A stretch of 64,000 nt of DNA from Bacteroidota bacterium (GTDB lineage Bacteria; Bacteroidota; Bacteroidia; Bacteroidales; UBA1715): the NCBI GenBank assembly GCA_009786075.1, contig WQTX01000001.1, forward strand, positions 1,592 to 65,591, read 5' to 3'. This document shows positions 1 through 64,000 of the stretch, one piece after another. How positions within the stretch are numbered: the stretch's first letter is position 1; each line of letters starts with the position of its first letter. The translations under genes were made by a program, and so were the position numbers. The notes beneath the pieces were generated by a model, which saw only the letters and a list, made by a program, of their open reading frames with translations, was not told where the DNA came from and ran no database searches.

Positions 1-1880
1 ACCATGGAATTGATTTAACACATCCTGATTTAATTGATAATATACATCCATTAAGTTTCGATTGTGACAACGGAACATCACCTCAGGTTGTTAGAGGAAA
101 TCATGGTACTGCATGTGCAGGAATCATTGGTGCAGTAAGAAATAATACAGATGGGATTGCTGGTGTGGCTCCTAATTGCGAGTTAATGTCTATTAGCTCT
201 TCTCTTTCGGGGACACCAACTGACCGAATGCAAAGAGCAGATGGGATTAATTGGGCATGGCAGAATGGAGCTGATGTTATCAGTAATTCATGGGGGGCTT
301 CTGTTCAACATCAAGTAATAGATGACGCAATTGAAAATGCAATAACACAAGGTAGAAATGGAAGAGGTTGTGTTGTTATTTTTGCTTCGGGTAATGATAA
401 TGCATCAACTGTTAGCTATCCTGCAAGTTTGCCAAATGTTATAGCCGTTGGAGCTATTGATAGATGTGGTATTAGAGCAGGGAAAAAAGACATTACAGGT
501 TCATGTGACCCATGGTGTTCAACATGTCAGCCGGGTAGTACTTATGGTTCTGATTTAGATGTTGTTGCACCGGGTTCTAGTGTTTATACAACTGATAGAC
601 AAGGTTCTGCTGGTTATAATACTACAAACGGAACTGCAGGAAATTATTATAATGATTTTGGAGGAACTTCTGCTGCCTGCCCGTTTGTAGCAGGTGTCGC
701 AGCTTTGATATTATCGGTAAATCCTTGTTTAACATGGGAGGAGGTGCGAGAAATTATATCTTCGAGTTGCGATAAGGTATCGTCTGCTCGATATTGTTAT
801 GCAACCACTGCAGGTCGCCCTTATGGTTCATGGAATAATCAAGTTGGTTATGGATTAGTAAACGCACATAAAGCCATTTTAAAAACGTATAATATACAAC
901 CTACAACTATTTCAAATATTAGCGGAACCGACCAAGGTAATATTACTTTAAACTGGGATTTAAGTGTAAGTGGATGTTCGGGTTTTGTCCCTGGAATTTA
1001 TTTAAGCACAAAAAGACATGAAGTACGAGCAACGGTAAACTATCCTTATACAATATCGCCTACAATATCTGCAACCTCCAATGGACTGTCGGGAGCAAAT
1101 CCAAATTATGGAGGAAATTTTGTGCAAATAATGGATACTACCGAAACTTCGGCAACTTTACGAACATTTGTGTATGAGGCTAAATATAATGTAAATGGGC
1201 AGATAGTAAATACATGGGTACCTGTTTCGCCAGCAAATGTGCGTTTTGCAGTTACGATTTATCCTAATGTTGGTACAGAATTTAAACTTCAAAATAGGAA
1301 CGAAACTACTTCAACATCGTATCATGCAATAAACAATATTTCGGCAGGTAAAAATGTAACTTCTTCCGTACCGACAGGAAATTATACCGTAAAAAGTGGA
1401 GCTAATGTTACATTTCGTGCAGGAAATAGTATAATTCTTTCCGATGGATTTAAAGCCGAATCCGGCTCAACATTTAGGGCATATATTGCACCGTTTTTTA
1501 CATGTACTTTTTCTTTAAAATCGGCACCGGTAATACCTGATTCTGATTCTTTACCTTTTATTTCCAATTTTACGGTAGAAAAAACTACCTTGTTGGAAAA
1601 TGAAATAATAGAAACGGAAAAACCATACCTCAAACTCTTCCCAAATCCTGTAATAAACGACGTAAATATTGAATACAAATTAATCAACGTTACCGAAATA
1701 GTAGAAATTACCTTGCACGATAGCAACGGTAAACTTGTGTATAAACTTAACAATAATGCTCCTCATGAAGCAGGAATTTATACTATTGCTTTGCAAAGTG
1801 CTAATTTGCCAGCAGGTATATATATTTGTACATTAAAAACCGATAAGCAGGTATTTACAGAGAAATTTGTAAAACAATAA
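1..1880 (+). CDS. Subtilisin-family (S8) serine peptidase with T9SS type-A C-terminal sorting domain; the 5' end lies outside the window
   Basis: The frame is open from nt 3 (HGIDLTHPDL ... NHGTACAG His box at about nt 96-119) into tracked ORF 165..1880. Ser box GTSAACPFVAG. The last ~80 aa (LFPNPVINDVNIEY...GIYICTLKTDKQ) resemble a Por secretion tail. Confidence 0.85.
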   Translation, partial: HGIDLTHPDLIDNIHPLSFDCDNGTSPQVVRGNHGTACAGIIGAVRNNTDGIAGVAPNCELMSISSSLSGTPTDRMQRADGINWAWQNGADVISNSWGASVQHQVIDDAIENAITQGRNGRGCVVIFASGNDNASTVSYPASLPNVIAVGAIDRCGIRAGKKDITGSCDPWCSTCQPGSTYGSDLDVVAPGSSVYTTDRQGSAGYNTTNGTAGNYYNDFGGTSAACPFVAGVAALILSVNPCLTWEEVREIISSSCDKVSSARYCYATTAGRPYGSWNNQVGYGLVNAHKAILKTYNIQPTTISNISGTDQGNITLNWDLSVSGCSGFVPGIYLSTKRHEVRATVNYPYTISPTISATSNGLSGANPNYGGNFVQIMDTTETSATLRTFVYEAKYNVNGQIVNTWVPVSPANVRFAVTIYPNVGTEFKLQNRNETTSTSYHAINNISAGKNVTSSVPTGNYTVKSGANVTFRAGNSIILSDGFKAESGSTFRAYIAPFFTCTFSLKSAPVIPDSDSLPFISNFTVEKTTLLENEIIETEKPYLKLFPNPVINDVNIEYKLINVTEIVEITLHDSNGKLVYKLNNNAPHEAGIYTIALQSANLPAGIYICTLKTDKQVFTEKFVKQ

Positions 1881-1907
1881 AGTATTCACTCAAAAAATAA
1901 TCATACA

Positions 1908-2321
1908 ATGAAAATGAAAAACATTTTCGTAATAATATTAGCAATGAGTTTAATGTTTTTTTCATCTTGTTGCAAAAGTCCCTATCCTATTGCCGGAGTA
2001 ATGGTGTCTTATCCAGACCTTTCAGATTCAGAAACTCTTAAAGCAATCCGAACTAATAGGAGCAATCTATCTATTATTGTTGATACAATAAATTTAGGGG
2101 ATTTACACTTATACAATAATTTTTCAGCATTTATTGAATTTAATATCAACTCTCCAAATTATATCATTTTTGTAGAAAACACATCGTATATTGACACGAT
2201 TTCAGATATAATGTTTGAAAGAAAGAAAGGTTGTAGTTGTAAAGAAAAAATAATAAATTTTGAGTATAAATTTAATGGTCAGAAACAAACAAAAACAGAT
2301 GATAGGATAATAATAAGGTAA
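1908..2321 (+). CDS. Hypothetical lipoprotein
   Basis: N-terminal signal peptide ending in SSCC (lipobox-like). No recognisable catalytic motif. Confidence 0.45.
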   Translation: MKMKNIFVIILAMSLMFFSSCCKSPYPIAGVMVSYPDLSDSETLKAIRTNRSNLSIIVDTINLGDLHLYNNFSAFIEFNINSPNYIIFVENTSYIDTISDIMFERKKGCSCKEKIINFEYKFNGQKQTKTDDRIIIR

Positions 2322-2421
2322 CGATTCTATTTTAAGTTACCCCTGTTTGGCGCAAGTTTAGCGATAGCATAACTTGTGTCGATACAGAACAAAGAAAAAA
2401 TAACCTTTAAATAAATAAAAT

Positions 2422-2955
2422 ATGAAAACAATTAAACACCTCATTTTTAGCGCATTATTAGCATGTATTGCTGCAAATTCATTGTATGCCCAAGAGAATA
2501 CTCACCAAAAAGCATATTTGGGCGTAGGAACCGGATTTGATTATGGCGGTTTTGGCTTAAAAGTTGAAATTTTACCGATAAAACACGTTGGAGTATTCGG
2601 TGGCTTAGGTTATAATCTATTGTCGCTTGGCTGGAATCTTGGAGGTACTTTCAAAATCCTTCCCGACAGCAAAGTGTCGCCCAATTTAATGCTTATGTAT
2701 GGTTATAATGGCGTTTTTAAAGGTACCGATAAATATTCCGAAAAATACAATATGACTTCTTACGGACTAACAACCGGAGTAAATCTCGATATTAAACTTG
2801 GAAACAAAGGGCATAAATTGAGTTGCGGATTATTTCTTCCGTTCCGTTCCGGAAAATTCCAAGACAATTATGATGCTGCAAAAAACGACCCAAATATGAA
2901 AGTTAGTGATTTGCCGCCGGTTGCATTTAGTATTGGGTTTAATTTTGCTTTATAA
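2422..2955 (+). CDS. Hypothetical outer-membrane beta-barrel-like protein
   Basis: Signal peptide (LLACIAANSLYAQ), Gly/aromatic-rich alternating pattern, C-terminal aromatic-containing strand (SIGFNFAL). Confidence 0.45.
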   Translation: MKTIKHLIFSALLACIAANSLYAQENTHQKAYLGVGTGFDYGGFGLKVEILPIKHVGVFGGLGYNLLSLGWNLGGTFKILPDSKVSPNLMLMYGYNGVFKGTDKYSEKYNMTSYGLTTGVNLDIKLGNKGHKLSCGLFLPFRSGKFQDNYDAAKNDPNMKVSDLPPVAFSIGFNFAL

Positions 2956-3122
2956 AGTTTGCGTCAATGTCTGAATTTCTCGTTCGGTTTAGGCTCTTTT
3001 GGCACCTGTTGCACAACTAAACGGCTATTAAAATAAATCAAGAACATTTTGTGTAATTCGCTGATATTTAGCATCTTTATGCAAAGATAAATACCGTTAA
3101 ACTTTTACAAAGAATTTTCCAT

Positions 3123-3176
3123 AACATTTCTAAAGTTTAGAATCATAAGTGTTCAAAACTTTGGAAATGTTTTTTT
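3123..3176 (+). terminator. Hairpin plus T-tract (rho-independent terminator-like)
   Basis: The 16-nt arms 3123-3138 and 3156-3171 pair with one T-G wobble in plus sense, followed by TTTTT. Confidence 0.45.
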
Positions 3177-3207
3177 GTATTCTACACGCTATTCGTAATT
3201 AATTTAA

Positions 3208-3215
3208 TATTTTTG
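3208..3215 (+). promoter_or_regulatory. Bacteroidota -7 box (TAnnTTTG) upstream of the nfnA-like gene
   Basis: TATTTTTG sits 20 nt upstream of the ATG at 3235. Confidence 0.45.
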
Positions 3216-3234
3216 TGTTTCAAAAATTTATACT

Positions 3235-4071
3235 ATGAATACAATTGTCGATAAAGAATATTTTTCCGAAAATGTTGTAAAACTCGAAGTAGAAGCCCCA
3301 TTGATAGCCAAAGCTCGCAAAGCCGGTCATTTTGTGATAGTGCGTGTAGGCGAAAAAGGCGAACGCATTCCCTTAACCATTGCCGATAGCGATACGGAAA
3401 AAGGCACAATTACGCTTGTGGTGCAGCAAGTGGGCGTGTCGTCGCTCAAATTGTGTAACCTAAACGTTGGCGATACTATTACCGATGTAGTTGGTCCACT
3501 GGGAAAAGCTACGCATATTGAAAATTTTGGAACGGTGGTGTGTGCCTGCGGTGGCGTGGGCACTGCGCCAATGTTGCCTATTGTAAAATCATTGAAAGAA
3601 CACGGTAATAAAGTAATTGTGGTGCTGGCTGCACGAACAAAAGATTTGATTATTCTTGAAGAACAAATGCGCCGCTATGCCGACGAAATTGTGATAATGA
3701 CCGACGACGGTTCATACGGTAACAAAGGCTTGGTTACCAACGGCGTAGAAATGGTTATTCAGCGTGAAAAAGTTGATATGTGTGTTACTATTGGTCCGGC
3801 TGTGATGATGAAATTTGTGAGTCTGCTCACGAAAAAATACGACCTTCCAACCCTTGCATCGCTCAATACTATTATGGTGGATGGCACCGGAATGTGCGGA
3901 GCCTGCCGTGTAAGCGTAGGTGGAAAAACCAAATTTGTATGCGTCGATGGTCCCGAATTTAACGCTCACGAAGTAGATTTCGACGAAATGATGATGCGCC
4001 TTGACGGTTACAAAGAACAGGAACAAGAAGCTATGCGAAAAATTAAAAAATGTTCGAGTTGTGATTTTTAA
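3235..4071 (+). CDS. Sulfide/dihydroorotate dehydrogenase-like FAD/NAD-binding subunit (NfnA-like partner of a GltD-type subunit)
   Basis: Ferredoxin-reductase-like layout. C-terminal Cys cluster GTGMCGACRVSVGGKTKFVCVDGPEF. Lies immediately upstream of the GltD-like gene. Confidence 0.8.
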   Translation: MNTIVDKEYFSENVVKLEVEAPLIAKARKAGHFVIVRVGEKGERIPLTIADSDTEKGTITLVVQQVGVSSLKLCNLNVGDTITDVVGPLGKATHIENFGTVVCACGGVGTAPMLPIVKSLKEHGNKVIVVLAARTKDLIILEEQMRRYADEIVIMTDDGSYGNKGLVTNGVEMVIQREKVDMCVTIGPAVMMKFVSLLTKKYDLPTLASLNTIMVDGTGMCGACRVSVGGKTKFVCVDGPEFNAHEVDFDEMMMRLDGYKEQEQEAMRKIKKCSSCDF

Positions 4072-4079
4072 ACTTAATT

Positions 4080-4167
4080 GAACGCAGATGACACGGATAA
4101 CGCGGATTTTCGCAGATTTTTTAATATAAATCCGTGCTAATCCGCGTCATCTGCGTTATCCGCGTTC
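4080..4167. repeat. Palindromic intergenic element of the TRITRIFADF word type
   Basis: Arms 4081-4092/4146-4157 and 4100-4108/4139-4147 are complementary, with alternative pairings possible. The termini GAACGC...GCGTTC are inverted. Confidence 0.7.
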
Positions 4168-4205
4168 AAAAAAACTTTTGATAAATCAGTAAAAATAAAA
4201 CCCTT

Positions 4206-5660
4206 ATGAGAAACAATACATGGCGAGTAGAATTGCGCAACGCAATGAAAGCAAAAGATAGAACCGATATACCACGAGTACACATGCCTGAATTAGAGGC
4301 TGACGTGCGCAACAAAAACAACGAAGAAGTTAACCTTGGTTTGACTTTGGAAATGGCGCAACGAGAGGCACAACGCTGCTTGGATTGCGTAAAACCAACC
4401 TGTATGAATGGTTGTCCGGTAAATATTGATATACCGGCGTTTGTAAAGAATATAGAACGAGGCGAAATACTTGAAGCTGCTAAAGTTTTGAAACAAACAT
4501 CGGCATTGCCTGCGGTGTGTGGACGTGTGTGTCCGCAAGAAAAACAATGCGAGGCTGAGTGTATTCATGTGCGCATGGGCAAAGAATCGGTTGCTATTGG
4601 TCATTTGGAGCGTTTTGCTGCCGACTATGAACGTGAAAGCGGCACTGTTTCGGTTCCCGAAGTAGCGCCTGCTAACGGATTTAAAGTTGCTGTTGTGGGT
4701 AGCGGTCCTGCCGGATTGTCGTTTGCCGGCGATATGGCAAAATTCGGCTACGATGTAACTGTTTTTGAGGCTCTGCACGAAATTGGCGGTGTGTTGAAAT
4801 ACGGTATTCCCGAATTTCGTTTGCCTAACAAAATTGTTGATGTGGAAATTGACAATTTGCGAGCAATGGGCGTGGAATTTGTAAACAATACTATTATTGG
4901 AAAAACCATAAGTGTAGAAGATTTGCAAAACGAAGGTTTTTCGGGGATTTTTGTGGGTAGTGGAGCCGGTTTACCACGATTTATGAATATCAAAGGCGAA
5001 AATTTGGTTGGCATTATGTCGAGTAACGAATATTTAACTCGTGTAAATTTAATGGACGCAGCCAATGAAGATGCTGATACGCCTGTGTTTAAAGGAAAAA
5101 ATGTAGCCGTAATTGGCGGTGGCAATACTGCAATGGATTCGGTGCGTACTGCAAAACGACTTGGCGCCGAGCGGGCAATGATAGTGTATCGCCGTTCCGA
5201 AGAGGAAATGCCGGCTCGTATAGAAGAAGTAAAACACGCCAAAGAAGAAGGCATAGAATTTTTAACTTTGCACAATCCGATTGAATATTACGGCAACGAA
5301 CAAGGACACGTTACCCAAATGCTCCTGCAAGTAATGAAACTTGGCGACCCCGACGAATCGGGACGACGCTCGCCGGTGGAAGTAAAAGGCGAAACAAAAT
5401 TAATCGATGTTGATGAGGTAATTGTAAGCGTTGGCGTATCGCCCAATCCGCTGGTTCCACAGTCGGTAAAAGGATTGACTGTAAGCAAATGGGGCACAAT
5501 CGAAGTACACGAAGAAACTATGCAAACCGATATTCCAATGATTTTTGCCGGCGGCGATATTGTGCGAGGTGGAGCAACGGTAATCCTTGCCATGGGCGAT
5601 GGACGCAAGGCTGCACAGTCTATGCACGAGTGGATTTTTATGCCGAAGTTTGATGAGTAG
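4206..5660 (+). CDS. NADPH-dependent glutamate synthase small-chain-like oxidoreductase (GltD/NfnB type)
   Basis: Two Fe-S Cys motifs (CLDCVKPTCMNGCP; CGRVCPQEKQCEAEC). FAD Rossmann fold VAVVGSGPAGLSFAGD. Second dinucleotide site VAVIGGGNTAMD. Confidence 0.9.
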   Translation: MRNNTWRVELRNAMKAKDRTDIPRVHMPELEADVRNKNNEEVNLGLTLEMAQREAQRCLDCVKPTCMNGCPVNIDIPAFVKNIERGEILEAAKVLKQTSALPAVCGRVCPQEKQCEAECIHVRMGKESVAIGHLERFAADYERESGTVSVPEVAPANGFKVAVVGSGPAGLSFAGDMAKFGYDVTVFEALHEIGGVLKYGIPEFRLPNKIVDVEIDNLRAMGVEFVNNTIIGKTISVEDLQNEGFSGIFVGSGAGLPRFMNIKGENLVGIMSSNEYLTRVNLMDAANEDADTPVFKGKNVAVIGGGNTAMDSVRTAKRLGAERAMIVYRRSEEEMPARIEEVKHAKEEGIEFLTLHNPIEYYGNEQGHVTQMLLQVMKLGDPDESGRRSPVEVKGETKLIDVDEVIVSVGVSPNPLVPQSVKGLTVSKWGTIEVHEETMQTDIPMIFAGGDIVRGGATVILAMGDGRKAAQSMHEWIFMPKFDE

Positions 5661-5675
5661 CACATTTCTACGGTA

Positions 5676-6950
5676 ATGAACGCACTACTCCCCATTTTGT
5701 ACACACTGCTTTGTGCTTTTTGCATAGTGCGATTGCCGTTTTTTCGTTCTATGCAACTTTCCAAGTGGACATTGTTGGGTGTGTTTGCTTTAAAAATTAC
5801 TGCCGCGCTTGCCCTGCACGCCATTTACACCTATTATTATCCGGTGCGCGCCGATGCCGATGTGTTTAAATATTTCGACGATGCGCAGGCTCTTTTTGCA
5901 TCTTTGCTCGAAAATCCTCTGCATTTTTTGCAAATATTGTTTGACAACAACGCCGGAAATCTTCCTCATTTGCAGCCGTATTTTGAAAATACGTGGCATT
6001 GGAGTCGTCCGGTGGAAATGGGTTTATTCAATGATAATCAAACAATTATTCGCATTAATATGTTGATGATGTTGTTTTCGTGGGGCAATATTTTTGTGCA
6101 TCACGTACTTGCGGCGTTTATTTCACTTGTGGCGTTTTGCTTGCTCTACAAAGTTTTTATTTCGTATTTTCCTCAGCAAAAAATAATTATTGTTCTCGGT
6201 ATTTTTCTTGTGCCGTCGTCGCTTTTTTGGGCTTCGGCTATGCTCAAAGAATGTATTGTGATGCTTGGTTTGGGGTTATTTTTATATGGTTTACACTTGT
6301 TTTCACAGCGTCAGCATTGGCGTTCGGCATTACTGTTTTTGTGCGGATTTTTAATTTTGCTGAACATAAAAGTGTATATTCTTGCAGCTCTGCTGCCGGC
6401 AAGTATAGCATTTGCGTTTGCCTCAAAATTTCCTCGTAAAATTAAAATATGGGAAATGTATGCGGCAATTTTTGGGGGAGCAATTGTATTTGTTGCGGTG
6501 TCGGGAATTCCCGTACTCGAAGCACTTGTCAATAAACGGACATTATTTATCGCACAAGCTATTGAACAACAAGCCGGTAGTTACATTGCTATTGGAAATA
6601 TTGATAACAATGTGTGGGCATTTATAAAAGAAACTCCGGCGGCGCTGTGGCGAGCGTTTGCACTGCCATATATATGGAATATTCGTTCGGTAATGGACGT
6701 TTTGCCGGCAGGCGAAAGTTTTCTAACAATTGTTTTGATTGTACTTGCGTGCATTTTTCCACAAAAAATTACTGCCGCACAACGCAATTTGTTATTCTTT
6801 TCAATTACATTTAGTCTTGCTCTTTTGTGGTTTACCGGCATTACAAGCCCAACCGTTGGCGGTATTGTGCGCTATCGTATGCCCATGTTGCCGTTTTTGA
6901 TAACCGGCATTGCATTGTGCGTAGATTGGAAAAGAGTAAAAATTTTCTAA
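5676..6950 (+). CDS. Polytopic integral membrane protein, function unknown
   Basis: About 10 or more hydrophobic segments across 424 aa. No soluble domain recognised. Confidence 0.5.
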   Translation: MNALLPILYTLLCAFCIVRLPFFRSMQLSKWTLLGVFALKITAALALHAIYTYYYPVRADADVFKYFDDAQALFASLLENPLHFLQILFDNNAGNLPHLQPYFENTWHWSRPVEMGLFNDNQTIIRINMLMMLFSWGNIFVHHVLAAFISLVAFCLLYKVFISYFPQQKIIIVLGIFLVPSSLFWASAMLKECIVMLGLGLFLYGLHLFSQRQHWRSALLFLCGFLILLNIKVYILAALLPASIAFAFASKFPRKIKIWEMYAAIFGGAIVFVAVSGIPVLEALVNKRTLFIAQAIEQQAGSYIAIGNIDNNVWAFIKETPAALWRAFALPYIWNIRSVMDVLPAGESFLTIVLIVLACIFPQKITAAQRNLLFFSITFSLALLWFTGITSPTVGGIVRYRMPMLPFLITGIALCVDWKRVKIF

Positions 6951-7433
6951 TTATTTTTTGAAATTCATACTTATCAAACTCTTGGTAAATCCCTGTGCAA
7001 TTGCGTCTTCATCAAGTTCATCAGAAATTACCGATAGTATTCCATTGTTGATTTTGAGTTTTTCGATTGTTATTTCGCCATCTTCATCTTTGCTTGTGAG
7101 AATGCCATCTGTACCATTCCACGTGTACGTTCCTAATTCTTCGGTTTGTCCGAATGCAGTAACATAACATTTTCCATCGGTTTTAAATTCATACTTTGTG
7201 CCTTTCATAAATAAGTCCGTAACAGCCACCATAGAACGCACAAAATCTACCATAGATTGCTCAGGGTGTTCGACCTCTAATGTTATGTTCACATACGTCC
7301 ATACTCCAACAATTGAAGTGTTTTTGTTTTTGTCTTTATCATTGTCATTACCATCTTTTTTACACGATGAAAGACCAACACACAAAGCGATTAACATACT
7401 TGTCAATACGCCAAATTTCAAAAATTTTTTCAT
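6951..7433 (-). CDS. Hypothetical lipoprotein (lipocalin-like size)
   Basis: Signal peptide with lipobox LSSC, then a Lys/Asp-rich linker and a beta-rich body. Confidence 0.5.
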   Translation of the reverse strand: MKKFLKFGVLTSMLIALCVGLSSCKKDGNDNDKDKNKNTSIVGVWTYVNITLEVEHPEQSMVDFVRSMVAVTDLFMKGTKYEFKTDGKCYVTAFGQTEELGTYTWNGTDGILTSKDEDGEITIEKLKINNGILSVISDELDEDAIAQGFTKSLISMNFKK

Positions 7434-7559
7434 AATTTATATAGTTTTAATGTTTGCCTACTTCTTGTTTTATGTCTTTTTTCGGCATATTCAGACAAAG
7501 AAAAGCCAAATGTATAATTTTTTCTTTAAAAAAATGCCGTAAAATAGAAAAAATAACCG

Positions 7560-7997
7560 CTACAATTTCGGAAACAGAATTTGGTCGTTAATAACGTACG
7601 ATACGTTGAACAATTTTACCGTTTGTTTATAAAGCATAAAGGCATCTTCACGAGTGCGAAAATCGCCGACACGGATTTTAAACATTGGTGGCTGATAAAT
7701 AAAATAGGTGGGGTAATTTGGGAAACTTTGCATGAATTTTACCCGTGCAGCTTCGGCTTCGGCTCGGTTTGAAGAACTGTGAATTTGCACACGCCAACCC
7801 TCAGTTTTACTTTCATTGAATTGATTGAGCGCAATGTGATTTTGCAGCAATTGTGTCAATTGCGCATCTTGTTGCACTTCAATTTTCCCTTCGTAAGAAT
7901 TTGATTGTGTTTGCAATACCGAAATAAAATCGTCTTGCGCAAAACCAGCCAACGTACTCATGAGCAGTATGAAAGATGTAATAAACGTTTTTTTCAT
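7560..7997 (-). CDS. SPOR domain-containing protein
   Basis: Signal peptide. The C-terminal GWRVQIHSSSNRAEAEAARVKF...FKIRVGDFRTREDA matches the SPOR pattern. Confidence 0.7.
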   Translation of the reverse strand: MKKTFITSFILLMSTLAGFAQDDFISVLQTQSNSYEGKIEVQQDAQLTQLLQNHIALNQFNESKTEGWRVQIHSSSNRAEAEAARVKFMQSFPNYPTYFIYQPPMFKIRVGDFRTREDAFMLYKQTVKLFNVSYVINDQILFPKL

Positions 7998-8011
7998 GTA
8001 TCGTATTTTTT

Positions 8012-8120
8012 ACCCCCTAAATCCCCCTAAAGGGGGACTTTTGGAACTGTGGTTTATATTTTCTTCTGTTCTTCTATTTTTTTCTCTCTCCAAGTCCCCC
8101 TTGAGGGGGATTTAGGGGGC
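8012..8120. repeat. C5/G5 palindromic element (GGGGGATTTAGGGGG family), copy 1
   Basis: The left arm CCCCCTAAATCCCCCTAAAGGGGGAC (8013-8038) is the inverse of the right arm GTCCCCCTTGAGGGGGATTTAGGGGG (8094-8119). Confidence 0.85.
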
Positions 8121-8122
8121 TT

Positions 8123-9115
8123 CTAATTCTTAATTATCTCAAAAATTTCCTGCAAATCAGGCGTTAAAATAATTTCGGAACGGCGATTTTTGGCACGTCC
8201 TTCGGGAGTATCGTTTGTAGCAATTGGCGAATACTGCCCTTTGCCCGACACTATGATTCGTTTGCCGTTGATTTTGGAATTGTTCAACAATATACCCGAA
8301 ATAGCAAGCGCACGCTGAGTGCTTAATTCCCAATTGCGTTGGCTACTGCCGGTGTTGTCGGTATGTCCTTCTATTGTTATATGAATTTCGGGGTTTTGGT
8401 CGAGTACGGTAGCAAGTTGTTTTAGCGCATTTTGTCCGTTGGCAGCAACTTCGCTTTGCCCAACTTTGAAAAGCAGCGATTCTTCGAGTACTACATAGAT
8501 TTTGCCGCCTCGTTGTTCTATGGTCAAACCTTTTCCTTCAAAACTCGTCAAAGCGCGTTGAATTTTTGCCCGTAAGGCATTGTTTGCCGAATCTTTGCGG
8601 GCAATAAGCGCTTCCATATCGGCTATTTTGCGATTTTTTTGCGAAAGTTCGCTATCTTTAAATCCCATTTCACGCATCAAATTGTTGAGTATTTCGGTTT
8701 TTTCGATAAAACTGCGTTGCAACAATTCGAGCGAATCTTGGCGTGCAAACAGCGATTCACGAATACGCTGCAAATCTTCGAGCATAGCTTTTGTTTCGGC
8801 AGCTCCATGTTGTGCTACTTTTGTTTGCTGCGCGCTCAAATTATCGTTCAGCGTTTTATACTGCGCATTTTGTGTTTCAAGATTTGCAATGCGAGTGTTT
8901 TTTGCACTTGTGTCGGCACGCAATCCCACAAGTTCGTCTTCGAGCTTTTTGTTTCGCGCTTCCAACGATGTTTTTGTTTTGTTGCAACTGCCAAGCAGTG
9001 TTGCCAACGAATCACGAGAGGCTTCGGCGCGTTTTACCGCCGGTAATTGTTTTTGAGCTGAGGCGGAACTTGCAAGCAGTATGCCGCAGAATGTGCAAAG
9101 GATTAGTTTTTTCAT
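8123..9115 (-). CDS. OmpA-family protein with an N-terminal coiled coil
   Basis: Signal peptide, about 180 aa of heptad-like sequence rich in Q, E, K and L, then ITIEGHTDNTGSSQRNWELSTQRA...NRRSEIILTP (OmpA/MotB C-terminal domain). Confidence 0.85.
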   Translation of the reverse strand: MKKLILCTFCGILLASSASAQKQLPAVKRAEASRDSLATLLGSCNKTKTSLEARNKKLEDELVGLRADTSAKNTRIANLETQNAQYKTLNDNLSAQQTKVAQHGAAETKAMLEDLQRIRESLFARQDSLELLQRSFIEKTEILNNLMREMGFKDSELSQKNRKIADMEALIARKDSANNALRAKIQRALTSFEGKGLTIEQRGGKIYVVLEESLLFKVGQSEVAANGQNALKQLATVLDQNPEIHITIEGHTDNTGSSQRNWELSTQRALAISGILLNNSKINGKRIIVSGKGQYSPIATNDTPEGRAKNRRSEIILTPDLQEIFEIIKN

Positions 9116-9127
9116 AAGTTTAAAAGA

Positions 9128-9282
9128 GCCCCCTAATCCCCCTCAGGGGGACTTTAGAGCCGTGTTTTAAGGGTTAATTTTTACTTTTATTTATATCTGT
9201 TATTTTGTTTATTGTTTCCGAGCTTCAGCAAGTCCCCCTCGGTTGCTGAGCGTAGCCGAAGTATGAGGGGGATTTAGGGGGC
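9128..9282. repeat. C5/G5 palindromic element, copy 2 (expanded right arm)
   Basis: GCCCCCTAATCCCCCTCAGGGGGAC at 9128-9152. The inverse arm at 9231-9282 carries an inserted GGTTGCTGAGCGTAGCCGAAG word. The stop codon of CDS 9274..12615 lies inside it. Confidence 0.8.
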
Positions 9283-12200
9283 TTCCCTCTCAAGCGTCTG
9301 CGCCAAACTATACGGATAGCCGGTGCGCAACCATGTATGCTCCAATTTTTTCATAAATTCGGTTTGACGATTCATTTGTGCTGTTTCGGCTATGTAAACC
9401 ATGAGCGACAGGTAATTTTGTTTCTCCGAATCTACCGATTTTCTGAACGAATCGCTCAAAGAATTAAACCACACAACCTCATCGCATAAATTCACGAAAT
9501 AGGTGTATAATTCATCATTTGCTTTTTCAGGTTCACCACACATATAATAAGCGCGTGCGGTCATAATAATATTTTCATCGAAATACGGCACTTGCCAATC
9601 GGGCAGTAGAGTGCGCAATTTATCTAATACCTCAACGGCTTTATCTTTTTTGCCTTCTTGTGCAAGCCTCACAGCCAATTGGTTAAACATTTCACGCACG
9701 CCCACCACTCGCAACGTGCGGTTGTGGAAATGGTCTATGTGAATACCTTCTTCGCCAAGTCCTCGCCATTGATATACGTTCATAATGTTGTTGTACAACA
9801 CATCGGTGTCGGCATACGATACGCGCGGGTCACTTTCAATAGGCACAAATTTATAGGCAAAACCATCGTAACGCAGGTATTTTTCCAAACCAAGTTCGGC
9901 AGCCGACATTATATTTGAGAAATACAAAGGTCTGTCCCATTTATAGCCATCGAGAATGTCGTAAATCATCAGTTTGTTTTTGTAAATCATGTCCTCTTTT
10001 ATTTCAAAGCGGATTTCCGAAACTATTTTTGCCGAATCGCCTGCCGCCACTATATTATTTGCCAACACAGCTTCTTTATCTACCGTAAAGAACAATTTGC
10101 GGGCAGGGATAAAATTGTATTCTTCACCATAGAGTTCAACTTTTATATTGTCGGCACGCATTACTTCCATTGCTGCGTGGAGGTCTATAAATTGACCTTT
10201 GACGTAAGGTCTCATAATTTCAACTAATCTGTCTGCCGACATATTTTTAAATATCATAGGTCGAGCTCTGCCTTCGCGGTCTTCAACGTAATAAGGAGGT
10301 GTTATTACTCGCACCGCATCACGTATGCCTTTGGCAACTTGGTCGTGGGTAAGTGTGGTAGGCAGCGGAGCCGAATTCCATGCACGGCGCATAATTTGCT
10401 GCGAATACCAATCGGTGGCAAGCAGCGGAGAACAAAGCACCCGCACATCGTTGCGACCGCCTTCTACTTCTTGCATATACCACATGGGGAAAGTATCGTT
10501 ATCGCCTGCGGAAACTATCATAGAATGCGGCGAACAGGTTGCTAAGTAATTGTATGCAAAATCACGAGCTGTGTAGCGCCCCGAACGGTCGTGAGCTGCC
10601 CAATTTTGCACCGCAAGCACTATTGGCGTAGGCACTGTGAGCAGCAATGCCATGGCAATAGCCGCTGCCGGAATTTTCACATAGCGTTTTAACCAATCGT
10701 ACAAAGCCACCACGGCAAGCCCTATCCAAATTGCAAAGGCGTAGAACGAGCCGGCGTAGGCATAATCCCGCTCACGAGGCTGCAATGGCGTTTGATTTAA
10801 GTACACCACAATTGCCAAACCGGTAAGCAAAAAGAGCAGCATAACTACAAAAGTATCTTTTTTGTTTTTTGCAAATTGATAGAAAAATCCTATCAAGCCC
10901 AAGGCAAACGGCATCAAGAAATAGGTACAGCGTGTTGTGTCGTTTTTCGCTTTTTCCGAAATGTAGGTTTGGTCGCCCACCAAAGCATTGTCGATAAACG
11001 GAATACCGGTAATCCAGTTTCCATTGATTATACCGCCATGACTTTGTACATCATTCTGCCGTCCGGCAAAATTCCACATAAAATAGCGCACATACATGTG
11101 CCCGATTTGATAACTGAAAAAGAAACGAAGATTTTGCCCAAAGGTGGGCACTTCTTGTTTTTCGCCATATTGCCTACCGTTAGCATCTCGCGCATATACC
11201 GCACGAGTATTTATACCGTCTTTTATACCTGCCCACGTTTTATATTCACGTATGTGCGATTGGTCGCGGCTGTGCATACGAGGGAAAATTGTGCAAAAGT
11301 CGCTTTGAAATTTATATTCTACACCGGCACTTACTCTTACATATCTATCTTTACCATCTACTACCCGTGGTGTGTAGGTAAATTTTTCATTTACTATTGC
11401 TCTGCCGTCTTTCCCCCATTGAGGCACAGCGTTGTAGTATTCGCCGTACAACAGTGGTGTTGAGCCGTATTGGTCGCGGTTGAGGTACGAAAGAAATGCA
11501 AACGGGTCGTTCGGCGCATTTTCATTTAATGGCGGCTCGGCATTGGAGCGGAGGTAAATCATAGCATACGAAGAATAACCAATGATAAGAAGAGCAATAC
11601 AATTTATAATAGTATTAAGAATAGTTTTGTTGCGTTTTGCCACATAATAAAACACGGCAATCATTATTGCCATAAAAAGAATTACAATAAACACCGAAGA
11701 AGAAACAAAAGGCATGCCTGCCAAAATTGCCACAACAGAAGTTACTACCACTTGAACTATGGTACTGAAATTTCTACGGGTAATAATAATTCCGGTAACA
11801 ATTGCCGCTGCAAGCAGTATTAAATAGAGCGCGAAACCGGTATCGTAAGGCATACCGAGCACGTTTATAAAAAATAATTCGAATTTCGAAGCAATTGTAA
11901 CCGTACCCGGAATAATTCCCCACAACGTGCCCACAATAATAAGGAGCGACGCCACACCGGCAAGTATAAAACTTTTTGGAGTGAATGTGTATTTTTTGAA
12001 ATAAATAACAAAAACTATGGCGCAAATGGTAAGTATGTTGAGCAAATGGACGCCTACGGAAAGTCCCATAATATAGGCAATCAGCAAAATCCACTTGTTG
12101 CTACGGGGTTTATCTGCTACGGCTTCCCATTTTAAAATAGCCCAAAACACCACTGCCGTGAATAGCGACGAAAGTGCATATACCTCAGCCTCAACAGCCG

Positions 12201-12615
12201 AAAACCAGAATGTATCGGTAAAGGCGTAGGCTGTGCTACCTATAAGTCCGGCTAATAAAATGACAATAGTTGAGTTTGTCGATAATTCTTTTGCGGCGCA
12301 CAGTTTTTTTGCAAAATGGGTAATTGACCAAAACAAAAACATAATGGTAGCCCCACTTGCAAGTGCTGAAAGCGAATTAATACAGTAGGCAATAGTTTCG
12401 GGCGTACTTGCAAAAAGCGCAGCTATTCGTCCCAACATAAGGTAAAGCGGTGCGCCGGGGGGGTGTCCCACTTGCAACGAAGCTGATGTTGCCAAAAATT
12501 CCCCGCAGTCCCACAAACTCATTGAAGGTTCTTTGGTAAGCATATAAACTATTGATGCTCCGGCAAAAACAATCCAACCCAAAAGGGTGTTGTATAACGA
12601 ATATTTTTTTTCCAT
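9274..12615 (-). CDS. DUF2723-type large membrane protein (GT-C-like glycosyltransferase fold suspected)
   Basis: N-terminal MSLWDCGEFLATSASLQVGHPPGAPLYLMLGR motif, many TM segments, then a ~500-aa soluble C-terminal region. Confidence 0.75.
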   Translation of the reverse strand: MEKKYSLYNTLLGWIVFAGASIVYMLTKEPSMSLWDCGEFLATSASLQVGHPPGAPLYLMLGRIAALFASTPETIAYCINSLSALASGATIMFLFWSITHFAKKLCAAKELSTNSTIVILLAGLIGSTAYAFTDTFWFSAVEAEVYALSSLFTAVVFWAILKWEAVADKPRSNKWILLIAYIMGLSVGVHLLNILTICAIVFVIYFKKYTFTPKSFILAGVASLLIIVGTLWGIIPGTVTIASKFELFFINVLGMPYDTGFALYLILLAAAIVTGIIITRRNFSTIVQVVVTSVVAILAGMPFVSSSVFIVILFMAIMIAVFYYVAKRNKTILNTIINCIALLIIGYSSYAMIYLRSNAEPPLNENAPNDPFAFLSYLNRDQYGSTPLLYGEYYNAVPQWGKDGRAIVNEKFTYTPRVVDGKDRYVRVSAGVEYKFQSDFCTIFPRMHSRDQSHIREYKTWAGIKDGINTRAVYARDANGRQYGEKQEVPTFGQNLRFFFSYQIGHMYVRYFMWNFAGRQNDVQSHGGIINGNWITGIPFIDNALVGDQTYISEKAKNDTTRCTYFLMPFALGLIGFFYQFAKNKKDTFVVMLLFLLTGLAIVVYLNQTPLQPRERDYAYAGSFYAFAIWIGLAVVALYDWLKRYVKIPAAAIAMALLLTVPTPIVLAVQNWAAHDRSGRYTARDFAYNYLATCSPHSMIVSAGDNDTFPMWYMQEVEGGRNDVRVLCSPLLATDWYSQQIMRRAWNSAPLPTTLTHDQVAKGIRDAVRVITPPYYVEDREGRARPMIFKNMSADRLVEIMRPYVKGQFIDLHAAMEVMRADNIKVELYGEEYNFIPARKLFFTVDKEAVLANNIVAAGDSAKIVSEIRFEIKEDMIYKNKLMIYDILDGYKWDRPLYFSNIMSAAELGLEKYLRYDGFAYKFVPIESDPRVSYADTDVLYNNIMNVYQWRGLGEEGIHIDHFHNRTLRVVGVREMFNQLAVRLAQEGKKDKAVEVLDKLRTLLPDWQVPYFDENIIMTARAYYMCGEPEKANDELYTYFVNLCDEVVWFNSLSDSFRKSVDSEKQNYLSLMVYIAETAQMNRQTEFMKKLEHTWLRTGYPYSLAQTLEREAP

Positions 12616-12663
12616 AAATTAGGTAGTTCTTATTGTAATTGTATAGTAATTAGGTAAAACGTG

Positions 12664-12671
12664 CAAATATA
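12664..12671 (-). promoter_or_regulatory. -7 box (TATATTTG on the minus strand) for the DUF2723 gene
   Basis: The plus strand reads CAAATATA about 50 nt upstream of the start at 12615. Confidence 0.4.
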
Positions 12672-12713
12672 TATGTTTTTTTGTTCTCGCAATAAAGTGT
12701 GTGTCGAAAAAAA

Positions 12714-12752
12714 GTCTCGGCATACTTCTTTTCATAAGAAATATGCCGAGAC
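12714..12752 (-). terminator. Bidirectional rho-independent terminator
   Basis: An 11-bp perfect stem GTCTCGGCATA/TATGCCGAGAC, flanked by an A-run upstream and a T-run downstream. Confidence 0.75.
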
Positions 12753-12801
12753 CGGTTTTTGTCTTGAAGTATGTTTTACACTTCGGCTCTTGTCAAAAAC
12801 T

Positions 12802-13470
12802 CTAAAAAGTCCAACCTACGCTTAATTGCAACATATTGTTAGTTCTTCGCAGTGAAGCAACTTTTTGGAAGTTTTCTTCATTAGCAGGCTTGTAAAAATA
12901 CTCATAATCAAATTGTTCGCTTGGAATTAATCCTACATTATAGCGCAACCCAACAGCTAAATGATTAAAAAAAGTATATTGCGCACCAAGTACAATAGCA
13001 GCATCGAAATTTGTATAGTTTACATCGTTGCCATACAATTCTTTATTTAGCGACTCTCTATTTACACAAAAGCCAAATTGCGGACCAACAAGCAAGCTAA
13101 ACGGACGTTCAAAAGGTTTAAAATCTAACAGCAGCGGAATGTTGATAAAACTTAAATGCTGTAATCGTCTGTCAAAAGTGCCGCTACCTTCAAATCCAAA
13201 CACTTTTATTCCGCCTTGTGTAGAAAACATTACTTCTGCTTGTGCACCCAATGCACTGGAAAAAGAATAATTGGCATAAGCTCCTATGTGAAAACCCTGT
13301 GAAAATTTAAGCGTTGCCCCAGATGGCAATAGCCTATCATTAAATCTTTCATAAAAAACCAAACCTGACGTTCGAGAAGAATTGAAACCTGCCTTAACAC
13401 CAAATTTTACTTGCCCAAATGCTGAAACACTTATAATACATGTAGCAGCTATCATTATTATTTTTTTCAT
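12802..13470 (-). CDS. Porin-family outer-membrane beta-barrel protein (paralog 1 of 3)
   Basis: Signal peptide. Shared N-terminal motif AFGQVKFGVKAGFN and shared C-terminus NMLQLSVGWTF. Confidence 0.75.
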   Translation of the reverse strand: MKKIIMIAATCIISVSAFGQVKFGVKAGFNSSRTSGLVFYERFNDRLLPSGATLKFSQGFHIGAYANYSFSSALGAQAEVMFSTQGGIKVFGFEGSGTFDRRLQHLSFINIPLLLDFKPFERPFSLLVGPQFGFCVNRESLNKELYGNDVNYTNFDAAIVLGAQYTFFNHLAVGLRYNVGLIPSEQFDYEYFYKPANEENFQKVASLRRTNNMLQLSVGWTF

Positions 13471-13480
13471 TGTTTATTTT

Positions 13481-14077
13481 TTAAAAAGTCCAACCTATGC
13501 TTAGTTGCAATACATTGTTGCGTTCTCCTTTTATTTTATCATTATTAGAAAGTTTTGCATCTATACTTGGTGTTAATCCAAAATTATAACGAAGTCCAAC
13601 AGATAAATGTTCTACAAAAGTATATTGCGCTCCAAAAACAGCAGCAAAATCGAACCGTTCATAAGGTACTGCAAATCCATTGCTGCCGGGGTTTTTCCTG
13701 CCAATACCAATGCCGAATTGAGGTCCTGCTAAAATACTGAAAGAATTATTTGTTATTGGTTTTATATCTACCAACAAAGGTACATTAATGTAATTTTGGA
13801 TTACTTTACCTACTTCCCACTTGCCACCTTGCATAGAAAATAATGCTTCAGCTTGCATTCCAAACAAATCATTAAATGAGTAATTCGCATAAGCACCAAT
13901 TAAAAATCCGACAATCATATCGCTGTTTTTTTTACTTGTTACTGTTACCGTTTCTGTTTGCATCGTTCTTTCGGAGAGAAAAGAAAAATTAGCACCTGTT
14001 TTCACTCCAAATTTTACTTGTCCAAAAGTTGCTACGCTTATCATACAAGCGGAAGCTATAATTATTATTTTTTTCAT
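13481..14077 (-). CDS. Porin-family outer-membrane beta-barrel protein (paralog 2 of 3)
   Basis: Start reassigned to MKKIIIIASA (ATG at 14077), which removes the overlap with the upstream gene. Ends NVLQLSIGWTF. Confidence 0.7.
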   Translation of the reverse strand: MKKIIIIASACMISVATFGQVKFGVKTGANFSFLSERTMQTETVTVTSKKNSDMIVGFLIGAYANYSFNDLFGMQAEALFSMQGGKWEVGKVIQNYINVPLLVDIKPITNNSFSILAGPQFGIGIGRKNPGSNGFAVPYERFDFAAVFGAQYTFVEHLSVGLRYNFGLTPSIDAKLSNNDKIKGERNNVLQLSIGWTF

Positions 14078-14085
14078 GTTATTTT

Positions 14086-14751
14086 TTAAAAAGTCCAACC
14101 TATGCTTAGTTGCAATACGTTGGTGCGGTCTCCTTTTACAGCTCCTATTCGTAATATATCTTCATCAGGAGTTTCAATCTTATACTCATAATTAATTTGA
14201 TAACTTGGTAATAAACCAATATTGTAACGCAAACCAACAGCAAGATGATTAAAAAAGGTGTATTGCACACCACACGCAGCCGCAAAATCAAAATTCCTAT
14301 ACTTCGATTCATCTACCGGAAGTTTATCAACGTCCCAACGACTCACACAATAACCAAATTGTGGACCCACCAGAAAACTCAACGGAAATTTAAACGGTTT
14401 AATATTCAAAAGCAAAGGCACATTGATGTAATTGAAACTCGTGATAGTGTGTCCTCCTCCCATCCACGTATCAAAATTTTGTATTTTTTGACTTTCTAAT
14501 ATTTGCCCTACTTGCATAGAAAATAAAACTTCTGCCTGAGCAGCCAATAAATCATTGAAAGAATAATTAACATACCCACCTGCGTGCAATCCGCTACTAA
14601 ATCCTGTCATAATAGAAGGGCTAACATTGTTACTCAATGTAGTTTGTGAAAAATAAGAAGCATTAATTCCTGCTTTGATTCCAAATTTCACTTGTCCAAA
14701 GGCTGAAACACTTATTATAAGCGTTGTTGCTATTATTATTAATTTTTTCAT
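14086..14751 (-). CDS. Porin-family outer-membrane beta-barrel protein (paralog 3 of 3)
   Basis: Start reassigned to MKKLIIIATT (14751). The longer tracked ORF runs into the hairpin at 14775-14810. Ends NVLQLSIGWTF. Confidence 0.7.
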   Translation of the reverse strand: MKKLIIIATTLIISVSAFGQVKFGIKAGINASYFSQTTLSNNVSPSIMTGFSSGLHAGGYVNYSFNDLLAAQAEVLFSMQVGQILESQKIQNFDTWMGGGHTITSFNYINVPLLLNIKPFKFPLSFLVGPQFGYCVSRWDVDKLPVDESKYRNFDFAAACGVQYTFFNHLAVGLRYNIGLLPSYQINYEYKIETPDEDILRIGAVKGDRTNVLQLSIGWTF

Positions 14752-14774
14752 GTTTGTAATTTTTAATTGATTAA

Positions 14775-14810
14775 GGGAATAAGTTTCAGCCATTGCTGAA
14801 ACTTATTCCC
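14775..14810 (-). terminator. Perfect 16-bp hairpin downstream of the lipoprotein gene
   Basis: GGGAATAAGTTTCAGC catt GCTGAAACTTATTCCC. There is no clear U-tract. Confidence 0.5.
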
Positions 14811-14823
14811 AATTGAATTATTC

Positions 14824-15597
14824 TTATTTTCTAAAAGCTAAATAAATGTACTTTCCACCTGCTCCTTTATTTAAATCCGTACGTGTGGATTCAATTACCC
14901 ATCCTTCGTTTGCTCTCCAAGAACTCATTGAGCTACTTGATGAAATTATTGCAACATCACGAATAGGAGTGCCTCCAATATATTTGCCATTAAAATATTG
15001 TGAGACTCCCACCAACTTAACATAATGTCCACCAGCACCTTCATTCAAATCTGTCCAACAATCACCGACACTACAGCCAAACGAGGTTCCCAACTTAGAC
15101 CAATAGTAGTCTACCCCCACTATGGGAAAAATACTTGAAAGACACGCTATATCACAGAGAGCTTCCGAAATAGTATTGGTTTTTGCATAATAAAGAAATA
15201 TCCATTTTCCTCCAGCTCCTTCGTTCAAATCTACTCCTAATTTGTAATAGGTTCTTCCACCCTCTGTCATTGTTGCAGGGGCATCATTTTTCGTTCTTAC
15301 CGATGTTTTAAGCCAATATATATACCCCGAACCACCCGAAATAGCCTCTCCTTTTAATAAATCCTCACTTGTAGCTATAACTACCACATCATCATCAAAA
15401 TCAGGTTTTTCCCTAAAAATTCCTTTGGCAATACTATCGCCTTTTTCTACTTCGAAGAATTTTACGGTTTCTATACCATCTTCGTTTACTTGGGTTACTT
15501 GACTGTTATTCGTTTCGTTTTTGTTACACGAATAAAAATTTATCGCTAAAAGCGAACTTGCGCATATTACTGCGGCTTTTGTTATTTTTCTTTTCAT
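14824..15597 (-). CDS. Lipoprotein with three to four internal DLN-x-GAGG-x-[YW]-[IV]-x-L repeats
   Basis: Lipobox (INFYSC). Repeats VDLNEGAGGKWIFLYY, TDLNEGAGGHYVKLVG and TDLNKGAGGKYIYLAF, plus a degenerate SGGSGYIYWLK. Confidence 0.6.
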   Translation of the reverse strand: MKRKITKAAVICASSLLAINFYSCNKNETNNSQVTQVNEDGIETVKFFEVEKGDSIAKGIFREKPDFDDDVVVIATSEDLLKGEAISGGSGYIYWLKTSVRTKNDAPATMTEGGRTYYKLGVDLNEGAGGKWIFLYYAKTNTISEALCDIACLSSIFPIVGVDYYWSKLGTSFGCSVGDCWTDLNEGAGGHYVKLVGVSQYFNGKYIGGTPIRDVAIISSSSSMSSWRANEGWVIESTRTDLNKGAGGKYIYLAFRK

Positions 15598-15703
15598 AAT
15601 TAAGATAAATAAAGTTAATTAATAGTTGCCCCCCCATCAATAAACATGCCACAAATGCAAATTAGTGATTTTAAGCAATTTGTATATTTTGCAAACCAAA
15701 CAA

Positions 15704-15725
15704 AAGTGTTCGATTTCGGACACTT
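15704..15725. promoter_or_regulatory. 22-nt hairpin/palindrome motif AAGTGTTCGATTTCGGACACTT, copy 1
   Basis: The identical motif recurs at 15923-15944 and, inverted, at 15953-15974. Confidence 0.5.
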
Positions 15726-15922
15726 TGATTGAGCGATGAAAAAAATACTGCGTATTATACATACAAAATTTTGATTTTAAACAACTTAGAATGTATTTTA
15801 AGGCTGCAGATTTAAGGTTTTAAATGTATAAAGTTCACGGTCAAATTCACTATTGTTGTTGTTACGTTTTCAAATTATTAGATGTAAAATATTGAAATTT
15901 AAACAAATACTTTAATATTAAA

Positions 15923-15974
15923 AAGTGTTCGATTTCGGACACTTTTTGTTCGAAGTGTCCGAAATCGAACACTT
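15923..15974. promoter_or_regulatory. Copies 2 and 3 of the 22-nt motif, arranged as a 52-bp palindrome
   Basis: AAGTGTTCGATTTCGGACACTT tttgttcg AAGTGTCCGAAATCGAACACTT. It lies about 80 nt upstream of the glycan operon start. Confidence 0.5.
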
Positions 15975-16026
15975 TTTTGTCGGAATAAAAATCAAACAAA
16001 ATTTAAACAGCTTCTAAATAATTTCG

Positions 16027-16034
16027 TAGTTTTG
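16027..16034 (+). promoter_or_regulatory. -7 box TAGTTTTG upstream of the wbpE-like gene
   Basis: TAnnTTTG match 18 nt upstream of the ATG at 16052. Confidence 0.45.
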
Positions 16035-16051
16035 CGGAAATAGTTTTTTGC

Positions 16052-17179
16052 ATGAAAAAAATACAAATGGTTGACTTACAAAGTCAATACGAAAAAATAC
16101 GCGATGAGGTAAACGCCGGTATTCAAGAAGTGATAGATAGCGCCACGTTTATAAAAGGCGGAAAAGTTGTAGAATTTCAAAAGAATTTGGAAACATATCT
16201 TGGTGTAAAACACGTTATTCCGGTTGGAAACGGCACCGATGCGTTGCAAATTGCGCTTATGGCTCTTGGTTTACAGCCCGGCGACGAAGTGATTACACCA
16301 ACGTTTACCTTTATTGCCACCGCCGAAGTTGTTGCCCTTTTGGGACTTACGCCCGTGCTGGTTGATGTGAATTACGATACATTCAATATTTCTGTTGAAG
16401 CAGTAAAAAAAGCAATTACACCACGCACAAAAGCGATTGTTCCTGTTCATCTTTTTGGGCAAAATGCTGATATGGAAGCTATTTTGAAACTTGCAAAAGA
16501 ACATAATTTATACGTTGTGGAAGATGCGTGCCAATCAATCGGTTCGGTTTATACGTTTGAGAACGGTAAAAAAATGCAATCGGGTTGTATGGGTGATATT
16601 GGGTGCACGTCATTTTTCCCGTCAAAAAATTTAGGTTGCTATGGCGATGGCGGTGCAATTTTTACAAACAACGACGAGCTTGCAAAAAAAATGCGCATAA
16701 TTGCCAATCACGGAATGGAAACACGCTATTATCACGATGTGGTTGGTGTAAATTCTCGCTTAGACAGCATGCAAGCGGCAGTTTTAGATGTGAAACTCAA
16801 ACATTTGGACGAATACATTTTGGCTCGGCAAACGGCAGCCGATTTTTATGACAAAGCATTTGCGAATAATCCGAAAATTGAAATTCCGGTGCGGAATGCA
16901 CATTCTACACATGTTTTTCATCAATATACGTTACGCTTCGACTCCGCTCAGCGACCGCTCTTGCAAAAAGCATTGGAAGAAAAAGGTATTCCGGCAATGA
17001 TTTATTACCCCGTACCGTTGCATTTGCAAAAAGCATATAAGAACGAAAGATACAAAGAAGGCGATTTTCCCATAGCGGAAAAACTCTGTGATTGCGTGCT
17101 TTCGCTGCCAATGCACACGGAATTGAGTGAAGAGCAGTTGCGGTTTATTGTTGATAATGTTGATTTGGTTATTTGTTGA
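16052..17179 (+). CDS. DegT/DnrJ/EryC1/StrS-family aminotransferase (WbpE-like)
   Basis: The PLP-lysine context FFPSKNLGCYGDGG and overall layout are typical of sugar 3-aminotransferases. The last residues (DLVIC) and the stop codon come from a repeat arm. Confidence 0.9.
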   Translation: MKKIQMVDLQSQYEKIRDEVNAGIQEVIDSATFIKGGKVVEFQKNLETYLGVKHVIPVGNGTDALQIALMALGLQPGDEVITPTFTFIATAEVVALLGLTPVLVDVNYDTFNISVEAVKKAITPRTKAIVPVHLFGQNADMEAILKLAKEHNLYVVEDACQSIGSVYTFENGKKMQSGCMGDIGCTSFFPSKNLGCYGDGGAIFTNNDELAKKMRIIANHGMETRYYHDVVGVNSRLDSMQAAVLDVKLKHLDEYILARQTAADFYDKAFANNPKIEIPVRNAHSTHVFHQYTLRFDSAQRPLLQKALEEKGIPAMIYYPVPLHLQKAYKNERYKEGDFPIAEKLCDCVLSLPMHTELSEEQLRFIVDNVDLVIC

Positions 17180-17600
17180 TTTGTTTAAAGAAAAAAGTAT
17201 GAACTATCAGTATTCGTTTGAAAAATTAGAGGTGTGGCAAAATGCACAAAAATTTGTTGTATTGATTTATAATATTACATCGAAATTCCCTAATGAAGAA
17301 AAATATGGACTTGTTTCTCAAATGAGAAAAGCATCTGTATCTATCAGTTCAAATATTGCAGAAGGCAGTTCTCGACATTCATTAAAAGACCAAATTCGTT
17401 TTACCGAAATTGCTTATGGTTCAGCTTTGGAAACATATTGTCAATTAAAAATTTCATTAGCCTTACTGTTTTTATCAGAAATAGAATTTCAAGAAGCAAA
17501 TATATTATTGAAAGAAATAACAAATAAGCTTAATGCCCTAAAAAACAGCCAACAAAAACGCTTGCACGAACAAACAAATAATCAAATCAACAAATAACCA
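17166..17600 (+). other. Inverted-repeat-bounded cassette enclosing the four-helix-bundle gene
   Basis: There is an 18-bp perfect inverted repeat: TGGTTATTTGTTGATTTG at 17166-17183 and CAAATCAACAAATAACCA at 17583-17600. The stop codons of both flanking CDSs lie in the arms. Confidence 0.7.
17199..17597 (+). CDS. Four-helix-bundle protein of the 23S rRNA intervening-sequence / Avd family
   Basis: [53 protein letters not shown] matches the family signature. Start moved to the ATG at 17199, since the tracked start at 17127 overlaps wbpE. Confidence 0.8.
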
Positions 17601-17605
17601 ATAGC

Positions 17606-18172
17606 ATGAACTACCAAGCACACGAAACCGCAGCTATAGATGCAGGTTGCCAAATAGGCAACGGTACCAAAATTTGGCATTTTTCGCACATTATGCCCAA
17701 TTGCACCATTGGCGAAAATTGTAATATCGGACAAAACGTAGTTATTTCGTCCGATGTCGTTTTAGGTAAAAATGTAAAAATTCAAAATAACGTGTCGGTT
17801 TACACCGGCGTGATTTGCGAAGATGATGTTTTTCTTGGTCCGTCGATGGTGTTTACAAATGTTATAAATCCTCGTAGCCACGTTGTTCGGAAAGATGAAT
17901 ACAAACAAACTTTGGTGCGAAAAGGCGCAAGTATTGGTGCAAACGCCACTATTGTGTGCGGAAACGAAATTGGCGAATATGCCATGATTGGCGCCGGTGC
18001 GGTAATTACCAAACCGGTAAAACCTTACGCATTAGTTGTTGGAAATCCGGCACGGCAAATTGGTTGGGTAAGCAAAAATGGGCATAAACTGCAATTTGAT
18101 GAAAAAGGTGTTGCAATTTGCCCGGAAACTAATGAGAAATACGTTTGTTTTGGTGATTTGGTTATTTGTTGA
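17606..18172 (+). CDS. Left-handed beta-helix N-acetyltransferase (WbpD-like)
   Basis: Hexapeptide repeats ([31 protein letters not shown]...). Sits between the aminotransferase and oxidoreductase genes. Confidence 0.85.
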
Positions 18173-18264
18173 TTTGGTTATTTGTTTTTGGATAGTATCA
18201 ATCAAAATTTCATTAACTTTGCAAAAAACAAATAAACAAATAACCAGCTCAACAAATAACCAAA
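18157..18264. repeat. Cargo-less long hairpin built from the same GGTTATTTGTTGA arms
   Basis: 18157-18172 pairs with 18249-18264 (16 bp) and 18175-18187 pairs with 18234-18246 (13 bp), leaving a 46-nt loop. The wbpD-like stop codon lies in the stem. Confidence 0.7.
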
Positions 18265-18268
18265 CATT

Positions 18269-19294
18269 ATGATAAAATTCGCAGTAATAGGGCAAGGGCA
18301 CATAGGAAAACGCCACGCCGAAATGATTAAAAGAGACAGTAATTCGGAATTGGTTGCCGTGTGCGATATTTTACCGAAAGAAGAACTTGGTTTGACGGAC
18401 ATCAAAGAACCGTTTTTTAGCAATATCGACGATTTGTTGAACGCAGGTCTTGATATTGATGTGATAAATATTTGTACGCCGAATGGTTGCCATTTCGAGC
18501 AGTCAATCAAAGCACTGAACGCAAAAAAACACGTTGTGATTGAAAAACCAATCGCACTGACAAAAAAAGATGCTGAGTTTATTTTGTTCAAATCGTTGGA
18601 AGTTTCTCGCCACGTATTTTGTGTGATGCAAAACCGTTATTCGCCGCCATCTGTTTGGTTGAAAGAGTTGTGCGACAACAAAACGCTCGGCGATATTTTT
18701 ATGGTAAAACTCGATTGCTATTGGAATAGAGACGACCGTTATTACAAAAAAGGAAACTGGCACGGCGATGCACAATTAGACGGCGGCACACTCTTTACGC
18801 AATTTTCGCACTTTATTGATATTATGTATTGGCTTTTTGGCGATATTACCAATATTAAAGGAAATTTTGCCGATTTCAACCACAAAACTTTGACCGATTT
18901 TGAAGACAGTGGCGTGGTAACTTTTGATTTTGTAAATGGCGGAATGGGTTGCCTCAATTATTCAACTTCGGTATGGGATAGCAATTTAGAAAGCGCAATT
19001 ACAATTATAGGTTCAAAAGGAACAGTAAAAGTTGCCGGACAATATATGAACGAGGTAACATATTGCCATATAAAAGATTATGAAATGCCGGAGCTTGCAC
19101 CGTCAAATCCGCCAAACGATTACGGATTGTACAAAGGTTCGGCACAAAATCACCATTATGTAATTGAGAATGTTGTTGAAAAATTAATGGATAAAGGTAC
19201 AATTACAACAAATGTTCTCGAAGGTTTGAAGGTTGTGGATATTATTGAAAGGATTTATGGGGTGAGAGATGAGGTGTGGAGGAAAATGGTTTAG
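18269..19294 (+). CDS. Gfo/Idh/MocA-family oxidoreductase (WbpB-like)
   Basis: N-terminal Rossmann fold KFAVIGQGHIGKRHAEMI. The EKP motif (VVIEKPIAL) is typical of the family. Confidence 0.85.
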   Translation: MIKFAVIGQGHIGKRHAEMIKRDSNSELVAVCDILPKEELGLTDIKEPFFSNIDDLLNAGLDIDVINICTPNGCHFEQSIKALNAKKHVVIEKPIALTKKDAEFILFKSLEVSRHVFCVMQNRYSPPSVWLKELCDNKTLGDIFMVKLDCYWNRDDRYYKKGNWHGDAQLDGGTLFTQFSHFIDIMYWLFGDITNIKGNFADFNHKTLTDFEDSGVVTFDFVNGGMGCLNYSTSVWDSNLESAITIIGSKGTVKVAGQYMNEVTYCHIKDYEMPELAPSNPPNDYGLYKGSAQNHHYVIENVVEKLMDKGTITTNVLEGLKVVDIIERIYGVRDEVWRKMV

Positions 19295-19296
19295 CT

Positions 19297-20439
19297 TTAC
19301 AAATCTTCCTTATAATTAGTTTTACCAGTAAGTTTCAAATAGCCTTTATAAATGAATTGTAAAAATTTCTCGTTATTTGGATAGTCTCTGTAAATTTTTG
19401 GAGGTTCTCGCATAAATTTTTCAAAATCTGCAATAGAAATATTTAATTTTTCACAAACAGCAACTTTCTGTCTTTCAATAGTTTCATCGTTATATGGTTT
19501 CGATTGTAATTCTTTGAGAGCAACTTCTCGTGTTGTTTGCCCATGACAAATTTGCGTTGAAAGTGTTGCACGGCGATAATCCATATTGAACTTTTCGGGC
19601 ATAATGTATGATTGTACAAAACCGGTATAAATTGATTCATAGTGTTTCCCGCCGTAATATTTCCACCCAAGTTCCGTTTCAAGAATTTTCATCGCTTCTT
19701 CTTTGTCGAATGGCACTAAATTGAGAATGTAAAACATTTTTATTTTTTTCGCAATTTTGTAGTACAATTCTTCTTTCCAACCAAATTTCGGGAACTTTTT
19801 TAGTTTTTTTGTTCCGTATTTTTTATGAATACTTTTAAGATATTTTAAATCTTTTGCATCGTAATGCCATGTTTTGGGCAAAATACCTTCAGTGGCAAAA
19901 TTTCCTCCGCTGATAATGTACTTTATATTATATTGTGCAGCTATTTTGTGTAAAACAGCAGGAATTGCAATATCTGTCGGTGTTTCCATTTCGGGAACAG
20001 ATGCTTTTAAAAACGATAATTGTAAATCTTTAAATTCTTCCCTATCAAGCGTGTAGCTTATGTATTCAAATTCTAATTTATCTGCCAAAAATTGTATATT
20101 TTCCGTAGAAATAGTTGAATTCCAACCATTATCTAAATGAACTAACAGAGGTTTTAGACCGTATTTTTTTGCAAGATATGCCACGTAGCTACTATCAACG
20201 CCGCCGCTAACGCCAATTACACAATCAAATTTATTGTTTTTACCGTTTCCCTTAATAATATTTATCTGATTTTCAAGAGTTTTACGGTTTTCTTCTGCCT
20301 TGCTTTCATTATACAGTTGAGCCGATATTTTTTTGAAAAAATTATTGCAGTGGTTACAATTACCTTTTTCGTCGAATTGTATATCAATGTCTGATGTGTC
20401 CATTACACAGCGGTTGCAGATTTGGTAGGTTGGTTTCAT
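19297..20439 (-). CDS. N-acetyl sugar amidotransferase (WbpG/PP-loop family)
   Basis: N-terminal Cys pairs CNRCVMDTSD...GNCNHCNNF and PP-loop GVSGGVDSSYVAYL. Confidence 0.85.
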   Translation of the reverse strand: MKPTYQICNRCVMDTSDIDIQFDEKGNCNHCNNFFKKISAQLYNESKAEENRKTLENQINIIKGNGKNNKFDCVIGVSGGVDSSYVAYLAKKYGLKPLLVHLDNGWNSTISTENIQFLADKLEFEYISYTLDREEFKDLQLSFLKASVPEMETPTDIAIPAVLHKIAAQYNIKYIISGGNFATEGILPKTWHYDAKDLKYLKSIHKKYGTKKLKKFPKFGWKEELYYKIAKKIKMFYILNLVPFDKEEAMKILETELGWKYYGGKHYESIYTGFVQSYIMPEKFNMDYRRATLSTQICHGQTTREVALKELQSKPYNDETIERQKVAVCEKLNISIADFEKFMREPPKIYRDYPNNEKFLQFIYKGYLKLTGKTNYKEDL

Positions 20440-21758
20440 TTTTGATTATTTTGTTTGGTTATTATTTTCGCCAATTTTTCTGTTTGCAAACGACGGGAAT
20501 ATTTTTCTGTGTTTGCGGAATTACAAGCTATACATTTATTCTGCTCAAATTCTTTATATAAATCTGTTAAAACAGAGTATAAGTGTTCTCTGTTTTTTAC
20601 AACTATTCCTGCATTTGTATCATCAAGAATATCAGTTTGAAGTTGTTTCGATATTCCCTCTATTTCTTCAATATTATAATACTTACGTTTTAATTCCAAC
20701 GCCTCTTTGTCATCGGAATAACATAATATGATTTTTCGTTTAATCGCTAAATAATCATAAATTTTAGTGCCCGAATAAGAGTAATAATTAAATAAAAGCA
20801 TTATATTATTTTGAGCTAATTTTTCTAATAACTCAATGTTGGGCATACGTTTGTAAATAAAAGAACAAGATTGTAAGACAGGATAATTTTGAGTTATTAC
20901 ATTGGTAACTTTATCAATTTCATTTATACCATAAAAATTTAAAGTTATTTTTGCAGCAGGATTATTTTTTATAAATTGTTCAAAAACAGACAAAACACTT
21001 TCCAATGGATGCCATTTATAGATGGTGCCAGTGTAAGCAAAAGAAATAGATTTTGAATTTTGGGTTATTGCTGAAAGTTGTTTTGTTTCCGGCAAATCGT
21101 AACCATTTATCAATATTTCAAAAGACTTACTTGGAAGATTTTGCTTAATTTTTTGAACTAAAAATTCTGAAACCGTTGTAATTTTATATACATTTTTTAA
21201 GTATTTTCGTTCAAGAGAACGATTGAATTTTTGTTGTATTCCCCCCGACTCCACCCATGGGTCTCTATAATCGGCAATCCAAGGAGTATTGAATTTTTTG
21301 CTTAATTTTGAAGCATAACGAAACAATATAAATGGGTCTCCGGTGGCAATAATGTAATCAACTTTATTATTTTTCAAGTATTCTTTTGCAGTAAAATATA
21401 ATTGCGATTTTGGTCCAATAATAAAAATCCATTGAAAAATTTCGTAAAAAGCGGTTATGAATTTTCGTAGAAATGTATATTTTGTGTTGCCATATTTCAA
21501 CGAAATTTTATTTGCTAAATTCGGTTTGTATGGAGTACGAATAATCGTTGCAGTATCGATATTTTCAATAACAACTTTTTTACTTTCGCTTGGTGCAATG
21601 TAATCTAAGGCACTGCCGTAGTTATTTGACCATTGTCGGGTAACGACTATGGGAAAAACATCAAATTCGTGCAGATATTTTGCCCAACTTGCAGGACGCA
21701 GTCCACCAACCGAAACATAAGGCGGGAAATCGTAGGCTAAAATGAGGAGTTTTTTCAT
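20436..21758 (-). CDS. Glycosyltransferase (GT4-like)
   Basis: The N-terminus KKLLILAYDFPPYVSVGGLRP is typical of GT-B enzymes. Located in the glycan locus. Confidence 0.6.
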   Translation of the reverse strand: MKKLLILAYDFPPYVSVGGLRPASWAKYLHEFDVFPIVVTRQWSNNYGSALDYIAPSESKKVVIENIDTATIIRTPYKPNLANKISLKYGNTKYTFLRKFITAFYEIFQWIFIIGPKSQLYFTAKEYLKNNKVDYIIATGDPFILFRYASKLSKKFNTPWIADYRDPWVESGGIQQKFNRSLERKYLKNVYKITTVSEFLVQKIKQNLPSKSFEILINGYDLPETKQLSAITQNSKSISFAYTGTIYKWHPLESVLSVFEQFIKNNPAAKITLNFYGINEIDKVTNVITQNYPVLQSCSFIYKRMPNIELLEKLAQNNIMLLFNYYSYSGTKIYDYLAIKRKIILCYSDDKEALELKRKYYNIEEIEGISKQLQTDILDDTNAGIVVKNREHLYSVLTDLYKEFEQNKCIACNSANTEKYSRRLQTEKLAKIITKQNNQK

Positions 21759-21849
21759 CGGTTAAACAAGTTTTATTATGGTTTTAATGCGAATATTCTA
21801 TTATCGAAATACACATTACCGTAATGGGCGTTCCGATAATGCAAAGTAT

Positions 21850-23016
21850 TTAAACAATATTTTCAATTCTCATATTCATAAAACATCGCTTGAACCACAA
21901 TTCAAAAGCAGGGTCTAATAACTCAACTTTTTTATTGAATTTTTCTATAAAATCATTACGTTCCAGTATTTTTAAATTCTTAAGAACATTACTTGAAGTT
22001 CCTATTCTATAAGTATTCATAGTTTTGGTAGAAGTAAATTGTTCTTCTTTGTTGATAATTGCTTTTAGGAGCTCAACTTGCGTATTGCTCAAGTTTTCAA
22101 CTTCCAATTGATAGAGCGCAGTGTTAACTTCCAACATGCGAGTTAAACCACTGATTAGCATTGTGTTATCGGCTTCGATTTTGGTGTATTCCCACACATA
22201 GTGCGACAACTGTTGCACATAATATGGGTGGTTTTTCATAAGCCCGGCAATTTCCCCTGCACATTCGGCGGAAATAGATTTTCCGGTGGTACTAAATCGT
22301 TCAATAATAAAAGGAATCCAATGCTCGGCAGTAATTTTGGGCAGCATCATAATGTCGCCGAAACGGTAAAATGCCCTGTTTTTCTTATTAAAAATATCTG
22401 CCATCAAATTCCGTTTACTTCCGTACAGGCAATAGCTCACATTTCGGTGGAGCTGCCATTGCGAACGCAGAAGTTTTTCAAAATTCTCAGCATTTTCAAA
22501 ATTATGGATATTTTGAAATTCGTCGATGCACACAATTAATTTTACATTTAATTTCTGTGCAATTTTTTCGGGTAAATTCAGAATTTCTTCCTTATGTTTT
22601 TCTAATTCTTCCCACTTGAAACTGAGCGAAATGTCGCTTGTGGGGTCTAATCCAAGACTGATTTGAGGAACAATTTGTTTAAAGAATGTCTTTACATTTT
22701 TTAAACGATTTTGCCATTTATTTGATGTAACCTTAATAAGTTCGGAACTTAATTTTTCGTAAAAATGTGCTTCGTTGCGCACGGCAAACATATCAATAAA
22801 GCACCAACGCGCGTTGGTATTTTCTCGCTTGAGCCATGCCACGTGCTCCACCAATGACGATTTTCCCCACCTGCGCGGCGAGAGCAAAACGGTATTTATG
22901 CCGCTATTCAAATTCAGCCACAAATGGTCAATGTCGTTTTTTCGGTTTACAAACAGATTTTTTTCTGCTATTTTTCCAAATAAAAAAGGCGATTCTTCTT
23001 CGTTTATTTTATTCAT
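21850..23016 (-). CDS. ATP-binding protein (archaeal-ATPase-like P-loop NTPase with a C-terminal wHTH-like region)
   Basis: Walker A LLSPRRWGKSSL and Walker B LIVCIDEFQ. Start moved to MNKINEE (23016). The upstream tracked extension is translated tandem repeat. Confidence 0.7.
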   Translation of the reverse strand: MNKINEEESPFLFGKIAEKNLFVNRKNDIDHLWLNLNSGINTVLLSPRRWGKSSLVEHVAWLKRENTNARWCFIDMFAVRNEAHFYEKLSSELIKVTSNKWQNRLKNVKTFFKQIVPQISLGLDPTSDISLSFKWEELEKHKEEILNLPEKIAQKLNVKLIVCIDEFQNIHNFENAENFEKLLRSQWQLHRNVSYCLYGSKRNLMADIFNKKNRAFYRFGDIMMLPKITAEHWIPFIIERFSTTGKSISAECAGEIAGLMKNHPYYVQQLSHYVWEYTKIEADNTMLISGLTRMLEVNTALYQLEVENLSNTQVELLKAIINKEEQFTSTKTMNTYRIGTSSNVLKNLKILERNDFIEKFNKKVELLDPAFELWFKRCFMNMRIENIV

Positions 23017-23040
23017 ATTCACTGAATTATAAATATTACT

Positions 23041-23070
23041 AAGTGGTATGTTACCAAGTGGTATGTTACC
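23041..23070 (-). repeat. Tandem 15-bp direct repeat in the leader of the ATPase gene
   Basis: AAGTGGTATGTTACC occurs twice back to back, with a partial third copy (GTGATATG). It lies between the putative -7 box (23084-23091) and the ATG at 23016. Confidence 0.8.
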
Positions 23071-23133
23071 GAATAGTGATATGCAAAGGTAGTTTATTTT
23101 TAGAAATATACAAATTATAAAATAATATTTTTC

Positions 23134-23166
23134 ATTCCGCAAAATGCGTAACGCATTTTGCGGAAT
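23134..23166 (-). terminator. 16-bp perfect hairpin downstream of the DUF4143 ATPase gene
   Basis: ATTCCGCAAAATGCGT a ACGCATTTTGCGGAAT, 19 nt after the stop at 23185. Confidence 0.6.
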
Positions 23167-23184
23167 TTTACGCGATTATTGTAT

Positions 23185-24501
23185 TCACAAAAACATACCA
23201 TAATACACCGGAATATAAACAATCTTATTTTTAACCGTTACTTCCCTTTCGTTTGAAATAACATAAGCCGTTTGTATATCATAATCCTCAACAGAAATAA
23301 AATTGTTCAATGCGCGATGAACCGAATAATCCTTGCCCGATTTTACCTCAACGGGTACAACCGACAGCGTATCGTAATCGTCAATCAAGAAATTTACTTC
23401 ACCGCGTTTTTTGTTGTCGTAATAAAACAGGATTTTGCCGTGCGCTTTGAGTTCGCAGGCTATTGCACACTCGTAAACCGACCCCAGATTAATACTTGTT
23501 TTATTATCCATAATTGCACGTATATTGTTCTTATACAACACATTGGTCAACATTCCCACATCGTTCAAATACAGTTTCAGCAGGTTTTTATTGCTCGATT
23601 CTATCAGAGGAAACACAGGATTTGATATTGCTCTCACTTCCAACGCAATGCCCGAATGAATCAAATACTCAAATTCCTGTTCATAATCGCTGTATCGTTT
23701 GCCTGCTTTATTTTCAATTGTTTTTACTACAATGCGTTTCTTTTTGTTTTCCAAACTCGATGGAATCATTTCATAAATTTTCCGTATTTTCAGGCGATTA
23801 GCAGCATCGTATTTGGAAGCGTCAATAGCGTAATAGTGCCCGATTTCAGTCTGTAAATCGCGCACACGCATCACGTTTTTTGTTTCGAGATACGTATTCA
23901 CAACATCGGGCAAACCACCTGCGAGCAGATACTTTTTAAACAAATCCATCACTTTGTTGTGAATGTTTTCGGGCAAACTTTCTCTCGCAAGGAATTTTCG
24001 CCGTAAATTCTTTATTGCTTCTTTGCCAAAGTTGTTTGCCCACAAAAACTCCTCAAAGTCAAGCGGATACATGCGCTTTACTTCAATACTGCCAATGGGT
24101 ATGGAAACAGTTTGAGCCAGCGTAACGCCCAGCAGCGAACCGCTTGCAATGTAGGTAAAGCGCGAATCGTGTTGCAGGAATTTGAGCAGCGTGAGCAAAT
24201 GCGGGTATGTTTGTATTTCGTCCAAAAAAATAACCGTATCTTCCTTTACTCCCATTTTGTTGCCTGCAAGCATACTGATTTGCAAATAAAAATCTTCTAC
24301 GCTCGTTGTATGTTCAAAAAGTCTCTCCCCCAAAAAGTCTTCCAGAAGGTTTATTTCAATGTAATTTCTGAACAATTCGCCACAAACAAAGCGGATAATA
24401 TAACTTTTCCCGATTTGTCGCGCTCCGTCAATTACCAAAACCTTATTCGTATTCGACCTAAGATGCTCTTTTATAAAAGATTGTATTTTTCTTTCCAGCA
24501 T
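23185..24501 (-). CDS. AAA-family ATPase with a DUF4143-type C-terminal domain
   Basis: Walker A VIDGARQIGKSY and Walker B TVIFLDEIQ. The C-terminal EVNFLIDD...VPVEVKSGK resembles the restriction-endonuclease-like DUF4143 core. Confidence 0.8.
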   Translation of the reverse strand: MLERKIQSFIKEHLRSNTNKVLVIDGARQIGKSYIIRFVCGELFRNYIEINLLEDFLGERLFEHTTSVEDFYLQISMLAGNKMGVKEDTVIFLDEIQTYPHLLTLLKFLQHDSRFTYIASGSLLGVTLAQTVSIPIGSIEVKRMYPLDFEEFLWANNFGKEAIKNLRRKFLARESLPENIHNKVMDLFKKYLLAGGLPDVVNTYLETKNVMRVRDLQTEIGHYYAIDASKYDAANRLKIRKIYEMIPSSLENKKKRIVVKTIENKAGKRYSDYEQEFEYLIHSGIALEVRAISNPVFPLIESSNKNLLKLYLNDVGMLTNVLYKNNIRAIMDNKTSINLGSVYECAIACELKAHGKILFYYDNKKRGEVNFLIDDYDTLSVVPVEVKSGKDYSVHRALNNFISVEDYDIQTAYVISNEREVTVKNKIVYIPVYYGMFL

Positions 24502-24577
24502 AAACTACACTTTTCCTATATTATTTGCATTGCAAAGCTACACTTTTCCAATAAAAAATGCACTTTTCCTGTTATTG

Positions 24578-25561
24578 TCAATTCATCAATTCAAAATCAA
24601 AATTTAATTCATACCTTTGAGATACTCTATTCAGTAATTTATCCAAACATTTTATGTTGATATAAGACAATAATTTAGGGTGCGATAAAAAATGAGTATA
24701 TTTATTTCGGGTTATTTGTTTGTTATAAAGCGATAGCAATATTGGGTTTAATAATTCTACACTTATTGGCAAATTCATCGTAAAATAATTGTTTTTTATG
24801 GTCTTCCCTTTATTATTAATTTCTGACGATACGGCTGTTCCATCTCCCATTTTTTTATGAAATCCTTTTTCTTTTGTAAATCTATAATACAATCCATTGA
24901 GAATTTTTGTAATACCTTGTATCAAAATTTCCGAAATCGGATATTCTATAAACTGACCGTTTGTTTTTAATTCTTGGGTAGTATCGTCAAAAAAATAAGG
25001 TTGATTTTTCTTGATTTTCGAAACAGCACTAAAATCATATTTTACGCCATATTGTTCAAAATATGGTTTAATTTCTAAAAATGGCTCTATAAATAAACCT
25101 CCTGCTCTATACCCGTTACTAATAGTTTCGATTTTTGCAGTAGTGAAAATCTCATTTAAGAAATTTGCTGAAAAATTCCATATTTGTGTTTTTTGAATAT
25201 CTGAAATCGTATGAAAATAAAAATGTGTAGTATTGGATAAATCCCATTGATTTATATTGGAGTCATATTTGGCATCAAGCCAATGAGGGTGTAAATGATG
25301 AAATAAATAATGCCCTTCTTGAACTATTTGAATCAATTGTTTTTTTATGTTTTCCAAATCATCGAAAATAGCTTGATACTGATTTTTCAATTCGTTCATT
25401 CGCATTAAGTAAGTGGTATCTATAAAAAAAATAGATTTTGCTTTATGCCTTTTTAATGTCTCCAATAAAAGTTTTGTGGGTTTTAACAAGCAGTTTTCAA
25501 CCGTTCCGCTCTGCTTACCCAAAAACAATTCATAATCAAAAGTGAGTAATATATGTTTCAT
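24578..25561 (-). CDS. Putative polysaccharide deacetylase-like protein
   Basis: N-terminal HILLTFDYELFLG and His-rich HHLHPHW. The assignment is weak. Confidence 0.4.
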   Translation of the reverse strand: MKHILLTFDYELFLGKQSGTVENCLLKPTKLLLETLKRHKAKSIFFIDTTYLMRMNELKNQYQAIFDDLENIKKQLIQIVQEGHYLFHHLHPHWLDAKYDSNINQWDLSNTTHFYFHTISDIQKTQIWNFSANFLNEIFTTAKIETISNGYRAGGLFIEPFLEIKPYFEQYGVKYDFSAVSKIKKNQPYFFDDTTQELKTNGQFIEYPISEILIQGITKILNGLYYRFTKEKGFHKKMGDGTAVSSEINNKGKTIKNNYFTMNLPISVELLNPILLSLYNKQITRNKYTHFLSHPKLLSYINIKCLDKLLNRVSQRYELNFDFELMN

Positions 25562-26562
25562 TATCGTGATTTTTTAATATCCAAACCGGAGGTGTTTATA
25601 AAAGACAATGTTTTACCTGTCAGAATAGATTTAATTTTTAAAGCAAACTCAAACAGGTAATATTTTATGGGATTTATGATTTTTATGAAATGGTAGCCTT
25701 CTTTGATTTCGGCGCCATATCTTAATTTATAATCTTGAATTCCATTGTGTTTTTTATCTGTTTTATTAGGATTTCGATAACCGCCCAAGACTACTTTTTT
25801 TATATTTCTTTTATGTAATTCAAGAATAGCTTCATAAAGCAGCAATTTATTAGAACCATTTAATTGGGTTAGAGCAGCAGAACCACCACTATCGGCGTAT
25901 GCAAAACTATTATCAAAATAAATAAAAACACTTGCTTCGGGAATATTACTCATCCTTGAAACCCCAACTAAAGTATTATTTGCCCACTTTTTTATAAAAT
26001 TTTCAAATTCAATAAAAGGAGTATGTTGTAATTTTTGCCTACTGAGAGTTTCACTATACAATGTATAAAAATCAAATAATTCAGAGAAACCAAAATTAGT
26101 AGTTACTCCGGAATTTAAGGCATTTTTGATTTTTTTTTGATAGTTTTTGGTCATTTTTTTTAATATTAACTCCTCCGGTTGATTGATATCCCAAATAATA
26201 ATTCCTAATTGAAAATACAAAACATTTTTCGGAATAACCTTAAAATTAACAATATGCGACGGTGGAAAAATAACATCGCATATTTTTTCTTGTTTCAAAA
26301 AATCGTGAAATTTATTTATGAAATGGAACTCTTCCTGTTCATTTAAACGAGTTCCGTCGTGTTTTAATGGCACGTACACATAATCGGCTTTTGTGAGAAA
26401 TTTTAGTTTATGAATAATAATGGGAACAACAATACCTTTGTGATAATACAATTTCGTTTCGGAAGTTGCAGTATTAGAAAATTTAAGCCAATTGTCCCAA
26501 AAGAATATTGGGAAATTTTCTTGATTAAGGGATTTATCTGTTAGGGATTTAATTGCTTCCAT
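25561..26562 (-). CDS. Putative FemAB/GNAT-like acyltransferase
   Basis: The size and the C-terminal KVVLGGYRNP...YKLRYGAE pattern resemble acetyltransf_6/FemAB proteins found in glycan loci. The assignment is weak. Confidence 0.35.
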   Translation of the reverse strand: MEAIKSLTDKSLNQENFPIFFWDNWLKFSNTATSETKLYYHKGIVVPIIIHKLKFLTKADYVYVPLKHDGTRLNEQEEFHFINKFHDFLKQEKICDVIFPPSHIVNFKVIPKNVLYFQLGIIIWDINQPEELILKKMTKNYQKKIKNALNSGVTTNFGFSELFDFYTLYSETLSRQKLQHTPFIEFENFIKKWANNTLVGVSRMSNIPEASVFIYFDNSFAYADSGGSAALTQLNGSNKLLLYEAILELHKRNIKKVVLGGYRNPNKTDKKHNGIQDYKLRYGAEIKEGYHFIKIINPIKYYLFEFALKIKSILTGKTLSFINTSGLDIKKSR

Positions 26563-27139
26563 TTAAATAATACGTTTCTATTAATTCCGGATATTTTTCT
26601 AAAAAATTTTTATCTATTTCGGTAGTATTGCCTATTATTTTTGCTGGCTGTCCTCTTACAACAGAAAAATCGGGTATTTCTCCTTTTACATAAGAATATG
26701 CTGAAATAATACAACCTTTTCCTATTTTTGTGCCGGGCATAACAATAGAGTATGGACCTATAAAAGTATTCTCTCCAATATAAATTTCGTTTTTAAAACT
26801 TAATTTTCCTGTATTTTTAACAGCTTTATTGGGGTTATTAATCAATCTTATAAGATGATGTCCGGAGTGTGTCAGTATTGTTACATTGGTTGTTATTTGG
26901 ACATTGTTTCCTATAAAAACCTTTGCGTTCACTGCATCTATATAATTAAAATGTCCAATGTATACATTATCTCCTATAAATAAATTATCTTTTTGAGATG
27001 AAAGACGCGACATATTACTGATTCCGGTATTTTGTGAAAAAACTCCATTTGCGTTTTTCCAGCCTCCTATTATTTCAGGTTTAATTTTCTTATAAAATTC
27101 ATATTGAATTTTATTTTTTATTCGTTTAATAATATTCAT
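26549..27139 (-). CDS. Hexapeptide-repeat O-acyltransferase
   Basis: LbH repeats (IGDNVYIGHFNYIDAVNAKVFIGNNVQITTNVTI; IGENTFIGPYSIVMPGTKIGKGCIISAYSYV). Confidence 0.75.
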   Translation of the reverse strand: MNIIKRIKNKIQYEFYKKIKPEIIGGWKNANGVFSQNTGISNMSRLSSQKDNLFIGDNVYIGHFNYIDAVNAKVFIGNNVQITTNVTILTHSGHHLIRLINNPNKAVKNTGKLSFKNEIYIGENTFIGPYSIVMPGTKIGKGCIISAYSYVKGEIPDFSVVRGQPAKIIGNTTEIDKNFLEKYPELIETYYLNGSN

Positions 27140-27143
27140 ATAA

Positions 27144-28379
27144 CTATATATTTAAAATAATTTTTGTAAAATTAGTGTAATTTCTTTGGGCATCATAATT
27201 TTCCTGCCAAAAATTATGGGCATTTTCACGATATTTTACACGCTCACTTTCAGACGATTGTAGATAACTCCTTACTATCTTGGCTACTTCAAAAGTGTTA
27301 AAATCTTTTTCTATTAAAAAACCTACTTCCGGAGGAACAGCCTCAGGAGTACCGCCTACAGCCGTTGCAATAATAGGAATACCCGCAGAAAGTGCCTCCA
27401 TAATGCTGACAGGAATACCTTCACTATCACTAACATTTATAAATAAATCTACATAGTTATTGGCATAAAAGTCAAAAACAACTTCATTTGAAACCTGTCC
27501 TTTAAATTCAAAATTTAAGTCTGGAATTAGATTTTTAATCTTCTCATATACTAAATTTTCATCTTTGGGAAACCCCCAGCCAAAATGTACCCATTTTATA
27601 TTTTTAATTTTTAACTCAGAAAGAATATCTACAATTAAGTGAACTCTTTTCATAGGATTGAAATGACTGCAACTGCATATTGTAATTTGGTTATCTGTCT
27701 TAAATAAAATAGGCTTTCTATTATTAAATTTCCCAAGTCTTGATACCGTTATTTTATCACCATAATTTCTACTTGTATAATCACAAAAATATTTTTCCCC
27801 TATATCGGAAATAGAAAATGTTTGATTTAAGTTTTTTAAGATAAAATTTTTAAAGGGTAAATAAGGTGGTGTCTGTCTATTAGCAAAAACGTCCCCACCG
27901 TGTGCACGAGCGATGCTATTAATTTGTGAATTTTTCGATTTCAAAAAAGCCAATGCCAAAGCTTTGTAATCGTGCCAATATGAATAATAGATAGTATTTT
28001 TATTATTTAAAATCGGTAATTTTTTTATCTGTTTTTGCAATGTTTGCGCACGCAAAACGTCCATATACATAATCTTGAAAACAGGAATCCACTGTTTTAA
28101 TTCATATTTCTGTAATGTCCAAATCCATTCTTTTATAAAAAAGAGACGAAAAATATTCCATAATCCCCCTATTTTCGTTTTTAATGTAATATTTTCTTTA
28201 TAAGTAGTGATTTCTAAATTTTCGGGAATGTAGCGGTTTAAATTGTTCGCTTTCGGTTGTTCTTTGATTAATACAATGATTTTTTGAAAATGATGTGACA
28301 ACACTTTCATTTCATCGTCAATGAAAAATTCGCCTGCTGTGAGGGGGTAACTATCTGTGAGAAAAACTAAAGTTTTCAT
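27144..28379 (-). CDS. Glycosyltransferase family 4
   Basis: SEGIPVSIMEALSAGIPIIATAVGGTPE (the E-x7-E region of GT-B retaining enzymes). Confidence 0.8.
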   Translation of the reverse strand: MKTLVFLTDSYPLTAGEFFIDDEMKVLSHHFQKIIVLIKEQPKANNLNRYIPENLEITTYKENITLKTKIGGLWNIFRLFFIKEWIWTLQKYELKQWIPVFKIMYMDVLRAQTLQKQIKKLPILNNKNTIYYSYWHDYKALALAFLKSKNSQINSIARAHGGDVFANRQTPPYLPFKNFILKNLNQTFSISDIGEKYFCDYTSRNYGDKITVSRLGKFNNRKPILFKTDNQITICSCSHFNPMKRVHLIVDILSELKIKNIKWVHFGWGFPKDENLVYEKIKNLIPDLNFEFKGQVSNEVVFDFYANNYVDLFINVSDSEGIPVSIMEALSAGIPIIATAVGGTPEAVPPEVGFLIEKDFNTFEVAKIVRSYLQSSESERVKYRENAHNFWQENYDAQRNYTNFTKIILNI

Positions 28380-29521
28380 ATTATTTTATAATAAAAATCA
28401 ACAAGTTCCTTGAATTTATCTTTTGCGTTAAATTGTTTTGCGTATTGTTTTGCATACTCTGAAATTTGTTGATACAAATCAGTATTATTGTACAAATTTT
28501 CTATAGCATCTGCAAAAGGTTTTGGATTTTGTTCGTAAAACAAAAAACCGTTTTTACCTTGTTCAACAATATCTCTATTACCTTTTCCATCTAAACAAAC
28601 AATAGGCAAACCTGCTGCCATTGCTTCGAGAAAAACTAACCCAAACGGTTCGTACCACGCTGTATGTAAATAAATATCACAATCCTTGTACCAATCTTCC
28701 ACATTATGGATTAAGCCCCTTAACACAACTTCTTTTTCAAGATTGATTTCTTTAATCTTCTCATTTACCAATTCAAAATTCCCCCCTTGTCCTATTAAAT
28801 TTATTTCAAAATTTAAACCTCGTTTTTTTAATTCTTTAGCTATTTCTACACTAAATATTTGATTTTTTTTATCTTGAAAACTACCAACCATTAGTAATTT
28901 TAGTGGTTTTGATTTATCTATACTTCGTTTTTGTTCATAATAGAATTTATCAAAATTAAATCCATAGTAAATTAATTTCACGTTGTTTTCAAATCGTTTT
29001 GGCAGGGCATTTTTATAAAATTTTTCAGTGTGTTTTGAGTTTGCAATAAAATACGTTTTACATTTTTTATATTTTTTTCTAATAAGTATTTGCTTTTCAA
29101 TAAAATTTGCCAACAACGATTTATTGAATAAAATTTTTAAATTGAAATTTTTAAATTGAAACATATTATCATGTCCATGACAAACATATTTTATTTTATT
29201 GTCAACATAATACGAACTTAAAAATTCTGCAAAAAACAAATTAGTGTGCACAATATCAGGTTTATATGTTTCTAAAATTTCTTTATATTTAGAAATTTCG
29301 GTTTTATGAAACAATGAAAAAAGCTTATAATCCAAATTTATGATTTTGAAATTTTTTGTGAGGTTTTGATATTCGTTATTATCATACAACGTTCCTATTA
29401 TAAAATCAATTTGGGGATAGTTTTGCAGTTCGTTGCAAAAATCTACTAAAAAACGCTCGGCTCCTCCTTTATTGAGAGCAGTTATTAGAAATAATATTTT
29501 TAGTTTTTTTCTTTCTTCCAT
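28376..29521 (-). CDS. Glycosyltransferase family 4
   Basis: EPFGLVFLEAMAAGLPIVCLDGKGNRDIVEQGKNG. Confidence 0.85.
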   Translation of the reverse strand: MEERKKLKILFLITALNKGGAERFLVDFCNELQNYPQIDFIIGTLYDNNEYQNLTKNFKIINLDYKLFSLFHKTEISKYKEILETYKPDIVHTNLFFAEFLSSYYVDNKIKYVCHGHDNMFQFKNFNLKILFNKSLLANFIEKQILIRKKYKKCKTYFIANSKHTEKFYKNALPKRFENNVKLIYYGFNFDKFYYEQKRSIDKSKPLKLLMVGSFQDKKNQIFSVEIAKELKKRGLNFEINLIGQGGNFELVNEKIKEINLEKEVVLRGLIHNVEDWYKDCDIYLHTAWYEPFGLVFLEAMAAGLPIVCLDGKGNRDIVEQGKNGFLFYEQNPKPFADAIENLYNNTDLYQQISEYAKQYAKQFNAKDKFKELVDFYYKII

Positions 29522-29526
29522 AATTA

Positions 29527-30450
29527 TTATTTTAACGGGAATATCCCATCGTTATTTATTGTTATTCCTTTTTTCATATCATTTACAGAGGCAAAACAAA
29601 CTATATCTTTATTTTCCCATGGTGCTTTTGTGCCATCATGCCGGTATTGAGAATTTTTGAAATTCATAAAATGAATGTACATAAAATTTCTATTGCAGTC
29701 TCTCGAATTTGTTACAACTCCATCTTTATAAAACCACGTATCGGGTTGTTGACTGTTTATAGTTCCGTCTATCCATGGTATTGTTGTAAAAGGAGTTGTG
29801 TATTGTTCAACCATATACAGTTTTCGAGTTTTAAGTCTTTTTACAAAAATAGTAAAAAATTTATTGATTTTGACATGAAATTTTTCGTTCAATTTATCAA
29901 AAAAAGTCATTGTAAAAGCATTGGTAATTCCGTGTTCATCAATTCCAACAAAATAGGGGTGTAATAATTTGTTTTTCCAATCATAAATGTTTTTATATAT
30001 GTTACGATTTTTTTTTGTATTCTTAAAAATTGCTAAATGCCCGGAAATTCGCACATTATGGGTTGAAAGGACTTCATATCTTGATAAAATTTCGTCGGTA
30101 TAGAAACTGCGAATATCACCAAAAAGTAAATCCATATCTGTCCAGCCATAGAAATCGGAATTTTTAATGTCTTCGTAATGTACAATTGGATAAAGCGGAC
30201 GCAAATCGCAAAGTTTGTAGGCATTAGCAGGTGAAAAGTTTAATTTTAAAACCTTACGAACATTATCAATGTATTCTTGAAAAGTCATTTTTTTGAAACG
30301 ACAATTTTCCATATTTTTATATTTTTCAAAATCGCAGTCGGTATAAAAAATAAAATTTATCGTGGAATTTCTGCGAACGGTTTCAAAATATAAATCAGAC
30401 CATTCGGGGAATTTGCCAAAGTAGGGTATTAGTATTGTTATTGACTGCAT
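29527..30450 (-). CDS. Uncharacterised protein, possible glycosyltransferase
   Basis: The N-terminus ITILIPYFGKFPEWSDLYFETV resembles poorly characterised glycan-locus proteins. There is no firm motif. Confidence 0.35.
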   Translation of the reverse strand: MQSITILIPYFGKFPEWSDLYFETVRRNSTINFIFYTDCDFEKYKNMENCRFKKMTFQEYIDNVRKVLKLNFSPANAYKLCDLRPLYPIVHYEDIKNSDFYGWTDMDLLFGDIRSFYTDEILSRYEVLSTHNVRISGHLAIFKNTKKNRNIYKNIYDWKNKLLHPYFVGIDEHGITNAFTMTFFDKLNEKFHVKINKFFTIFVKRLKTRKLYMVEQYTTPFTTIPWIDGTINSQQPDTWFYKDGVVTNSRDCNRNFMYIHFMNFKNSQYRHDGTKAPWENKDIVCFASVNDMKKGITINNDGIFPLK

Positions 30451-30477
30451 TTATTTTTTAAAATTTTAAATGTTTTT

Positions 30478-31386
30478 TTAGTTCGGGGTTTCTAGTTTCA
30501 AATATGACGCTGTCTCTAAAGTGCAAATTAAAAAATTATATGAATGATATCTGTTTTCATCAACTCGATAAAGATTATCCCTAAGCATAACTGTCATATC
30601 TTTTTCATTTATTTCATAATATAAGTAATTTTTATTGGCAAAGTATTTTTCGATTTTTTTACCTAATTCATTGTTTAATACTTCAATTATGAAATTTGGC
30701 AAAAATTCGGAAATAATATTTTCCATTCCTTCTAAAACTTCTGATTCATAAGATTCAACATCTATAGATATTAAATCAATTGTTTTTATATCGTGTTGGT
30801 CAATAAAATTTTTAAAAGTATGAGTAATTACTTCTCGAGTTGAAAAACTATTTTGTTGTGTTTCTTGTACAACAAATGAAGATGCTGCAGACGATTTTTC
30901 TGATTCGAAAAAAGTCTTTGACCCATTAGTGTTCGAAATCGCAAAATCAAAAACATTAATGTTAAAATTATTTATCTTCAAGTTTTTATTAATTAAATCG
31001 AACGCAAATTTTGAAGGCTCGAAAGAATAAACATTTGCTTCTGGATTAACAGCTTTAGCAACCATAGAATATAAACCAAAATTTGCACCAATGTCAAATA
31101 TATTTTGACTTTTTTTGCACAATTTTCCCCAAATAATTATCGAATTTGCATCCCAACATTTATCAATACCTTCATAATAGATTTCGAACATACCTTTGTC
31201 TATTCGATTAGAGTACAAGTAAAATGACGTGTCTAAAATGTTAACCTTAAATTTTCCATTAAACCAAAGGTCTTTTATATATTTTTCAAAACTAAGATTC
31301 ATTTGTTTTAATAAAAATATAATCTGTTTCTTAAATGGAATGTGTTGCCAAGTTTTAATAATTAAAGAATAAATTCTTGCTTTCAT
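30478..31386 (-). CDS. FkbM-family methyltransferase
   Basis: IFDIGANFGLYSMVA, followed by a NVYSFEPS-type segment. Confidence 0.7.
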   Translation of the reverse strand: MKARIYSLIIKTWQHIPFKKQIIFLLKQMNLSFEKYIKDLWFNGKFKVNILDTSFYLYSNRIDKGMFEIYYEGIDKCWDANSIIIWGKLCKKSQNIFDIGANFGLYSMVAKAVNPEANVYSFEPSKFAFDLINKNLKINNFNINVFDFAISNTNGSKTFFESEKSSAASSFVVQETQQNSFSTREVITHTFKNFIDQHDIKTIDLISIDVESYESEVLEGMENIISEFLPNFIIEVLNNELGKKIEKYFANKNYLYYEINEKDMTVMLRDNLYRVDENRYHSYNFLICTLETASYLKLETPN

Positions 31387-31394
31387 TTTATTAT

Positions 31395-32411
31395 TTATAT
31401 TTTAGTTTTTACAAGGGTTGTTTTAGGTGGGTCAAAAAGGTAGCCTAATTTAAAAATTCTGTATAAACAAAATTCTATAGACCTATTAAACAATGTGTTT
31501 TGTTTTTTTGTTTTTAAGTAAAGCCAGAATAATTTTTTGTATTTTAAATTTGATAAAGAATATATAGATTTTGCCTCTTCTTTTAAATTTGTTTTTATCA
31601 ACAAAATACATGTCCTAACTATGAATCTATTAATGGCAACATTTAGATTTTTATGAATTTGAACAGAATTTCTAACATTCAATATTGTTTCAATTAAAAC
31701 AGGAGTTCTGTTTTTTAGTTTGGTTTCTGAATAATAATCAGTTCCAATAGAAATATGACTTGGTGAACATCTGTAAAAAGTATTTTTGCTTATTTGTCCT
31801 TCGTCAATTTTGGCGTATTTTATTCCTTGTACCAATTTATTGACATGCATTTCCCAATCTTGAAAACTTTGGGCTTTCTCATTAAACCAATCATTACGAT
31901 TCAAATTTTTCATGTTCCATAATGGACCGGAAGTATGCCATGGCATATCCATATTAAAAAATCTTATCAAATCGTCTTCTTCTTTAATCAACTTATTCCA
32001 TTGATATTTGGGGTTTTTTATTGAATCAGAAAAAATAGCTGTAGGAAAAATTAAAGCGTCATAATTTTTATACTCAAAAGTTTTGTTAACTCTGTAATTT
32101 AAACAGTCTTGAGAAAGTATATCATCTGAATCTAAAAACATTAAAAAATCCCCTTTTGACTTTTCAACTCCTATGTTTCGACAATAGCTAGCTCCTTTCG
32201 GTTCACGGAGTCGTTTAAATATTTTTATTCGCTTATCTTTTGCTGCATATTCTTCTAAACTTTGCCAAGTATTATCGGTAGAACCATCATCAACAACAAT
32301 ACATTCCCAATTTTGGTATGTTTGCCACAAACAACTTCCCAATGCTTCTTTTACTAACTCTTGGCGATTGTAAACGGGTATTATTATTGAAATTAAAGGA
32401 TCTGTTACCAT
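31395..32411 (-). CDS. Glycosyltransferase family 2
   Basis: ISIIIPVYNRQELVKEALGSCLWQTYQNWECIVVDDGSTDNT and FLDSDD. Confidence 0.85.
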   Translation of the reverse strand: MVTDPLISIIIPVYNRQELVKEALGSCLWQTYQNWECIVVDDGSTDNTWQSLEEYAAKDKRIKIFKRLREPKGASYCRNIGVEKSKGDFLMFLDSDDILSQDCLNYRVNKTFEYKNYDALIFPTAIFSDSIKNPKYQWNKLIKEEDDLIRFFNMDMPWHTSGPLWNMKNLNRNDWFNEKAQSFQDWEMHVNKLVQGIKYAKIDEGQISKNTFYRCSPSHISIGTDYYSETKLKNRTPVLIETILNVRNSVQIHKNLNVAINRFIVRTCILLIKTNLKEEAKSIYSLSNLKYKKLFWLYLKTKKQNTLFNRSIEFCLYRIFKLGYLFDPPKTTLVKTKI

Positions 32412-32486
32412 TGTATGTTTTTGTGGGGTATTATTATTGAATAGTTAATCATAGGGGTTATATTTCAAGTTTTCTTTTCCAATCCA

Positions 32487-33227
32487 TTACATCGAACTCA
32501 AAAATTTTAAATCTTCGGAGCAGAGGAGAAAGTGTTTTTTATCTCCGTGATATATCGCGTGAAAATATTTTATGTTATTTTCAGTTAAAATACGTTGCAT
32601 TTCTTGGGCAGTTTCTTGTTCGCCTATTCTATTGTAATCGTCAAGCAGTATGCAAAAACTTTGTTCTAGAATATTAGGAATAAGTTCCAAAATTTGAGAA
32701 CGGGAATAATGTTCTGAACCAAAAGGTGCATCTATCAATATTAAATTAAATTTTTGGTTTTCAAATTCTTGTTTAATGTTTTTATAGGTCAATGTTTTAA
32801 AACCTTTATAATTAATAGTTTCTAATTCCAATTGTTTTATGTTTGCTTTTTGCGAAAAACCTTTTTTGAAAAAATCTATCCACGCAGCATCGTGTTCACA
32901 CGTAATTACATAATTTTCTTTGTGGAAATTACCAAATTGTTGTACTAACTTTGACGATTGCCCCAAACCAAATTCTAAAATTTTTTGCGGTTTTATTTCA
33001 TCCAATATTCGGAATAACGTGTATAAAAAACTAAAATCTACCGCCCAACGTCCAGGGTAAAATTTCTTATCGGAAACCCATTCACAATTCGCTATCGAGT
33101 TGAGAAAAATATCCGCTTTCAGTTGTTCATTTTGCAGAGATATTGTTTTTTCATTTTGACTTGTTATGGTCAATAACATCTCTTTGAGATTTTTTACGCT
33201 TGGTATTTTATTTATAAGCTTTTTCAT
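32487..33227 (-). CDS. Putative class I SAM-dependent methyltransferase
   Basis: Motif I-like ILEFGLGQSS and a post-I acidic strand, then LILIDAPFG. Confidence 0.45.
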   Translation of the reverse strand: MKKLINKIPSVKNLKEMLLTITSQNEKTISLQNEQLKADIFLNSIANCEWVSDKKFYPGRWAVDFSFLYTLFRILDEIKPQKILEFGLGQSSKLVQQFGNFHKENYVITCEHDAAWIDFFKKGFSQKANIKQLELETINYKGFKTLTYKNIKQEFENQKFNLILIDAPFGSEHYSRSQILELIPNILEQSFCILLDDYNRIGEQETAQEMQRILTENNIKYFHAIYHGDKKHFLLCSEDLKFLSSM

Positions 33228-33231
33228 TGTA

Positions 33232-34509
33232 TTAGTTGTGTATTTTATAATCTAAAACTATATACCCTTGGTTATTCGGAATATTTCTGCCTGTTTTATA
33301 AAAATCATTGAATTGAATATTTATTTTGCTAACCTCAACCAAATGGTCGGCTAAACCAAAATCGGTATCGCAGTATAAATTTACATTATATTGTCCTTCA
33401 TTCAAACAATTTCTTTCTATATTGAAACTGATTTCCCCATTGTCGAGAATTGTGTCGGTAAACATTTTAGAACTTAACCACGCAATTCTATGTCCAAAAA
33501 TAGTATTTATACCAATATCAATGCGTGAATTTTTAGTTTTAGAAAATTCTTCACTCACATTATAATTTATTATGATGTTTATATTTTCTCCTGTTTCAAA
33601 ATTGTTTCTACTATTGCCGTAGTCGTCTTTAAGTTGAATGTTGGTAAATCGAATTATGCCATTACCATTTCTTTTTTGAATATCATTTATATCAATTCGT
33701 GCTCTTTCTTCTTGAAAATGTAAATATCTATCAATTGTATCATCAATACTGCCAACAAAATTCAACATTCCATCTTTCAACAAAACTCCCGTTTTACACA
33801 AATTGCGCACCGCCGCCATATTATGACTAACAAAAAGCACAGTCCGCCCCTCACCCTTACTAACATCCTGCATCTTCCCAATAGCCTTTTTCTGAAATTC
33901 CGCATCGCCCACGGCTAAAACCTCATCAACCACCAAAATTTCGGGTTCCAAGTGTGCGGCAATGGCAAAGCCAAGGCGCACGGTCATTCCCGAGGAATAG
34001 CGTTTTGTGGGTGTGTCAAGGTAGCGTTCTATGCCGGCAAAATCTACAATTTCGTCCAATTTTCGAGTAATTTCGGCACGGGTCATTCCCATAATTGCGC
34101 CGTTCATATAAATATTTTCACGTCCCGTCATTTCGGGGTGGAAGCCGGTACCAACTTCTAATAATGAGGCTATGCGCCCTTTATATGAAATAATTCCGGT
34201 GCTTGGTTTGGTTACTCGTGAGAGTATTTTTAGTAAGGTTGATTTTCCTGCTCCGTTTTTACCGATTATGCCAACAACATCGCCCTGTTCAATTTCTAAA
34301 TTAATATCTTTGAGTGCCCACACGTAATCGCTCATGCCTTTTTTTGAGCGGTCGTTGGTTTCACCAATTTTCAAAAAGGGGTCTTCGCGGCGCAGCACGT
34401 TCATTGTCCACCAGCGGTTGAGGTCGTGGCTTAGTGTGCCGGTGCCTATTAAACCGAGGCGGTATTGTTTGCTTAGGTTTTCTATTTTTATTGCGGTGGT
34501 GGTGTTCAT
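33232..34509 (-). CDS. wzt: Polysaccharide ABC exporter ATP-binding protein with a C-terminal extension (Wzt-like)
   Basis: Walker A GIIGKNGAGKSTLLK, signature YSSGMTVRLGFA, Walker B ILVVDEVLAVGD. A ~170-aa beta-rich C-terminal domain follows. Confidence 0.9.
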   Translation of the reverse strand: MNTTTAIKIENLSKQYRLGLIGTGTLSHDLNRWWTMNVLRREDPFLKIGETNDRSKKGMSDYVWALKDINLEIEQGDVVGIIGKNGAGKSTLLKILSRVTKPSTGIISYKGRIASLLEVGTGFHPEMTGRENIYMNGAIMGMTRAEITRKLDEIVDFAGIERYLDTPTKRYSSGMTVRLGFAIAAHLEPEILVVDEVLAVGDAEFQKKAIGKMQDVSKGEGRTVLFVSHNMAAVRNLCKTGVLLKDGMLNFVGSIDDTIDRYLHFQEERARIDINDIQKRNGNGIIRFTNIQLKDDYGNSRNNFETGENINIIINYNVSEEFSKTKNSRIDIGINTIFGHRIAWLSSKMFTDTILDNGEISFNIERNCLNEGQYNVNLYCDTDFGLADHLVEVSKINIQFNDFYKTGRNIPNNQGYIVLDYKIHN

Positions 34510-34517
34510 AATAGTTT

Positions 34518-35717
34518 TTAAATATTTCGATATTCTTTTTCTATAATTTTAAACAAATCTTCCTTGTTGGGCAGTTCCAAAAGATATTTCGATACAAAAA
34601 GTTGATTATCCATTGAGCCTTTGGCATATTCTATCAAAGTACTGTTTTTATTGGTTACGAGCAATATTCCAACAGGTGGATTATCGCCTTCGTGCATTTC
34701 GTGTCGCTTGTAATGTTCCAAATATGCATTTAATTGCCCTATATATTTGTGTTTAAATTCATCTATTTTGATTTCTATCAAAACGTGACAATGCAAAATC
34801 CGGTGGTAAAACACCAAATCAATAGGAAAATATTCGTCTTCTATCAAAATTCGTTTTTGCCGTGCTTCAAAACAAAATCCTGTGCCAAATTCAAGTAGAA
34901 AATTTTGCAAATTGTCCATTATAGCTTGCTCCAAATCGGATTCTAAAACCACATCTCGTGCTTTCAACCCCAAAAGTTCAAAAACAAAAGGCGATTTTAC
35001 AACGTCTTCAAAATTTTGTTTTTCTGCCGAATTTTGCACCCTTTCTATGAGTTTTTCCGGTTTTTTGCTTATGCCAGTGCGCTCATAAAATAGCGAATTT
35101 ATTTGTCGTCGCAATTCCCGCACACTCCACGTACCCTTTATACACTCAATTTCATAAAAAGCACGTTTCAAAGGTTCATCAATTTTAAGCAACTCCGAAA
35201 AATGTGAAAAAGAAAGATTTGTAAGTAATTTTATGGGGTTAACAAACGATTGATTTTCTGTGTTTTGCAATTCTTGGGACACTGTCCCAAACTTTTGTTG
35301 CAATTCAACAGACAGTGTCTGTTGAATTATATTATTTTCATTATCAAAACTTTGCAATTCAACAGACAGTGTCTGTTGAATTTGTTTCATGCCCCGAGCT
35401 TGCAATTCAACTGACACCGTCGGTTGAATTTGAGGATATGCTACATAAAAACTTCGACACAATCGCAACGAAGTAGGAACAACACCTTTTAACCCCTTTT
35501 CTGCAAGAGATTTATATAATTCATCTATCAAATTTTCCCCATACTTAGCCCTGTCTGCCCCATTTTGCTCATATTCCACAATATAAAAACCAAACAACCA
35601 ATTCCGCAACGTTAAACTCACATTAACAGCTTTCAAGGCATAGCCTTTCATTGCTTCGTGAGTTTGGTAAATTTGATTTACCAATTCATTGAAATTATGT
35701 TGTGTTAAAATCTTCAT
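34518..35717 (-). CDS. YhcG/DUF1016-family PD-(D/E)xK nuclease
   Basis: LSFSHFSELLKIDEPLKRAFYEIECIKGTWSVRELRRQINSLFYER, plus the nuclease core PIDLVFYH...VLIEIKIDEFK. Confidence 0.8.
   Translation of the reverse strand: MKILTQHNFNELVNQIYQTHEAMKGYALKAVNVSLTLRNWLFGFYIVEYEQNGADRAKYGENLIDELYKSLAEKGLKGVVPTSLRLCRSFYVAYPQIQPTVSVELQARGMKQIQQTLSVELQSFDNENNIIQQTLSVELQQKFGTVSQELQNTENQSFVNPIKLLTNLSFSHFSELLKIDEPLKRAFYEIECIKGTWSVRELRRQINSLFYERTGISKKPEKLIERVQNSAEKQNFEDVVKSPFVFELLGLKARDVVLESDLEQAIMDNLQNFLLEFGTGFCFEARQKRILIEDEYFPIDLVFYHRILHCHVLIEIKIDEFKHKYIGQLNAYLEHYKRHEMHEGDNPPVGILLVTNKNSTLIEYAKGSMDNQLFVSKYLLELPNKEDLFKIIEKEYRNI
35265..35429 (-). repeat. Four palindromic coding repeats inside the YhcG-like gene
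   Basis: TTGGGACACTGTCCCAA (35274-35290). TTGCAATTCAACAGACAGTGTCTGTTGAAT occurs at 35298-35327 and 35352-35381, with a variant at 35400-35429. They encode the (I)QQTLSVELQ units. Confidence 0.8.
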
Positions 35718-35791
35718 TTTTTTATTTTTTCCCGTTATTCCATTATTTAGGTAGCCTCGTCAACTTGGTTACTTGTTACTTGTCAACTTGC

Positions 35792-36634
35792 TTAAACCGT
35801 ATCCATAAACCCTTTCTCAACTTTATTAAAAACCACAATTCCCACAAACAACAAAACTATCATAAATAGAAAACTATACGCCAAATATACCCACGAAAAA
35901 ACACCTTGTCCCACGAACGCATATTTGAACGTTTCTATAATCGAAGTCATTGGATTTAAGGCAAGGAGCCATTGTTTGTCGGCAGAGAATTCATTTAAGG
36001 GGTAAATTACCGGAGTTGCGTACATCCATAATTGCACACCGAATTGCAGCAAAAACGTGAGGTCTTTGTATTTGGTGGTCATCGACGAAAATATAATGCC
36101 AAAGCCCAAACTTAAACCGGCGGTCATGAGTATCAACAGCGGAAGTAAGGCAATTCCCCAGTTAGGCTGAATGTTATATTCCGGTTGGAACAAATAAAAC
36201 AAAAATATGAGTAAGAAAATGCCAAATTGAATACCAAATCGCACTAAATTTGAAATAGTAATAGAAAGCGGAACTACCAATCGAGGGAAATACACTTTGC
36301 CAAAAACGGCTTGATTTTCAATAAACGTTTTGGAATTGCGTGTCAAACAATCCGAAAAATAATTCCACAACGTAATGCCGGCAAAGTAAAACAGGGGTTG
36401 GGGAATATTATCGGTAGAAATTCCTGCTAAATTGCCAAACACAAACATAAACATAATAGTTGTGAGCACCGGCTGAATAATAAACCACAGCGGTCCTAAA
36501 ATAGTTTGCTTGTAAAACGTTACAATATCACGTTTTACGTACATGAGCGTTAAATCACGGTATGCCCACAATTCTTTTAAATTGAGCTCTAACAAACTCG
36601 ATGTGGGTTTTATAACAGTAGTTGTCAATAACAT
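35792..36634 (-). CDS. wzm: ABC-2-type polysaccharide exporter permease (Wzm-like)
   Basis: Six TM segments. The N-terminus LWAYRDLTLMYVKRDIVTFYKQTILGPLW is typical of Wzm/TagG permeases. Confidence 0.85.
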   Translation of the reverse strand: MLLTTTVIKPTSSLLELNLKELWAYRDLTLMYVKRDIVTFYKQTILGPLWFIIQPVLTTIMFMFVFGNLAGISTDNIPQPLFYFAGITLWNYFSDCLTRNSKTFIENQAVFGKVYFPRLVVPLSITISNLVRFGIQFGIFLLIFLFYLFQPEYNIQPNWGIALLPLLILMTAGLSLGFGIIFSSMTTKYKDLTFLLQFGVQLWMYATPVIYPLNEFSADKQWLLALNPMTSIIETFKYAFVGQGVFSWVYLAYSFLFMIVLLFVGIVVFNKVEKGFMDTV

Positions 36635-36829
36635 GGTTGTGTGTTGTGAATTTACAAAGATATAAATTAATCGTAATCTATAAGCGGTAATACTCTATTT
36701 TTAGATTTTTTAGCAAAATTATTTCAATAAAAATGAATTTTTTCCGTTTTATTCAAAATATTTTTATGATTCATGATTTTCAATTTACAATTAAATTTGT
36801 ATTTTGCAACACAATTAAAATCAAACTAT

Positions 36830-37303
36830 ATGAACAAACGAATATTACCTCCGCAAAAAGCGCTCGAAAAATTAATGTCGTATTGCAGTAAAATGGAACG
36901 CAGCGAAGCCGATGTGCGTCAAAAACTCTTCAATTGGGGTATTGACACAAAAAAAACAAACGAAATAATTGAACAACTCAAAAAGAATTCTTTTATCGAC
37001 GGTTCGCGCTACATACACGCCTTTATTCGCGGCAAGTATTATTACAACAAATGGGGACGGGTAAAAATCCGTTTCAATCTGAAATTAAAAGGATTTTCCG
37101 ACGAAGAAATCAACTCTGCTATGGACGCATTTTTTGCAACCGTGGATTACGAAGCCATGATTTACGAACAATTGGAACGCAAAAATAAATCGCTTTCGAT
37201 TGACGATGAATACCTGCGAAAGTCAAAATTGATACTTTTCGGGCAAAGCCGTGGCTACGAAACCGAAATTTCGCTGAATTGTGTTGATAAAATACTTAGT
37301 TAG
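36830..37303 (+). CDS. recX: RecX-family regulatory protein
   Basis: ALEKLMSYCSKMERSEADVRQKLFNWGI and repeated three-helix units. Start moved to the ATG at 36830. Confidence 0.7.
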   Translation: MNKRILPPQKALEKLMSYCSKMERSEADVRQKLFNWGIDTKKTNEIIEQLKKNSFIDGSRYIHAFIRGKYYYNKWGRVKIRFNLKLKGFSDEEINSAMDAFFATVDYEAMIYEQLERKNKSLSIDDEYLRKSKLILFGQSRGYETEISLNCVDKILS

Positions 37304-37351
37304 ACTTTTAGACGGAAGACAAAAAGTCGCAGGCAATTTATCAAAATATTT

Positions 37352-37382
37352 AAAAGGCATGAGTTGTTAATTCATGCCTTTT
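37352..37382 (+). terminator. Rho-independent terminator after recX
   Basis: AAAAGGCATGA ... TTCATGCCTTTT, followed by a T-rich tract. Confidence 0.65.
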
Positions 37383-37469
37383 GTGTATTTTTGTACAATT
37401 CGTTTTTAACAATATACATATTCAATTTCTCGTTAACTTGTTTACTCGTCAACTAAAAACCTAATTCCT

Positions 37470-39215
37470 ATGAACAAATATCTTTTCCTTTGCACAACTC
37501 TCGCACTTTTCTCATTTTCAACACTTTTCGCTCAACAAACAGATACCGTAACCACTCGTTATAAAAACGGCAAAATAGCAAGCAAAGGTTATTTGCGCGA
37601 CGGCAACGAACACGGCAAGTGGCAATATTGGGATTCGCTGGGACGAAAGACCCAAGAAACCGAATATTTGCGCGGACGGCTTCATGGAAAAAATACCGAA
37701 TTTTACCCCAACGGCACACCCAAACAAGTAGCAACCTACAAACTCAACCGCTTACACGGCGTATATACCGAATATAACGAACGTGGTTTCAAAACCATAG
37801 AAGGCTATTTTAAAGACAATGCCCGCGATAGTTCGTGGAAATATTTTTACCCCGAAGGAAACGCCGTGCGCATAGAATATATGTACAAGGGCGATACGGT
37901 GCTACTATGGAATCAATGCTATCAAAAGGGCTATTGTGTAATAAAAGACGGCACGGGCGAATGGAACGAAATGTGGCAAGGAACAAATAATGTAAAAGAA
38001 AAAGGTGCGTATTTAGGCGGTTACAAAACAGGATTGTGGGAAACATATTTTGAAAGCGGCAAATTGCAATCGAAAGGCGAATATGTGCGTGGCGAAAAAG
38101 TGGGCGATTGGGTAGAATACTACGAAAACGGAAAAATGAAAGAGCACCGCAACACGCAAACCGGCGTTTACGAAGTGTGGTTTGCCACCGGAAAACCCTA
38201 CGTGAAAGGTTTTATGAAAAACGAAATAAAAGATTCCGTGTGGACGTATTGGAACGAACAAGGCGCCATGATTACCCGTGCACGCTATAAAAACGGAAAG
38301 TTAGAAGGCTTGCAAGAAAATTGGTTTGCCAACGGAAAACCGTCATCGACAATAGAATACCGAGCCGACAAAAAACACGGAAAAGCCGTGTGGTATCACG
38401 AAAATAATTCGCGACAAGCCATTGACATGGAAGGTTATTTTGCCGACGACTTGCAACACGGCACATGGATTTATTGGCGTGCCGACGGCAAAGGCGTGGG
38501 CAATACCGGTAATTTTGACAAGGGTTTGAAAACCGGTCGCTGGAAATGGTATTACGACGAAAAAAACCTGTGGAAAGAAGGCGATTACGATAAAGATTTA
38601 AAAACCGGTTTATGGGTATTTTATTACGAAAACGGGCAGAAAGAACATCAGGGGAATTTTGTAAAAGACAAAGAACACGGAAAATTTGAACAATGGTTCG
38701 ATAACGGCAAACTACAAACAATCGGTTACTTCGATATGGGTTTAATGACCGGCACATGGGAGGGTTGGTACGAAGAAAAACCTTCGCAACAAATGTACCG
38801 CACCGAATATAAAAACGGCGTAAACCACGGCGTAGCCACTATATGGAACCTGAACGGCTTAGTACAATCGGAAAAACATTACCAAAATGGCGATTTTCAC
38901 GGTTCATCGAAAACCTATTTTATGAACGGCAAACCCAATATTTTCGGCGAATACAGCAAAGGCAGAATGACCGGCACGTGGCAATACTACAACGAATCGG
39001 GCACAATGGAACGTGAAATTTCGTACAAAGACGGTATTCCAAGCGGCAAATGGACTGTGCGCTACAAAGAAGGTCCGCTAAAAGAAGAAATGACCTACAA
39101 AAACGGTATGCGTACCGGTAATTACAAATATTACGGTGTACGCGGCGATTTGCAATATCATGTGATTTACAAAAATGGGCAGGTTAAGAAAACGAAGGTT
39201 GATAAGAGGAAATAG
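37470..39215 (+). CDS. MORN-variant repeat (YwqK-like) protein with a signal peptide
   Basis: About 20 tandem units of G-x-W-x-x-[WY]-[YF]-x-N-G-x(3-4)-E-x-x-Y-x-x-G-x-x-H-G. Confidence 0.75.
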   Translation: MNKYLFLCTTLALFSFSTLFAQQTDTVTTRYKNGKIASKGYLRDGNEHGKWQYWDSLGRKTQETEYLRGRLHGKNTEFYPNGTPKQVATYKLNRLHGVYTEYNERGFKTIEGYFKDNARDSSWKYFYPEGNAVRIEYMYKGDTVLLWNQCYQKGYCVIKDGTGEWNEMWQGTNNVKEKGAYLGGYKTGLWETYFESGKLQSKGEYVRGEKVGDWVEYYENGKMKEHRNTQTGVYEVWFATGKPYVKGFMKNEIKDSVWTYWNEQGAMITRARYKNGKLEGLQENWFANGKPSSTIEYRADKKHGKAVWYHENNSRQAIDMEGYFADDLQHGTWIYWRADGKGVGNTGNFDKGLKTGRWKWYYDEKNLWKEGDYDKDLKTGLWVFYYENGQKEHQGNFVKDKEHGKFEQWFDNGKLQTIGYFDMGLMTGTWEGWYEEKPSQQMYRTEYKNGVNHGVATIWNLNGLVQSEKHYQNGDFHGSSKTYFMNGKPNIFGEYSKGRMTGTWQYYNESGTMEREISYKDGIPSGKWTVRYKEGPLKEEMTYKNGMRTGNYKYYGVRGDLQYHVIYKNGQVKKTKVDKRK

Positions 39216-39224
39216 TTGTTAGTG

Positions 39225-39779
39225 ATTAGTTATTAGTGGTTAGTTTTTTATGGATTTGATAATCAATGTAAAAGATATTTCACTTACTAAAAGAATTTGG
39301 TTGTCTATTGAAAGTTTTATTCATTATCAATTGATTATTTTATGTGTATTATTTGTTGGTTCCATATTATATGGAGTACATTTATCTGCATTCCTTTTAT
39401 TAGAAGCTACAATTATACTCATAGTGATTTATAGATATGTCAGAAAGAGCAGTTATCTTGTTTATAATATAAGTTTCACAAACAATGAGATTGAAATACA
39501 CTACTATTATAGATATTTTCGCAAGAAATGTCTGACAATACAATTGTCCGATTTAAAACAAAGGTATTATAATAAACCTGACTATTGTGGATTTGGATAT
39601 TATTGGTCATTGGAATTGTTAAAAAACAATAAATTTATAATCCAACTAAGCGAAAAAGATAAAATTGGTTGGACACGAGAAAAAATGTTGGAAGTCAAAC
39701 ATCAATTAGATATTCGCAATGTACAAGAAAGCGGATTTACAACTACTTTTTTCTAAAAAACTAACCACTAATAACTAAT
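39225..39779 (+). other. Cassette bounded by a 25-bp perfect inverted repeat and enclosing one small ORF
   Basis: ATTAGTTATTAGTGGTTAGTTTTTT at 39225-39249 abuts the ATG. Its exact reverse complement at 39755-39779 overlaps the stop codon. Confidence 0.75.
39250..39756 (+). CDS. Hypothetical small membrane protein (two TM helices plus a ~90-aa tail)
   Basis: The ORF fills the inverted-repeat loop exactly and is visibly more AT-rich than its neighbours. No recognisable family. Confidence 0.45.
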   Translation: MDLIINVKDISLTKRIWLSIESFIHYQLIILCVLFVGSILYGVHLSAFLLLEATIILIVIYRYVRKSSYLVYNISFTNNEIEIHYYYRYFRKKCLTIQLSDLKQRYYNKPDYCGFGYYWSLELLKNNKFIIQLSEKDKIGWTREKMLEVKHQLDIRNVQESGFTTTFF

Positions 39780-40397
39780 AATAAACACCATCAATTTTTT
39801 CGGACCATGAGCACCAAGCACAAGCGTTTTTTCAATATCGGCAGTGCGGCTTGGTCCGGTAATAATGGTAATTTGCGAAGGGTAATCGGTGCCGTATTTT
39901 TTTTCAAGATGGGCAAATACTTCGGGTAAATCGGCGCATAATTGGTTGGCGTATGCAATTACAATATGCGTTTCGGGAGCGGCAAATGCCCGCCGCCCAA
40001 TGCCTTGCGCTGCCGAAACAGCTACGCTTGCCGTGCGTGCCGAAAGTGCTTCGCAGGTGGTGATTGAAATTTTTGCCGTGCGTGCAAATTCAGGGTCGCT
40101 ATTGTAAAAAATAGTATTTGCAGCAAGCAAAATTTCTATTTCGGGATTGTTGCAAAATACGGTTTGGTTGGTGCACATTTGCGCTATTTCGTTCAACGCA
40201 TCGTTAATTGTTGGCACAATTGTGCAATGTCCGCTTATGGCTTCAAGTGTTTTTTTAAATGCTTCGGCTAATGGAGCTTGCGGTTGTACAAAAAATTCTT
40301 CGGTTGAAGTTACCGGTATGTATGCTGCTGCGCCAAATTGGGCTTTGGTTTGCAAATCTTGCAGAATTTGTGTGCGGTTTGTTTGTGAATTTACCAT
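39768..40397 (-). CDS. LUD-domain protein (LutC/YkgG-like)
   Basis: The C-terminal pattern ETHIVIAYANQL...ITIITGPSRTADIEKTLVLGAHGPKKLMVFII fits the LUD domain. Confidence 0.6.
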   Translation of the reverse strand: MVNSQTNRTQILQDLQTKAQFGAAAYIPVTSTEEFFVQPQAPLAEAFKKTLEAISGHCTIVPTINDALNEIAQMCTNQTVFCNNPEIEILLAANTIFYNSDPEFARTAKISITTCEALSARTASVAVSAAQGIGRRAFAAPETHIVIAYANQLCADLPEVFAHLEKKYGTDYPSQITIITGPSRTADIEKTLVLGAHGPKKLMVFIISY

Positions 40398-40417
40398 AGA
40401 ACGTAAATTTTAATATT

Positions 40418-40564
40418 GCGGTGCTACGCACCTTTTTATGTCATACAATCTTTTTACTACAAATATTTCCGGTGCTCCGCACCTCGTGTTTTAAAATGGT
40501 GCAGAGCACCAAAATAATTGTAGATTAAAAGTTTAAAAATCCTAATTTGAGGTGCAGAGCACCG
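40418..40564. repeat. Cluster of four GGTGC-nnn-GCACC mini-palindromes
   Basis: Copies at 40418-40432, 40469-40483, 40497-40511 (inverted) and 40550-40564 (inverted). Copies 2 and 3 can form a 13-bp hairpin. Confidence 0.75.
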
Positions 40565-40619
40565 TAATATTTATTTTGATTAATTATCACATTGGCATAT
40601 TGACTTATTGGCACATTAT

Positions 40620-42614
40620 TTACTCCACGCTTTCCGTAATCTTATGTTCCCCCGCCGCCGGAAATGTACGTTTGCCAAATATTTTTTCCAAATCGTCGCT
40701 AAAAATCACTTCTCTTTCGAGCAATAGTTCGGCAAGTTTTGTGAGTCCTGCGCGATGTTCCCATAGAATGGCGAATGATTTTTTATACACTTCGTCAACA
40801 ATTGCCCGCACTTCGTCGTCAATCATTTGCGCCGTTTCGCCGCTGTATGGTTTGGTAAACGAATATTCCGATTGTCCGGTGGAATCGTAAAAACTAATGT
40901 TGCCGATTTTTTCGCTCATACCAAAATACGTAACCATGGCGTATGCCTGTTTGGTAACTTTTTCGAGGTCGTTGAGCGCGCCGGTCGAAATTTTGCCAAA
41001 GGTAATTTGTTCGGCAATTCGTCCGCCAAGTGTGGCGCACATTTCGTCTATAATTTGTTCTTTGGTAGTAATTTGGCGTTCTTCGGGCAGGTACCATGCT
41101 GCACCGAGCGCCTTGCCGCGAGGAATAATGGTAACTTTTACAAGCGGGTGCGCATATTCCAAAAGCCAACTCAGCGTGGCATGACCGGCTTCGTGATAAG
41201 CAATTGTTCTCTTTTCTTCGATGGAAATTATTTTGTTGCGTTTTTCCAAACCGCCAATAATTCTATCAACAGCATCTAAGAAATCTTGCCGTCCTACTTC
41301 CTTTTTGTTGTTGCGAGCGGCTATCAAAGCGGCTTCGTTGCATACGTTGGCTATGTCGGCTCCCGAAAAACCGGGTGTTTGTTTTGCCAAAAAGTCAACT
41401 TGAATATCGGGAGCAACTTTTATAGGTTTTAAATGCACTTTGAAAATTGCCTCACGCTCGGTAATATCGGGTAATTCCACGTGAATTTGCCGGTCGAAAC
41501 GTCCGGCGCGCATTAAGGCTTTGTCCAAAATATCGGCACGGTTGGTTGCGGCGAGTATAATTACACCTTTGTTGGTTTCAAAACCGTCCATTTCGGTAAG
41601 TAGCTGATTGAGAGTATTTTCCCGTTCGTCATTTACTCCGGCATTTACATTTTTGCCGCGAGCGCGACCAATGGTGTCAATTTCGTCGATAAAAATAATA
41701 CAAGGCGCTTTTGCTTTTGCTTCCTTGAACAAATCGCGCACACGAGCTGCGCCCACGCCCACAAACATTTCCACAAAATCGGAACCCGACATTGAAAAAA
41801 ACGGCACGCCGGCTTCGCCCGCTACGGCTTTGGCAAGCAAGGTTTTACCCGTTCCCGGAGGTCCCACAAGCAACGCGCCTTTCGGTATGCGTCCGCCCAA
41901 TTCGGTGTATTTTTTCGGATTTTTCAAGAAATCTACAATTTCACGGATTTCTATTTTTGCCTCTTCCAAACCGGCAACATCGCTAAAATTGATATTGGTT
42001 TTGTTTCCGGTATTGTCGAACAACCGGGCACGCGATTTTCCGATATTGAAAATTCCACCCGGTCCGCCGCCACCGGTCATGCGGCGCATGATAAACATCC
42101 ACACGCCTATGAGCAGTACCAAAGGCAAAAGCCAGCCAATAATATCGCCTATGTAATTGTGGCGGGTTTCGTAATCAATGCTTGCGCGGTCGCCCATATT
42201 GAATTGCTGTTGAATTTCATCAACGCGTCGCTCAAAACTATCTATCGAACCGATTGAAATAATATAATCGGGTTTCGCCATTCTCGACGGATTTCGAGCA
42301 TCGGGATTGGAGTTTAGAAACACTTCGCCTGATTCTTTGTTTACCACCACAACCCTGCTAATTTCACGATTTTTTAATTTTGTGAAAAATTCCACATCGC
42401 TTAATCTATTCGTTTTCGGTGTGCCAAAATCCATAAAATTGATAACCAAAAATACAACTATAAGAATTCCATAAATCCACAGCATGGAATTTTTACCACC
42501 GTTGCCCATATTGGAAAATGGCGACATATTATTGTTGTTTCTTTGATTATTTGGTCGCTGTTGCTGTTGGTTGCCTGCAGCTTTATCGGTATTTTTTTGT
42601 TCTTCGTTTGCCAT
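40620..42614 (-). CDS. ftsH: ATP-dependent zinc metalloprotease FtsH
   Basis: [35 protein letters not shown]. Start moved to MANEEQ (42614) because the tracked MRGTRQSR extension is translated repeat. Confidence 0.95.
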
Positions 42615-42654
42615 GGTTGGTATGTTAGAGAATATGTTAATTTGATGTTTTTTT

Positions 42655-42736
42655 CTGGATTGCCTCGTTCCTCGCAATGACGCTCCGGTGGCTGAGCCTG
42701 TCGAAGTCCGTCATTGCGAGGAACGAAGCAATCCAG
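42655..42736. repeat. Palindromic element CTGGATTGC-TCGTTCCTCGCAATGACG, copy 1
   Basis: Arms 42655-42682 and 42709-42736 are inverse complements, around the loop CTCCGGTGGCTGAGCCTGTCGAAGTC. Confidence 0.85.
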
Positions 42737-42739
42737 TTT

Positions 42740-43096
42740 TTAATATATTTTTACAGGGCAATCCGCCCACAGTTCTTCAATGTTATAATAATTTCGTACA
42801 TAGGGTTGAAACACGTGTACCATAATTTCGACATAATCCAAAATAATCCATTCGGCATTGTCGTAGCCGGTGCGTTGCCACACTTTTACGCCGGTGTGTT
42901 TTTGCACGTGTTCGGCAACCGAATCGGCAATGGAGGCAACATGCGTAGTAGAATTGCCTTCGCAAATCACAAAATATTTGCAAATAGCATTCTCAATGTT
43001 CTTAAAATCAAGTGAAATGATTTTTTCGCCTTTTCGCTCTTTGATACCTTCTATTATTGTGGTCAATAATTTTTTGGTACTTATGGGTTTTGTCAT
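42740..43096 (-). CDS. rsfS: Ribosome silencing factor RsfS (iojap family)
   Basis: WIILDYVEIMVHVFQPYVRNYYNIEELWAD. Confidence 0.9.
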   Translation of the reverse strand: MTKPISTKKLLTTIIEGIKERKGEKIISLDFKNIENAICKYFVICEGNSTTHVASIADSVAEHVQKHTGVKVWQRTGYDNAEWIILDYVEIMVHVFQPYVRNYYNIEELWADCPVKIY

Positions 43097-43454
43097 TCTA
43101 TGCTTTGATTATATACTTATTTGCGCAAAAATACACTATTTTAATTATTAATGATTAAATTATTAGTGATTAATTAGGTATTTGTTAAATACGTTTAAAA
43201 AAATCAATCGCAATCTAAAATCTCCTTACCGGTAGAAATAATAAATACGTATTATTGCATATTTATGTGGGTTATGTCCCTCATTTTATGATTTTTATCA
43301 TGATTTTCCTTGACTTTAATCATAATTTGTTGTATATTGCGAACTGCAATATCAAATCATAAAGTAGTGTTGCTGTTGAATCGTCTAATTGATTATTGTG
43401 AGTTGTCAATTAGGCGATTTTTGCGTTTCGAAGCAGCGTTTCACAAACACAAAA

Positions 43455-43486
43455 AAGCACTTACAAATTCATCATCGTAAGTGCTT
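43455..43486 (-). terminator. Terminator downstream of tRNA-Asn
   Basis: A 10-bp stem AAGCACTTAC/GTAAGTGCTT, followed on the minus strand by TTTTTT. Confidence 0.7.
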
Positions 43487-43491
43487 TTTCG

Positions 43492-43565
43492 CTCCCGAAG
43501 CTGGACTTGAACCAGCGACCCTCTGATTAACAGTCAGATGCTCTAACCAACTGAGCTATTCGGGA
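43492..43565 (-). tRNA. tRNA-Asn (anticodon GTT)
   Basis: The minus strand reads TCCCGAA TA GCTC AGTTGGTTA GAGC A TCTGA CTGTTAA TCAGA GGGTC GCTGG TTCAAGT CCAGC TTCGGGA G. This is a 74-nt cloverleaf with no encoded CCA. Confidence 0.9.
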
Positions 43566-43762
43566 ATATAAATTAAGTTGCTTTAAAAAAGCAGGGCAAA
43601 GATAGGTATTTTTTCAATACTTCATAAAAATTTTATGCTTTTTTTGTGATTTTTGCCTAAAATTTTACAAAATATTGAAAATCAATAAAATTGTTTTATC
43701 TTTGTAAGAATTCTGTTCTTCTCCGTTTGTTACAACCTCGTTCACTAACTAAACTAAATACT

Positions 43763-44368
43763 ATGAAAAAACTCTTTACAACTCTTATGCTTGGGCTTAC
43801 AATGATAATTGTGTGCCCTGCTCAAACAACTCCTACTGTTCAGCATCATGAATTTTATGGTGGTTTTGGTTTACTCAACACCAATCAAATGTTTAGTATG
43901 ATTGGCGATGTTTTTGGTACAATATTTACTCTTGGTCAGGTACAGCCTGACAGATATTGGGCTTTCACGCCTTCTATCGGGTATAAATATTGGTTTAACA
44001 AAAGCATTGGCATTGGCGCTCATTTTGCGTTCGACAAAAATTCGGTAAAAGCAAATCACGGTACTTTTACCAACAGTGATTGGCGCATTCACAACCGTTA
44101 TTTTTACACATTTGCGCTGGATTTCAATTGGAATTATATGAACCGCCCCATGTGCCAATTGTACGGCAACATTGGTATGGGTTCAACGCTTGTGCAATTT
44201 TCCAACAACAAAGCCGATAATCCAGATGCCCGCTTGAAACAATTCCCGTTTTTCAATTGGCACATTTCGCCGTTTGGCGTGCGAGTGGGTAACATGGTGG
44301 GCGGTTTTGCCGAATTTGGTTGGGGCTACAAAGGATTTATCAATACCGGTGTTTCGGTAAAATTGTAA
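43763..44368 (+). CDS. Hypothetical outer-membrane beta-barrel protein
   Basis: Signal peptide from MKKLFTTLMLGL (start moved to 43763). Alternating aromatic/Gly strands. Confidence 0.5.
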   Translation: MKKLFTTLMLGLTMIIVCPAQTTPTVQHHEFYGGFGLLNTNQMFSMIGDVFGTIFTLGQVQPDRYWAFTPSIGYKYWFNKSIGIGAHFAFDKNSVKANHGTFTNSDWRIHNRYFYTFALDFNWNYMNRPMCQLYGNIGMGSTLVQFSNNKADNPDARLKQFPFFNWHISPFGVRVGNMVGGFAEFGWGYKGFINTGVSVKL

Positions 44369-44466
44369 TTTGCTTACAAAATATGACCAAAAACATACTC
44401 TGTTCAGCAACATCGTAACAAAACTTTACTACATTTGCCCTTATTAACACATAAATTTTACACAGT

Positions 44467-45168
44467 ATGAAAAAGTATTTTGCAGAAATGATTGGCACTT
44501 TTGTGCTTGTTTTGGGCGGTTGCGGAACCGCAATTTTTGCCGGCGGCTCTGTCGGTTTTTTAGGCGTAGCTTTGGCTTTCGGGCTCACGGTAGTGGCTAT
44601 GGCGTATGGTATTGGCGCAATTTCGGGTGCGCATTTGAACCCTGCCGTTTCGGTTGGTGTTTTTGTTGCCGGACGTATGACGGCGAAAGATTTGGCAGGC
44701 TACATTGTAGCGCAAATTATTGGTGGTATTGTTGCTGCCAGTATTCTTGCATTTATTGTTAGTCAGTTTGGCGGCTCGCTCAGCACATTTGCTGCTAATG
44801 GTTTTGGCAAAGAGTTTTTTGATTTCGACAATGGCGGTGCAGACTATCACGACCTTTCGAGAATTGGCGCATTTATGATTGAATTGGTATTGACTTTCGT
44901 GTTTATACTCGTAATTTTGGGTGTAACTGCTAAAAGTGCAACTCCGGGTTTTGCAGGTTTGGCAATTGGTCTTACCCTTACATTAATCCACTTAATAAGC
45001 ATTCCGCTTACCAACACTTCGGTAAATCCGGCTCGTTCTATCAGTCAAGCAATTTTCTCGCAAAACCCCGAAGCATTACCACAATTGTGGGTGTTTATTT
45101 CAGCTCCTATTTGTGGTGCGGCATTGGCGGCATTTGCTTGGAAAGCGATTAAAAATGATAATGATTAA
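44467..45168 (+). CDS. aqpZ: Aquaporin Z (MIP family)
   Basis: Two NPA boxes (HLNPAVS, SVNPARS) and six TM segments. Confidence 0.9.
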
Positions 45169-46193
45169 ATATGCCCCGGACACTTCACCGCTCCATATTT
45201 TACACGATGCCTGCCACCCATAATCACATTGGTAATTGTTAATTCAAAGGCTCCGTGCCCATGGCTGGCGGTGCGAAGTTGCGACACGTTTACATCGTAA
45301 TTGAAAATAATATCGTAGCCTTTGTAATTAGTGCCAAGGGCAATAACCACCGCATCGCGGTCGCGTGCGCGGTAAAACAAGCCGAACATACTTTTGTTGA
45401 ACGAGGTGGAATTGTAGAAATATTTTATACCGATTACTCCAAACTGATATTCCTGTTGGCGGCGCTGAAATTGTATTTTTGCTTGTGGCACTACGTCGAA
45501 ATCGGCGGTAATTTGCAGCCATGCCGTAGCATGAATAAACGAGCGTAGCGGCAGACGCACGTCATTATCGTCGAACCACGAAATATTCGGACGGTTGATA
45601 TTGTAGGCAGCATAACCGAGCGTATAGGAATACAGCACACTTGGCGTAAATGTTGCCATAAATCCGGCGCTCATATTGAAAAACGTTTTCCTTGTTATTT
45701 CAAAATTCTCGCTTGTAATCAAATTCGGGTCGAAATGAGTGCCGTTGAATTGGTCGGGAAAACGGAGCAAACTGTAATCGAGAGAGTGAAAACCCAGCGC
45801 GGGCATCAACGCAGGCGAAAGCGTCCATTGATTGATGGGCAAGTGCAAAGCTATAGGCACCGCTATTTGCGAAGCTCCATAATGCGCATCGCCGGCTAAA
45901 TCGTAATTAAACACAAGTCCAATGCCAAACGGTGGTGTGGGAGAGTAGGTTTTGTGCAAACGACTATCAACGCTAAAAGAAAACGTTTTGTAAGGAACTG
46001 CTACGGTGCGGTATTGGTCGCGAGCCGTGAGATTGAAACGCAGTTTCCCTTTTATATGCCCAGCCATTGCTGGATTTACGTTGAGCGAATTTGTTAAAAA
46101 ATTGGAAAAATGAATATCTTGAGCAACCGACACCGCAATTGCTCCAACGCATAAGCTGACGCTTAATAATATTCGTTGTAGGTGTTTATTCAT
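45165..46193 (-). CDS. PorP/SprF-family type IX secretion system membrane protein
   Basis: [22 protein letters not shown] follows the signal peptide. Start moved to MNKHLQ (46193) because the tracked MRGTKQSR extension is repeat-derived. Confidence 0.85.
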
Positions 46194-46209
46194 TTTCTTT
46201 TTTATATTT

Positions 46210-46331
46210 CTGGATTGCTTCGTTCCTCGCAATGACGCTTTTTTGTTGATTTGTGCAAACTCTCAAAAGAGCGTCATTGCGAACAAAGTGAAGCAACCGT
46301 AGCGAAGCGGAGCTCAACGAAGTTAATCCAG
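46210..46331. repeat. Palindromic element CTGGATTGC-TCGTTCCTCGCAATGACG, copy 2 (degenerate right arm)
   Basis: 46210-46238 matches the left arm of copy 1. The right arm at 46271-46331 is expanded (GCGTCATTGCGAACAAAGTGAAGCAACCGTAGCGAAGCGG...AATCCAG). Confidence 0.8.
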
Positions 46332-46407
46332 AAATTAGAATAAGTTATATTTCACTTTGGTATTATTTGTTCATCTTTTAAACTTGTTCACTTGTCAACT
46401 TCTTAAC

Positions 46408-49400
46408 TTATTTAATAATTGTAATATTCCCTTTATCTCTAAACTCCCGATTATCTAAGCAGCGAGCGTAAATATAATACACCAGCACTTGCGGTTCTAA
46501 TGGTTTTCCTTTATATTTTCCGTCCCACTGCGCGTGCAAATCGGTTGTTTCAAATATTTTTTCGCCCCAGCGGTCGAAAATTGCAAATTCAAGTTCGGTA
46601 ATTGCTCCTGATTTTATTTCAAAAATATCGTTTACACCATCATTGTTGGGTGTAAATGCCGTTGGCACAAAAATAAATTCCTTTGTACAATCCCAATCAA
46701 CCACTTGCAAATGTACCGTATCGGTATTGGTACAGCCATAGCTGTCGGTGGCATGAACCACATAGGTGTAACTGTGCGGCGGCGTAACTGTGGCATGAGC
46801 CGAATAGGCATTTTCAATCCATATCATGGGTGTCCACATATACGAAACACCCTCTTGAGGAGTTGGCAACGCCGAAAGTTGCACTTTTTGACCTTTATAT
46901 ACAATATATTTATCGGCAGTGGCATCTAACAGCGGCAATTTATTTTCAACAGTAATTGTAATTTCCTGCGTTGTAATTGCCGCACAATTGTGCGCATCGG
47001 TAATTTCAGCTGTGTAAATTCCCGGACACAAATTATATAAATCCTGTGTGTTTTGTTCGTTGCTCCACTGCACGCTGTACGGCTTGGTGCCACCTTCTAT
47101 TGTTAATTGTATGGAGCCGTTGCAGGCATTTTCGCAATTGACATTTGCTGCTGCTATATTTTTCAATTCCAACGGTTGCGGTTCAATTATTTCAAACGTT
47201 TCTGTTACCACACAGTCCAAACCGTCGGTAATTGTAATGCTATATACGCCTTCGCCCAAATTTTGTTTCGCAGGATTACTTGAACCATCGTTCCACAAAT
47301 AGGTGTAAGGCGCAGTGCCGCCAACGTGCGAAACTTCGAGCGCAGCATCGGTTTCGCCAAAACACGAAATTGGCGTATTGACAACGGTCAACATCTCTAA
47401 ATCATTAACCGCCACGTGTACGGTGTCTATTTTCACACAACCGTCTTGATTTCGGGCATGAACCACAAAATTGGTGCTTACACCGGGTTTTACCAAAGGA
47501 GTTGCCGACTGTACACCTGAAACTATGAAATGCTGCGGACTCCACGAATAGGTCATACTATTTGCAGGATACAGATTTTCTACGCCAATTTCCACCACAT
47601 CGCCTTTGCAAATAAATGTTTCGCCAAAGGCTTTTACATCGTTGAACGAAACATTGACTTCAACCATTGCCTCGGTTTGAAAATTGCAATATTCGCTGAA
47701 CGTGCGCACATAATATGTTACTTTGCCGGTAGGCATAAATGTTATGGAACTTTGCGAAAAATCGGGATTGATAACCGGATTGAACGTGGGCGAAGTTGAC
47801 CAAATATAGCGGCGCGTAGGTGCGCTGGTGTAAGCCGTTACGGTATACCAATCGCCGGAACACACCGGATTGCGCTCCTCACCGTTTTGTGTAACTTTTA
47901 ATTCTAAAATATGATAATCGTTTTTAAATACATTCACGGTTTGCGTATAAATAGTTTTGCACCAGTTCGAAGCAACGGTCAGTTCGTAATCGGTGGTTTC
48001 GCCGGGCGTTGCGTTGGTTTGCGGACGGTCGGGTGTGGAAAGTCCTTCGCTTGGCTTCCACGTGTAGGTGTAGTTGGGATTATATTCGTTGGGAATACCA
48101 ATTTCAATAGTTTCGCCTGCGCAAATATATTTTGCAGGCAACACGTCGTACGCTATTTGTTCGGTAATTATCAATTTTTTTGAAATAGAATCAACCAAAT
48201 TGCACGACGACACATCGCGCACTATGAGTTTTATTTCGTATTCGCCCGGTTCGGGGAAAATATGTGTAAAATGTTCGTCGGTAGAAAGTATCGAACTATC
48301 GTCAACATACCATTCGTACTCCAATTGCGGATTGTTGTACAAGTGCTGCGATTTGTCGATAAACGTCAATTCATTTGCCGAACAGGTTATTTCGGGTAAT
48401 TCAAAATCGGCAACGAGCAATCCAAAACCAATATAAAACCGGAATACGGCATTGTTGCAATTTCTGGAATTATTGTTGTTGCTCCACGCGCCGGGTTTGG
48501 GGTAGGTGGGGAAACCATTGCAACCGCCACAACTTGCGCACACGCTTTGGTAAATATTGCCTTTTTTGTCAAAACGTGCTGTTCCGCCGTCCACGTGTTC
48601 GCGTCCGCTTCCTCTGCAAGTATTGTAATTATGTATTTCGCCAAAATAGGTGGCATAGCCCACTTCATTTGCTTCGTCGTCGATTACCATCAGATAAAAA
48701 TCCTTGCCATCGGTATGCTTTTGATACGCATCGGGAGTAATAAACATATTTTTTGTGCCTTGCATAAAATACCAGCCATTGTCGTACATCCATTCTTTCC
48801 AATATTCGTTGTAATAAGTACCAATGGAATAATCCGTTTCCCATTCTCTACCATAACCTGCTAAATAAATACGATTGCAAATATCAACTTCAAACGCTGT
48901 GGGCGTAATATTGGGCGTGCCATTTCCCGAACCAAAAACCGTACTCCAATTCAGCGTAGATAAATCATTGCTAAACGATGCCAAAAATTGTCCGCTATTG
49001 GGTTGTTGAAATTTCGCATTATAAATCAAAGTTGAGCCTGTGGCGGTAGTTTGCCCGAATAAAAATACATTGCCCAAAGAATTGCAACGCACAAAATGCG
49101 CTTGGTCGTGCCGGTCGGAGCCAAAATAGGTGCCTGCGAGCAAATTACCGCTTTGGTCTAATTTTATAAGAAAGGCATCGACCGTACCTCCTATTCTGTT
49201 GGGTATAAATCCATTGAACGGCACATTCATAGTTTGTGAACAGGTGCCGCCGGTGGCAAACACATTGCCCTCCTTGTCAATGGTAATTGAGTATGCAGCA
49301 TCTTTACTTTCGCCGCCAATGTAGCTGCTCCATTCAAGGTTGGTCATATCGGCGTTTAATTTGAAAATTACACCGTCCTGCGAGCCGCCCGACACAGGTT

Positions 49401-50871
49401 GAAACGCATTTTTTACCGGAAAATCGGTGGAAAACGTTGTGGAAGCAATATAAATATTATCGAGCGTATCGAGCATAATTTCACCCCGTGCACCGTCGCT
49501 GTGATTGTAATACAGGGAATCTCTACCGTAATATTGGTATGAGACTAACCCTCTATCGAAATTCAAACCATCGTTTTCACTACCGCCCATATATGTGGAC
49601 GAAAGCAGTTGCGAACCGTCGGCACTCAGACGAGTTACGAATATATCGAGACCGCTTTCAAAATTAATAACGTGCCCGTAAATTATTGATGTTCCTCCGG
49701 CAAATGTTGGCTGAATGGCATTTCTCACAGGAAAATCGACCGAGCCTGTTGTGCCGAGTATAAGTAATTCATTTTTGGAATTGACAATCAAACTATGCGG
49801 CATTTCGGCGCTTGCACCGCCTATGTAACTCGCATAGAGGCGTCTTGTTCCCGTGGGGTCGTATTTTATAATTCCCACGTCCCACGAACCGCCGCCGTAG
49901 GTTGTTTGCGAAGCTCCTATACTTACCGGATAACCAAAACCTTCGACAATGCCGCCGGAATACACATTATTTTCAAGGTCGTACGTTGCCGTAAATCCCC
50001 AATTGTCGCTTGTGGAGCCTGTGTAAGTCGAAAAAATTAATTCGGGGTCGATGTACAGTGTGTGTTCGGGATTATAATCTCCCACACGGTAGGTCAGTTC
50101 AAAGCGGTGCAAATTGTAGGAACATTCAACCGCAACCGTGTCGTTGCCAATTATTTGATATGCGTATGGTTTTTGTTCAATTACTTCGTTTACCGAAGTT
50201 GTGATAATCAAATTTCCCTTTTGGTCGATTGCCATACGGTTTACGCCATCGTAACGCAGTTTTATTTTACCGGGATTGCCACCCGGACGCACCACAAAAT
50301 CGTATTTCATAGTTCCTCCGGCATCGTATAAATACAAATCGGTGTATCTATAAATTTCGTGGTATTTTATTTTTTTATAACTTACCACATTGCTCGCCCA
50401 TTTTTTGGAATCATTTCCGAGAAAAAAATGTTCCACACCCGGCAATCGTTCATGAGCCGAAACGTGTGTGCGATTGTTCATTCCCTCAAAATACACTTTG
50501 TAAGCATGTGTTTTTTTAGGTTGCGGTTCATCGTCATCGGCGTGGCTGCAAGCGTTATGTGAGTGTTGCGATTTGAGCAATCGCAAATTCAACGGCATGC
50601 CGGTTTTTAAAAATTCCGCTTTTTCTTCCGGCGAAATTTTGATTAGGTCGGTACTATCTGTAAAATGCTTGTGCGCATTATGCGTATCGTAGAAAAAATA
50701 GGTCAAACAATTTTTTTCGGCATACATAAATCCGCCGTACAATTGTGTGCGGTAAAGAACACTCGATTGCCACTGATTTTTATTCTCGGTAAAGTGAATC
50801 ACAGGCATTTGGGCGTGAGCCGAAATAAAGGCGCACGTAAAAATAATGGGGAGTAGCTTTCGTAGATTCAT
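46408..50871 (-). CDS. Large T9SS type-B C-terminal-domain surface protein (SprB-like adhesin)
   Basis: Signal peptide from MNLRKLLPIIF (start moved to 50871). Beta-propeller-like and Ig-like repeat regions. C-terminus FVPTAFTPNNDGVNDIFEIK...FDRWGEKIFE...WDGKYKGKPL. Confidence 0.85.
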   Translation of the reverse strand: MNLRKLLPIIFTCAFISAHAQMPVIHFTENKNQWQSSVLYRTQLYGGFMYAEKNCLTYFFYDTHNAHKHFTDSTDLIKISPEEKAEFLKTGMPLNLRLLKSQHSHNACSHADDDEPQPKKTHAYKVYFEGMNNRTHVSAHERLPGVEHFFLGNDSKKWASNVVSYKKIKYHEIYRYTDLYLYDAGGTMKYDFVVRPGGNPGKIKLRYDGVNRMAIDQKGNLIITTSVNEVIEQKPYAYQIIGNDTVAVECSYNLHRFELTYRVGDYNPEHTLYIDPELIFSTYTGSTSDNWGFTATYDLENNVYSGGIVEGFGYPVSIGASQTTYGGGSWDVGIIKYDPTGTRRLYASYIGGASAEMPHSLIVNSKNELLILGTTGSVDFPVRNAIQPTFAGGTSIIYGHVINFESGLDIFVTRLSADGSQLLSSTYMGGSENDGLNFDRGLVSYQYYGRDSLYYNHSDGARGEIMLDTLDNIYIASTTFSTDFPVKNAFQPVSGGSQDGVIFKLNADMTNLEWSSYIGGESKDAAYSITIDKEGNVFATGGTCSQTMNVPFNGFIPNRIGGTVDAFLIKLDQSGNLLAGTYFGSDRHDQAHFVRCNSLGNVFLFGQTTATGSTLIYNAKFQQPNSGQFLASFSNDLSTLNWSTVFGSGNGTPNITPTAFEVDICNRIYLAGYGREWETDYSIGTYYNEYWKEWMYDNGWYFMQGTKNMFITPDAYQKHTDGKDFYLMVIDDEANEVGYATYFGEIHNYNTCRGSGREHVDGGTARFDKKGNIYQSVCASCGGCNGFPTYPKPGAWSNNNNSRNCNNAVFRFYIGFGLLVADFELPEITCSANELTFIDKSQHLYNNPQLEYEWYVDDSSILSTDEHFTHIFPEPGEYEIKLIVRDVSSCNLVDSISKKLIITEQIAYDVLPAKYICAGETIEIGIPNEYNPNYTYTWKPSEGLSTPDRPQTNATPGETTDYELTVASNWCKTIYTQTVNVFKNDYHILELKVTQNGEERNPVCSGDWYTVTAYTSAPTRRYIWSTSPTFNPVINPDFSQSSITFMPTGKVTYYVRTFSEYCNFQTEAMVEVNVSFNDVKAFGETFICKGDVVEIGVENLYPANSMTYSWSPQHFIVSGVQSATPLVKPGVSTNFVVHARNQDGCVKIDTVHVAVNDLEMLTVVNTPISCFGETDAALEVSHVGGTAPYTYLWNDGSSNPAKQNLGEGVYSITITDGLDCVVTETFEIIEPQPLELKNIAAANVNCENACNGSIQLTIEGGTKPYSVQWSNEQNTQDLYNLCPGIYTAEITDAHNCAAITTQEITITVENKLPLLDATADKYIVYKGQKVQLSALPTPQEGVSYMWTPMIWIENAYSAHATVTPPHSYTYVVHATDSYGCTNTDTVHLQVVDWDCTKEFIFVPTAFTPNNDGVNDIFEIKSGAITELEFAIFDRWGEKIFETTDLHAQWDGKYKGKPLEPQVLVYYIYARCLDNREFRDKGNITIIK

Positions 50872-51090
50872 AACTTTTTGAATAACTGAGTAACTGAATG
50901 ACTGAATAACTGACTGTTTGGTTGCGGAGCTATTAGTCAACCTAACTAAAAAACGTTAAAAATAACACATTTAATCTATTTATGCAAACAATTATTTTAG
51001 ATACTATGGCAACCGCACGAAATTTACCCTCAATTAGTAACAGTTTTTTCACTTTTTCCCAAAAAACCACCAAAAACAAAATCCTTTTAT

Positions 51091-51098
51091 TATATTTG
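51091..51098 (+). promoter_or_regulatory. -7 box TATATTTG preceding the structured RNA candidate
   Basis: Exact TAnnTTTG match. No plus-strand protein gene lies downstream. Confidence 0.4.
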
Positions 51099-51104
51099 CA
51101 CTAA

Positions 51105-51300
51105 TTCCATTTTCAAGAAGTTAAAAACCGGAAGGACATTTTGTAAAAAATAGCGTTTTGCTATGTCCTGGTCATTGGAACGTGAGAAATTTCAAGTACG
51201 CCAAGGTAAGTTGAAAGTCGCAGGAATGCGGATTTACTTATTTGGTGTACAGGTGATTCTCACGACCTCTAAGGCGGATTAAAAGCGCAAGGATTTAGAT
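51105..51300 (+). ncRNA. Candidate structured small RNA of unknown family
   Basis: Helices 51133-51139/51163-51169, 51181-51188/51257-51264, 51196-51211/51236-51250 and 51219-51222/51227-51230, capped by a GGAA tetraloop. Three G-U pairs exist only in plus sense. Confidence 0.4.
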
Positions 51301-51644
51301 AATAGATTGATTATAAGATAGAAAGATAGTTTTTTACAAGTATGCAGTGACAAATGAGTAACAAAACATTCCCTTATTGAGAATTGTGGAGAATTTTGTA
51401 CTGCAAAGATAATCATTTTTCAATTAATACAACAACCGACTACACCAATTTTGAGTTTTCACAGAATAATATTAAAAGTAATAACAGCCTCACAGGAAAA
51501 GACACACAGTTTAATTTACAGCCTCTTGTTCCAATTTTGTAGTCTTTCAAAAACAAATAGGAATTTTCCCGTATCCACTAAAATCCATTCCGTATCAATC
51601 CAAAACCAACAGGATTTTTCAAGTATCAATTACCAAAAATCAAG

Positions 51645-51798
51645 TGTCTAATAGGAATTTTTAGCAGACACCTATTAGACACCAATAAGACACCTATTAT
51701 CTACCGAATAATTCCTATTTCCTCCGAATAATTTTGAATAAATCCTATTAGCTACCTGTTGGCTACCAATTAGACACCGAATGGACACTGATTAGCTA
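51645..51798. repeat. Phased 10-11-bp direct-repeat array (consensus CCTATTAGACA) plus one inverted copy
   Basis: Eleven consecutive units at 51671-51798, ten starting CC and the last starting CT: CCTATTAGACA CCAATAAGACA CCTATTATCTA CCGAATAATT CCTATTTCCT ... CCTATTAGCTA CCTGTTGGCTA CCAATTAGACA CCGAATGGACA CTGATTAGCTA. The inverted unit TGTCTAATAGG lies at 51645-51655. Confidence 0.75.
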
Positions 51799-51871
51799 CA
51801 AAAAAATCTTGTGTTAAGAAATACCCAAAATTTAAGCAAAAAATCCTATGTTATATGGTATTCTACGGATA

Positions 51872-54784
51872 TTACTTAATCAATATTAGCAATTCCTCCG
51901 CCAATTCTCTCGATTCCAACCGCATAATACTCTCCTCCGAACTCCCGTAACTCAAAAGGTTAATATTTCCATACCATACAAGACGATTGTCAATAAGAAC
52001 AAATTTTTGATGAATGTCGCTTTTTTGCACAACCGTAACAATCGATTGTAAATATTCAATACACTCTTTTATCCGCTCCGGTTCTTTATATGATTCCGGC
52101 GGACGAGTAACGATTGTGATTGAAACGCCCATTTTTAACGGCTCTTTCAACCATTCGAGGATTGTGTTTACTCGTTTTCTTTGCAAGAATGGACTGACAA
52201 TCAATATTTCTTTTTTCGCTTCGACAAAATCATTTTTCATTACTTCCGCAAAACTATCGGTGTCATAAATCAAATTGACTTTGTCGGGTTGGTTTTGAGC
52301 TGATAATGTTTTGTAACCTATCTGCGCATAACCGCTAAGGCGTTTGTGGTACATTCGTTCCAAAACCGGAACGTGAATATCCACATAATCGTAAATCATT
52401 ACATCTTTTTTATCGGGATATTCTCGGTGTAATCGTCCGGCATATTGAGCCAATGTACCTTTCCAAGCAATTGGCGAGGCGAGAAACAAGGTGTCTAAAC
52501 GTGGATAGTCAAAACCTTCGCCAACATATTTTCCTGTGGCAATGATAATGAGTTTTTCTTCTTTCGGAATGTTTGCTAACGATTCCATCATTTTGGTTTT
52601 TACTTTTGTAGAATCCGCTCCAACAAGCGTGATGATGTGTGCATCTATTTGATTTTTAAGTAATTCAAATAATCGCGAGACGTGTTCTTTACGTTGAGTG
52701 AGAATGATTGGTGTTCGGTTGTTTGTAACTGCTTCCGTAACATCATTGACAATCTGTTGGTTACGAAATTCGTCTTCGGCAAGAGTAGCGTAGATTTTAG
52801 TAATGTGCCAATCGGTTTCATTTTGCAAAAACGGCTTTTTAAATCCTGTAAAACACGGGATTAAATAGTGTTCAAAATTCCGTTTGCTTGCCTGCGATTT
52901 TGCATCAACAGAGTAGCGAATTGCGCCACACTGCATAAAGGTTATCGGGTGCTGTCCGTCTTGACGGGTGGGTGTTGCCGTCAAACCACAAACATAATGT
53001 GCATTGACCGCTCCAAGAACTTTTTCGTAATTGACAGACGAGGCGTGATGACATTCGTCCACAATTACCATTCCGTAATTTTTTACAATATCATCAACCT
53101 CATTATCACGGATTAAACTCTGAACGAGTGCAATATCTATGATGCCCGATGAAGTATTTTTGCCTGAACCGATTTGTCCAATAAGCGAACGAACCTTTTT
53201 TCTTCCTCGTCTTTTCTCCGCTTCGGGCAAGGTTTCGTTTATTTCGAGGAATTGTCCCAAAGATTTTTTCCATTGGTCAAATAATGTTTGTAAATGAACC
53301 AATATCAAAGTATTGCATTTTCTTTCGGCAATGAGCGATGCGCCGATAACGGTTTTACCGAAGGCGGTTGGAACGGAAAGTATACCGTTTTCGTGTTGGA
53401 GTAACGTATCGGTTGCCGATTGTTGTTCTTCGCGGAGCGTACCTTTAAAATTTACATCAATCTCTTTGCCTTTATTTCGCTTATCGTCAAATTCATAATT
53501 GACATTGGAATTTTCGAGCAAAGCAATAAGTGAAGAACGACAACCACGCGGAATGCCCAAATATTCAGCCGTTTCGTCCAAAGAATAAATAATTCGTGGA
53601 ATACCAAACGTGGACATTCGCATTTTCTGCGTTTTGTAAAATTGTGGATTTGAAAAGGCGGCAAGTCGTTTGATTTTGTTTAAAGCACATTGGCTGACAT
53701 CTTTTTTCAGAATATACAACCTGTTTGCTTCAATAATAATCAGTTTATTGGGAAAATCGTTGTTTTCAAGTTTCGTTTCCGGCTTTTTGTTTTCCCAAGG
53801 TTTTGGAACATCATCATCGTCTATTTCGATATTTCCAAGTTCTCCCAAACCATTGCCGATACATAATTTGTCGAGCCATTCATCTATTTCTGCCGAAGAA
53901 ATTTTCTTAATGGAAGATAAATACGCCCATTGGTCGGGGTAAGATTGGAAATTTTCGTCAATAAATTCACTATTTCCGTTTTTTCGTGCTCCACCTTGCA
54001 AAGGCAAAGCAATCAAATTGCCAAATCCGCCTTTTGGCATAAAATCCTGATTGGGGAACATTCGGTCGTAGGACGAAAATTTTATTTCGTGCCTAACGGA
54101 CATCGCTTTTGTCAGAATTGCATTCCCGAATTTTCGTGCGGACATTGCCAAAATCGGCTCGCTAAAAAACAACCAAGCGTGTGCGCCGTTTCCGGAACGA
54201 GAACGCTCAATTGCCACCGGAATATTCAACTCTTTACAAACAGAACGAAAGGCGGAAATGTCTTTTTGCCATTGTTCTTCATCAAAATCAATAGCAAGAA
54301 ACAAGCAAGTTTCGTCTGACAAGAGAGCGTAAACCCCGACAATTCCTGTTCCGTTTTCGTCTTTATTTCGTAAATGGAAATTGATAGTTTCCGCTGTCAA
54401 AGGCAAAAATTCTCGATTGGTACAATCTTTACATTTGGTGTTTGTTCTGTTGCAAAGTCCTCTAACCCACTCGTTTTTACAGGCAGGAATATAATAACTG
54501 CTTTCGTGCTTTCTGCTGTAACAGCGTTTGGCGTAAACATCTGTTCTTCCACGAAACAACGACATAAACAATTCTATTTTTTCTTCGGGTGTGCTGTGTT
54601 TGGTTATAGACGATTCCGTTTCCTGTATGGTATTTTCTTCTTCAACGGGAACGATATTTTGCTTTTTGGCTATTTCTTCAACCGACAACCCCAATATTTT
54701 CCGTAATTTCTCATTTTCTGCACGAAGAAAATAAACTTCCGATTCAAGTTCTTCGATTCGTTTGTGGAGAGTTGTTTTGGGCAT
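51872..54784 (-). CDS. AEP/PrimPol - SF2 (DEAD/DEAH, ResIII-like) helicase - HKD/PLD nuclease fusion protein
   Basis: AEP motifs LAIDFDE, SGNGAHAWLFF and GFGNLIALPLQG. Helicase motifs PTAFGKTVIG, VIVDECHH, GLTATPTR and QYAGRLHR. C-terminal HQKFVLIDNRLVWYGNINL (HxK). N-terminal coiled coil. Confidence 0.8.
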   Translation of the reverse strand: MPKTTLHKRIEELESEVYFLRAENEKLRKILGLSVEEIAKKQNIVPVEEENTIQETESSITKHSTPEEKIELFMSLFRGRTDVYAKRCYSRKHESSYYIPACKNEWVRGLCNRTNTKCKDCTNREFLPLTAETINFHLRNKDENGTGIVGVYALLSDETCLFLAIDFDEEQWQKDISAFRSVCKELNIPVAIERSRSGNGAHAWLFFSEPILAMSARKFGNAILTKAMSVRHEIKFSSYDRMFPNQDFMPKGGFGNLIALPLQGGARKNGNSEFIDENFQSYPDQWAYLSSIKKISSAEIDEWLDKLCIGNGLGELGNIEIDDDDVPKPWENKKPETKLENNDFPNKLIIIEANRLYILKKDVSQCALNKIKRLAAFSNPQFYKTQKMRMSTFGIPRIIYSLDETAEYLGIPRGCRSSLIALLENSNVNYEFDDKRNKGKEIDVNFKGTLREEQQSATDTLLQHENGILSVPTAFGKTVIGASLIAERKCNTLILVHLQTLFDQWKKSLGQFLEINETLPEAEKRRGRKKVRSLIGQIGSGKNTSSGIIDIALVQSLIRDNEVDDIVKNYGMVIVDECHHASSVNYEKVLGAVNAHYVCGLTATPTRQDGQHPITFMQCGAIRYSVDAKSQASKRNFEHYLIPCFTGFKKPFLQNETDWHITKIYATLAEDEFRNQQIVNDVTEAVTNNRTPIILTQRKEHVSRLFELLKNQIDAHIITLVGADSTKVKTKMMESLANIPKEEKLIIIATGKYVGEGFDYPRLDTLFLASPIAWKGTLAQYAGRLHREYPDKKDVMIYDYVDIHVPVLERMYHKRLSGYAQIGYKTLSAQNQPDKVNLIYDTDSFAEVMKNDFVEAKKEILIVSPFLQRKRVNTILEWLKEPLKMGVSITIVTRPPESYKEPERIKECIEYLQSIVTVVQKSDIHQKFVLIDNRLVWYGNINLLSYGSSEESIMRLESRELAEELLILIK

Positions 54785-54810
54785 TGTTGGGAATTCTGTT
54801 TTAGAATGAA

Positions 54811-54818
54811 CAAAGATA
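54811..54818 (-). promoter_or_regulatory. -7 box (TATCTTTG on the minus strand) for the AEP-helicase-PLD gene
   Basis: The plus strand reads CAAAGATA 27 nt upstream of the start codon at 54784. Confidence 0.45.
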
Positions 54819-54854
54819 GCGATTTTTCTTTTTATGTTTTGTATCGTTAAAGAA

Positions 54855-54897
54855 GAAACCCCAAAGTCAAATAATTTTTATTCGATTTTGGGGTTTC
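54855..54897 (-). terminator. Terminator of the LRR surface protein gene
   Basis: An 11-bp perfect stem GAAACCCCAAA/TTTGGGGTTTC, 38 nt past the stop at 54935. It isolates the AEP gene as its own transcription unit. Confidence 0.7.
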
Positions 54898-54934
54898 CAC
54901 AAGTTCCCTTGTAAAGAAGATTTAGAGGAATTTT

Positions 54935-57900
54935 CTATTTTTTCACTACACTTATTCGTTTACCATTTATTTGTAAAAAATACACACCATTGGCGTAATT
55001 CGATAAATCAACTTGTGTACCGAATGTTGTAATCAGCAATGCGCCAAATGAATTATATACTTTGATTTCGCTTGGCTCGCTTATGTTTACTATGCCGGTG
55101 GTTGGATTAGGGTAAATTATAAGTGAACTTTCATCAATGGTTTCAATATCGGTTGTTTTCTCTTTGAAAGTTACTACAATTTTGTGATTTTCTGTAACAG
55201 GTGGAAAAGTATAATATCCGTCCAATTGAGCTATTGAATTTATAAGATAATCATTATCAACTTTTATGTAATTTATTTCATAACCATCATTGGGCGTAAA
55301 ATAAAATGTTTGACTTTTTCCTTCATTAACACGAACGTTTCCGCTCGGTTCTATGCTACCGTTTTCGTCTGACGATGCAACAATTGTGTAATAATTTGCC
55401 GGATTATTAATTAGTTTGAAAGTTACTGATATTTCATAATCCTTTTCAACTTTCGGGAAAGTATAACGTCCGTTTGCTTTGGCAGTTGGGTTTATAACAC
55501 CATCAATTTTCACTTGGTCTATTTCATAGCCATCATTTGGCGTAAAAATAAATTCTGGACTACTACCTTTATTAACAGGAACATTTCCGCTTGGTTCTAT
55601 GCTACCGTTTGGGTCTATATTGCCATTTTCGCCTGCCGTAGCAATAATGCTGTAAGTTGTAATTCCGCCTTCTGCGGGAGTTATAAAATCGCCTGTGAAA
55701 ACGGTTAGCATATAGCCGTCGACATTGTAAGGCGTGAGCGAATAATAATATCGAGTATTTGCCGTCAAATTCGGAACAGTGTAGAATAATGTCGATTTAA
55801 GGAAAGGATTGCCGTCAGCATCTAAATTCAATTCTGCAACTTTATTTATATGATTTTCATCGCTGTAAATATTTAATTCGTAATTAATTGCATTGTTAAT
55901 TTTGGGAAAAGTAACATTGGCGGAATTTGGCGTAGGAACAACCTGTACGGCACACTGATAATTTGTAAATACTTTCCAATAAAGTCTTGTTTGGTAATCG
56001 GAAAGATAATTGCAATTAATATATACAGGAATATTTGGGGAAACATTGTTAAAAGTAGAGGATTGTAGCGTTGGCGGTGTAGTGGCGTTGCAAATTATTT
56101 GACTTAATCCTGTGCAACCTGAAAAAGCATAGTATGGAATTGTAGTTACTTTATTTCCTATCGTTATAGTTTCAAGTGTCGTCATTCCCGAAAAGGAATC
56201 ATCGCCACATTGCCCTAAATTTCTACCTAAATGTAAATTTTTTACAGGACAATTTCCAAAAACACCATTATCGCCAGCAGTGCAATAAAGGTATAAAATT
56301 TCAGTACCATCTTGTATATTAATATTTTGTAGTTGTGTGCAATTGTCAAATGCTCGCCAACCAATTACAGAGATTGTAGAAGGAATAATTAATTGTGTTA
56401 AACTACTACAACCTCTAAACGCATCACTGCCGATTGAAGTAATTGAACTTGGGAAATTAATTGTTTGTAAACTTGAACAACCATAAAAGCAAGAAGAAGG
56501 AATTTCAGTAATTAAATCTCCTTCAAATGTTACGGAAGTTAATCTTGTACAATTTTTGAATGGTTGATAATAAGTTGGCAATGTTGTAACTAAACTGCCT
56601 ATTGTTACAGTTTCAAGTGTTGTCATTCCTGAAAACGAACCTGCACCGCATTGTCCTAAATTTCTCCCTAAATGCAAATTTTTCACGGGGCAATTTCCAA
56701 AAACACCATTGTCGCCACTAACACAATAAAGATATAAAATTTCGCTACCATCCTGTATATTAACATTCTGCAATTGAGTACAGTTGTCAAATGCACGCGA
56801 ACCAATTTCAGTGATTGTAGAAGGAATTGTTAATTGTGTTAAACTATTACAACTTCTGAAAGCATTATTGCCGATTGAAGTAATTGAACTTGGAAAATTA
56901 ATTGCTTGCAAACTCGAACAACCATAAAAACAAGAAGAAGGAATTTCGGCAATTAAATTTCCTTCAAATGCTACAGAAGCTAATCCTGTACAATTTCTAA
57001 ATGAATAAGTTGGCAATGTTGTAACTAAACTGCCAATGGTTAAGATTTTAAGTGTTGTTATCCCTGAAAAGGAGTCATCTCCGCATTGTCCTAAATTTCT
57101 TCCTAAATATAAACTTTTCACGGGACAATTACCAAAAACGCCATTGTCGCCACTAACACAATAAAGATATAAAATTTCGCTACCATCCTGTATGTTAACA
57201 TTCTGCAATTGAGTACAGTTGTCAAATGCACGCGAACCAATTGTTGAGACAGTAGAAGATATAGTTACATTGTTCAAATTAGTATAATCTCTAAAAGCAT
57301 TATTTGGAATAGAAGTTACTCCACTACGAATAATAAGTGTTCTTATTTCGGAGCGCCTATCTGTATAATCATTTGAAAAAGTCGGTTTATATTTATCAAT
57401 TTCTGACTGACATAAAGCACCGCTACCACTAATAATAAGTGTGCCACCAATTAATGTGGCAGTAACAGAACAACTTGGTTTTCCATTTCCCCAAGAAATA
57501 TTAGATGCTGCACTATATAAATTGTCTGCATCTCCTAATAAATTGTATATCGAAATACCACAACGTATTCCATAGTAAAAAGTCAGAGGCAATGTCATAG
57601 GTCCGGCTGCGGCTGAAAGTAACGCATTACCACAATGAATAAAAGTACTTGTTATTGAAAGTGTCATCTTAGCTCCATACCAAAGCACCTTAAATTCATC
57701 AGGCGCAAAGTTATCTATAATAATATCTCTAAGGAATTTTTCTCCAAATCCCAACCCGAAACTTGGAAGAGTTGGATTGTCAAACATACCATTCACTAAG
57801 CGACTTAAATTCTCAGGGTTATAAATAGTTTTTTCAACACATTCAGCTAACGTGCTCAAAGCAAAATCCCACGTGTATTCAACAAAACTACTACCCAAAG

Positions 57901-58855
57901 AAGCAAAATCCATTTCAACTCCTTCTATGCTGTTATATACGCCATTGTATGAAAGTGCTGCAACATTACAAGTATTTCCTGCGTAGCCGTCAAAAATAAA
58001 AGTTACGCTATCAGAAAAAATTCTATCAGGCAACCCGTTATTATTGTATTCAACTATCATTTTGATTGCATCTTTTTCATCATCATAAATAGTAAGTCGC
58101 TTGGGTAAATTCTGATTATTTTCTTGATATTCAAAATAATAGACAGTGCCATATAAGTCCATAATAACAGCATCTAAGGTATCGCCCAAATCTTCTTCAA
58201 TAAGAAGATATTGTGGCATGGATTTAAAATTACGCCACACATTTTCTGATTTATAGGCTGTTATTGCCTCTTTGGGAGTAGCAAGATAGATAGACGGAAC
58301 TGTTATGCCACTAAAAACATTAAGGTTATTTATATTTTGTGGCGTAGTTGCCATATTATAAACGGCAGTCAAAGCGGCACAATTTCCAAATGCTTCTTTT
58401 TCTATGGTATCAACACTTTGGGGAATTGTAATAGTAGGCAAAGAAGTACAATTATAAAATGATTGTTCTCCAATTATAGTAACAGTATTGGGAATTGTTG
58501 TTGCTTGCAAGTTTCTACAATTCTTAAACGCATAATTTCCAATATTCGTTACGCCGTCTTCTATAACAACGGTTTCTATGGTATTAAGGTTAGTAATGCG
58601 CCAAGGGGCAACACCGTCAATCGCAGTATCCCAAAAATCAGACATATCTCCACTACCATTAATATACAGAATTTTGCCATCTATATATGCTCTAACATCG
58701 TTTTCCCCTCTGGTATTTTCATTGTCAGAAATAACCCAAGGGCTAATTTTTGTTCCGTTTCCTTCCCACGCCATTACATTGTTTGTAAAGGCAAGCAAAA
58801 CAAATAGCATTGCTATTGTTAAAAGATTTTTTGTTTTTGTAAATTTCTTATTCAT
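54935..58855 (-). CDS. BspA-like leucine-rich-repeat surface protein with Ig-like repeats and a T9SS type-A C-terminal domain
   Basis: Repeated IGxxAFxxCxxLxxIxIPxSVTxI LRR units, two GENGxIxPxG...FTPNDGYEI domains, and the C-terminus IYPNPTTGIVNISEPSEIKVYNSFGALL...GVYFLQINGK. Confidence 0.85.
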   Translation of the reverse strand: MNKKFTKTKNLLTIAMLFVLLAFTNNVMAWEGNGTKISPWVISDNENTRGENDVRAYIDGKILYINGSGDMSDFWDTAIDGVAPWRITNLNTIETVVIEDGVTNIGNYAFKNCRNLQATTIPNTVTIIGEQSFYNCTSLPTITIPQSVDTIEKEAFGNCAALTAVYNMATTPQNINNLNVFSGITVPSIYLATPKEAITAYKSENVWRNFKSMPQYLLIEEDLGDTLDAVIMDLYGTVYYFEYQENNQNLPKRLTIYDDEKDAIKMIVEYNNNGLPDRIFSDSVTFIFDGYAGNTCNVAALSYNGVYNSIEGVEMDFASLGSSFVEYTWDFALSTLAECVEKTIYNPENLSRLVNGMFDNPTLPSFGLGFGEKFLRDIIIDNFAPDEFKVLWYGAKMTLSITSTFIHCGNALLSAAAGPMTLPLTFYYGIRCGISIYNLLGDADNLYSAASNISWGNGKPSCSVTATLIGGTLIISGSGALCQSEIDKYKPTFSNDYTDRRSEIRTLIIRSGVTSIPNNAFRDYTNLNNVTISSTVSTIGSRAFDNCTQLQNVNIQDGSEILYLYCVSGDNGVFGNCPVKSLYLGRNLGQCGDDSFSGITTLKILTIGSLVTTLPTYSFRNCTGLASVAFEGNLIAEIPSSCFYGCSSLQAINFPSSITSIGNNAFRSCNSLTQLTIPSTITEIGSRAFDNCTQLQNVNIQDGSEILYLYCVSGDNGVFGNCPVKNLHLGRNLGQCGAGSFSGMTTLETVTIGSLVTTLPTYYQPFKNCTRLTSVTFEGDLITEIPSSCFYGCSSLQTINFPSSITSIGSDAFRGCSSLTQLIIPSTISVIGWRAFDNCTQLQNINIQDGTEILYLYCTAGDNGVFGNCPVKNLHLGRNLGQCGDDSFSGMTTLETITIGNKVTTIPYYAFSGCTGLSQIICNATTPPTLQSSTFNNVSPNIPVYINCNYLSDYQTRLYWKVFTNYQCAVQVVPTPNSANVTFPKINNAINYELNIYSDENHINKVAELNLDADGNPFLKSTLFYTVPNLTANTRYYYSLTPYNVDGYMLTVFTGDFITPAEGGITTYSIIATAGENGNIDPNGSIEPSGNVPVNKGSSPEFIFTPNDGYEIDQVKIDGVINPTAKANGRYTFPKVEKDYEISVTFKLINNPANYYTIVASSDENGSIEPSGNVRVNEGKSQTFYFTPNDGYEINYIKVDNDYLINSIAQLDGYYTFPPVTENHKIVVTFKEKTTDIETIDESSLIIYPNPTTGIVNISEPSEIKVYNSFGALLITTFGTQVDLSNYANGVYFLQINGKRISVVKK
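56100..57300 (-). repeat. Near-identical tandem duplications (about 435-441 bp, ~2.7 copies) inside the LRR gene; boundaries approximate
   Basis: GCAATTGAGTACAGTTGTCAAATGCACGCGAACCAAT recurs at 56770 and 57205, with a diverged third copy near 56330. The protein unit IGSRAFDNCTQLQNVNIQDGSEILYLYC... repeats. Confidence 0.8.
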
Positions 58856-58898
58856 ACGACTTTAATTTTAAAATTATTGGTTTGTAATTTATTTTTTA

Positions 58899-59074
58899 AT
58901 AAAAATAGCGTGAAACAACCTGTCTATTTGCAGGTTTCCACGCCTATACTCCGGCAAGTTGCTCCACGCCGTAATACACGGCGTTTCGCTAACTATTCTT
59001 GGAGTATAGCCCATAAACGGGGCAAATGTGGAAAATGCAAATACTTAGAATAAAAAGCTATACGCTATTTTTAT
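58899..59074. other. 176-nt nested-helix element (structured RNA or DNA cruciform candidate)
   Basis: Five nested perfect helices: 58899-58911/59062-59074 (13 bp), 58925-58932/59036-59043 (8), 58935-58941/59028-59034 (7), 58944-58952/59001-59009 (9), 58966-58972/58978-58984 (7). They are separated by asymmetric loops. Confidence 0.5.
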
Positions 59075-59203
59075 ATATGTATCATACAGTGCTTGTTGGC
59101 ACTATTTTGGTTTTTTGTTTTATGATTGAGGCAAAGCTATTAAAATATTCTGAATAATTTGCGAATTGTTTTTGAAAATTGGGACAACACCACAATATTA
59201 TTG

Positions 59204-59211
59204 TATTTTTG
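59204..59211 (+). promoter_or_regulatory. -7 box TATTTTTG for the AlbA_2-type gene
   Basis: Exact TAnnTTTG match 18 nt upstream of the ATG at 59229. Confidence 0.45.
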
Positions 59212-59228
59212 TGGCACACTAAAAAATA

Positions 59229-60866
59229 ATGACAGAACAAGAATTACATAAAATCTTATCAGACGCTATTGCACTTCCGGCAGAAATTGAGATTGTTGAA
59301 TTTAAAGAGGCAAAAGAAAGCTACGACTTCGATAAACTCGGCAAATACTTTTCAGCGTTAAGCAACGAAGCCAATTTGAAAGGAAGGTCGTGTGCGTGGC
59401 TTATTTTTGGAGTGAACAATAAACATCAAATCGTCGGTAGCCATTATCGTACCAACCGCAAAAAGTTGGACAGCCTGAAAAAAGAAATTGGCGACAAAAC
59501 CACTCACAATATTTCATTTATAGAAATCTACGAACTCACTACGCCCGAAGGTCGTGTTGTGATGTTTCAAATACCTGCTGCACCACAGGGTATTCCTGTT
59601 GCATTTGAGGGGTATTATCACGGTCGTCTTAATGAAAGTTTGACGGCACTGAATATTGAAAAAATTGAACGAATACGCAATCAGGCAATTGATAGGGATT
59701 GGTCTCGAAAAATTGTTCCCGATGCCACTTTTGACGATTTGGACAAGGAGGCGATTTTGAAAGCGCGGGAGCAATTCAAGTTACGGAATCCGTCTTTAGT
59801 GAACGATGTAGATAATTGGGACGATGTAACTTTTCTGAACAAAGCCAAAGTAACGCTCAACGGAAAAATTACCAATACCGCTATTCTGTTGCTTGGTAAA
59901 GACGAGGCAAGTTCATTGATTTCTCCTGCAATTGCGCAAATAACGTGGGCATTGAAAGAGGAGCCGGGCGATTTTGAACATTTTCATACACCATTTATTC
60001 TAACTGTTGAAAAGGTACTTGCTTGTATTCGCAATTTGAAATTCAGTTATATGGTTGACGATAATTCGCTGTTTCCCAAAGAAGTAACTCGTTACGACAA
60101 GTGGGTAATGCGAGAATTGTTGCACAACTGCGTGGCACACACCGATTACGGTAAAAGCCGTCGTATGATTGTGTTGGAGTACAAAGACAGGTTGATTTTT
60201 CAAAATGCGGGCAGTTTTATTCCCAATTCGGTAGAAGAAGTTATTCGGCACAATAGTCCGCAGGATTATTATCGCAATCCGTTTTTGACCAAAGCAATGG
60301 TTAATCTGAATATGATAGAAACGGTTGGAAACGGAATACAAAAAATCTTTGCCATTCAAAGAGAACGGTTATTTCCAATGCCGACTTACGATATTTCAGA
60401 CGAAATGCACACCAAAGTTACCGTTTTCGGCAAACTTTTGAATGAAAATTACACGTATCAATTATTTTCCCACCCCGAATTACCGATGGAAGACGTGATT
60501 GCTTTGGACAGGGTGCAAAAGAAACAGGAGATTTCCGAAGAGGCAGTAAGTCGTTTGCGTTCATTGAAAATGGTAAAAGGGCGCACAAGTTCACTTGAAA
60601 TTGTTGGAACAGAAAAACCGAATAGTTTGAGCAATAAAGATTACAAACAATTGATATTGAATTTGCTTGCGGAAAAAGGCTCTGCAACGAGAGAAGAAAT
60701 AGAAAAAATGCTTCTGCCGCTTTTGCCACAGGGGTTGCCCGCAGCAAAACAGCAAAAGAAAATATCAAATCTTATTACAGAGTTATCGCAAAAAGAAAGA
60801 AAAATAAAAAATATATCTACATCGGATAAATATGCGGAATGGACTTTGTATATTGAAAAAGATTAG
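59229..60866 (+). CDS. Schlafen/AlbA_2-domain protein with a HATPase_c_4-like middle domain and a C-terminal wHTH
   Basis: N-terminal PAEIEIVEFKEAKESYDFDKLGKYFSALSNEANLKG..AWLIFGV. Middle VMRELLHNCVAHTDYGKSRRMIVLEYKDRLIFQNAGSF. C-terminal LILNLLAEKGSATREEIEKML. Confidence 0.8.
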   Translation: MTEQELHKILSDAIALPAEIEIVEFKEAKESYDFDKLGKYFSALSNEANLKGRSCAWLIFGVNNKHQIVGSHYRTNRKKLDSLKKEIGDKTTHNISFIEIYELTTPEGRVVMFQIPAAPQGIPVAFEGYYHGRLNESLTALNIEKIERIRNQAIDRDWSRKIVPDATFDDLDKEAILKAREQFKLRNPSLVNDVDNWDDVTFLNKAKVTLNGKITNTAILLLGKDEASSLISPAIAQITWALKEEPGDFEHFHTPFILTVEKVLACIRNLKFSYMVDDNSLFPKEVTRYDKWVMRELLHNCVAHTDYGKSRRMIVLEYKDRLIFQNAGSFIPNSVEEVIRHNSPQDYYRNPFLTKAMVNLNMIETVGNGIQKIFAIQRERLFPMPTYDISDEMHTKVTVFGKLLNENYTYQLFSHPELPMEDVIALDRVQKKQEISEEAVSRLRSLKMVKGRTSSLEIVGTEKPNSLSNKDYKQLILNLLAEKGSATREEIEKMLLPLLPQGLPAAKQQKKISNLITELSQKERKIKNISTSDKYAEWTLYIEKD

Positions 60867-61073
60867 TTGTAAAAACAACGAAAAAAGTAGTAAAAATCCA
60901 CAAAACAGCTCATATTCAAATATTTAACATTTTTAAATATTAGTTGTAAAAAGTTGTAAAAAATTAGCAATAAAAATCGAGTTTTTAGCAATAAGAATAA
61001 ATTAAACGACTGATATTGTGTTGTTTGTAATTCTAATAGTTTAGCAATAAAACTGAAAAAATAGTAGTAAAAC
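60864..61073. repeat. Eight dispersed TAG-NNN-TAAAA(A/C) words in the AlbA_2/helicase spacer
   Basis: TAGTTGTAAAAA (60864, 60941), GTTGTAAAAAA (60953), AGTAGTAAAAA (60886), TTAGCAATAAAAA (60964), TTAGCAATAAGAA (60985), TTAGCAATAAAAC (61041), TAGTAGTAAAAC (61062). Confidence 0.6.
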
Positions 61074-61109
61074 AATACCCATAGCCTTTGCGTACCTCAT
61101 TTTTAGATT

Positions 61110-62891
61110 ATGGAACTTACCCAAGAACAATATAACATCATCAACTCGACAGGCAACATCAAAATAAATGCGGTTGCAGGTTCGGGGAAGACTACGACCA
61201 TAATTGAATACGCAAAAGCACGACCAAAAACTGCCAAAATTCTTTATCTTGCTTTCAACAAGTCCGTAAAATTGGAAGCGATAAAGAAATTTGCAGACAA
61301 AGGGCTTGATAATGTGAAAGTTGAAACTGCTCATTCGCTTGCGTATAAGCACATTGTTTTTAAGCACGATTACAAAATTCGAGCACAAGGTTACAAAACC
61401 GGCGAAATTGCGGAATTACTTGGTTTACAAGGAGGTGAAGAAAAATACACCGAATATATTGTAGCAAATCATATCAATAAATTTCTTGCATACTTTTGTA
61501 ACAGCGACAAACAAAAAGTGCAAGAATTAAACTACCTTGATACGATTTCTGACAGTAAAGCCAGAGCATTCGTTTCGACTTCTTACAATTATATAGAGAC
61601 ACAAACTCGTTTACTTTTAGCGAAAATGGATAAGGGCGAAATTGATGTTACGCATGATTTTTATCTCAAAAAATTTCAACTTTCAAACCCAACACTTCAT
61701 TACGATTACATTCTCTTTGACGAGGGACAAGACGCATCGCCCGCTATGCTTGATATTTTCTTTAAACAAAAAGCAACAAAAGTAATTGTCGGCGACACGC
61801 ACCAACAAATTTATGGTTGGCGTTATGCGGTAAATTCCCTTGAAAAAGCCGATTATAAAACTTATAACCTTTCAACAAGTTTTCGTTTCAGTCAAGACAT
61901 CGCAAATTTGGCAATGCAAATGTTAACATTGAAAAAATATATTCAAGATGAACTGCAAATTTCTATCACAGGAAAAGGCAATTCCGATGAAATTGTATCA
62001 AAAGCGGTAATTGCAAGAACTAATCTTGGATTGCTTGTAAAAGCCATTGAATATGTAACCGAGAAGAAAAACGTTAAGAATATTTACTTTGAAGGCAACA
62101 TCAATTCGTACACTTACGCTGATGACGGTGCTTCGCTTTATGACGTACTCAATTTGTACAACGGGAAACACCACCTTATCAAAGACAAGTTAATCAAGCA
62201 AATGAAAAATCTTGAAGAACTTGAAGATTACATTGATAAAACCGAAGATGTACAACTTGGAATGTTAGTTGAAATCGTGAAAGAATATGGCAACAAAATT
62301 CCTGATATTATCAAAAAAATCAAGGAAAAGCACGTTGAAAACGACAAAAAAGAAGAGGCGGAAATGATTTTTACAACAGTTCATCGCTGTAAAGGAATGG
62401 AATATGACACTATTCAAATCGTCAATGATTTCATTACAGAGGAAACTTTGGAAAATCTTGATGAAGACAAAAACAAAATTTTGAATGTTGATAAAATAAA
62501 CGAAGAAATCAATCTTTTGTATGTTGCTGTTACACGAACAAAAAACAGCGTTCATATTCCCTCAACTCTTATACCAAAAGACTTTTTGTCATCTTCGTCC
62601 AAAATTCACGTTATGAAAACGTTGAGCAAAGAAGAAAAAGAAGAACTTGCTGTACAGAAACAAAAAATAGAAAAGAAAGACGTTGCAAATGGCAAAGTAT
62701 ATTCCGTTGAAACAGTAAGAGAAAAACACAAAGATGCTTACAAACCTTGGACTGAGGAACTTGACGAAGAACTAACAATAATGTATTGTGAAGGTATCAA
62801 TGTCAGAGATATGGCGAAACATTTCGGGCGGACAAATGGGGCAATTAGGTCAAGAATTAAAAAATTAGAATTAGAAGAATTGTATGGTTAA
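61110..62891 (+). CDS. UvrD/Rep-like SF1 helicase with a C-terminal Myb/SANT-like HTH tail
   Basis: Walker A AVAGSGKTTTIIEYA, Walker B ILFDEGQD, VIARTN, TVHRCKGMEYDTIQIV, LLYVAVTRTKNSVHI. Tail PWTEELDEELTIMYCEGINVRDMAKHFGRTNGAIRSRIKKL. Confidence 0.85.
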   Translation: MELTQEQYNIINSTGNIKINAVAGSGKTTTIIEYAKARPKTAKILYLAFNKSVKLEAIKKFADKGLDNVKVETAHSLAYKHIVFKHDYKIRAQGYKTGEIAELLGLQGGEEKYTEYIVANHINKFLAYFCNSDKQKVQELNYLDTISDSKARAFVSTSYNYIETQTRLLLAKMDKGEIDVTHDFYLKKFQLSNPTLHYDYILFDEGQDASPAMLDIFFKQKATKVIVGDTHQQIYGWRYAVNSLEKADYKTYNLSTSFRFSQDIANLAMQMLTLKKYIQDELQISITGKGNSDEIVSKAVIARTNLGLLVKAIEYVTEKKNVKNIYFEGNINSYTYADDGASLYDVLNLYNGKHHLIKDKLIKQMKNLEELEDYIDKTEDVQLGMLVEIVKEYGNKIPDIIKKIKEKHVENDKKEEAEMIFTTVHRCKGMEYDTIQIVNDFITEETLENLDEDKNKILNVDKINEEINLLYVAVTRTKNSVHIPSTLIPKDFLSSSSKIHVMKTLSKEEKEELAVQKQKIEKKDVANGKVYSVETVREKHKDAYKPWTEELDEELTIMYCEGINVRDMAKHFGRTNGAIRSRIKKLELEELYG

Positions 62892-62973
62892 ATAGGTTTA
62901 CCGTAAGCATCCGATATTCAGGAGGTGTAATTGATTATAAAATTCAAAAAATGGGAACACCCGTAAAAACGAA

Positions 62974-63987
62974 TTATTTACTCACAACTATATTGTGTGT
63001 TACAATTTCAAATACTTTCCACCAATAGAAGAAAGCCTCTATATTGCTCATTTTCAATTTATTGAGCTTTGTTGGTAGCAGATTTTCTATTATTGCGTTT
63101 TGCAACTCTGAAATGTTGTTTTTGTCAAAATGCTCTACTTTTGTCAAATTGTTTGCTATCAAGGTGGAAAGATACGCAACTTTTGAAGCGTTAATAATTG
63201 CTGTATCAAGCATATATCTTTCGCTGTGAATAAAACTTTGTATGCGTTTTATGCCGTCTTGCAAAAGTTTAAAATTCTCATTATCAATTTGTCCTTGCAA
63301 ACAAACGCAAAGTGAAGTTTGAAAAATATCGTTTAAAACTTGCTGTATATTGTTGAGATTGAGATTTCTATACGCCAATTCTACAACAGCAAATTTTCGG
63401 AATGTTTCAGTTGTAACGCTCAAATCATTTGTAACATCGAACAATGAGGCAATGTCGTAAAGTTGTTTTACAATTTCCATTGAGCACATTTTATTACCTT
63501 TGTAGTAGGGTATTCCTGTTGTGTTTGGTGCAAATGCTGTGAGTTTGTCGCCCAATAAGTCGGCAACGCTCGGTACGTTTACAAAAACTTTTTCGCCGTC
63601 AGTTTTCAAAAGTCGGCTCTCAATTGGCAACTGCACCACATTATTATAATGGATTTCTTCAAAAAGCACATCAAGCAAAATACAATCAGTTTCTGTGTTA
63701 GTGTTGTAAGTTACTTGATAGTAGAATTTTGCGTGGCTTTTTGGAATATTGCGAGTGGTTTTCCGCTCAACCAATTTTATTTCGTTAAAGCCGTATAGTT
63801 CAGCGTTTTTGCTCAAATATTTTACAATATCGGTTTCGGGCGGACAAATAATGTCAATGTCGATAGACAAACGTTTTGCACTATCTAAATGCAACATCAG
63901 CGCAGTTCCGCCTTTAAACACAAACGGACAACCCGATAATGCCAACGATTCCAACAGCGAAAATGCACGAATTGTCTTTTCCAACAT
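62974..63987 (-). CDS. AbiEii/AbiGii-family nucleotidyltransferase toxin
   Basis: N-terminal FVFKGGTALMLHLDSAKRLSIDIDII (NTase G-x-x and DxD region) and a typical ~330-aa length. Confidence 0.75.
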   Translation of the reverse strand: MLEKTIRAFSLLESLALSGCPFVFKGGTALMLHLDSAKRLSIDIDIICPPETDIVKYLSKNAELYGFNEIKLVERKTTRNIPKSHAKFYYQVTYNTNTETDCILLDVLFEEIHYNNVVQLPIESRLLKTDGEKVFVNVPSVADLLGDKLTAFAPNTTGIPYYKGNKMCSMEIVKQLYDIASLFDVTNDLSVTTETFRKFAVVELAYRNLNLNNIQQVLNDIFQTSLCVCLQGQIDNENFKLLQDGIKRIQSFIHSERYMLDTAIINASKVAYLSTLIANNLTKVEHFDKNNISELQNAIIENLLPTKLNKLKMSNIEAFFYWWKVFEIVTHNIVVSK

Positions 63988-64000
63988 CGTTATATTCGGA

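Follow-up and report, generated by a model that had tools for sequence, protein, structure and literature searches.

The stretch at positions 51091-51280 on the plus strand of the window (the whole 64,000 nucleotides of DNA that were analysed, from an uncultured termite-gut member of the Bacteroidales) is a strand-specific structured RNA element. We are very confident that it belongs to a multicopy family of rod-shaped leader RNAs of the Bacteroidota. The explanation that we consider probable for the data as a whole is that the window contains a truncated orphan copy of a promoter-driven, attenuator-type leader family, and that the AEP-helicase-PLD gene next to it is a neighbour by coincidence.

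The structured element and its family

The leader module of the window copy begins with an upstream promoter region (51034-51090, plus strand), delimited by its blastn alignment with the copy located downstream. Next comes a -7 promoter box of the Bacteroidota type, TAnnTTTG, in the form TATATTTG (51091-51098, plus strand). By its sequence, this box would serve as the promoter, and transcription of the window copy would start a few bases past it, near 51105. An earlier note on this DNA had described a TAnnTTTG box ahead of the element, together with a 7-bp hairpin, a nested stem and a rod, and a check of the sequence found the box and the other features in place. The stretch behind the box had also been described as free of open reading frames, and indeed no ORF of at least 40 aa was found inside 51105-51278.

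The 5' hairpin (51133-51169, plus strand) is formed by AGGACAT (51133-51139) and ATGTCCT (51163-51169), and encloses a nested TAGC/GCTA stem (51151-51154 with 51160-51163). Alignments of paralogues identify the inner stem, AUAGC/GCUAU at about 51150-51164, as helix P2, which is conserved in the family; the pairs further out, GGACAU/AUGUCC, are peculiar to the window copy. The rod itself (51173-51274, plus strand), which was defined by folding, covariation and the covariance model R1, comprises helices P3 to P7. P3 (51173-51179 with 51268-51274) is the closing helix. It is followed inwards by the outer 8-bp helix P4 (CGTGAGAA at 51181-51188 with TTCTCACG at 51257-51264), by P5 and P6 (about 51194-51212 with 51234-51253), and by P7 (51219-51222 with 51227-51230), which carries a GGAA cap in the sequence CGCA-GGAA-TGCG. 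The internal-loop letters of the rod are ACCUC (51265-51269) and AGGU, the latter in place of the GGGU of the family. The helices originally proposed between 51181 and 51264 are thus present, but they do not make up the full length of the rod, which P3 closes further out. In the same way, the GNRA cap that had been described does exist in the window copy as GGAA, but had to be rejected as a trait of the family, since a GNRA tetraloop is found in 5 of the 50 aligned members, as counted by eye.

Folded as plus-strand RNA, the stretch 51100-51300 has a minimum free energy of -60.1 kcal/mol, compared with a mean of -41.4 kcal/mol for dinucleotide shuffles (z -4.6; 0 of 200 shuffles are as good). 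The minus strand of the same stretch folds with -47.1 kcal/mol (z -3.8). Model R1 matches the window copy at 51165-51296 (plus strand) with a score of 68 bits (E = 3e-11). The window copy is one of the 26 seed sequences of the model, and independent nhmmer and blastn matches to other copies exist.

Within the host's own assembly (3.18 Mb, 176 contigs), a direct DNA search returned five further matches, and blastn together with nhmmer about 30 copies. R1, built from 26 copies, finds at least 53 copies at E <=0.01; this number is a lower bound, as the search of the own genome scored 150 of about 2,600 candidates. The paralogous copies are 65-76% identical to one another. A typical copy consists, in this order, of a TAnnTTTG promoter, a variable 5' region, the rod, a tail, a U-tract and a gene on the same strand. 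The variable 5' region often contains two hairpins, AGUGCCAACAAGCACU and AUAGCGUUUUGCUAU, with UUUAUGAUAC coming after the first of them. The rod is about 100-130 nt long with about 45-55 pairs, the tail measures 15-30 nt, and the whole RNA about 170-250 nt. In 33 of the 53 paralogous copies, counting only boxes that match the regular expression exactly, a TAnnTTTG box is located 55-124 nt upstream of the rod.

Two further members are found close to the window copy. The second member, which is intact, lies on the minus strand of the window (58903-59139), with the promoter TAGCTTTG at 59139-59132, the conserved 5' hairpin AGUGCCAACAAGCACU, and the rod, tail and U-tract at 59051-58903. It is located about 45 nt upstream of a BspA-LRR type IX secretion gene (54935-58855, minus strand). 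The third member is situated on the same contig just past the end of the window, 14.5 kb downstream. According to blastn, the promoter and first leader bases of the window copy (51034-51129) are about 97% identical, in direct orientation, to C1:67139-67232. The first and third copies flank a variable 'conflict island' of 14.5 kb. A genome of the same genus has the orthologue of the flanking adhesin, without leader or island beside it, and the ancestral cargo was not recovered there.

The family is widespread in related bacteria. Among close genomes, R1 detected it in 9 of 21, with 20 and 6 copies in two genomes of the same genus, and 12 and 5 copies in another genus. Across the order, matches occur in 114 of the 301 genomes sampled, complete genomes among them, and in 86 of 209 genera, with scores up to 119 bits. 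Across the phylum, 34 of 301 sampled genomes have matches; in other orders of the class the copy number is 1-5 and the best score is 95 bits. The one distant copy from another order that was examined has the same promoter, rod, tail and U-tract. A search for RNA-seq runs that contain the window returned none, and the sequencing runs of relatives in which copies were found have an even, genome-like depth and 160-kb contigs, as is typical of DNA.

Searches of Rfam 15 with the window copy, seven typical copies and three distant copies, at the gathering score and at E up to 10, yielded no family that matches the element; the few weak matches listed are all located outside it. The Rfam check suggested in the earlier note has thus been carried out, and gives the window element no identity as a housekeeping RNA. 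The plasmid and phage collections contain no blastn match to the family, and carriage by plasmids or phages was rejected for this reason. No description of the leader family was found in the literature. Two leads came out of this search, namely the structured Rfp sRNAs of Flavobacterium psychrophilum (PMC9723704) and the 'palindromic' Bacteroidetes candidates HMP2_4205 and HMP2_1032 (PMC8040213). The leader family looks undescribed so far.

The structure of the family is selected at the RNA level and in a strand-specific manner. In an alignment of 50 own and foreign copies, which was fitted to R1, a model itself built from copies of the own genome, 98.7% of the cells of P3, P4 and P7 are paired (67% in shuffles), and 327 cells are double changes (93 in shuffles). 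The covariation score for these helices is 0.93, compared with 0.30 after shuffling and at most 0.14 when the partners are slid. In an alignment-free test, in which each 5' arm was paired with the 3' arms of all copies, the arm from the same copy was the best partner in every case (52 of 52; -48 versus -23 kcal/mol). The energy of the closed rod ranges from -44 to -62 kcal/mol. For 51 of 53 copies, the predicted fold is more stable in the sense than in the antisense orientation, with a mean gap of 10 kcal/mol (Wilcoxon p = 3e-10), and sense folds contain 7.0 G-U pairs each, versus 3.1 for antisense folds (53 copies). The earlier claim that a plus-sense structure is selected at the RNA level is therefore borne out by better sense folding and more G-U pairs, both for the window copy and family-wide.

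These data also bear on the possibility that the copies are selfish or structural DNA repeats, either MITE-like or recombination sites, in which the hairpin acts as DNA. The high copy number, which varies among relatives (0, 6, 20 and 53), is compatible with such repeats, as are the breakage of two copies at the same base beside an IS end and the direct repeats of the promoter part around the 14.5-kb variable island. However, folding energy and G-U pairs are strand-specific, with C-A mismatches on the other strand, and every helix is compensated despite an identity of only 65-76%. Polarity and distance with respect to promoters and downstream genes are fixed, and blastn matches in plasmid or phage collections are absent. 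We consider it very improbable that the family represents DNA repeats.

Alternative folds and downstream genes

A gene on the same strand is found 0-200 nt downstream of the U-tract in about 51 of 53 copies. Only two copies lack a downstream gene, namely the window copy and the copy on contig C79. In about 42 of 53 copies, the gene starts 45-200 nt after the U-tract, and its product has a signal peptide or lipoprotein signal. The cargo products examined are mutually unrelated: they include BspA-type LRR proteins that have a type IX sorting domain, a WG-repeat protein, a Peptidase_S74 plus Por_Secre_tail protein, a Fib_succ_major protein, as well as beta-helix and orphan lipoproteins. In nine copies, the start codon of a small protein (about 75-100 aa) is located 0-2 nt after the U-tract. 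One of two such abutting proteins that were scanned has a weak XRE-like HTH match, and the small gene of this HTH class is followed by genes for membrane or exported proteins.

The sequence of the tail is complementary to that of the 3' arm of the rod in its apex-proximal part. Its duplex with its own 3' arm has a mean energy of -20.2 kcal/mol, versus -13.0 kcal/mol with the arms of other copies. When the 3' half is folded alone, tail and 3' arm form one long hairpin that closes at the U-tract, with energies from -20 to -46 kcal/mol, in 45 of 50 copies according to an automatic criterion, and the same hairpin can be recognized by eye in the remaining five. The conserved GGGU and ACCU letters make up its tip. 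If the 5' arm, 3' arm and tail are designated as segments 1, 2 and 3, respectively, then the 11 basal pairs of the 2:3 helix are 81% paired in alignment A2, made without any fitting to the 2:3 helix, compared with at most 52% when the strands are slid. The basal pairs contain 48 double-change cells, versus 19 in shuffles, and the pair 152-243 is UA in 33 sequences and CG in 11. Because the rod and the tail:3' arm hairpin both use the 3' arm, they are mutually exclusive. The family thus has two mutually exclusive pairings, one of which abuts the U-tract, but this does not apply to the truncated window copy. A pseudoknot, with the tail bound to the 3' arm and the outer rod kept, was rejected by reasoning, not computation, because a linker of 0-3 nt cannot span a helix of about 25 bp. 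A local hairpin in the tail is absent from about half of the copies; the other half have a local terminator hairpin that is able to coexist with the rod.

This anatomy suggests transcription attenuation ahead of exported-protein genes as the mechanism of the family, an assignment in which we have slightly more belief than doubt. In the proposed scheme, in which transcription, termination, read-through and a trans-acting factor are all deduced from the sequence, the rod formed by segments 1 and 2 would be the antiterminator, and would sequester segment 2. If segment 1 were unavailable, segment 2 could pair instead with segment 3, the tail, which would mimic the inner 5' arm, and an intrinsic terminator ending at the U-tract would form. 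The rod is about 25 kcal/mol more stable in most copies and is made first, and therefore read-through would be the default. As the rod is far more stable than the terminator form, a switch would need a factor or a kinetic trap. Following a TRAP-type logic, the gene would be turned off by a factor that captures the 5' arm as it is being transcribed. In the HTH class, the 2:3 hairpin would also bury the region right before the start codon. Some copies may be nearly bistable or use the local terminator hairpin. The second member in the window is near-isoenergetic, with -51.5 kcal/mol for the terminator form and -49.1 kcal/mol for the rod form. Attenuation by a leader peptide is not supported. ORFs behind the conserved UUUAUGAUAC, which is found in many copies, have only 5-8 codons and variable ends, and neither the window copy nor the HTH class possesses them.

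Alternatively, the copies could be independent trans-acting small RNAs of about 170-200 nt, with terminators of their own and targets elsewhere. The downstream genes would then be bystanders or separately expressed, and the window would contain an sRNA gene whose terminator has been lost. Each copy has its own promoter and U-tract, and multicopy sRNA families are present in Bacteroides, FopS being an example (PMC11697453). Moreover, the local terminator hairpin that is compatible with the rod in about half of the copies could lead to constitutive termination, and judging from the predicted folds, such copies may indeed terminate constitutively and behave like small RNAs. For the family, however, we consider trans-acting small RNAs unlikely. 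The gene on the same strand has a consistent orientation and spacing in about 51 of 53 copies (0-200 nt), the ATG follows straight after the U-tract in nine copies, and no canonical TAnnTTTG is present in the few terminator-to-ATG gaps that were read by eye. Furthermore, the RNA is almost wholly contained in the rod, which leaves no conserved single-stranded seed, and the complementarity of tail and 3' arm would have no role.

It is more doubtful still that the rod is a 5' stabiliser, shielding the mRNAs of exported proteins from 5'-end-dependent decay, or an RNase III processing element on them, with pairing of the tail only after processing, and with termination not being the regulated step. 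Stabilisation by 5' stem-loops is established, for example for the ompA leader. In favour of such a role, the closed rod is very stable (-44 to -62 kcal/mol), and it occupies a 5'-terminal position on the mRNAs of envelope proteins. However, stabilisation requires neither the conserved resemblance of the tail to the 5' arm nor the placement of a U-tract precisely behind the alternative hairpin, and cleavage of the rod by RNase III would remove the segment with which the tail pairs.

The truncated copy and the neighbouring AEP gene

The window copy has retained an intact promoter and rod, but lacks the remainder of the tail, the U-tract and the cargo gene. The first bases of the family tail (the expression platform), GCGGATT, are still present at 51274-51280 (plus strand), and the break occurs after 51280. 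Intact copies continue after GCGGATT as GTAAATCCGC-T6 (GCGGATT-GTAA-ATCCGC-TTTTTT); in the window copy, as in the C79 copy, GCGGATT is followed by AAAAGCGCAAG. Termite-gut DNA runs confirm the repeat boundary at 51274. Beyond the rod of the window copy, the plus strand has no ORF; the first gene encountered is the AEP gene, in convergent orientation.

The sequence beyond the break consists of two segments. Segment A (51281-51526), which is not part of the RNA family, is 90% identical to C79:5753-5984, which follows the other truncated copy. At about 65%, the identity between the RNA bodies of the two copies is lower than that of segment A. A remnant of an IS256-like terminal repeat, GACACACAGTTTAATTTACAGCCTC (51502-51526), is found at the end of this segment. 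Segment B (51557-51790) includes phased CCTATTAGACA-like repeats and is 85% identical to C79:6032-6266, where it is inverted. It lies outside the RNA family and outside the conserved neighbourhood of the AEP gene. A search for segments A and B elsewhere identified two occurrences only, both in the own genome, and a widespread mobile element was rejected on this basis.

The tail, U-tract and cargo gene of the window copy have thus been lost through a later rearrangement, at the same terminator point as in the C79 copy. We are highly confident that the window copy is 3'-truncated and orphaned. The earlier note had taken it for an expressed small RNA; it is not a free-standing one, but belongs to a family of 5' leaders and has lost its 3' part. 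Because of the truncation, which has left only GCGGATT of the tail and no U-tract, the window copy is classed as a broken member of the family. Most likely, it is a relic that is probably functionless, with a broken switch and intact promoter and rod. Alternatively, it might still be transcribed and act in another way, for example by antisense read-through toward the 3' end of the AEP gene.

The neighbouring gene (51872-54784, minus strand), which is convergent with the RNA, encodes a fusion of three parts, an AEP-TOTE primase-polymerase, an SF2 helicase and a PLD nuclease. The protein has thousands of homologues in several phyla. By analogy to retrons and DRT systems, it had been suggested that the RNA could be a template, primer or antitoxin for this protein. 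The suggestion draws on adjacency and convergent orientation in a single window, and there are several observations against it. When R1 was run on 22 loci of AEP homologues with flanks of up to 4 kb, the RNA was present in none of them (0 of 22). The own genome contains one AEP-TOTE gene (Pfam PF22548), versus at least 53 copies of the RNA. Co-occurrence of RNA and gene, which the earlier note had proposed to check, is not observed either: among 20 relatives, the eight with the RNA are all without the AEP gene, and the sole AEP carrier is without the RNA, so that the two presence sets are disjoint. Conservation at homologous loci is lacking as well, a finding that the earlier note had itself listed as speaking against the partnership. 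The 3' flanks of six AEP homologues have nothing in common with the flank in the window and cannot be aligned. Finally, about 590 bp of unrelated sequence, comprising segments A and B, separate the truncated copy from the AEP gene. A role as template, primer or antitoxin partner of the AEP-helicase-PLD (TOTE) protein thus seems extremely unlikely. We conclude, with very high confidence in the lack of linkage, that the RNA is not a partner of the AEP gene, and that the adjacency of the two is coincidental.

Relation to known systems and biological meaning

In their overall organization, the rod leaders resemble the trp leader of Bacillus subtilis (TRAP), riboswitch expression platforms and T-boxes. 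All have three segments, the middle one of which can pair either way, and an alternative hairpin directly before a U-tract, in the 5' leader of the gene that is regulated. With the trp/TRAP system, the rod leaders would also share an antiterminator that forms by default, and termination upon occupation of its 5' strand. There are, however, several differences. The rod leaders, known here from sequence alone, have no known sensor domain, ligand or binding protein. With about 45-55 pairs, the closed rod that would be their antiterminator is exceptionally long, and many have an extra local terminator hairpin. Moreover, they are present in at least 50 copies per genome, before unrelated genes for exported proteins and not before one metabolic operon.

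With respect to copy number and cargo, there is also a likeness to the c-di-GMP-I/II riboswitches, which in Clostridioides and Geobacter, among others, precede genes for surface proteins, adhesins and motility. Like the rod leaders, they occur in many copies per genome, often have intrinsic terminators, and give rise to a surface and secreted regulon that is defined by RNA. In contrast to them, the rod leaders match none of the Rfam models for these riboswitches, and a rod with few conserved unpaired nucleotides does not resemble a small-molecule aptamer; a ligand, if there is one, would be purely hypothetical.

Another comparison is with FopS and GibS of Bacteroides thetaiotaomicron, RNAs of 65-70 nt with a single-stranded 5' seed (R1') and a terminator, which act in trans on susC mRNAs and are included in Rfam (PMC11697453). 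They also form a paralogous RNA family of Bacteroidales, with TAnnTTTG promoters, terminators and a role in the control of outer-membrane proteins (PMC11697453). The rod leaders differ from them in length (about 170-250 nt), in being almost fully paired, in their position in cis before genes, and in the lack of an Rfam match. On the basis of size and architecture, identity with FopS/GibS was rejected.

The likeness to retron msr-msd and DRT ncRNAs, that is, a structured RNA beside the polymerase gene of a conflict system, is confined to this window. To our knowledge, retron msr-msd and DRT ncRNAs are present with their polymerase gene at every locus. In contrast, the RNA of the window never accompanies the AEP gene in the loci that were sampled, and has 53 unlinked copies. 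The AEP-helicase-PLD (TOTE) gene shows no RNA partner here, and the retron/DRT analogy is therefore not worth pursuing on present evidence.

The broken copy in the window has a practical implication for annotation. Such copies are to be expected in variable islands, and should not be read as island-specific RNAs. The intact leaders are of wider interest, as this leader RNA is abundant, being associated with dozens of secreted or surface genes per genome in many Bacteroidales, and present at lower copy number in other Bacteroidota. How these bacteria control their cell surface after transcription initiation is poorly understood, and such control has a bearing on gut colonisation, type IX secretion and host interaction. 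High copy number and clear terminator/antiterminator anatomy make the family directly testable in cultured carriers.

It is tempting to go further and to propose a modular riboregulator that operates throughout the phylum. A single trans-acting factor, for example an RNA-binding protein or a signal of envelope or secretion stress, would read the nascent 5' arms of at least 50 leaders, and would gate the transcription of genes for surface proteins, type IX secretion and lipoproteins. The cassettes of promoter and leader would be shuffled before new accessory genes and would serve as break or recombination points of islands, including the island that contains the AEP gene. We regard this proposal as tentative, and as being on the unlikely side in its full extent. 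If it is true, the leaders would constitute an RNA-defined 'surfaceome regulon' of Bacteroidota, by which a fast-evolving surface repertoire would be gated in a co-ordinated manner. The leader family would then define a regulon that is invisible to protein-centred annotation.

Intact leaders and their modular 5' region

The window contains a second, intact member of the leader family (multicopy structured 5' leader RNAs comprising a hairpin, a rod and a tail). It lies at 58903-59139 on the minus strand, immediately 5' of a gene for a BspA-LRR type IX secretion protein (54935-58855, minus strand). The two mutually exclusive folds of this leader are predicted to be nearly isoenergetic, at -51.5 kcal/mol for the terminator form vs -49.1 kcal/mol for the rod form, with the predicted terminator built from the 3' arm of rod helix P4.

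Many leader copies of the same genome carry in their 5' part the hairpin AGUGCCAACAAGCACU, which is invariant, and after it UUUAUGAUAC, as for example at C74:8044-8110 (minus strand). The AUG of this module opens reading frames of merely 5-8 codons with variable ends. Since the module is missing from the truncated window leader (51091-51280, plus strand) and present in many other copies, the 5' region of the family is modular.

In nine leader copies of the genome, the U-tract ends 0-2 nt before the ATG of a small protein, as in G000:C80:3018-3180 (plus strand), C42:19441-19605 (plus strand) and C38:6750-6904 (minus strand). The encoded proteins have a length of ~75-100 aa and start with MQENxxIHIGKxI; one of the two that were scanned gave a weak XRE-like HTH match. 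Genes for membrane or exported proteins are found downstream. In leaders of this class, the tail lacks a local hairpin and shows near-perfect complementarity to the 3' arm of the rod.

Sequences bordering the truncated leaders

Both truncated leader copies of the genome, in the window and on contig C79, are followed on their 3' side by two segments, A and B (window 51281-51790; C79:5753-6266), which were found in this genome only. The two loci share 90% identity in segment A and 85% in segment B, the latter being inverted in C79 relative to the window. Segment B contains phased CCTATTAGACA-like repeats. An IS256-like element adjoins the segments, and its terminal repeat, GACACAGTTTAATTTAC, is present as a solitary copy at 51502-51526. 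Segment A also holds, on the minus strand, a TAtcTTTG box (51404-51411), a consensus match only, which could direct leftward transcription, antisense to the truncated leader and toward the adhesin gene.

On the other side of the truncated leader, short tracts similar to 50878-50923 occur at at least 15 places in genomes of the same genus. Such tracts pile up in termite-gut metagenome contigs, with a depth peak at 50734-50900.

Direct repeats around the variable island

The promoter and first bases of the truncated leader belong to a direct repeat of ~95 nt (51034-51129), with a partner of ~97% identity at G000:C1:67139-67232, ~1.5 kb past the window end. The repeats are spaced by 14.5 kb and bracket a variable island of AEP, LRR, AlbA_2, helicase and Abi genes. 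As the remainder of the two leaders is only ~70% identical, the arrangement suggests that the repeats may have been subject to gene conversion, or may serve as a substrate for recombination by which the island is gained or lost.

Follow-up and report, generated by a model that had tools for sequence, protein, structure and literature searches.

Archaeo-eukaryotic primase-polymerases (AEPs) are enzymes known above all for their part in replication, repair and CRISPR adaptation. The TOTE systems, in which such a domain has been described, take their name from TPR, OB, TBP and Effector (Aravind, Iyer & Burroughs 2022, as cited in bioRxiv 10.1101/2025.09.15.676423). Among the CRISPR-associated PrimPols, one CAPP_A type on record, "CAPP-Helicase", has a helicase behind its PrimPol and is found beside cas1-cas2 (Zabrady et al. 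2021, PMC8211822).

The gene analysed here lies in a 64-kb stretch of DNA, referred to as the window. Its product joins a DNA primase-polymerase to an XPB-like helicase and a small nuclease in one chain. The gene is not unrecognised: its family is already catalogued by computer as a conflict-system component, in Pfam as PF22548, "TOTE conflict system AEP", with at least 1177 clusters at 50% identity. Homologs of the same AEP-helicase architecture (41-85% identity) carry the NCBI name [quoted passage not shown], and the family probably corresponds to the "CAPP-Helicase" type. The initial annotation, made from the sequence alone, had supposed that similar AEP-helicase architectures were noted in surveys. 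In the literature searched, no experimental work on the AEP-SF2 helicase family and no phenotype was found.

Domain architecture of the 970-residue protein

The reading frame starts with ATG and encodes 970 residues; translation confirmed the frame and every motif that the initial annotation had named. Its assignments to an AEP, an SF2 helicase and an HKD/PLD domain all hold in profile, PADLOC and fold searches. Every catalytic residue of the three enzymatic modules is intact in the window copy (Table 1).

Table 1. Features of the gene and its upstream region, in window coordinates
Feature	Position	Strand	Basis
Whole ORF: coiled coil - Zn(Cys4)/AEP PrimPol - XPB-type N-terminal domain and SF2 helicase - single-HKD PLD domain	51872..54784	-
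PLD-like domain, aa 835-970, one HKD motif	51875..52282	-	PLDc_2, profile matches, AF2/Foldseek, translation
SF2 helicase core, aa 446-815	52340..53449	-	ResIII, DEAD and Helicase_C matches; likeness to XPB/UvsW/RadD
Linker domain between AEP and helicase, aa 340-445	53450..53767	-	family conservation; structured in AF2
AEP (PrimPol-type) catalytic domain, aa 68-302	53879..54583	-	PF22548, 7nqd alignment, residue conservation
Cys4 cluster C102/C111/C118/C121, N-terminal part of AEP	54422..54481	-	translation and conservation
N-terminal helix, aa 3-30, leucine-zipper-like	54695..54778	-	AF2 helix; heptad leucines; weak bZIP_1 match
TATCTTTG	54811..54818	-	match to Bacteroidota -7 promoter consensus TAnnTTTG, 27 nt 5' of ATG
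Hairpin and U-rich tract after upstream LRR gene	54854..54898	-	terminator-like; insulates ORF

The AEP domain matched PF22548 with E=1.8e-98 and 329.2 bits (cut-off 27) over profile positions 1-229 of 230. It also aligned to the CAPP PrimPol structure 7nqd (E=4e-11), with all catalytic motifs covered. The PADLOC model "PrimPol, CAS-associated" (CRISPR-associated PrimPol) matched the ORF at 2.4e-90, and the NCBIfam model PrimPol_Msp gave 86 bits, which is under its cut-off of 200. The stretch LAIDFDE...SGNGAHAWLFF (residues 163-207) contains the DxD motif (D166, D168) and the SGxGxH motif (H202); these residues and D240 are near-invariant in 110-150 homologs. Of the complete catalytic triad claimed at first, DxD and SGxGxH stand. 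The segment GFGNLIALPLQG, proposed as the third motif, was rejected as such and is a conserved AEP segment instead; the third acidic residue is likely the invariant D240. The Cys-rich segment CKNEWVRGLCNRTNTKCKDC (residues 102-121) has its four cysteines kept in 109 of 109 close homologs and in 144 of 145-147 representatives at 50% identity. It probably forms a zinc-binding element inside the AEP.

In the window copy, as in the family, a conserved linker domain joins the AEP to a ResIII/Helicase_C-type SF2 helicase. The linker had no Pfam match. It may be equivalent to the N-terminal (DRD-like) domain of XPB, as judged from the overall length of whole-chain Foldseek alignments (about 500 columns to a 440-residue archaeal XPB) rather than from residue ranges. 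The helicase core scored 80.6 bits with ResIII and 23.9 bits with Helicase_C (cut-off 23.5). The motifs PTAFGKTVIG, DECH, TATPTR and QYAGRLHR were all found in the translation, with Walker A GKT at 476-478, DECH at 576-579, TAT at 602-604 and QxxGRxxR at 780-787. The best matches of residues ~340-815, by sequence and by fold, were XPB, UvsW and RadD.

The coiled-coil N-terminus of the initial annotation corresponds to a predicted long helix whose heptad leucines (L6/L13/L20/L27) are conserved among homologs, and a role in dimerisation is suggested. The zipper-like helix is compatible with a dimer of the 970-residue protein.

At the C-terminus, PLDc_2 scored 33.1 bits (cut-off 27). The HKD motif, HQKFVLIDNRLVWYGNIN (residues 925-942), reads H925-x-K927-x4-D932-x6-G939-N940-x-N942, with Asn940 in place of the consensus Ser. 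A single-sequence search of this domain against the PDB gave nothing meaningful, whereas profile and fold searches brought matches: the profile search found Zucchini, Nuc and NucT, and the AF2 model (pLDDT 87) had NucT, Zucchini and Nuc as its top Foldseek matches (E=7e-8 to 1e-7, TM about 0.6). The model thus describes a single-HKD PLD domain of the Nuc/Zucchini/NucT fold, for which nuclease activity is predicted. Nuc and Zucchini have a single HKD domain as well, and two chains form one active site.

Conserved core and variable nuclease in the family

The family ranges over Bacteroidota, Firmicutes, candidate phyla and Proteobacteria. All 58 representatives of at least 750 residues combine the AEP with a C-terminal NTPase module, which in nearly all of them is an SF2 helicase; one (P0158) has a TraG-like P-loop instead. 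Residues of the AEP, the Cys4 cluster and the helicase core, including the helicase motifs, are near-invariant throughout the family.

The nuclease behaves differently. H-K-D-S-N is kept in 59 of 115 close homologs and in 6 of 33 representatives at 50% identity; the His and Lys of the motif are lost in most lineages, though intact in the window copy. The whole domain is missing from 25 of 58 full-length representatives (43%). Hence the nuclease is an optional add-on and not part of the conserved core, and nuclease-based restriction cannot be the general mechanism of the family. The idea of an HKD nuclease as the conserved effector thus had to be given up. Among homologs, the C-terminal slot holds a PLD domain, a DUF559/Vsr-like domain or nothing, and N-terminal fusions to Metallophos and PNP_UDP are present too. 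Across the family, the C-terminal nuclease can be exchanged or dispensed with. The decay of its motif argues against the protein being just another helicase-nuclease restriction enzyme, and, with polymerase and helicase residues invariant, it shows which mutants matter.

Genomic context and possible roles

In the window, the gene is flanked on both sides by genes for type-IX-secreted surface proteins. The nearest defence-like genes (AlbA_2/HATPase_c_4, a GajB-like UvrD helicase and AbiEii) start 4.4 kb away, so that the "conflict-gene island" of the initial annotation is true only loosely. Its upstream terminator is well founded: the hairpin has -24.3 kcal/mol (z = -7.3), none of 200 shuffles folds as well, and a U-rich tract follows. 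The TAnnTTTG box is present too; however, the pattern occurs 126 times across the window (about 104 expected by chance) and the box on its own is therefore weak evidence. With its own promoter-like box and the upstream terminator the gene is monocistronic, as had been proposed, and no partner gene was found conserved when neighbours at about 100 non-redundant homologous loci were compared by BLAST clustering and Pfam counts. No family among the 231 neighbours occurred in more than about 11 loci. The Rfam search of the window gave a tRNA as the sole match.

By raw counts, these neighbours are rich in Abi/toxin-antitoxin, restriction, helicase, integrase and transposase genes. In six loci of different lineages, AbiEi/AbiEii genes directly precede the homolog in the same orientation, at a distance of 4-82 nt. 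AAA_14/DUF4143 and AlbA_2/HATPase_c_4 genes also recur upstream of homologs, and further neighbours include AbiH, Abi_2, HipBA, a type IIG RM enzyme and helicases resembling the SNF2 proteins ZorD/DpdE or the RecQ proteins DpdF/PsyrT.

The best-supported reading, which we consider somewhat probable (roughly 55%), is that this member of the AEP-TOTE family acts on its own, spreads horizontally and has a role in conflicts between the host, or a resident element, and invading DNA. The protein would dimerise through the N-terminal zipper and the single-HKD domain. Its XPB-like motor, with the N-terminal domain, would load on foreign or replicating DNA and open it or translocate along it. The PrimPol could then make primers or DNA on the exposed single strand, and either the replication of the invader would be disturbed or a nucleic-acid product would be made. 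In copies with an intact HKD motif, such as the one in the window, the PLD nuclease might subsequently cut the DNA. On the side of a conflict role are the domain assignments with their intact residues, the solo gene, the Abi- and restriction-type neighbours, the E. coli island position at which K-12 has anti-phage genes, the swapping of effectors, the Pfam, NCBI and PADLOC labels and the absence from phage records. On the other side are the literature searched, in which no phenotype was found, the surface-protein neighbours in the window, the PLD-less relatives on mobile elements and the loss of the HKD residues in most lineages.

A more specific and tentative interpretation is that the PrimPol-XPB helicase pair, not the nuclease, is the conserved effector. 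Immunity would then be based on synthesis, in loose analogy to the reverse transcriptases of defence systems, with an AEP as its basis. The PLD domain would serve mainly for dimerisation or DNA binding, its catalysis being kept in some lineages only, the window copy among them. The upstream AbiEi/AbiEii, AAA_14-DUF4143 and AlbA_2-HATPase_c_4 genes, each with a nucleotide-binding and a winged-helix domain, recur at up to a third of loci; on this interpretation they would act as alternative regulators or sensors.

Mobile elements classically replicate with a module of AEP plus helicase, and this counts against a conflict role. Possibly, though we doubt it, the protein is a replication or establishment factor that primes and unwinds the DNA of its own element, for example in complementary-strand synthesis after conjugation, in Tn3 cointegrate replication or in the replication of excised islands; the window copy would have been left behind by such an element or have been its cargo. 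This would suit the PLD-less relatives, which occur on conjugative plasmids, within Tn3-type transposons and in CP4-57-like islands, where they adjoin replication-like genes of the island. In 70 plasmid records, a copy aligned with 80% or more of the query. On plasmids of E. albertii and Pantoea the gene stands between tnpR and tnpA, 22-29 nt away from its neighbours, on alphaproteobacterial plasmids the gene adjoins DUF1738 (ArdC-like), DUF736, ParB and recombinase-trio genes, and in S. meliloti it adjoins TniQ. Integrases flank several chromosomal copies. The E. coli homolog, of 786 residues, follows directly on the yfjI/yfjJ-family pair of CP4-57-like islands, co-oriented with YfjI (DUF3987) and a YfjJ/inovirus-Gp2-type protein. 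At the equivalent island position K-12 carries the anti-phage genes abpB/abpA and rnlAB; AbpB (YfjK) was considered as a homolog and rejected, its likeness being limited to the Walker A region.

Against such a factor, plasmids with a homolog carry Rep genes of their own. The alternative that the initial annotation had set against immunity, a Rep protein, stands as far as PLD-less relatives do lie on plasmids, Tn3-type transposons and integrative islands, but the homolog is not the Rep protein of the replicon. The helicase is of the monomeric SF2 type (XPB/UvsW-like) and not hexameric SF3, SF4 or MCM as in known replicative primase-helicases, and fused nucleases suit attack better than replication. 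In the window, no mobile-element hallmark was detected within 10 kb of the gene, and no repeat of at least 10 nt was common to both flanking intergenic regions as a mark of insertion. The AEP part was never found by tblastn in 50,697 phage records, where only the helicase part matched; likewise only helicases matched in a viral structure library, and a phage origin of the gene was rejected.

An 11-bp iteron-like array directly downstream of the gene in the window would fit a replication factor. However, in a repeat-density scan of about 110 loci the window was an outlier with six copies, the others having mostly 2-3. The motif was absent from 28 other homologous loci, nothing resembling the array was seen downstream of the homologs at L012 and L015, and a scan of viral contigs gave four matches, by rough estimate about what chance yields. 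An origin tied to the gene was therefore rejected as a family feature, the array being unique to the window locus.

A host enzyme of DNA repair or damage tolerance, which would combine repriming, fork or bubble remodelling and end processing, is improbable. This reading draws on the analogy with XPB-Bax1 and the repair activities of other PrimPols. The best matches of the helicase are indeed the repair helicases XPB, RadD and UvsW, and another bacterial PrimPol derived from a mobile element has repair activities in E. coli (PMC11724360). Yet the family is patchy and strain-variable, with a homolog in 524 of 5426 complete E. coli genomes (about 10%), EHEC islands included; it sits in variable, mobile regions, its context differs even among homologs with 76-85% identity, and its fused nuclease domains are swappable.

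Least probable of all is a component of a multi-gene TOTE system or a CRISPR adaptation module (CAPP-Helicase) with partners encoded elsewhere in the genome: the Pfam family name, the PADLOC match and the described class beside cas1-cas2 (PMC8211822) speak for it, but no TPR, S1/CSD (OB-fold), TBP or cas gene lies within 10 kb on either side, there is no CRISPR array in the 64-kb window, TPR and S1/CSD are not among the 25 most frequent Pfam families of the 231 neighbours, TBP-domain and cas genes are not among the recurrent neighbours of the ~100 loci, and the PrimPol_Msp score falls short of its cut-off.

Proteins in which a PrimPol is joined to an XPB-like motor form a very large family. 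Where the gene sits within a Tn3-type transposition module, the question is whether it serves the transposon or defends it. Since roughly one complete E. coli genome in ten has a member, the family is directly testable in a model host.

Comparison with described systems

The AEP domain matches the AEP-TOTE model end to end. TOTE is defined by its TPR-OB and TBP genes, however, and these are missing in the window and in the ~100 related loci; the gene is a stand-alone form. With CAPP (MpCAPP structures 7nqd/7nqf) it has a homologous AEP and the order PrimPol, then helicase in common. Unlike CAPP, it has no CRISPR array or cas gene nearby and no TPR or PriCT domain, its AEP scores under the NCBIfam CAPP cut-off, and a PLD domain follows at the C-terminus.

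Coupling of an AEP to a helicase and carriage on mobile DNA are shared with the replicative primase-helicases of plasmids and satellites: pRN1 ORF904, P4 alpha, the D5-like proteins and AgaPP with its DUF3987 helicase (PMC11724360). All of these have SF3-type (D5/DUF3987) helicases and are origin-adjacent. In the protein of the window the helicase is an XPB-like SF2 enzyme, and origin-like repeats are not conserved beside the gene.

Further PADLOC matches were partial: for MkoC (profile positions 977-1114 of 1136), MkoB and DrmC they covered the PLD part, and for type IV enzymes, SauUSI among them, the helicase part. Mokosh (MkoB/MkoC), DISARM (DrmC) and SauUSI have no AEP, in contrast to the gene described here. 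The domain order differs from that of SauUSI, and the partner genes that define Mokosh (MkoA with MkoB, or an MkoC-type RNA helicase-PLD) and DISARM (DrmA, DrmB, DrmC and others) are missing within 10 kb of the gene. Across the AEP-helicase family the HKD residues are mostly degenerate, unlike in those PLD effectors. The PLD domain of the window copy matches Nuc, NucT and Zucchini/MitoPLD in fold and in the motif HxK(x)4D(x)6G-x-x-N.

For the helicase, residues ~340-815, the closest relatives by sequence and fold are XPB/Rad25-Bax1 and UvsW/RadD. XPB works with a nuclease partner, Bax1. The protein in the window has no Bax1-type nuclease; its XPB-like helicase is instead fused to a primase-polymerase on one side and a PLD nuclease on the other.

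Domains and signals of the gene

Translation of the window agreed with the initial annotation: all motifs quoted there were found at their expected positions, and its archaeo-eukaryotic primase (AEP), helicase and PLD assignments were upheld in a profile search by four Pfam domains above the curated cut-offs (see table). The contig is metagenomic and Bacteroidales-like, and the homologs nearest to the protein belong to Bacteroidia, Dysgonomonas and Prevotellaceae. The N-terminus is predicted to form a long helix with conserved heptad leucines. The AEP domain aligns with the sequence of the Marinitoga CRISPR-associated PrimPol crystal structure (7nqd, E=4e-11), with matching DxD, GxH and FPxQ...GGhGNLIxhPL segments. 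Residues ~340-815 resemble XPB/Rad25, UvsW and RadD in sequence, and Foldseek with the AF2 model (pLDDT 77) shows the same for the fold, with E-values as low as 1e-16. The conserved linker at aa ~340-445 has no match in Pfam; judged from alignment lengths rather than residue ranges, it is probably the counterpart of the N-terminal domain of XPB-type helicases.

A single-sequence search of the PLD domain against the PDB gave no meaningful match. A profile of 17 sequences retrieved Zucchini, Nuc, NucT and PLD3/4, and its HxK...D...GSxN columns were in register with theirs; a fold search with the model (pLDDT 87) led to NucT, Zucchini and Nuc (E ~1e-7, TM ~0.6). By profile and model, this is a genuine PLD fold with a single HKD motif. 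In Nuc and Zucchini, the single-HKD active site is formed by dimerisation.

The strong terminator claimed upstream of the ORF corresponds to a stable hairpin with a U-tract, which ends the preceding gene (-24.3 kcal/mol, z = -7.3). The proposed promoter box, TATCTTTG, is indeed located 27 nt before the ATG, but it is weak evidence because the window contains many matches to this 8-mer. Given the upstream hairpin and U-tract together with this box, the ORF looks monocistronic. A second TATCTTTG box may be the promoter of the adjacent adhesin gene or of an unannotated small transcript.

Downstream of the ORF lie two runs of repeats with a period of 11 bp (unit ~GTCTAATWGGT). Of the six matches to this unit in the window, five cluster in this intergenic region, and none of 100 shuffles reached six matches. 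The array resembles iterons or arm sites. No such array was found beside homologs in the other loci scanned; it is specific to the window locus, which rules it out as a family-wide origin for the primase-helicase. It may instead be connected with the adhesin gene, which lies 700 nt beyond it.

Coordinates of the ORF, its domains and the other features discussed (nt of the window unless a locus is named)
Feature	Position	Details
970-aa ORF	51872-54784 (-)	
PADLOC model 'PrimPol, CAS-associated'	aa 47-378	2.4e-90
AEP-TOTE (PF22548)	aa 68-302	E=1.8e-98
ResIII	aa 449-607	80.6 bits
Helicase_C	aa 687-787	23.9 bits, cut-off 23.5
PLDc_2	aa 854-965	33 bits, cut-off 27
Intergenic region with 11-bp repeats	51640-51810	repeats 70-230 nt 3' of stop codon
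Repeat runs	51659-51712; 51743-51807	
Inverted repeat copy	51643-51655	
Second TATCTTTG box	51404-51411 (-)	~460 nt upstream of adhesin gene start (50940)
BspA-type LRR gene	54935-58855	
441-bp tandem repeat in LRR gene	56163-57304	2.6 copies, 85% matches
AlbA_2/HATPase_c_4, GajB-like UvrD helicase, AbiEii	59229-63987 and beyond (L001 21-1811)	starts 4.4 kb upstream of ORF
AbiEi-like DUF6577 gene	–	just outside window
AT-rich segment	24000-32000	GC 27-31% vs ~36-44% elsewhere
48-nt tandem repeat	35298-35432	2.7 copies
E. coli LSN03-016011/A homolog	L044 (homologous locus) 10005-12365	
E. albertii pESA134_1 transposition module	L039 (homologous locus) 8373-14310	

Conservation within the family

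Searching with only the AEP region (E<1e-30) gave at least 1177 clusters at 50% identity. Among the 58 representatives of at least 750 aa, 33 have the order AEP-linker-helicase-PLD (~940-1000 aa) and 25 are AEP-linker-helicase proteins that lack the PLD domain (mostly ~780-830 aa). Among rare variants, a DUF559/Vsr-like endonuclease takes the place of the PLD domain (P0156), and a TraG-like P-loop rather than the SF2 helicase is joined to the AEP (P0158). Rare N-terminal additions are PNP_UDP (P0252), Metallophos (P0015), GNAT and FMN_red; some of the rare variants may be gene-calling fusions.

Conservation was compared in a close set (53-85% identity) and in representatives at 50% identity. 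In both, the four Cys, DxD, SGxGxH, D240, the Walker A Lys, DECH, TAT and QxxGRxxR are near-invariant. The HKD motif decays: among 115 close homologs, its His position is occupied by His in 67 and by Tyr in 43, the latter usually with loss of the distal Asn as well, and the full H-K-D-S-N signature is present in only 6 of the 33 PLD-bearing representatives. To judge from these residues, the conserved machine of the family is the PrimPol with the helicase. The HKD nuclease noted in the initial annotation does not hold as a general effector, given the rarity of its signature and the lack of the domain in 25 of 58 representatives. The window copy itself reads H-K-D-N-N and is one of the minority whose nuclease is plausibly active.

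In the homolog of E. coli LSN03-016011/A, Ala replaces the first Asp of DxD (VAFDE; VDFDE elsewhere in E. coli). This copy is a candidate for a natural, catalytically dead allele.

Genomic contexts and mobility

In the window, the gene is flanked by a BspA-type LRR protein and a SprB/CHU_C adhesin, both cargo of type IX secretion. The tandem repeat in the LRR gene is an internal expansion of LRR modules. Further upstream lies a small cluster of defence/TA-like genes: AlbA_2/HATPase_c_4, a GajB-like UvrD helicase with no obvious GajA partner, and AbiEii (PADLOC, 1.4e-125). Elsewhere in the window, a markedly AT-rich segment, in which many minus-strand ORFs follow one another in the same orientation, might have been acquired horizontally as a biosynthetic cluster, e.g. 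for surface glycan, and a short tandem repeat contains the internal palindrome CAACAGACAGTGTCTGTTG.

Around homologs from ~103 non-redundant loci of genomes and metagenomes, 231 neighbours (positions ±1 and ±2) were scanned against Pfam. No family occurred in more than ~11 loci, so there is no conserved partner at this level. AAA_14/DUF4143 ATPases recurred as 11 of the neighbours, in 5 cases immediately upstream in the same orientation. AlbA_2/HATPase_c_4 proteins accounted for 10 neighbours, and a separate seed search placed 7 such proteins immediately upstream and co-oriented; AbiEii occurred 7 times upstream and twice downstream. In six loci (L007, L015, L016, L024, L051, L089) AbiEi/AbiEii pairs, whose subtypes differ between loci, lie directly upstream and co-oriented with gaps of 4-82 nt; L029 also has the pair. 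Several integrases, resolvases and IS66 transposases were found, and occasionally Abi_2, AbiH, HipBA, AAA_21, a ZorD/DpdE-like SNF2 helicase or a DpdF/PsyrT-like RecQ helicase whose first base immediately follows the stop codon; one context contained a type IIG RM enzyme. Makarova et al. 2011 reportedly counted COG1373 (AAA_14/DUF4143) and COG2865 (AlbA_2-HTH) among the genes enriched in defence islands. The three upstream gene types could stand in for one another in regulation or sensing, or could simply reside in the same islands. The contexts vary even among homologs at 76-85% identity, which indicates horizontal mobility of the gene.

Among 72,556 plasmids, tblastn gave 70 records at ≥80% query coverage, in which large plasmids of alphaproteobacteria predominate. 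In Ochrobactrum and Bradyrhizobium, the plasmid-borne PLD-less homolog lies beside DUF736, DUF1738 (ArdC-like), ParB-like and recombinase-trio genes, and in S. meliloti it follows a TniQ gene near VapBC. On E. albertii and Pantoea plasmids (pESA134_1; pDSJ06, locus L038), a PLD-less homolog sits inside the transposition module of a Tn3-family transposon, between resolvase and transposase with gaps of 22-29 nt; pESA134_1 carries two inverted copies. Of 5426 complete E. coli genomes, 524 encode a PLD-less homolog of 786 aa (e.g. WP_000233452.1 of strain 2013C-3342), which shares 41% identity with the window protein over aa 16-828 of the latter. In the regions fetched from four strains (H51, H52, H54, H55) it directly follows YfjI-family (DUF3987) and YagK/YfjJ ('inovirus Gp2') genes in CP4-57-like islands, three of them with an integrase. 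The equivalent position in CP4-57 of K-12 is occupied by abpB/abpA ('anti-bacteriophage protein') and rnlAB. AbpB was ruled out as a homolog on comparison. Since the YfjJ-type proteins have just a short motif in common between the two islands, the two slots are analogous in position only. The AEP part was found in none of 50,697 phage records.

These plasmid, Tn3 and island contexts would fit a gene that helps mobile elements to replicate or become established, and PLD-less relatives do in part reside where the initial annotation had expected those of a Rep protein. However, the plasmids encode separate Rep genes, the helicase is of the non-hexameric SF2 type, nucleases are fused to it and no origin is conserved, which weakens this main rival reading.

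Function and relation to known systems

We favour a gene for defence or inter-element conflict, with a probability of about 0.55, because of its patchy distribution and absence from phages, its changing neighbourhoods, in which Abi, TA, RM and helicase genes abound, an E. coli island position resembling that of anti-phage cargo (abpBA, rnlAB), and its swappable nuclease domains. The observations of the initial annotation are confirmed, its interpretation only in part. A host repair enzyme is improbable, and so is a protein that depends on TOTE or CRISPR partners encoded elsewhere. What is observed is the identity of the domains, the integrity of their residues and the autonomy of the gene; beyond this, we infer a possible mechanism for a conflict gene: the protein would form a dimer, its XPB-like motor would load on and open DNA, the PrimPol would synthesise on the exposed strand, and in HKD-intact copies the PLD domain would cleave.

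Pfam names the AEP domain 'TOTE conflict system, Archaeo-Eukaryotic Primase domain', and NCBI labels the homologs likewise. TOTE stands for TPR, OB, TBP, Effector (Aravind, Iyer & Burroughs 2022, as cited in bioRxiv 10.1101/2025.09.15.676423). PADLOC holds a matching model of a CAS-associated PrimPol (see table). A 'CAPP-Helicase' type, PrimPol followed by helicase beside cas1-cas2, is described by Zabrady et al. 2021 (PMC8211822). The literature searched contained no experimental work on a protein of the AEP-XPB-helicase(-PLD) type; the family is already catalogued computationally, not characterised, and the window gene is a new member. The asymmetric conservation, with polymerase and motor kept and the nuclease decaying, helps to make a role of the PrimPol in a conflict system testable, as do the recurrence of AbiE and ATPase-wHTH genes upstream and the presence of homologs in E. 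coli and in Tn3 transposons. Unlike TOTE, the window gene has no TPR-OB or TBP partners in the searched neighbourhood, and unlike CAPP, neither cas genes nor a CRISPR array in the window. The gene is a stand-alone form, without the TOTE and CAPP partners, of a known and experimentally untouched family.
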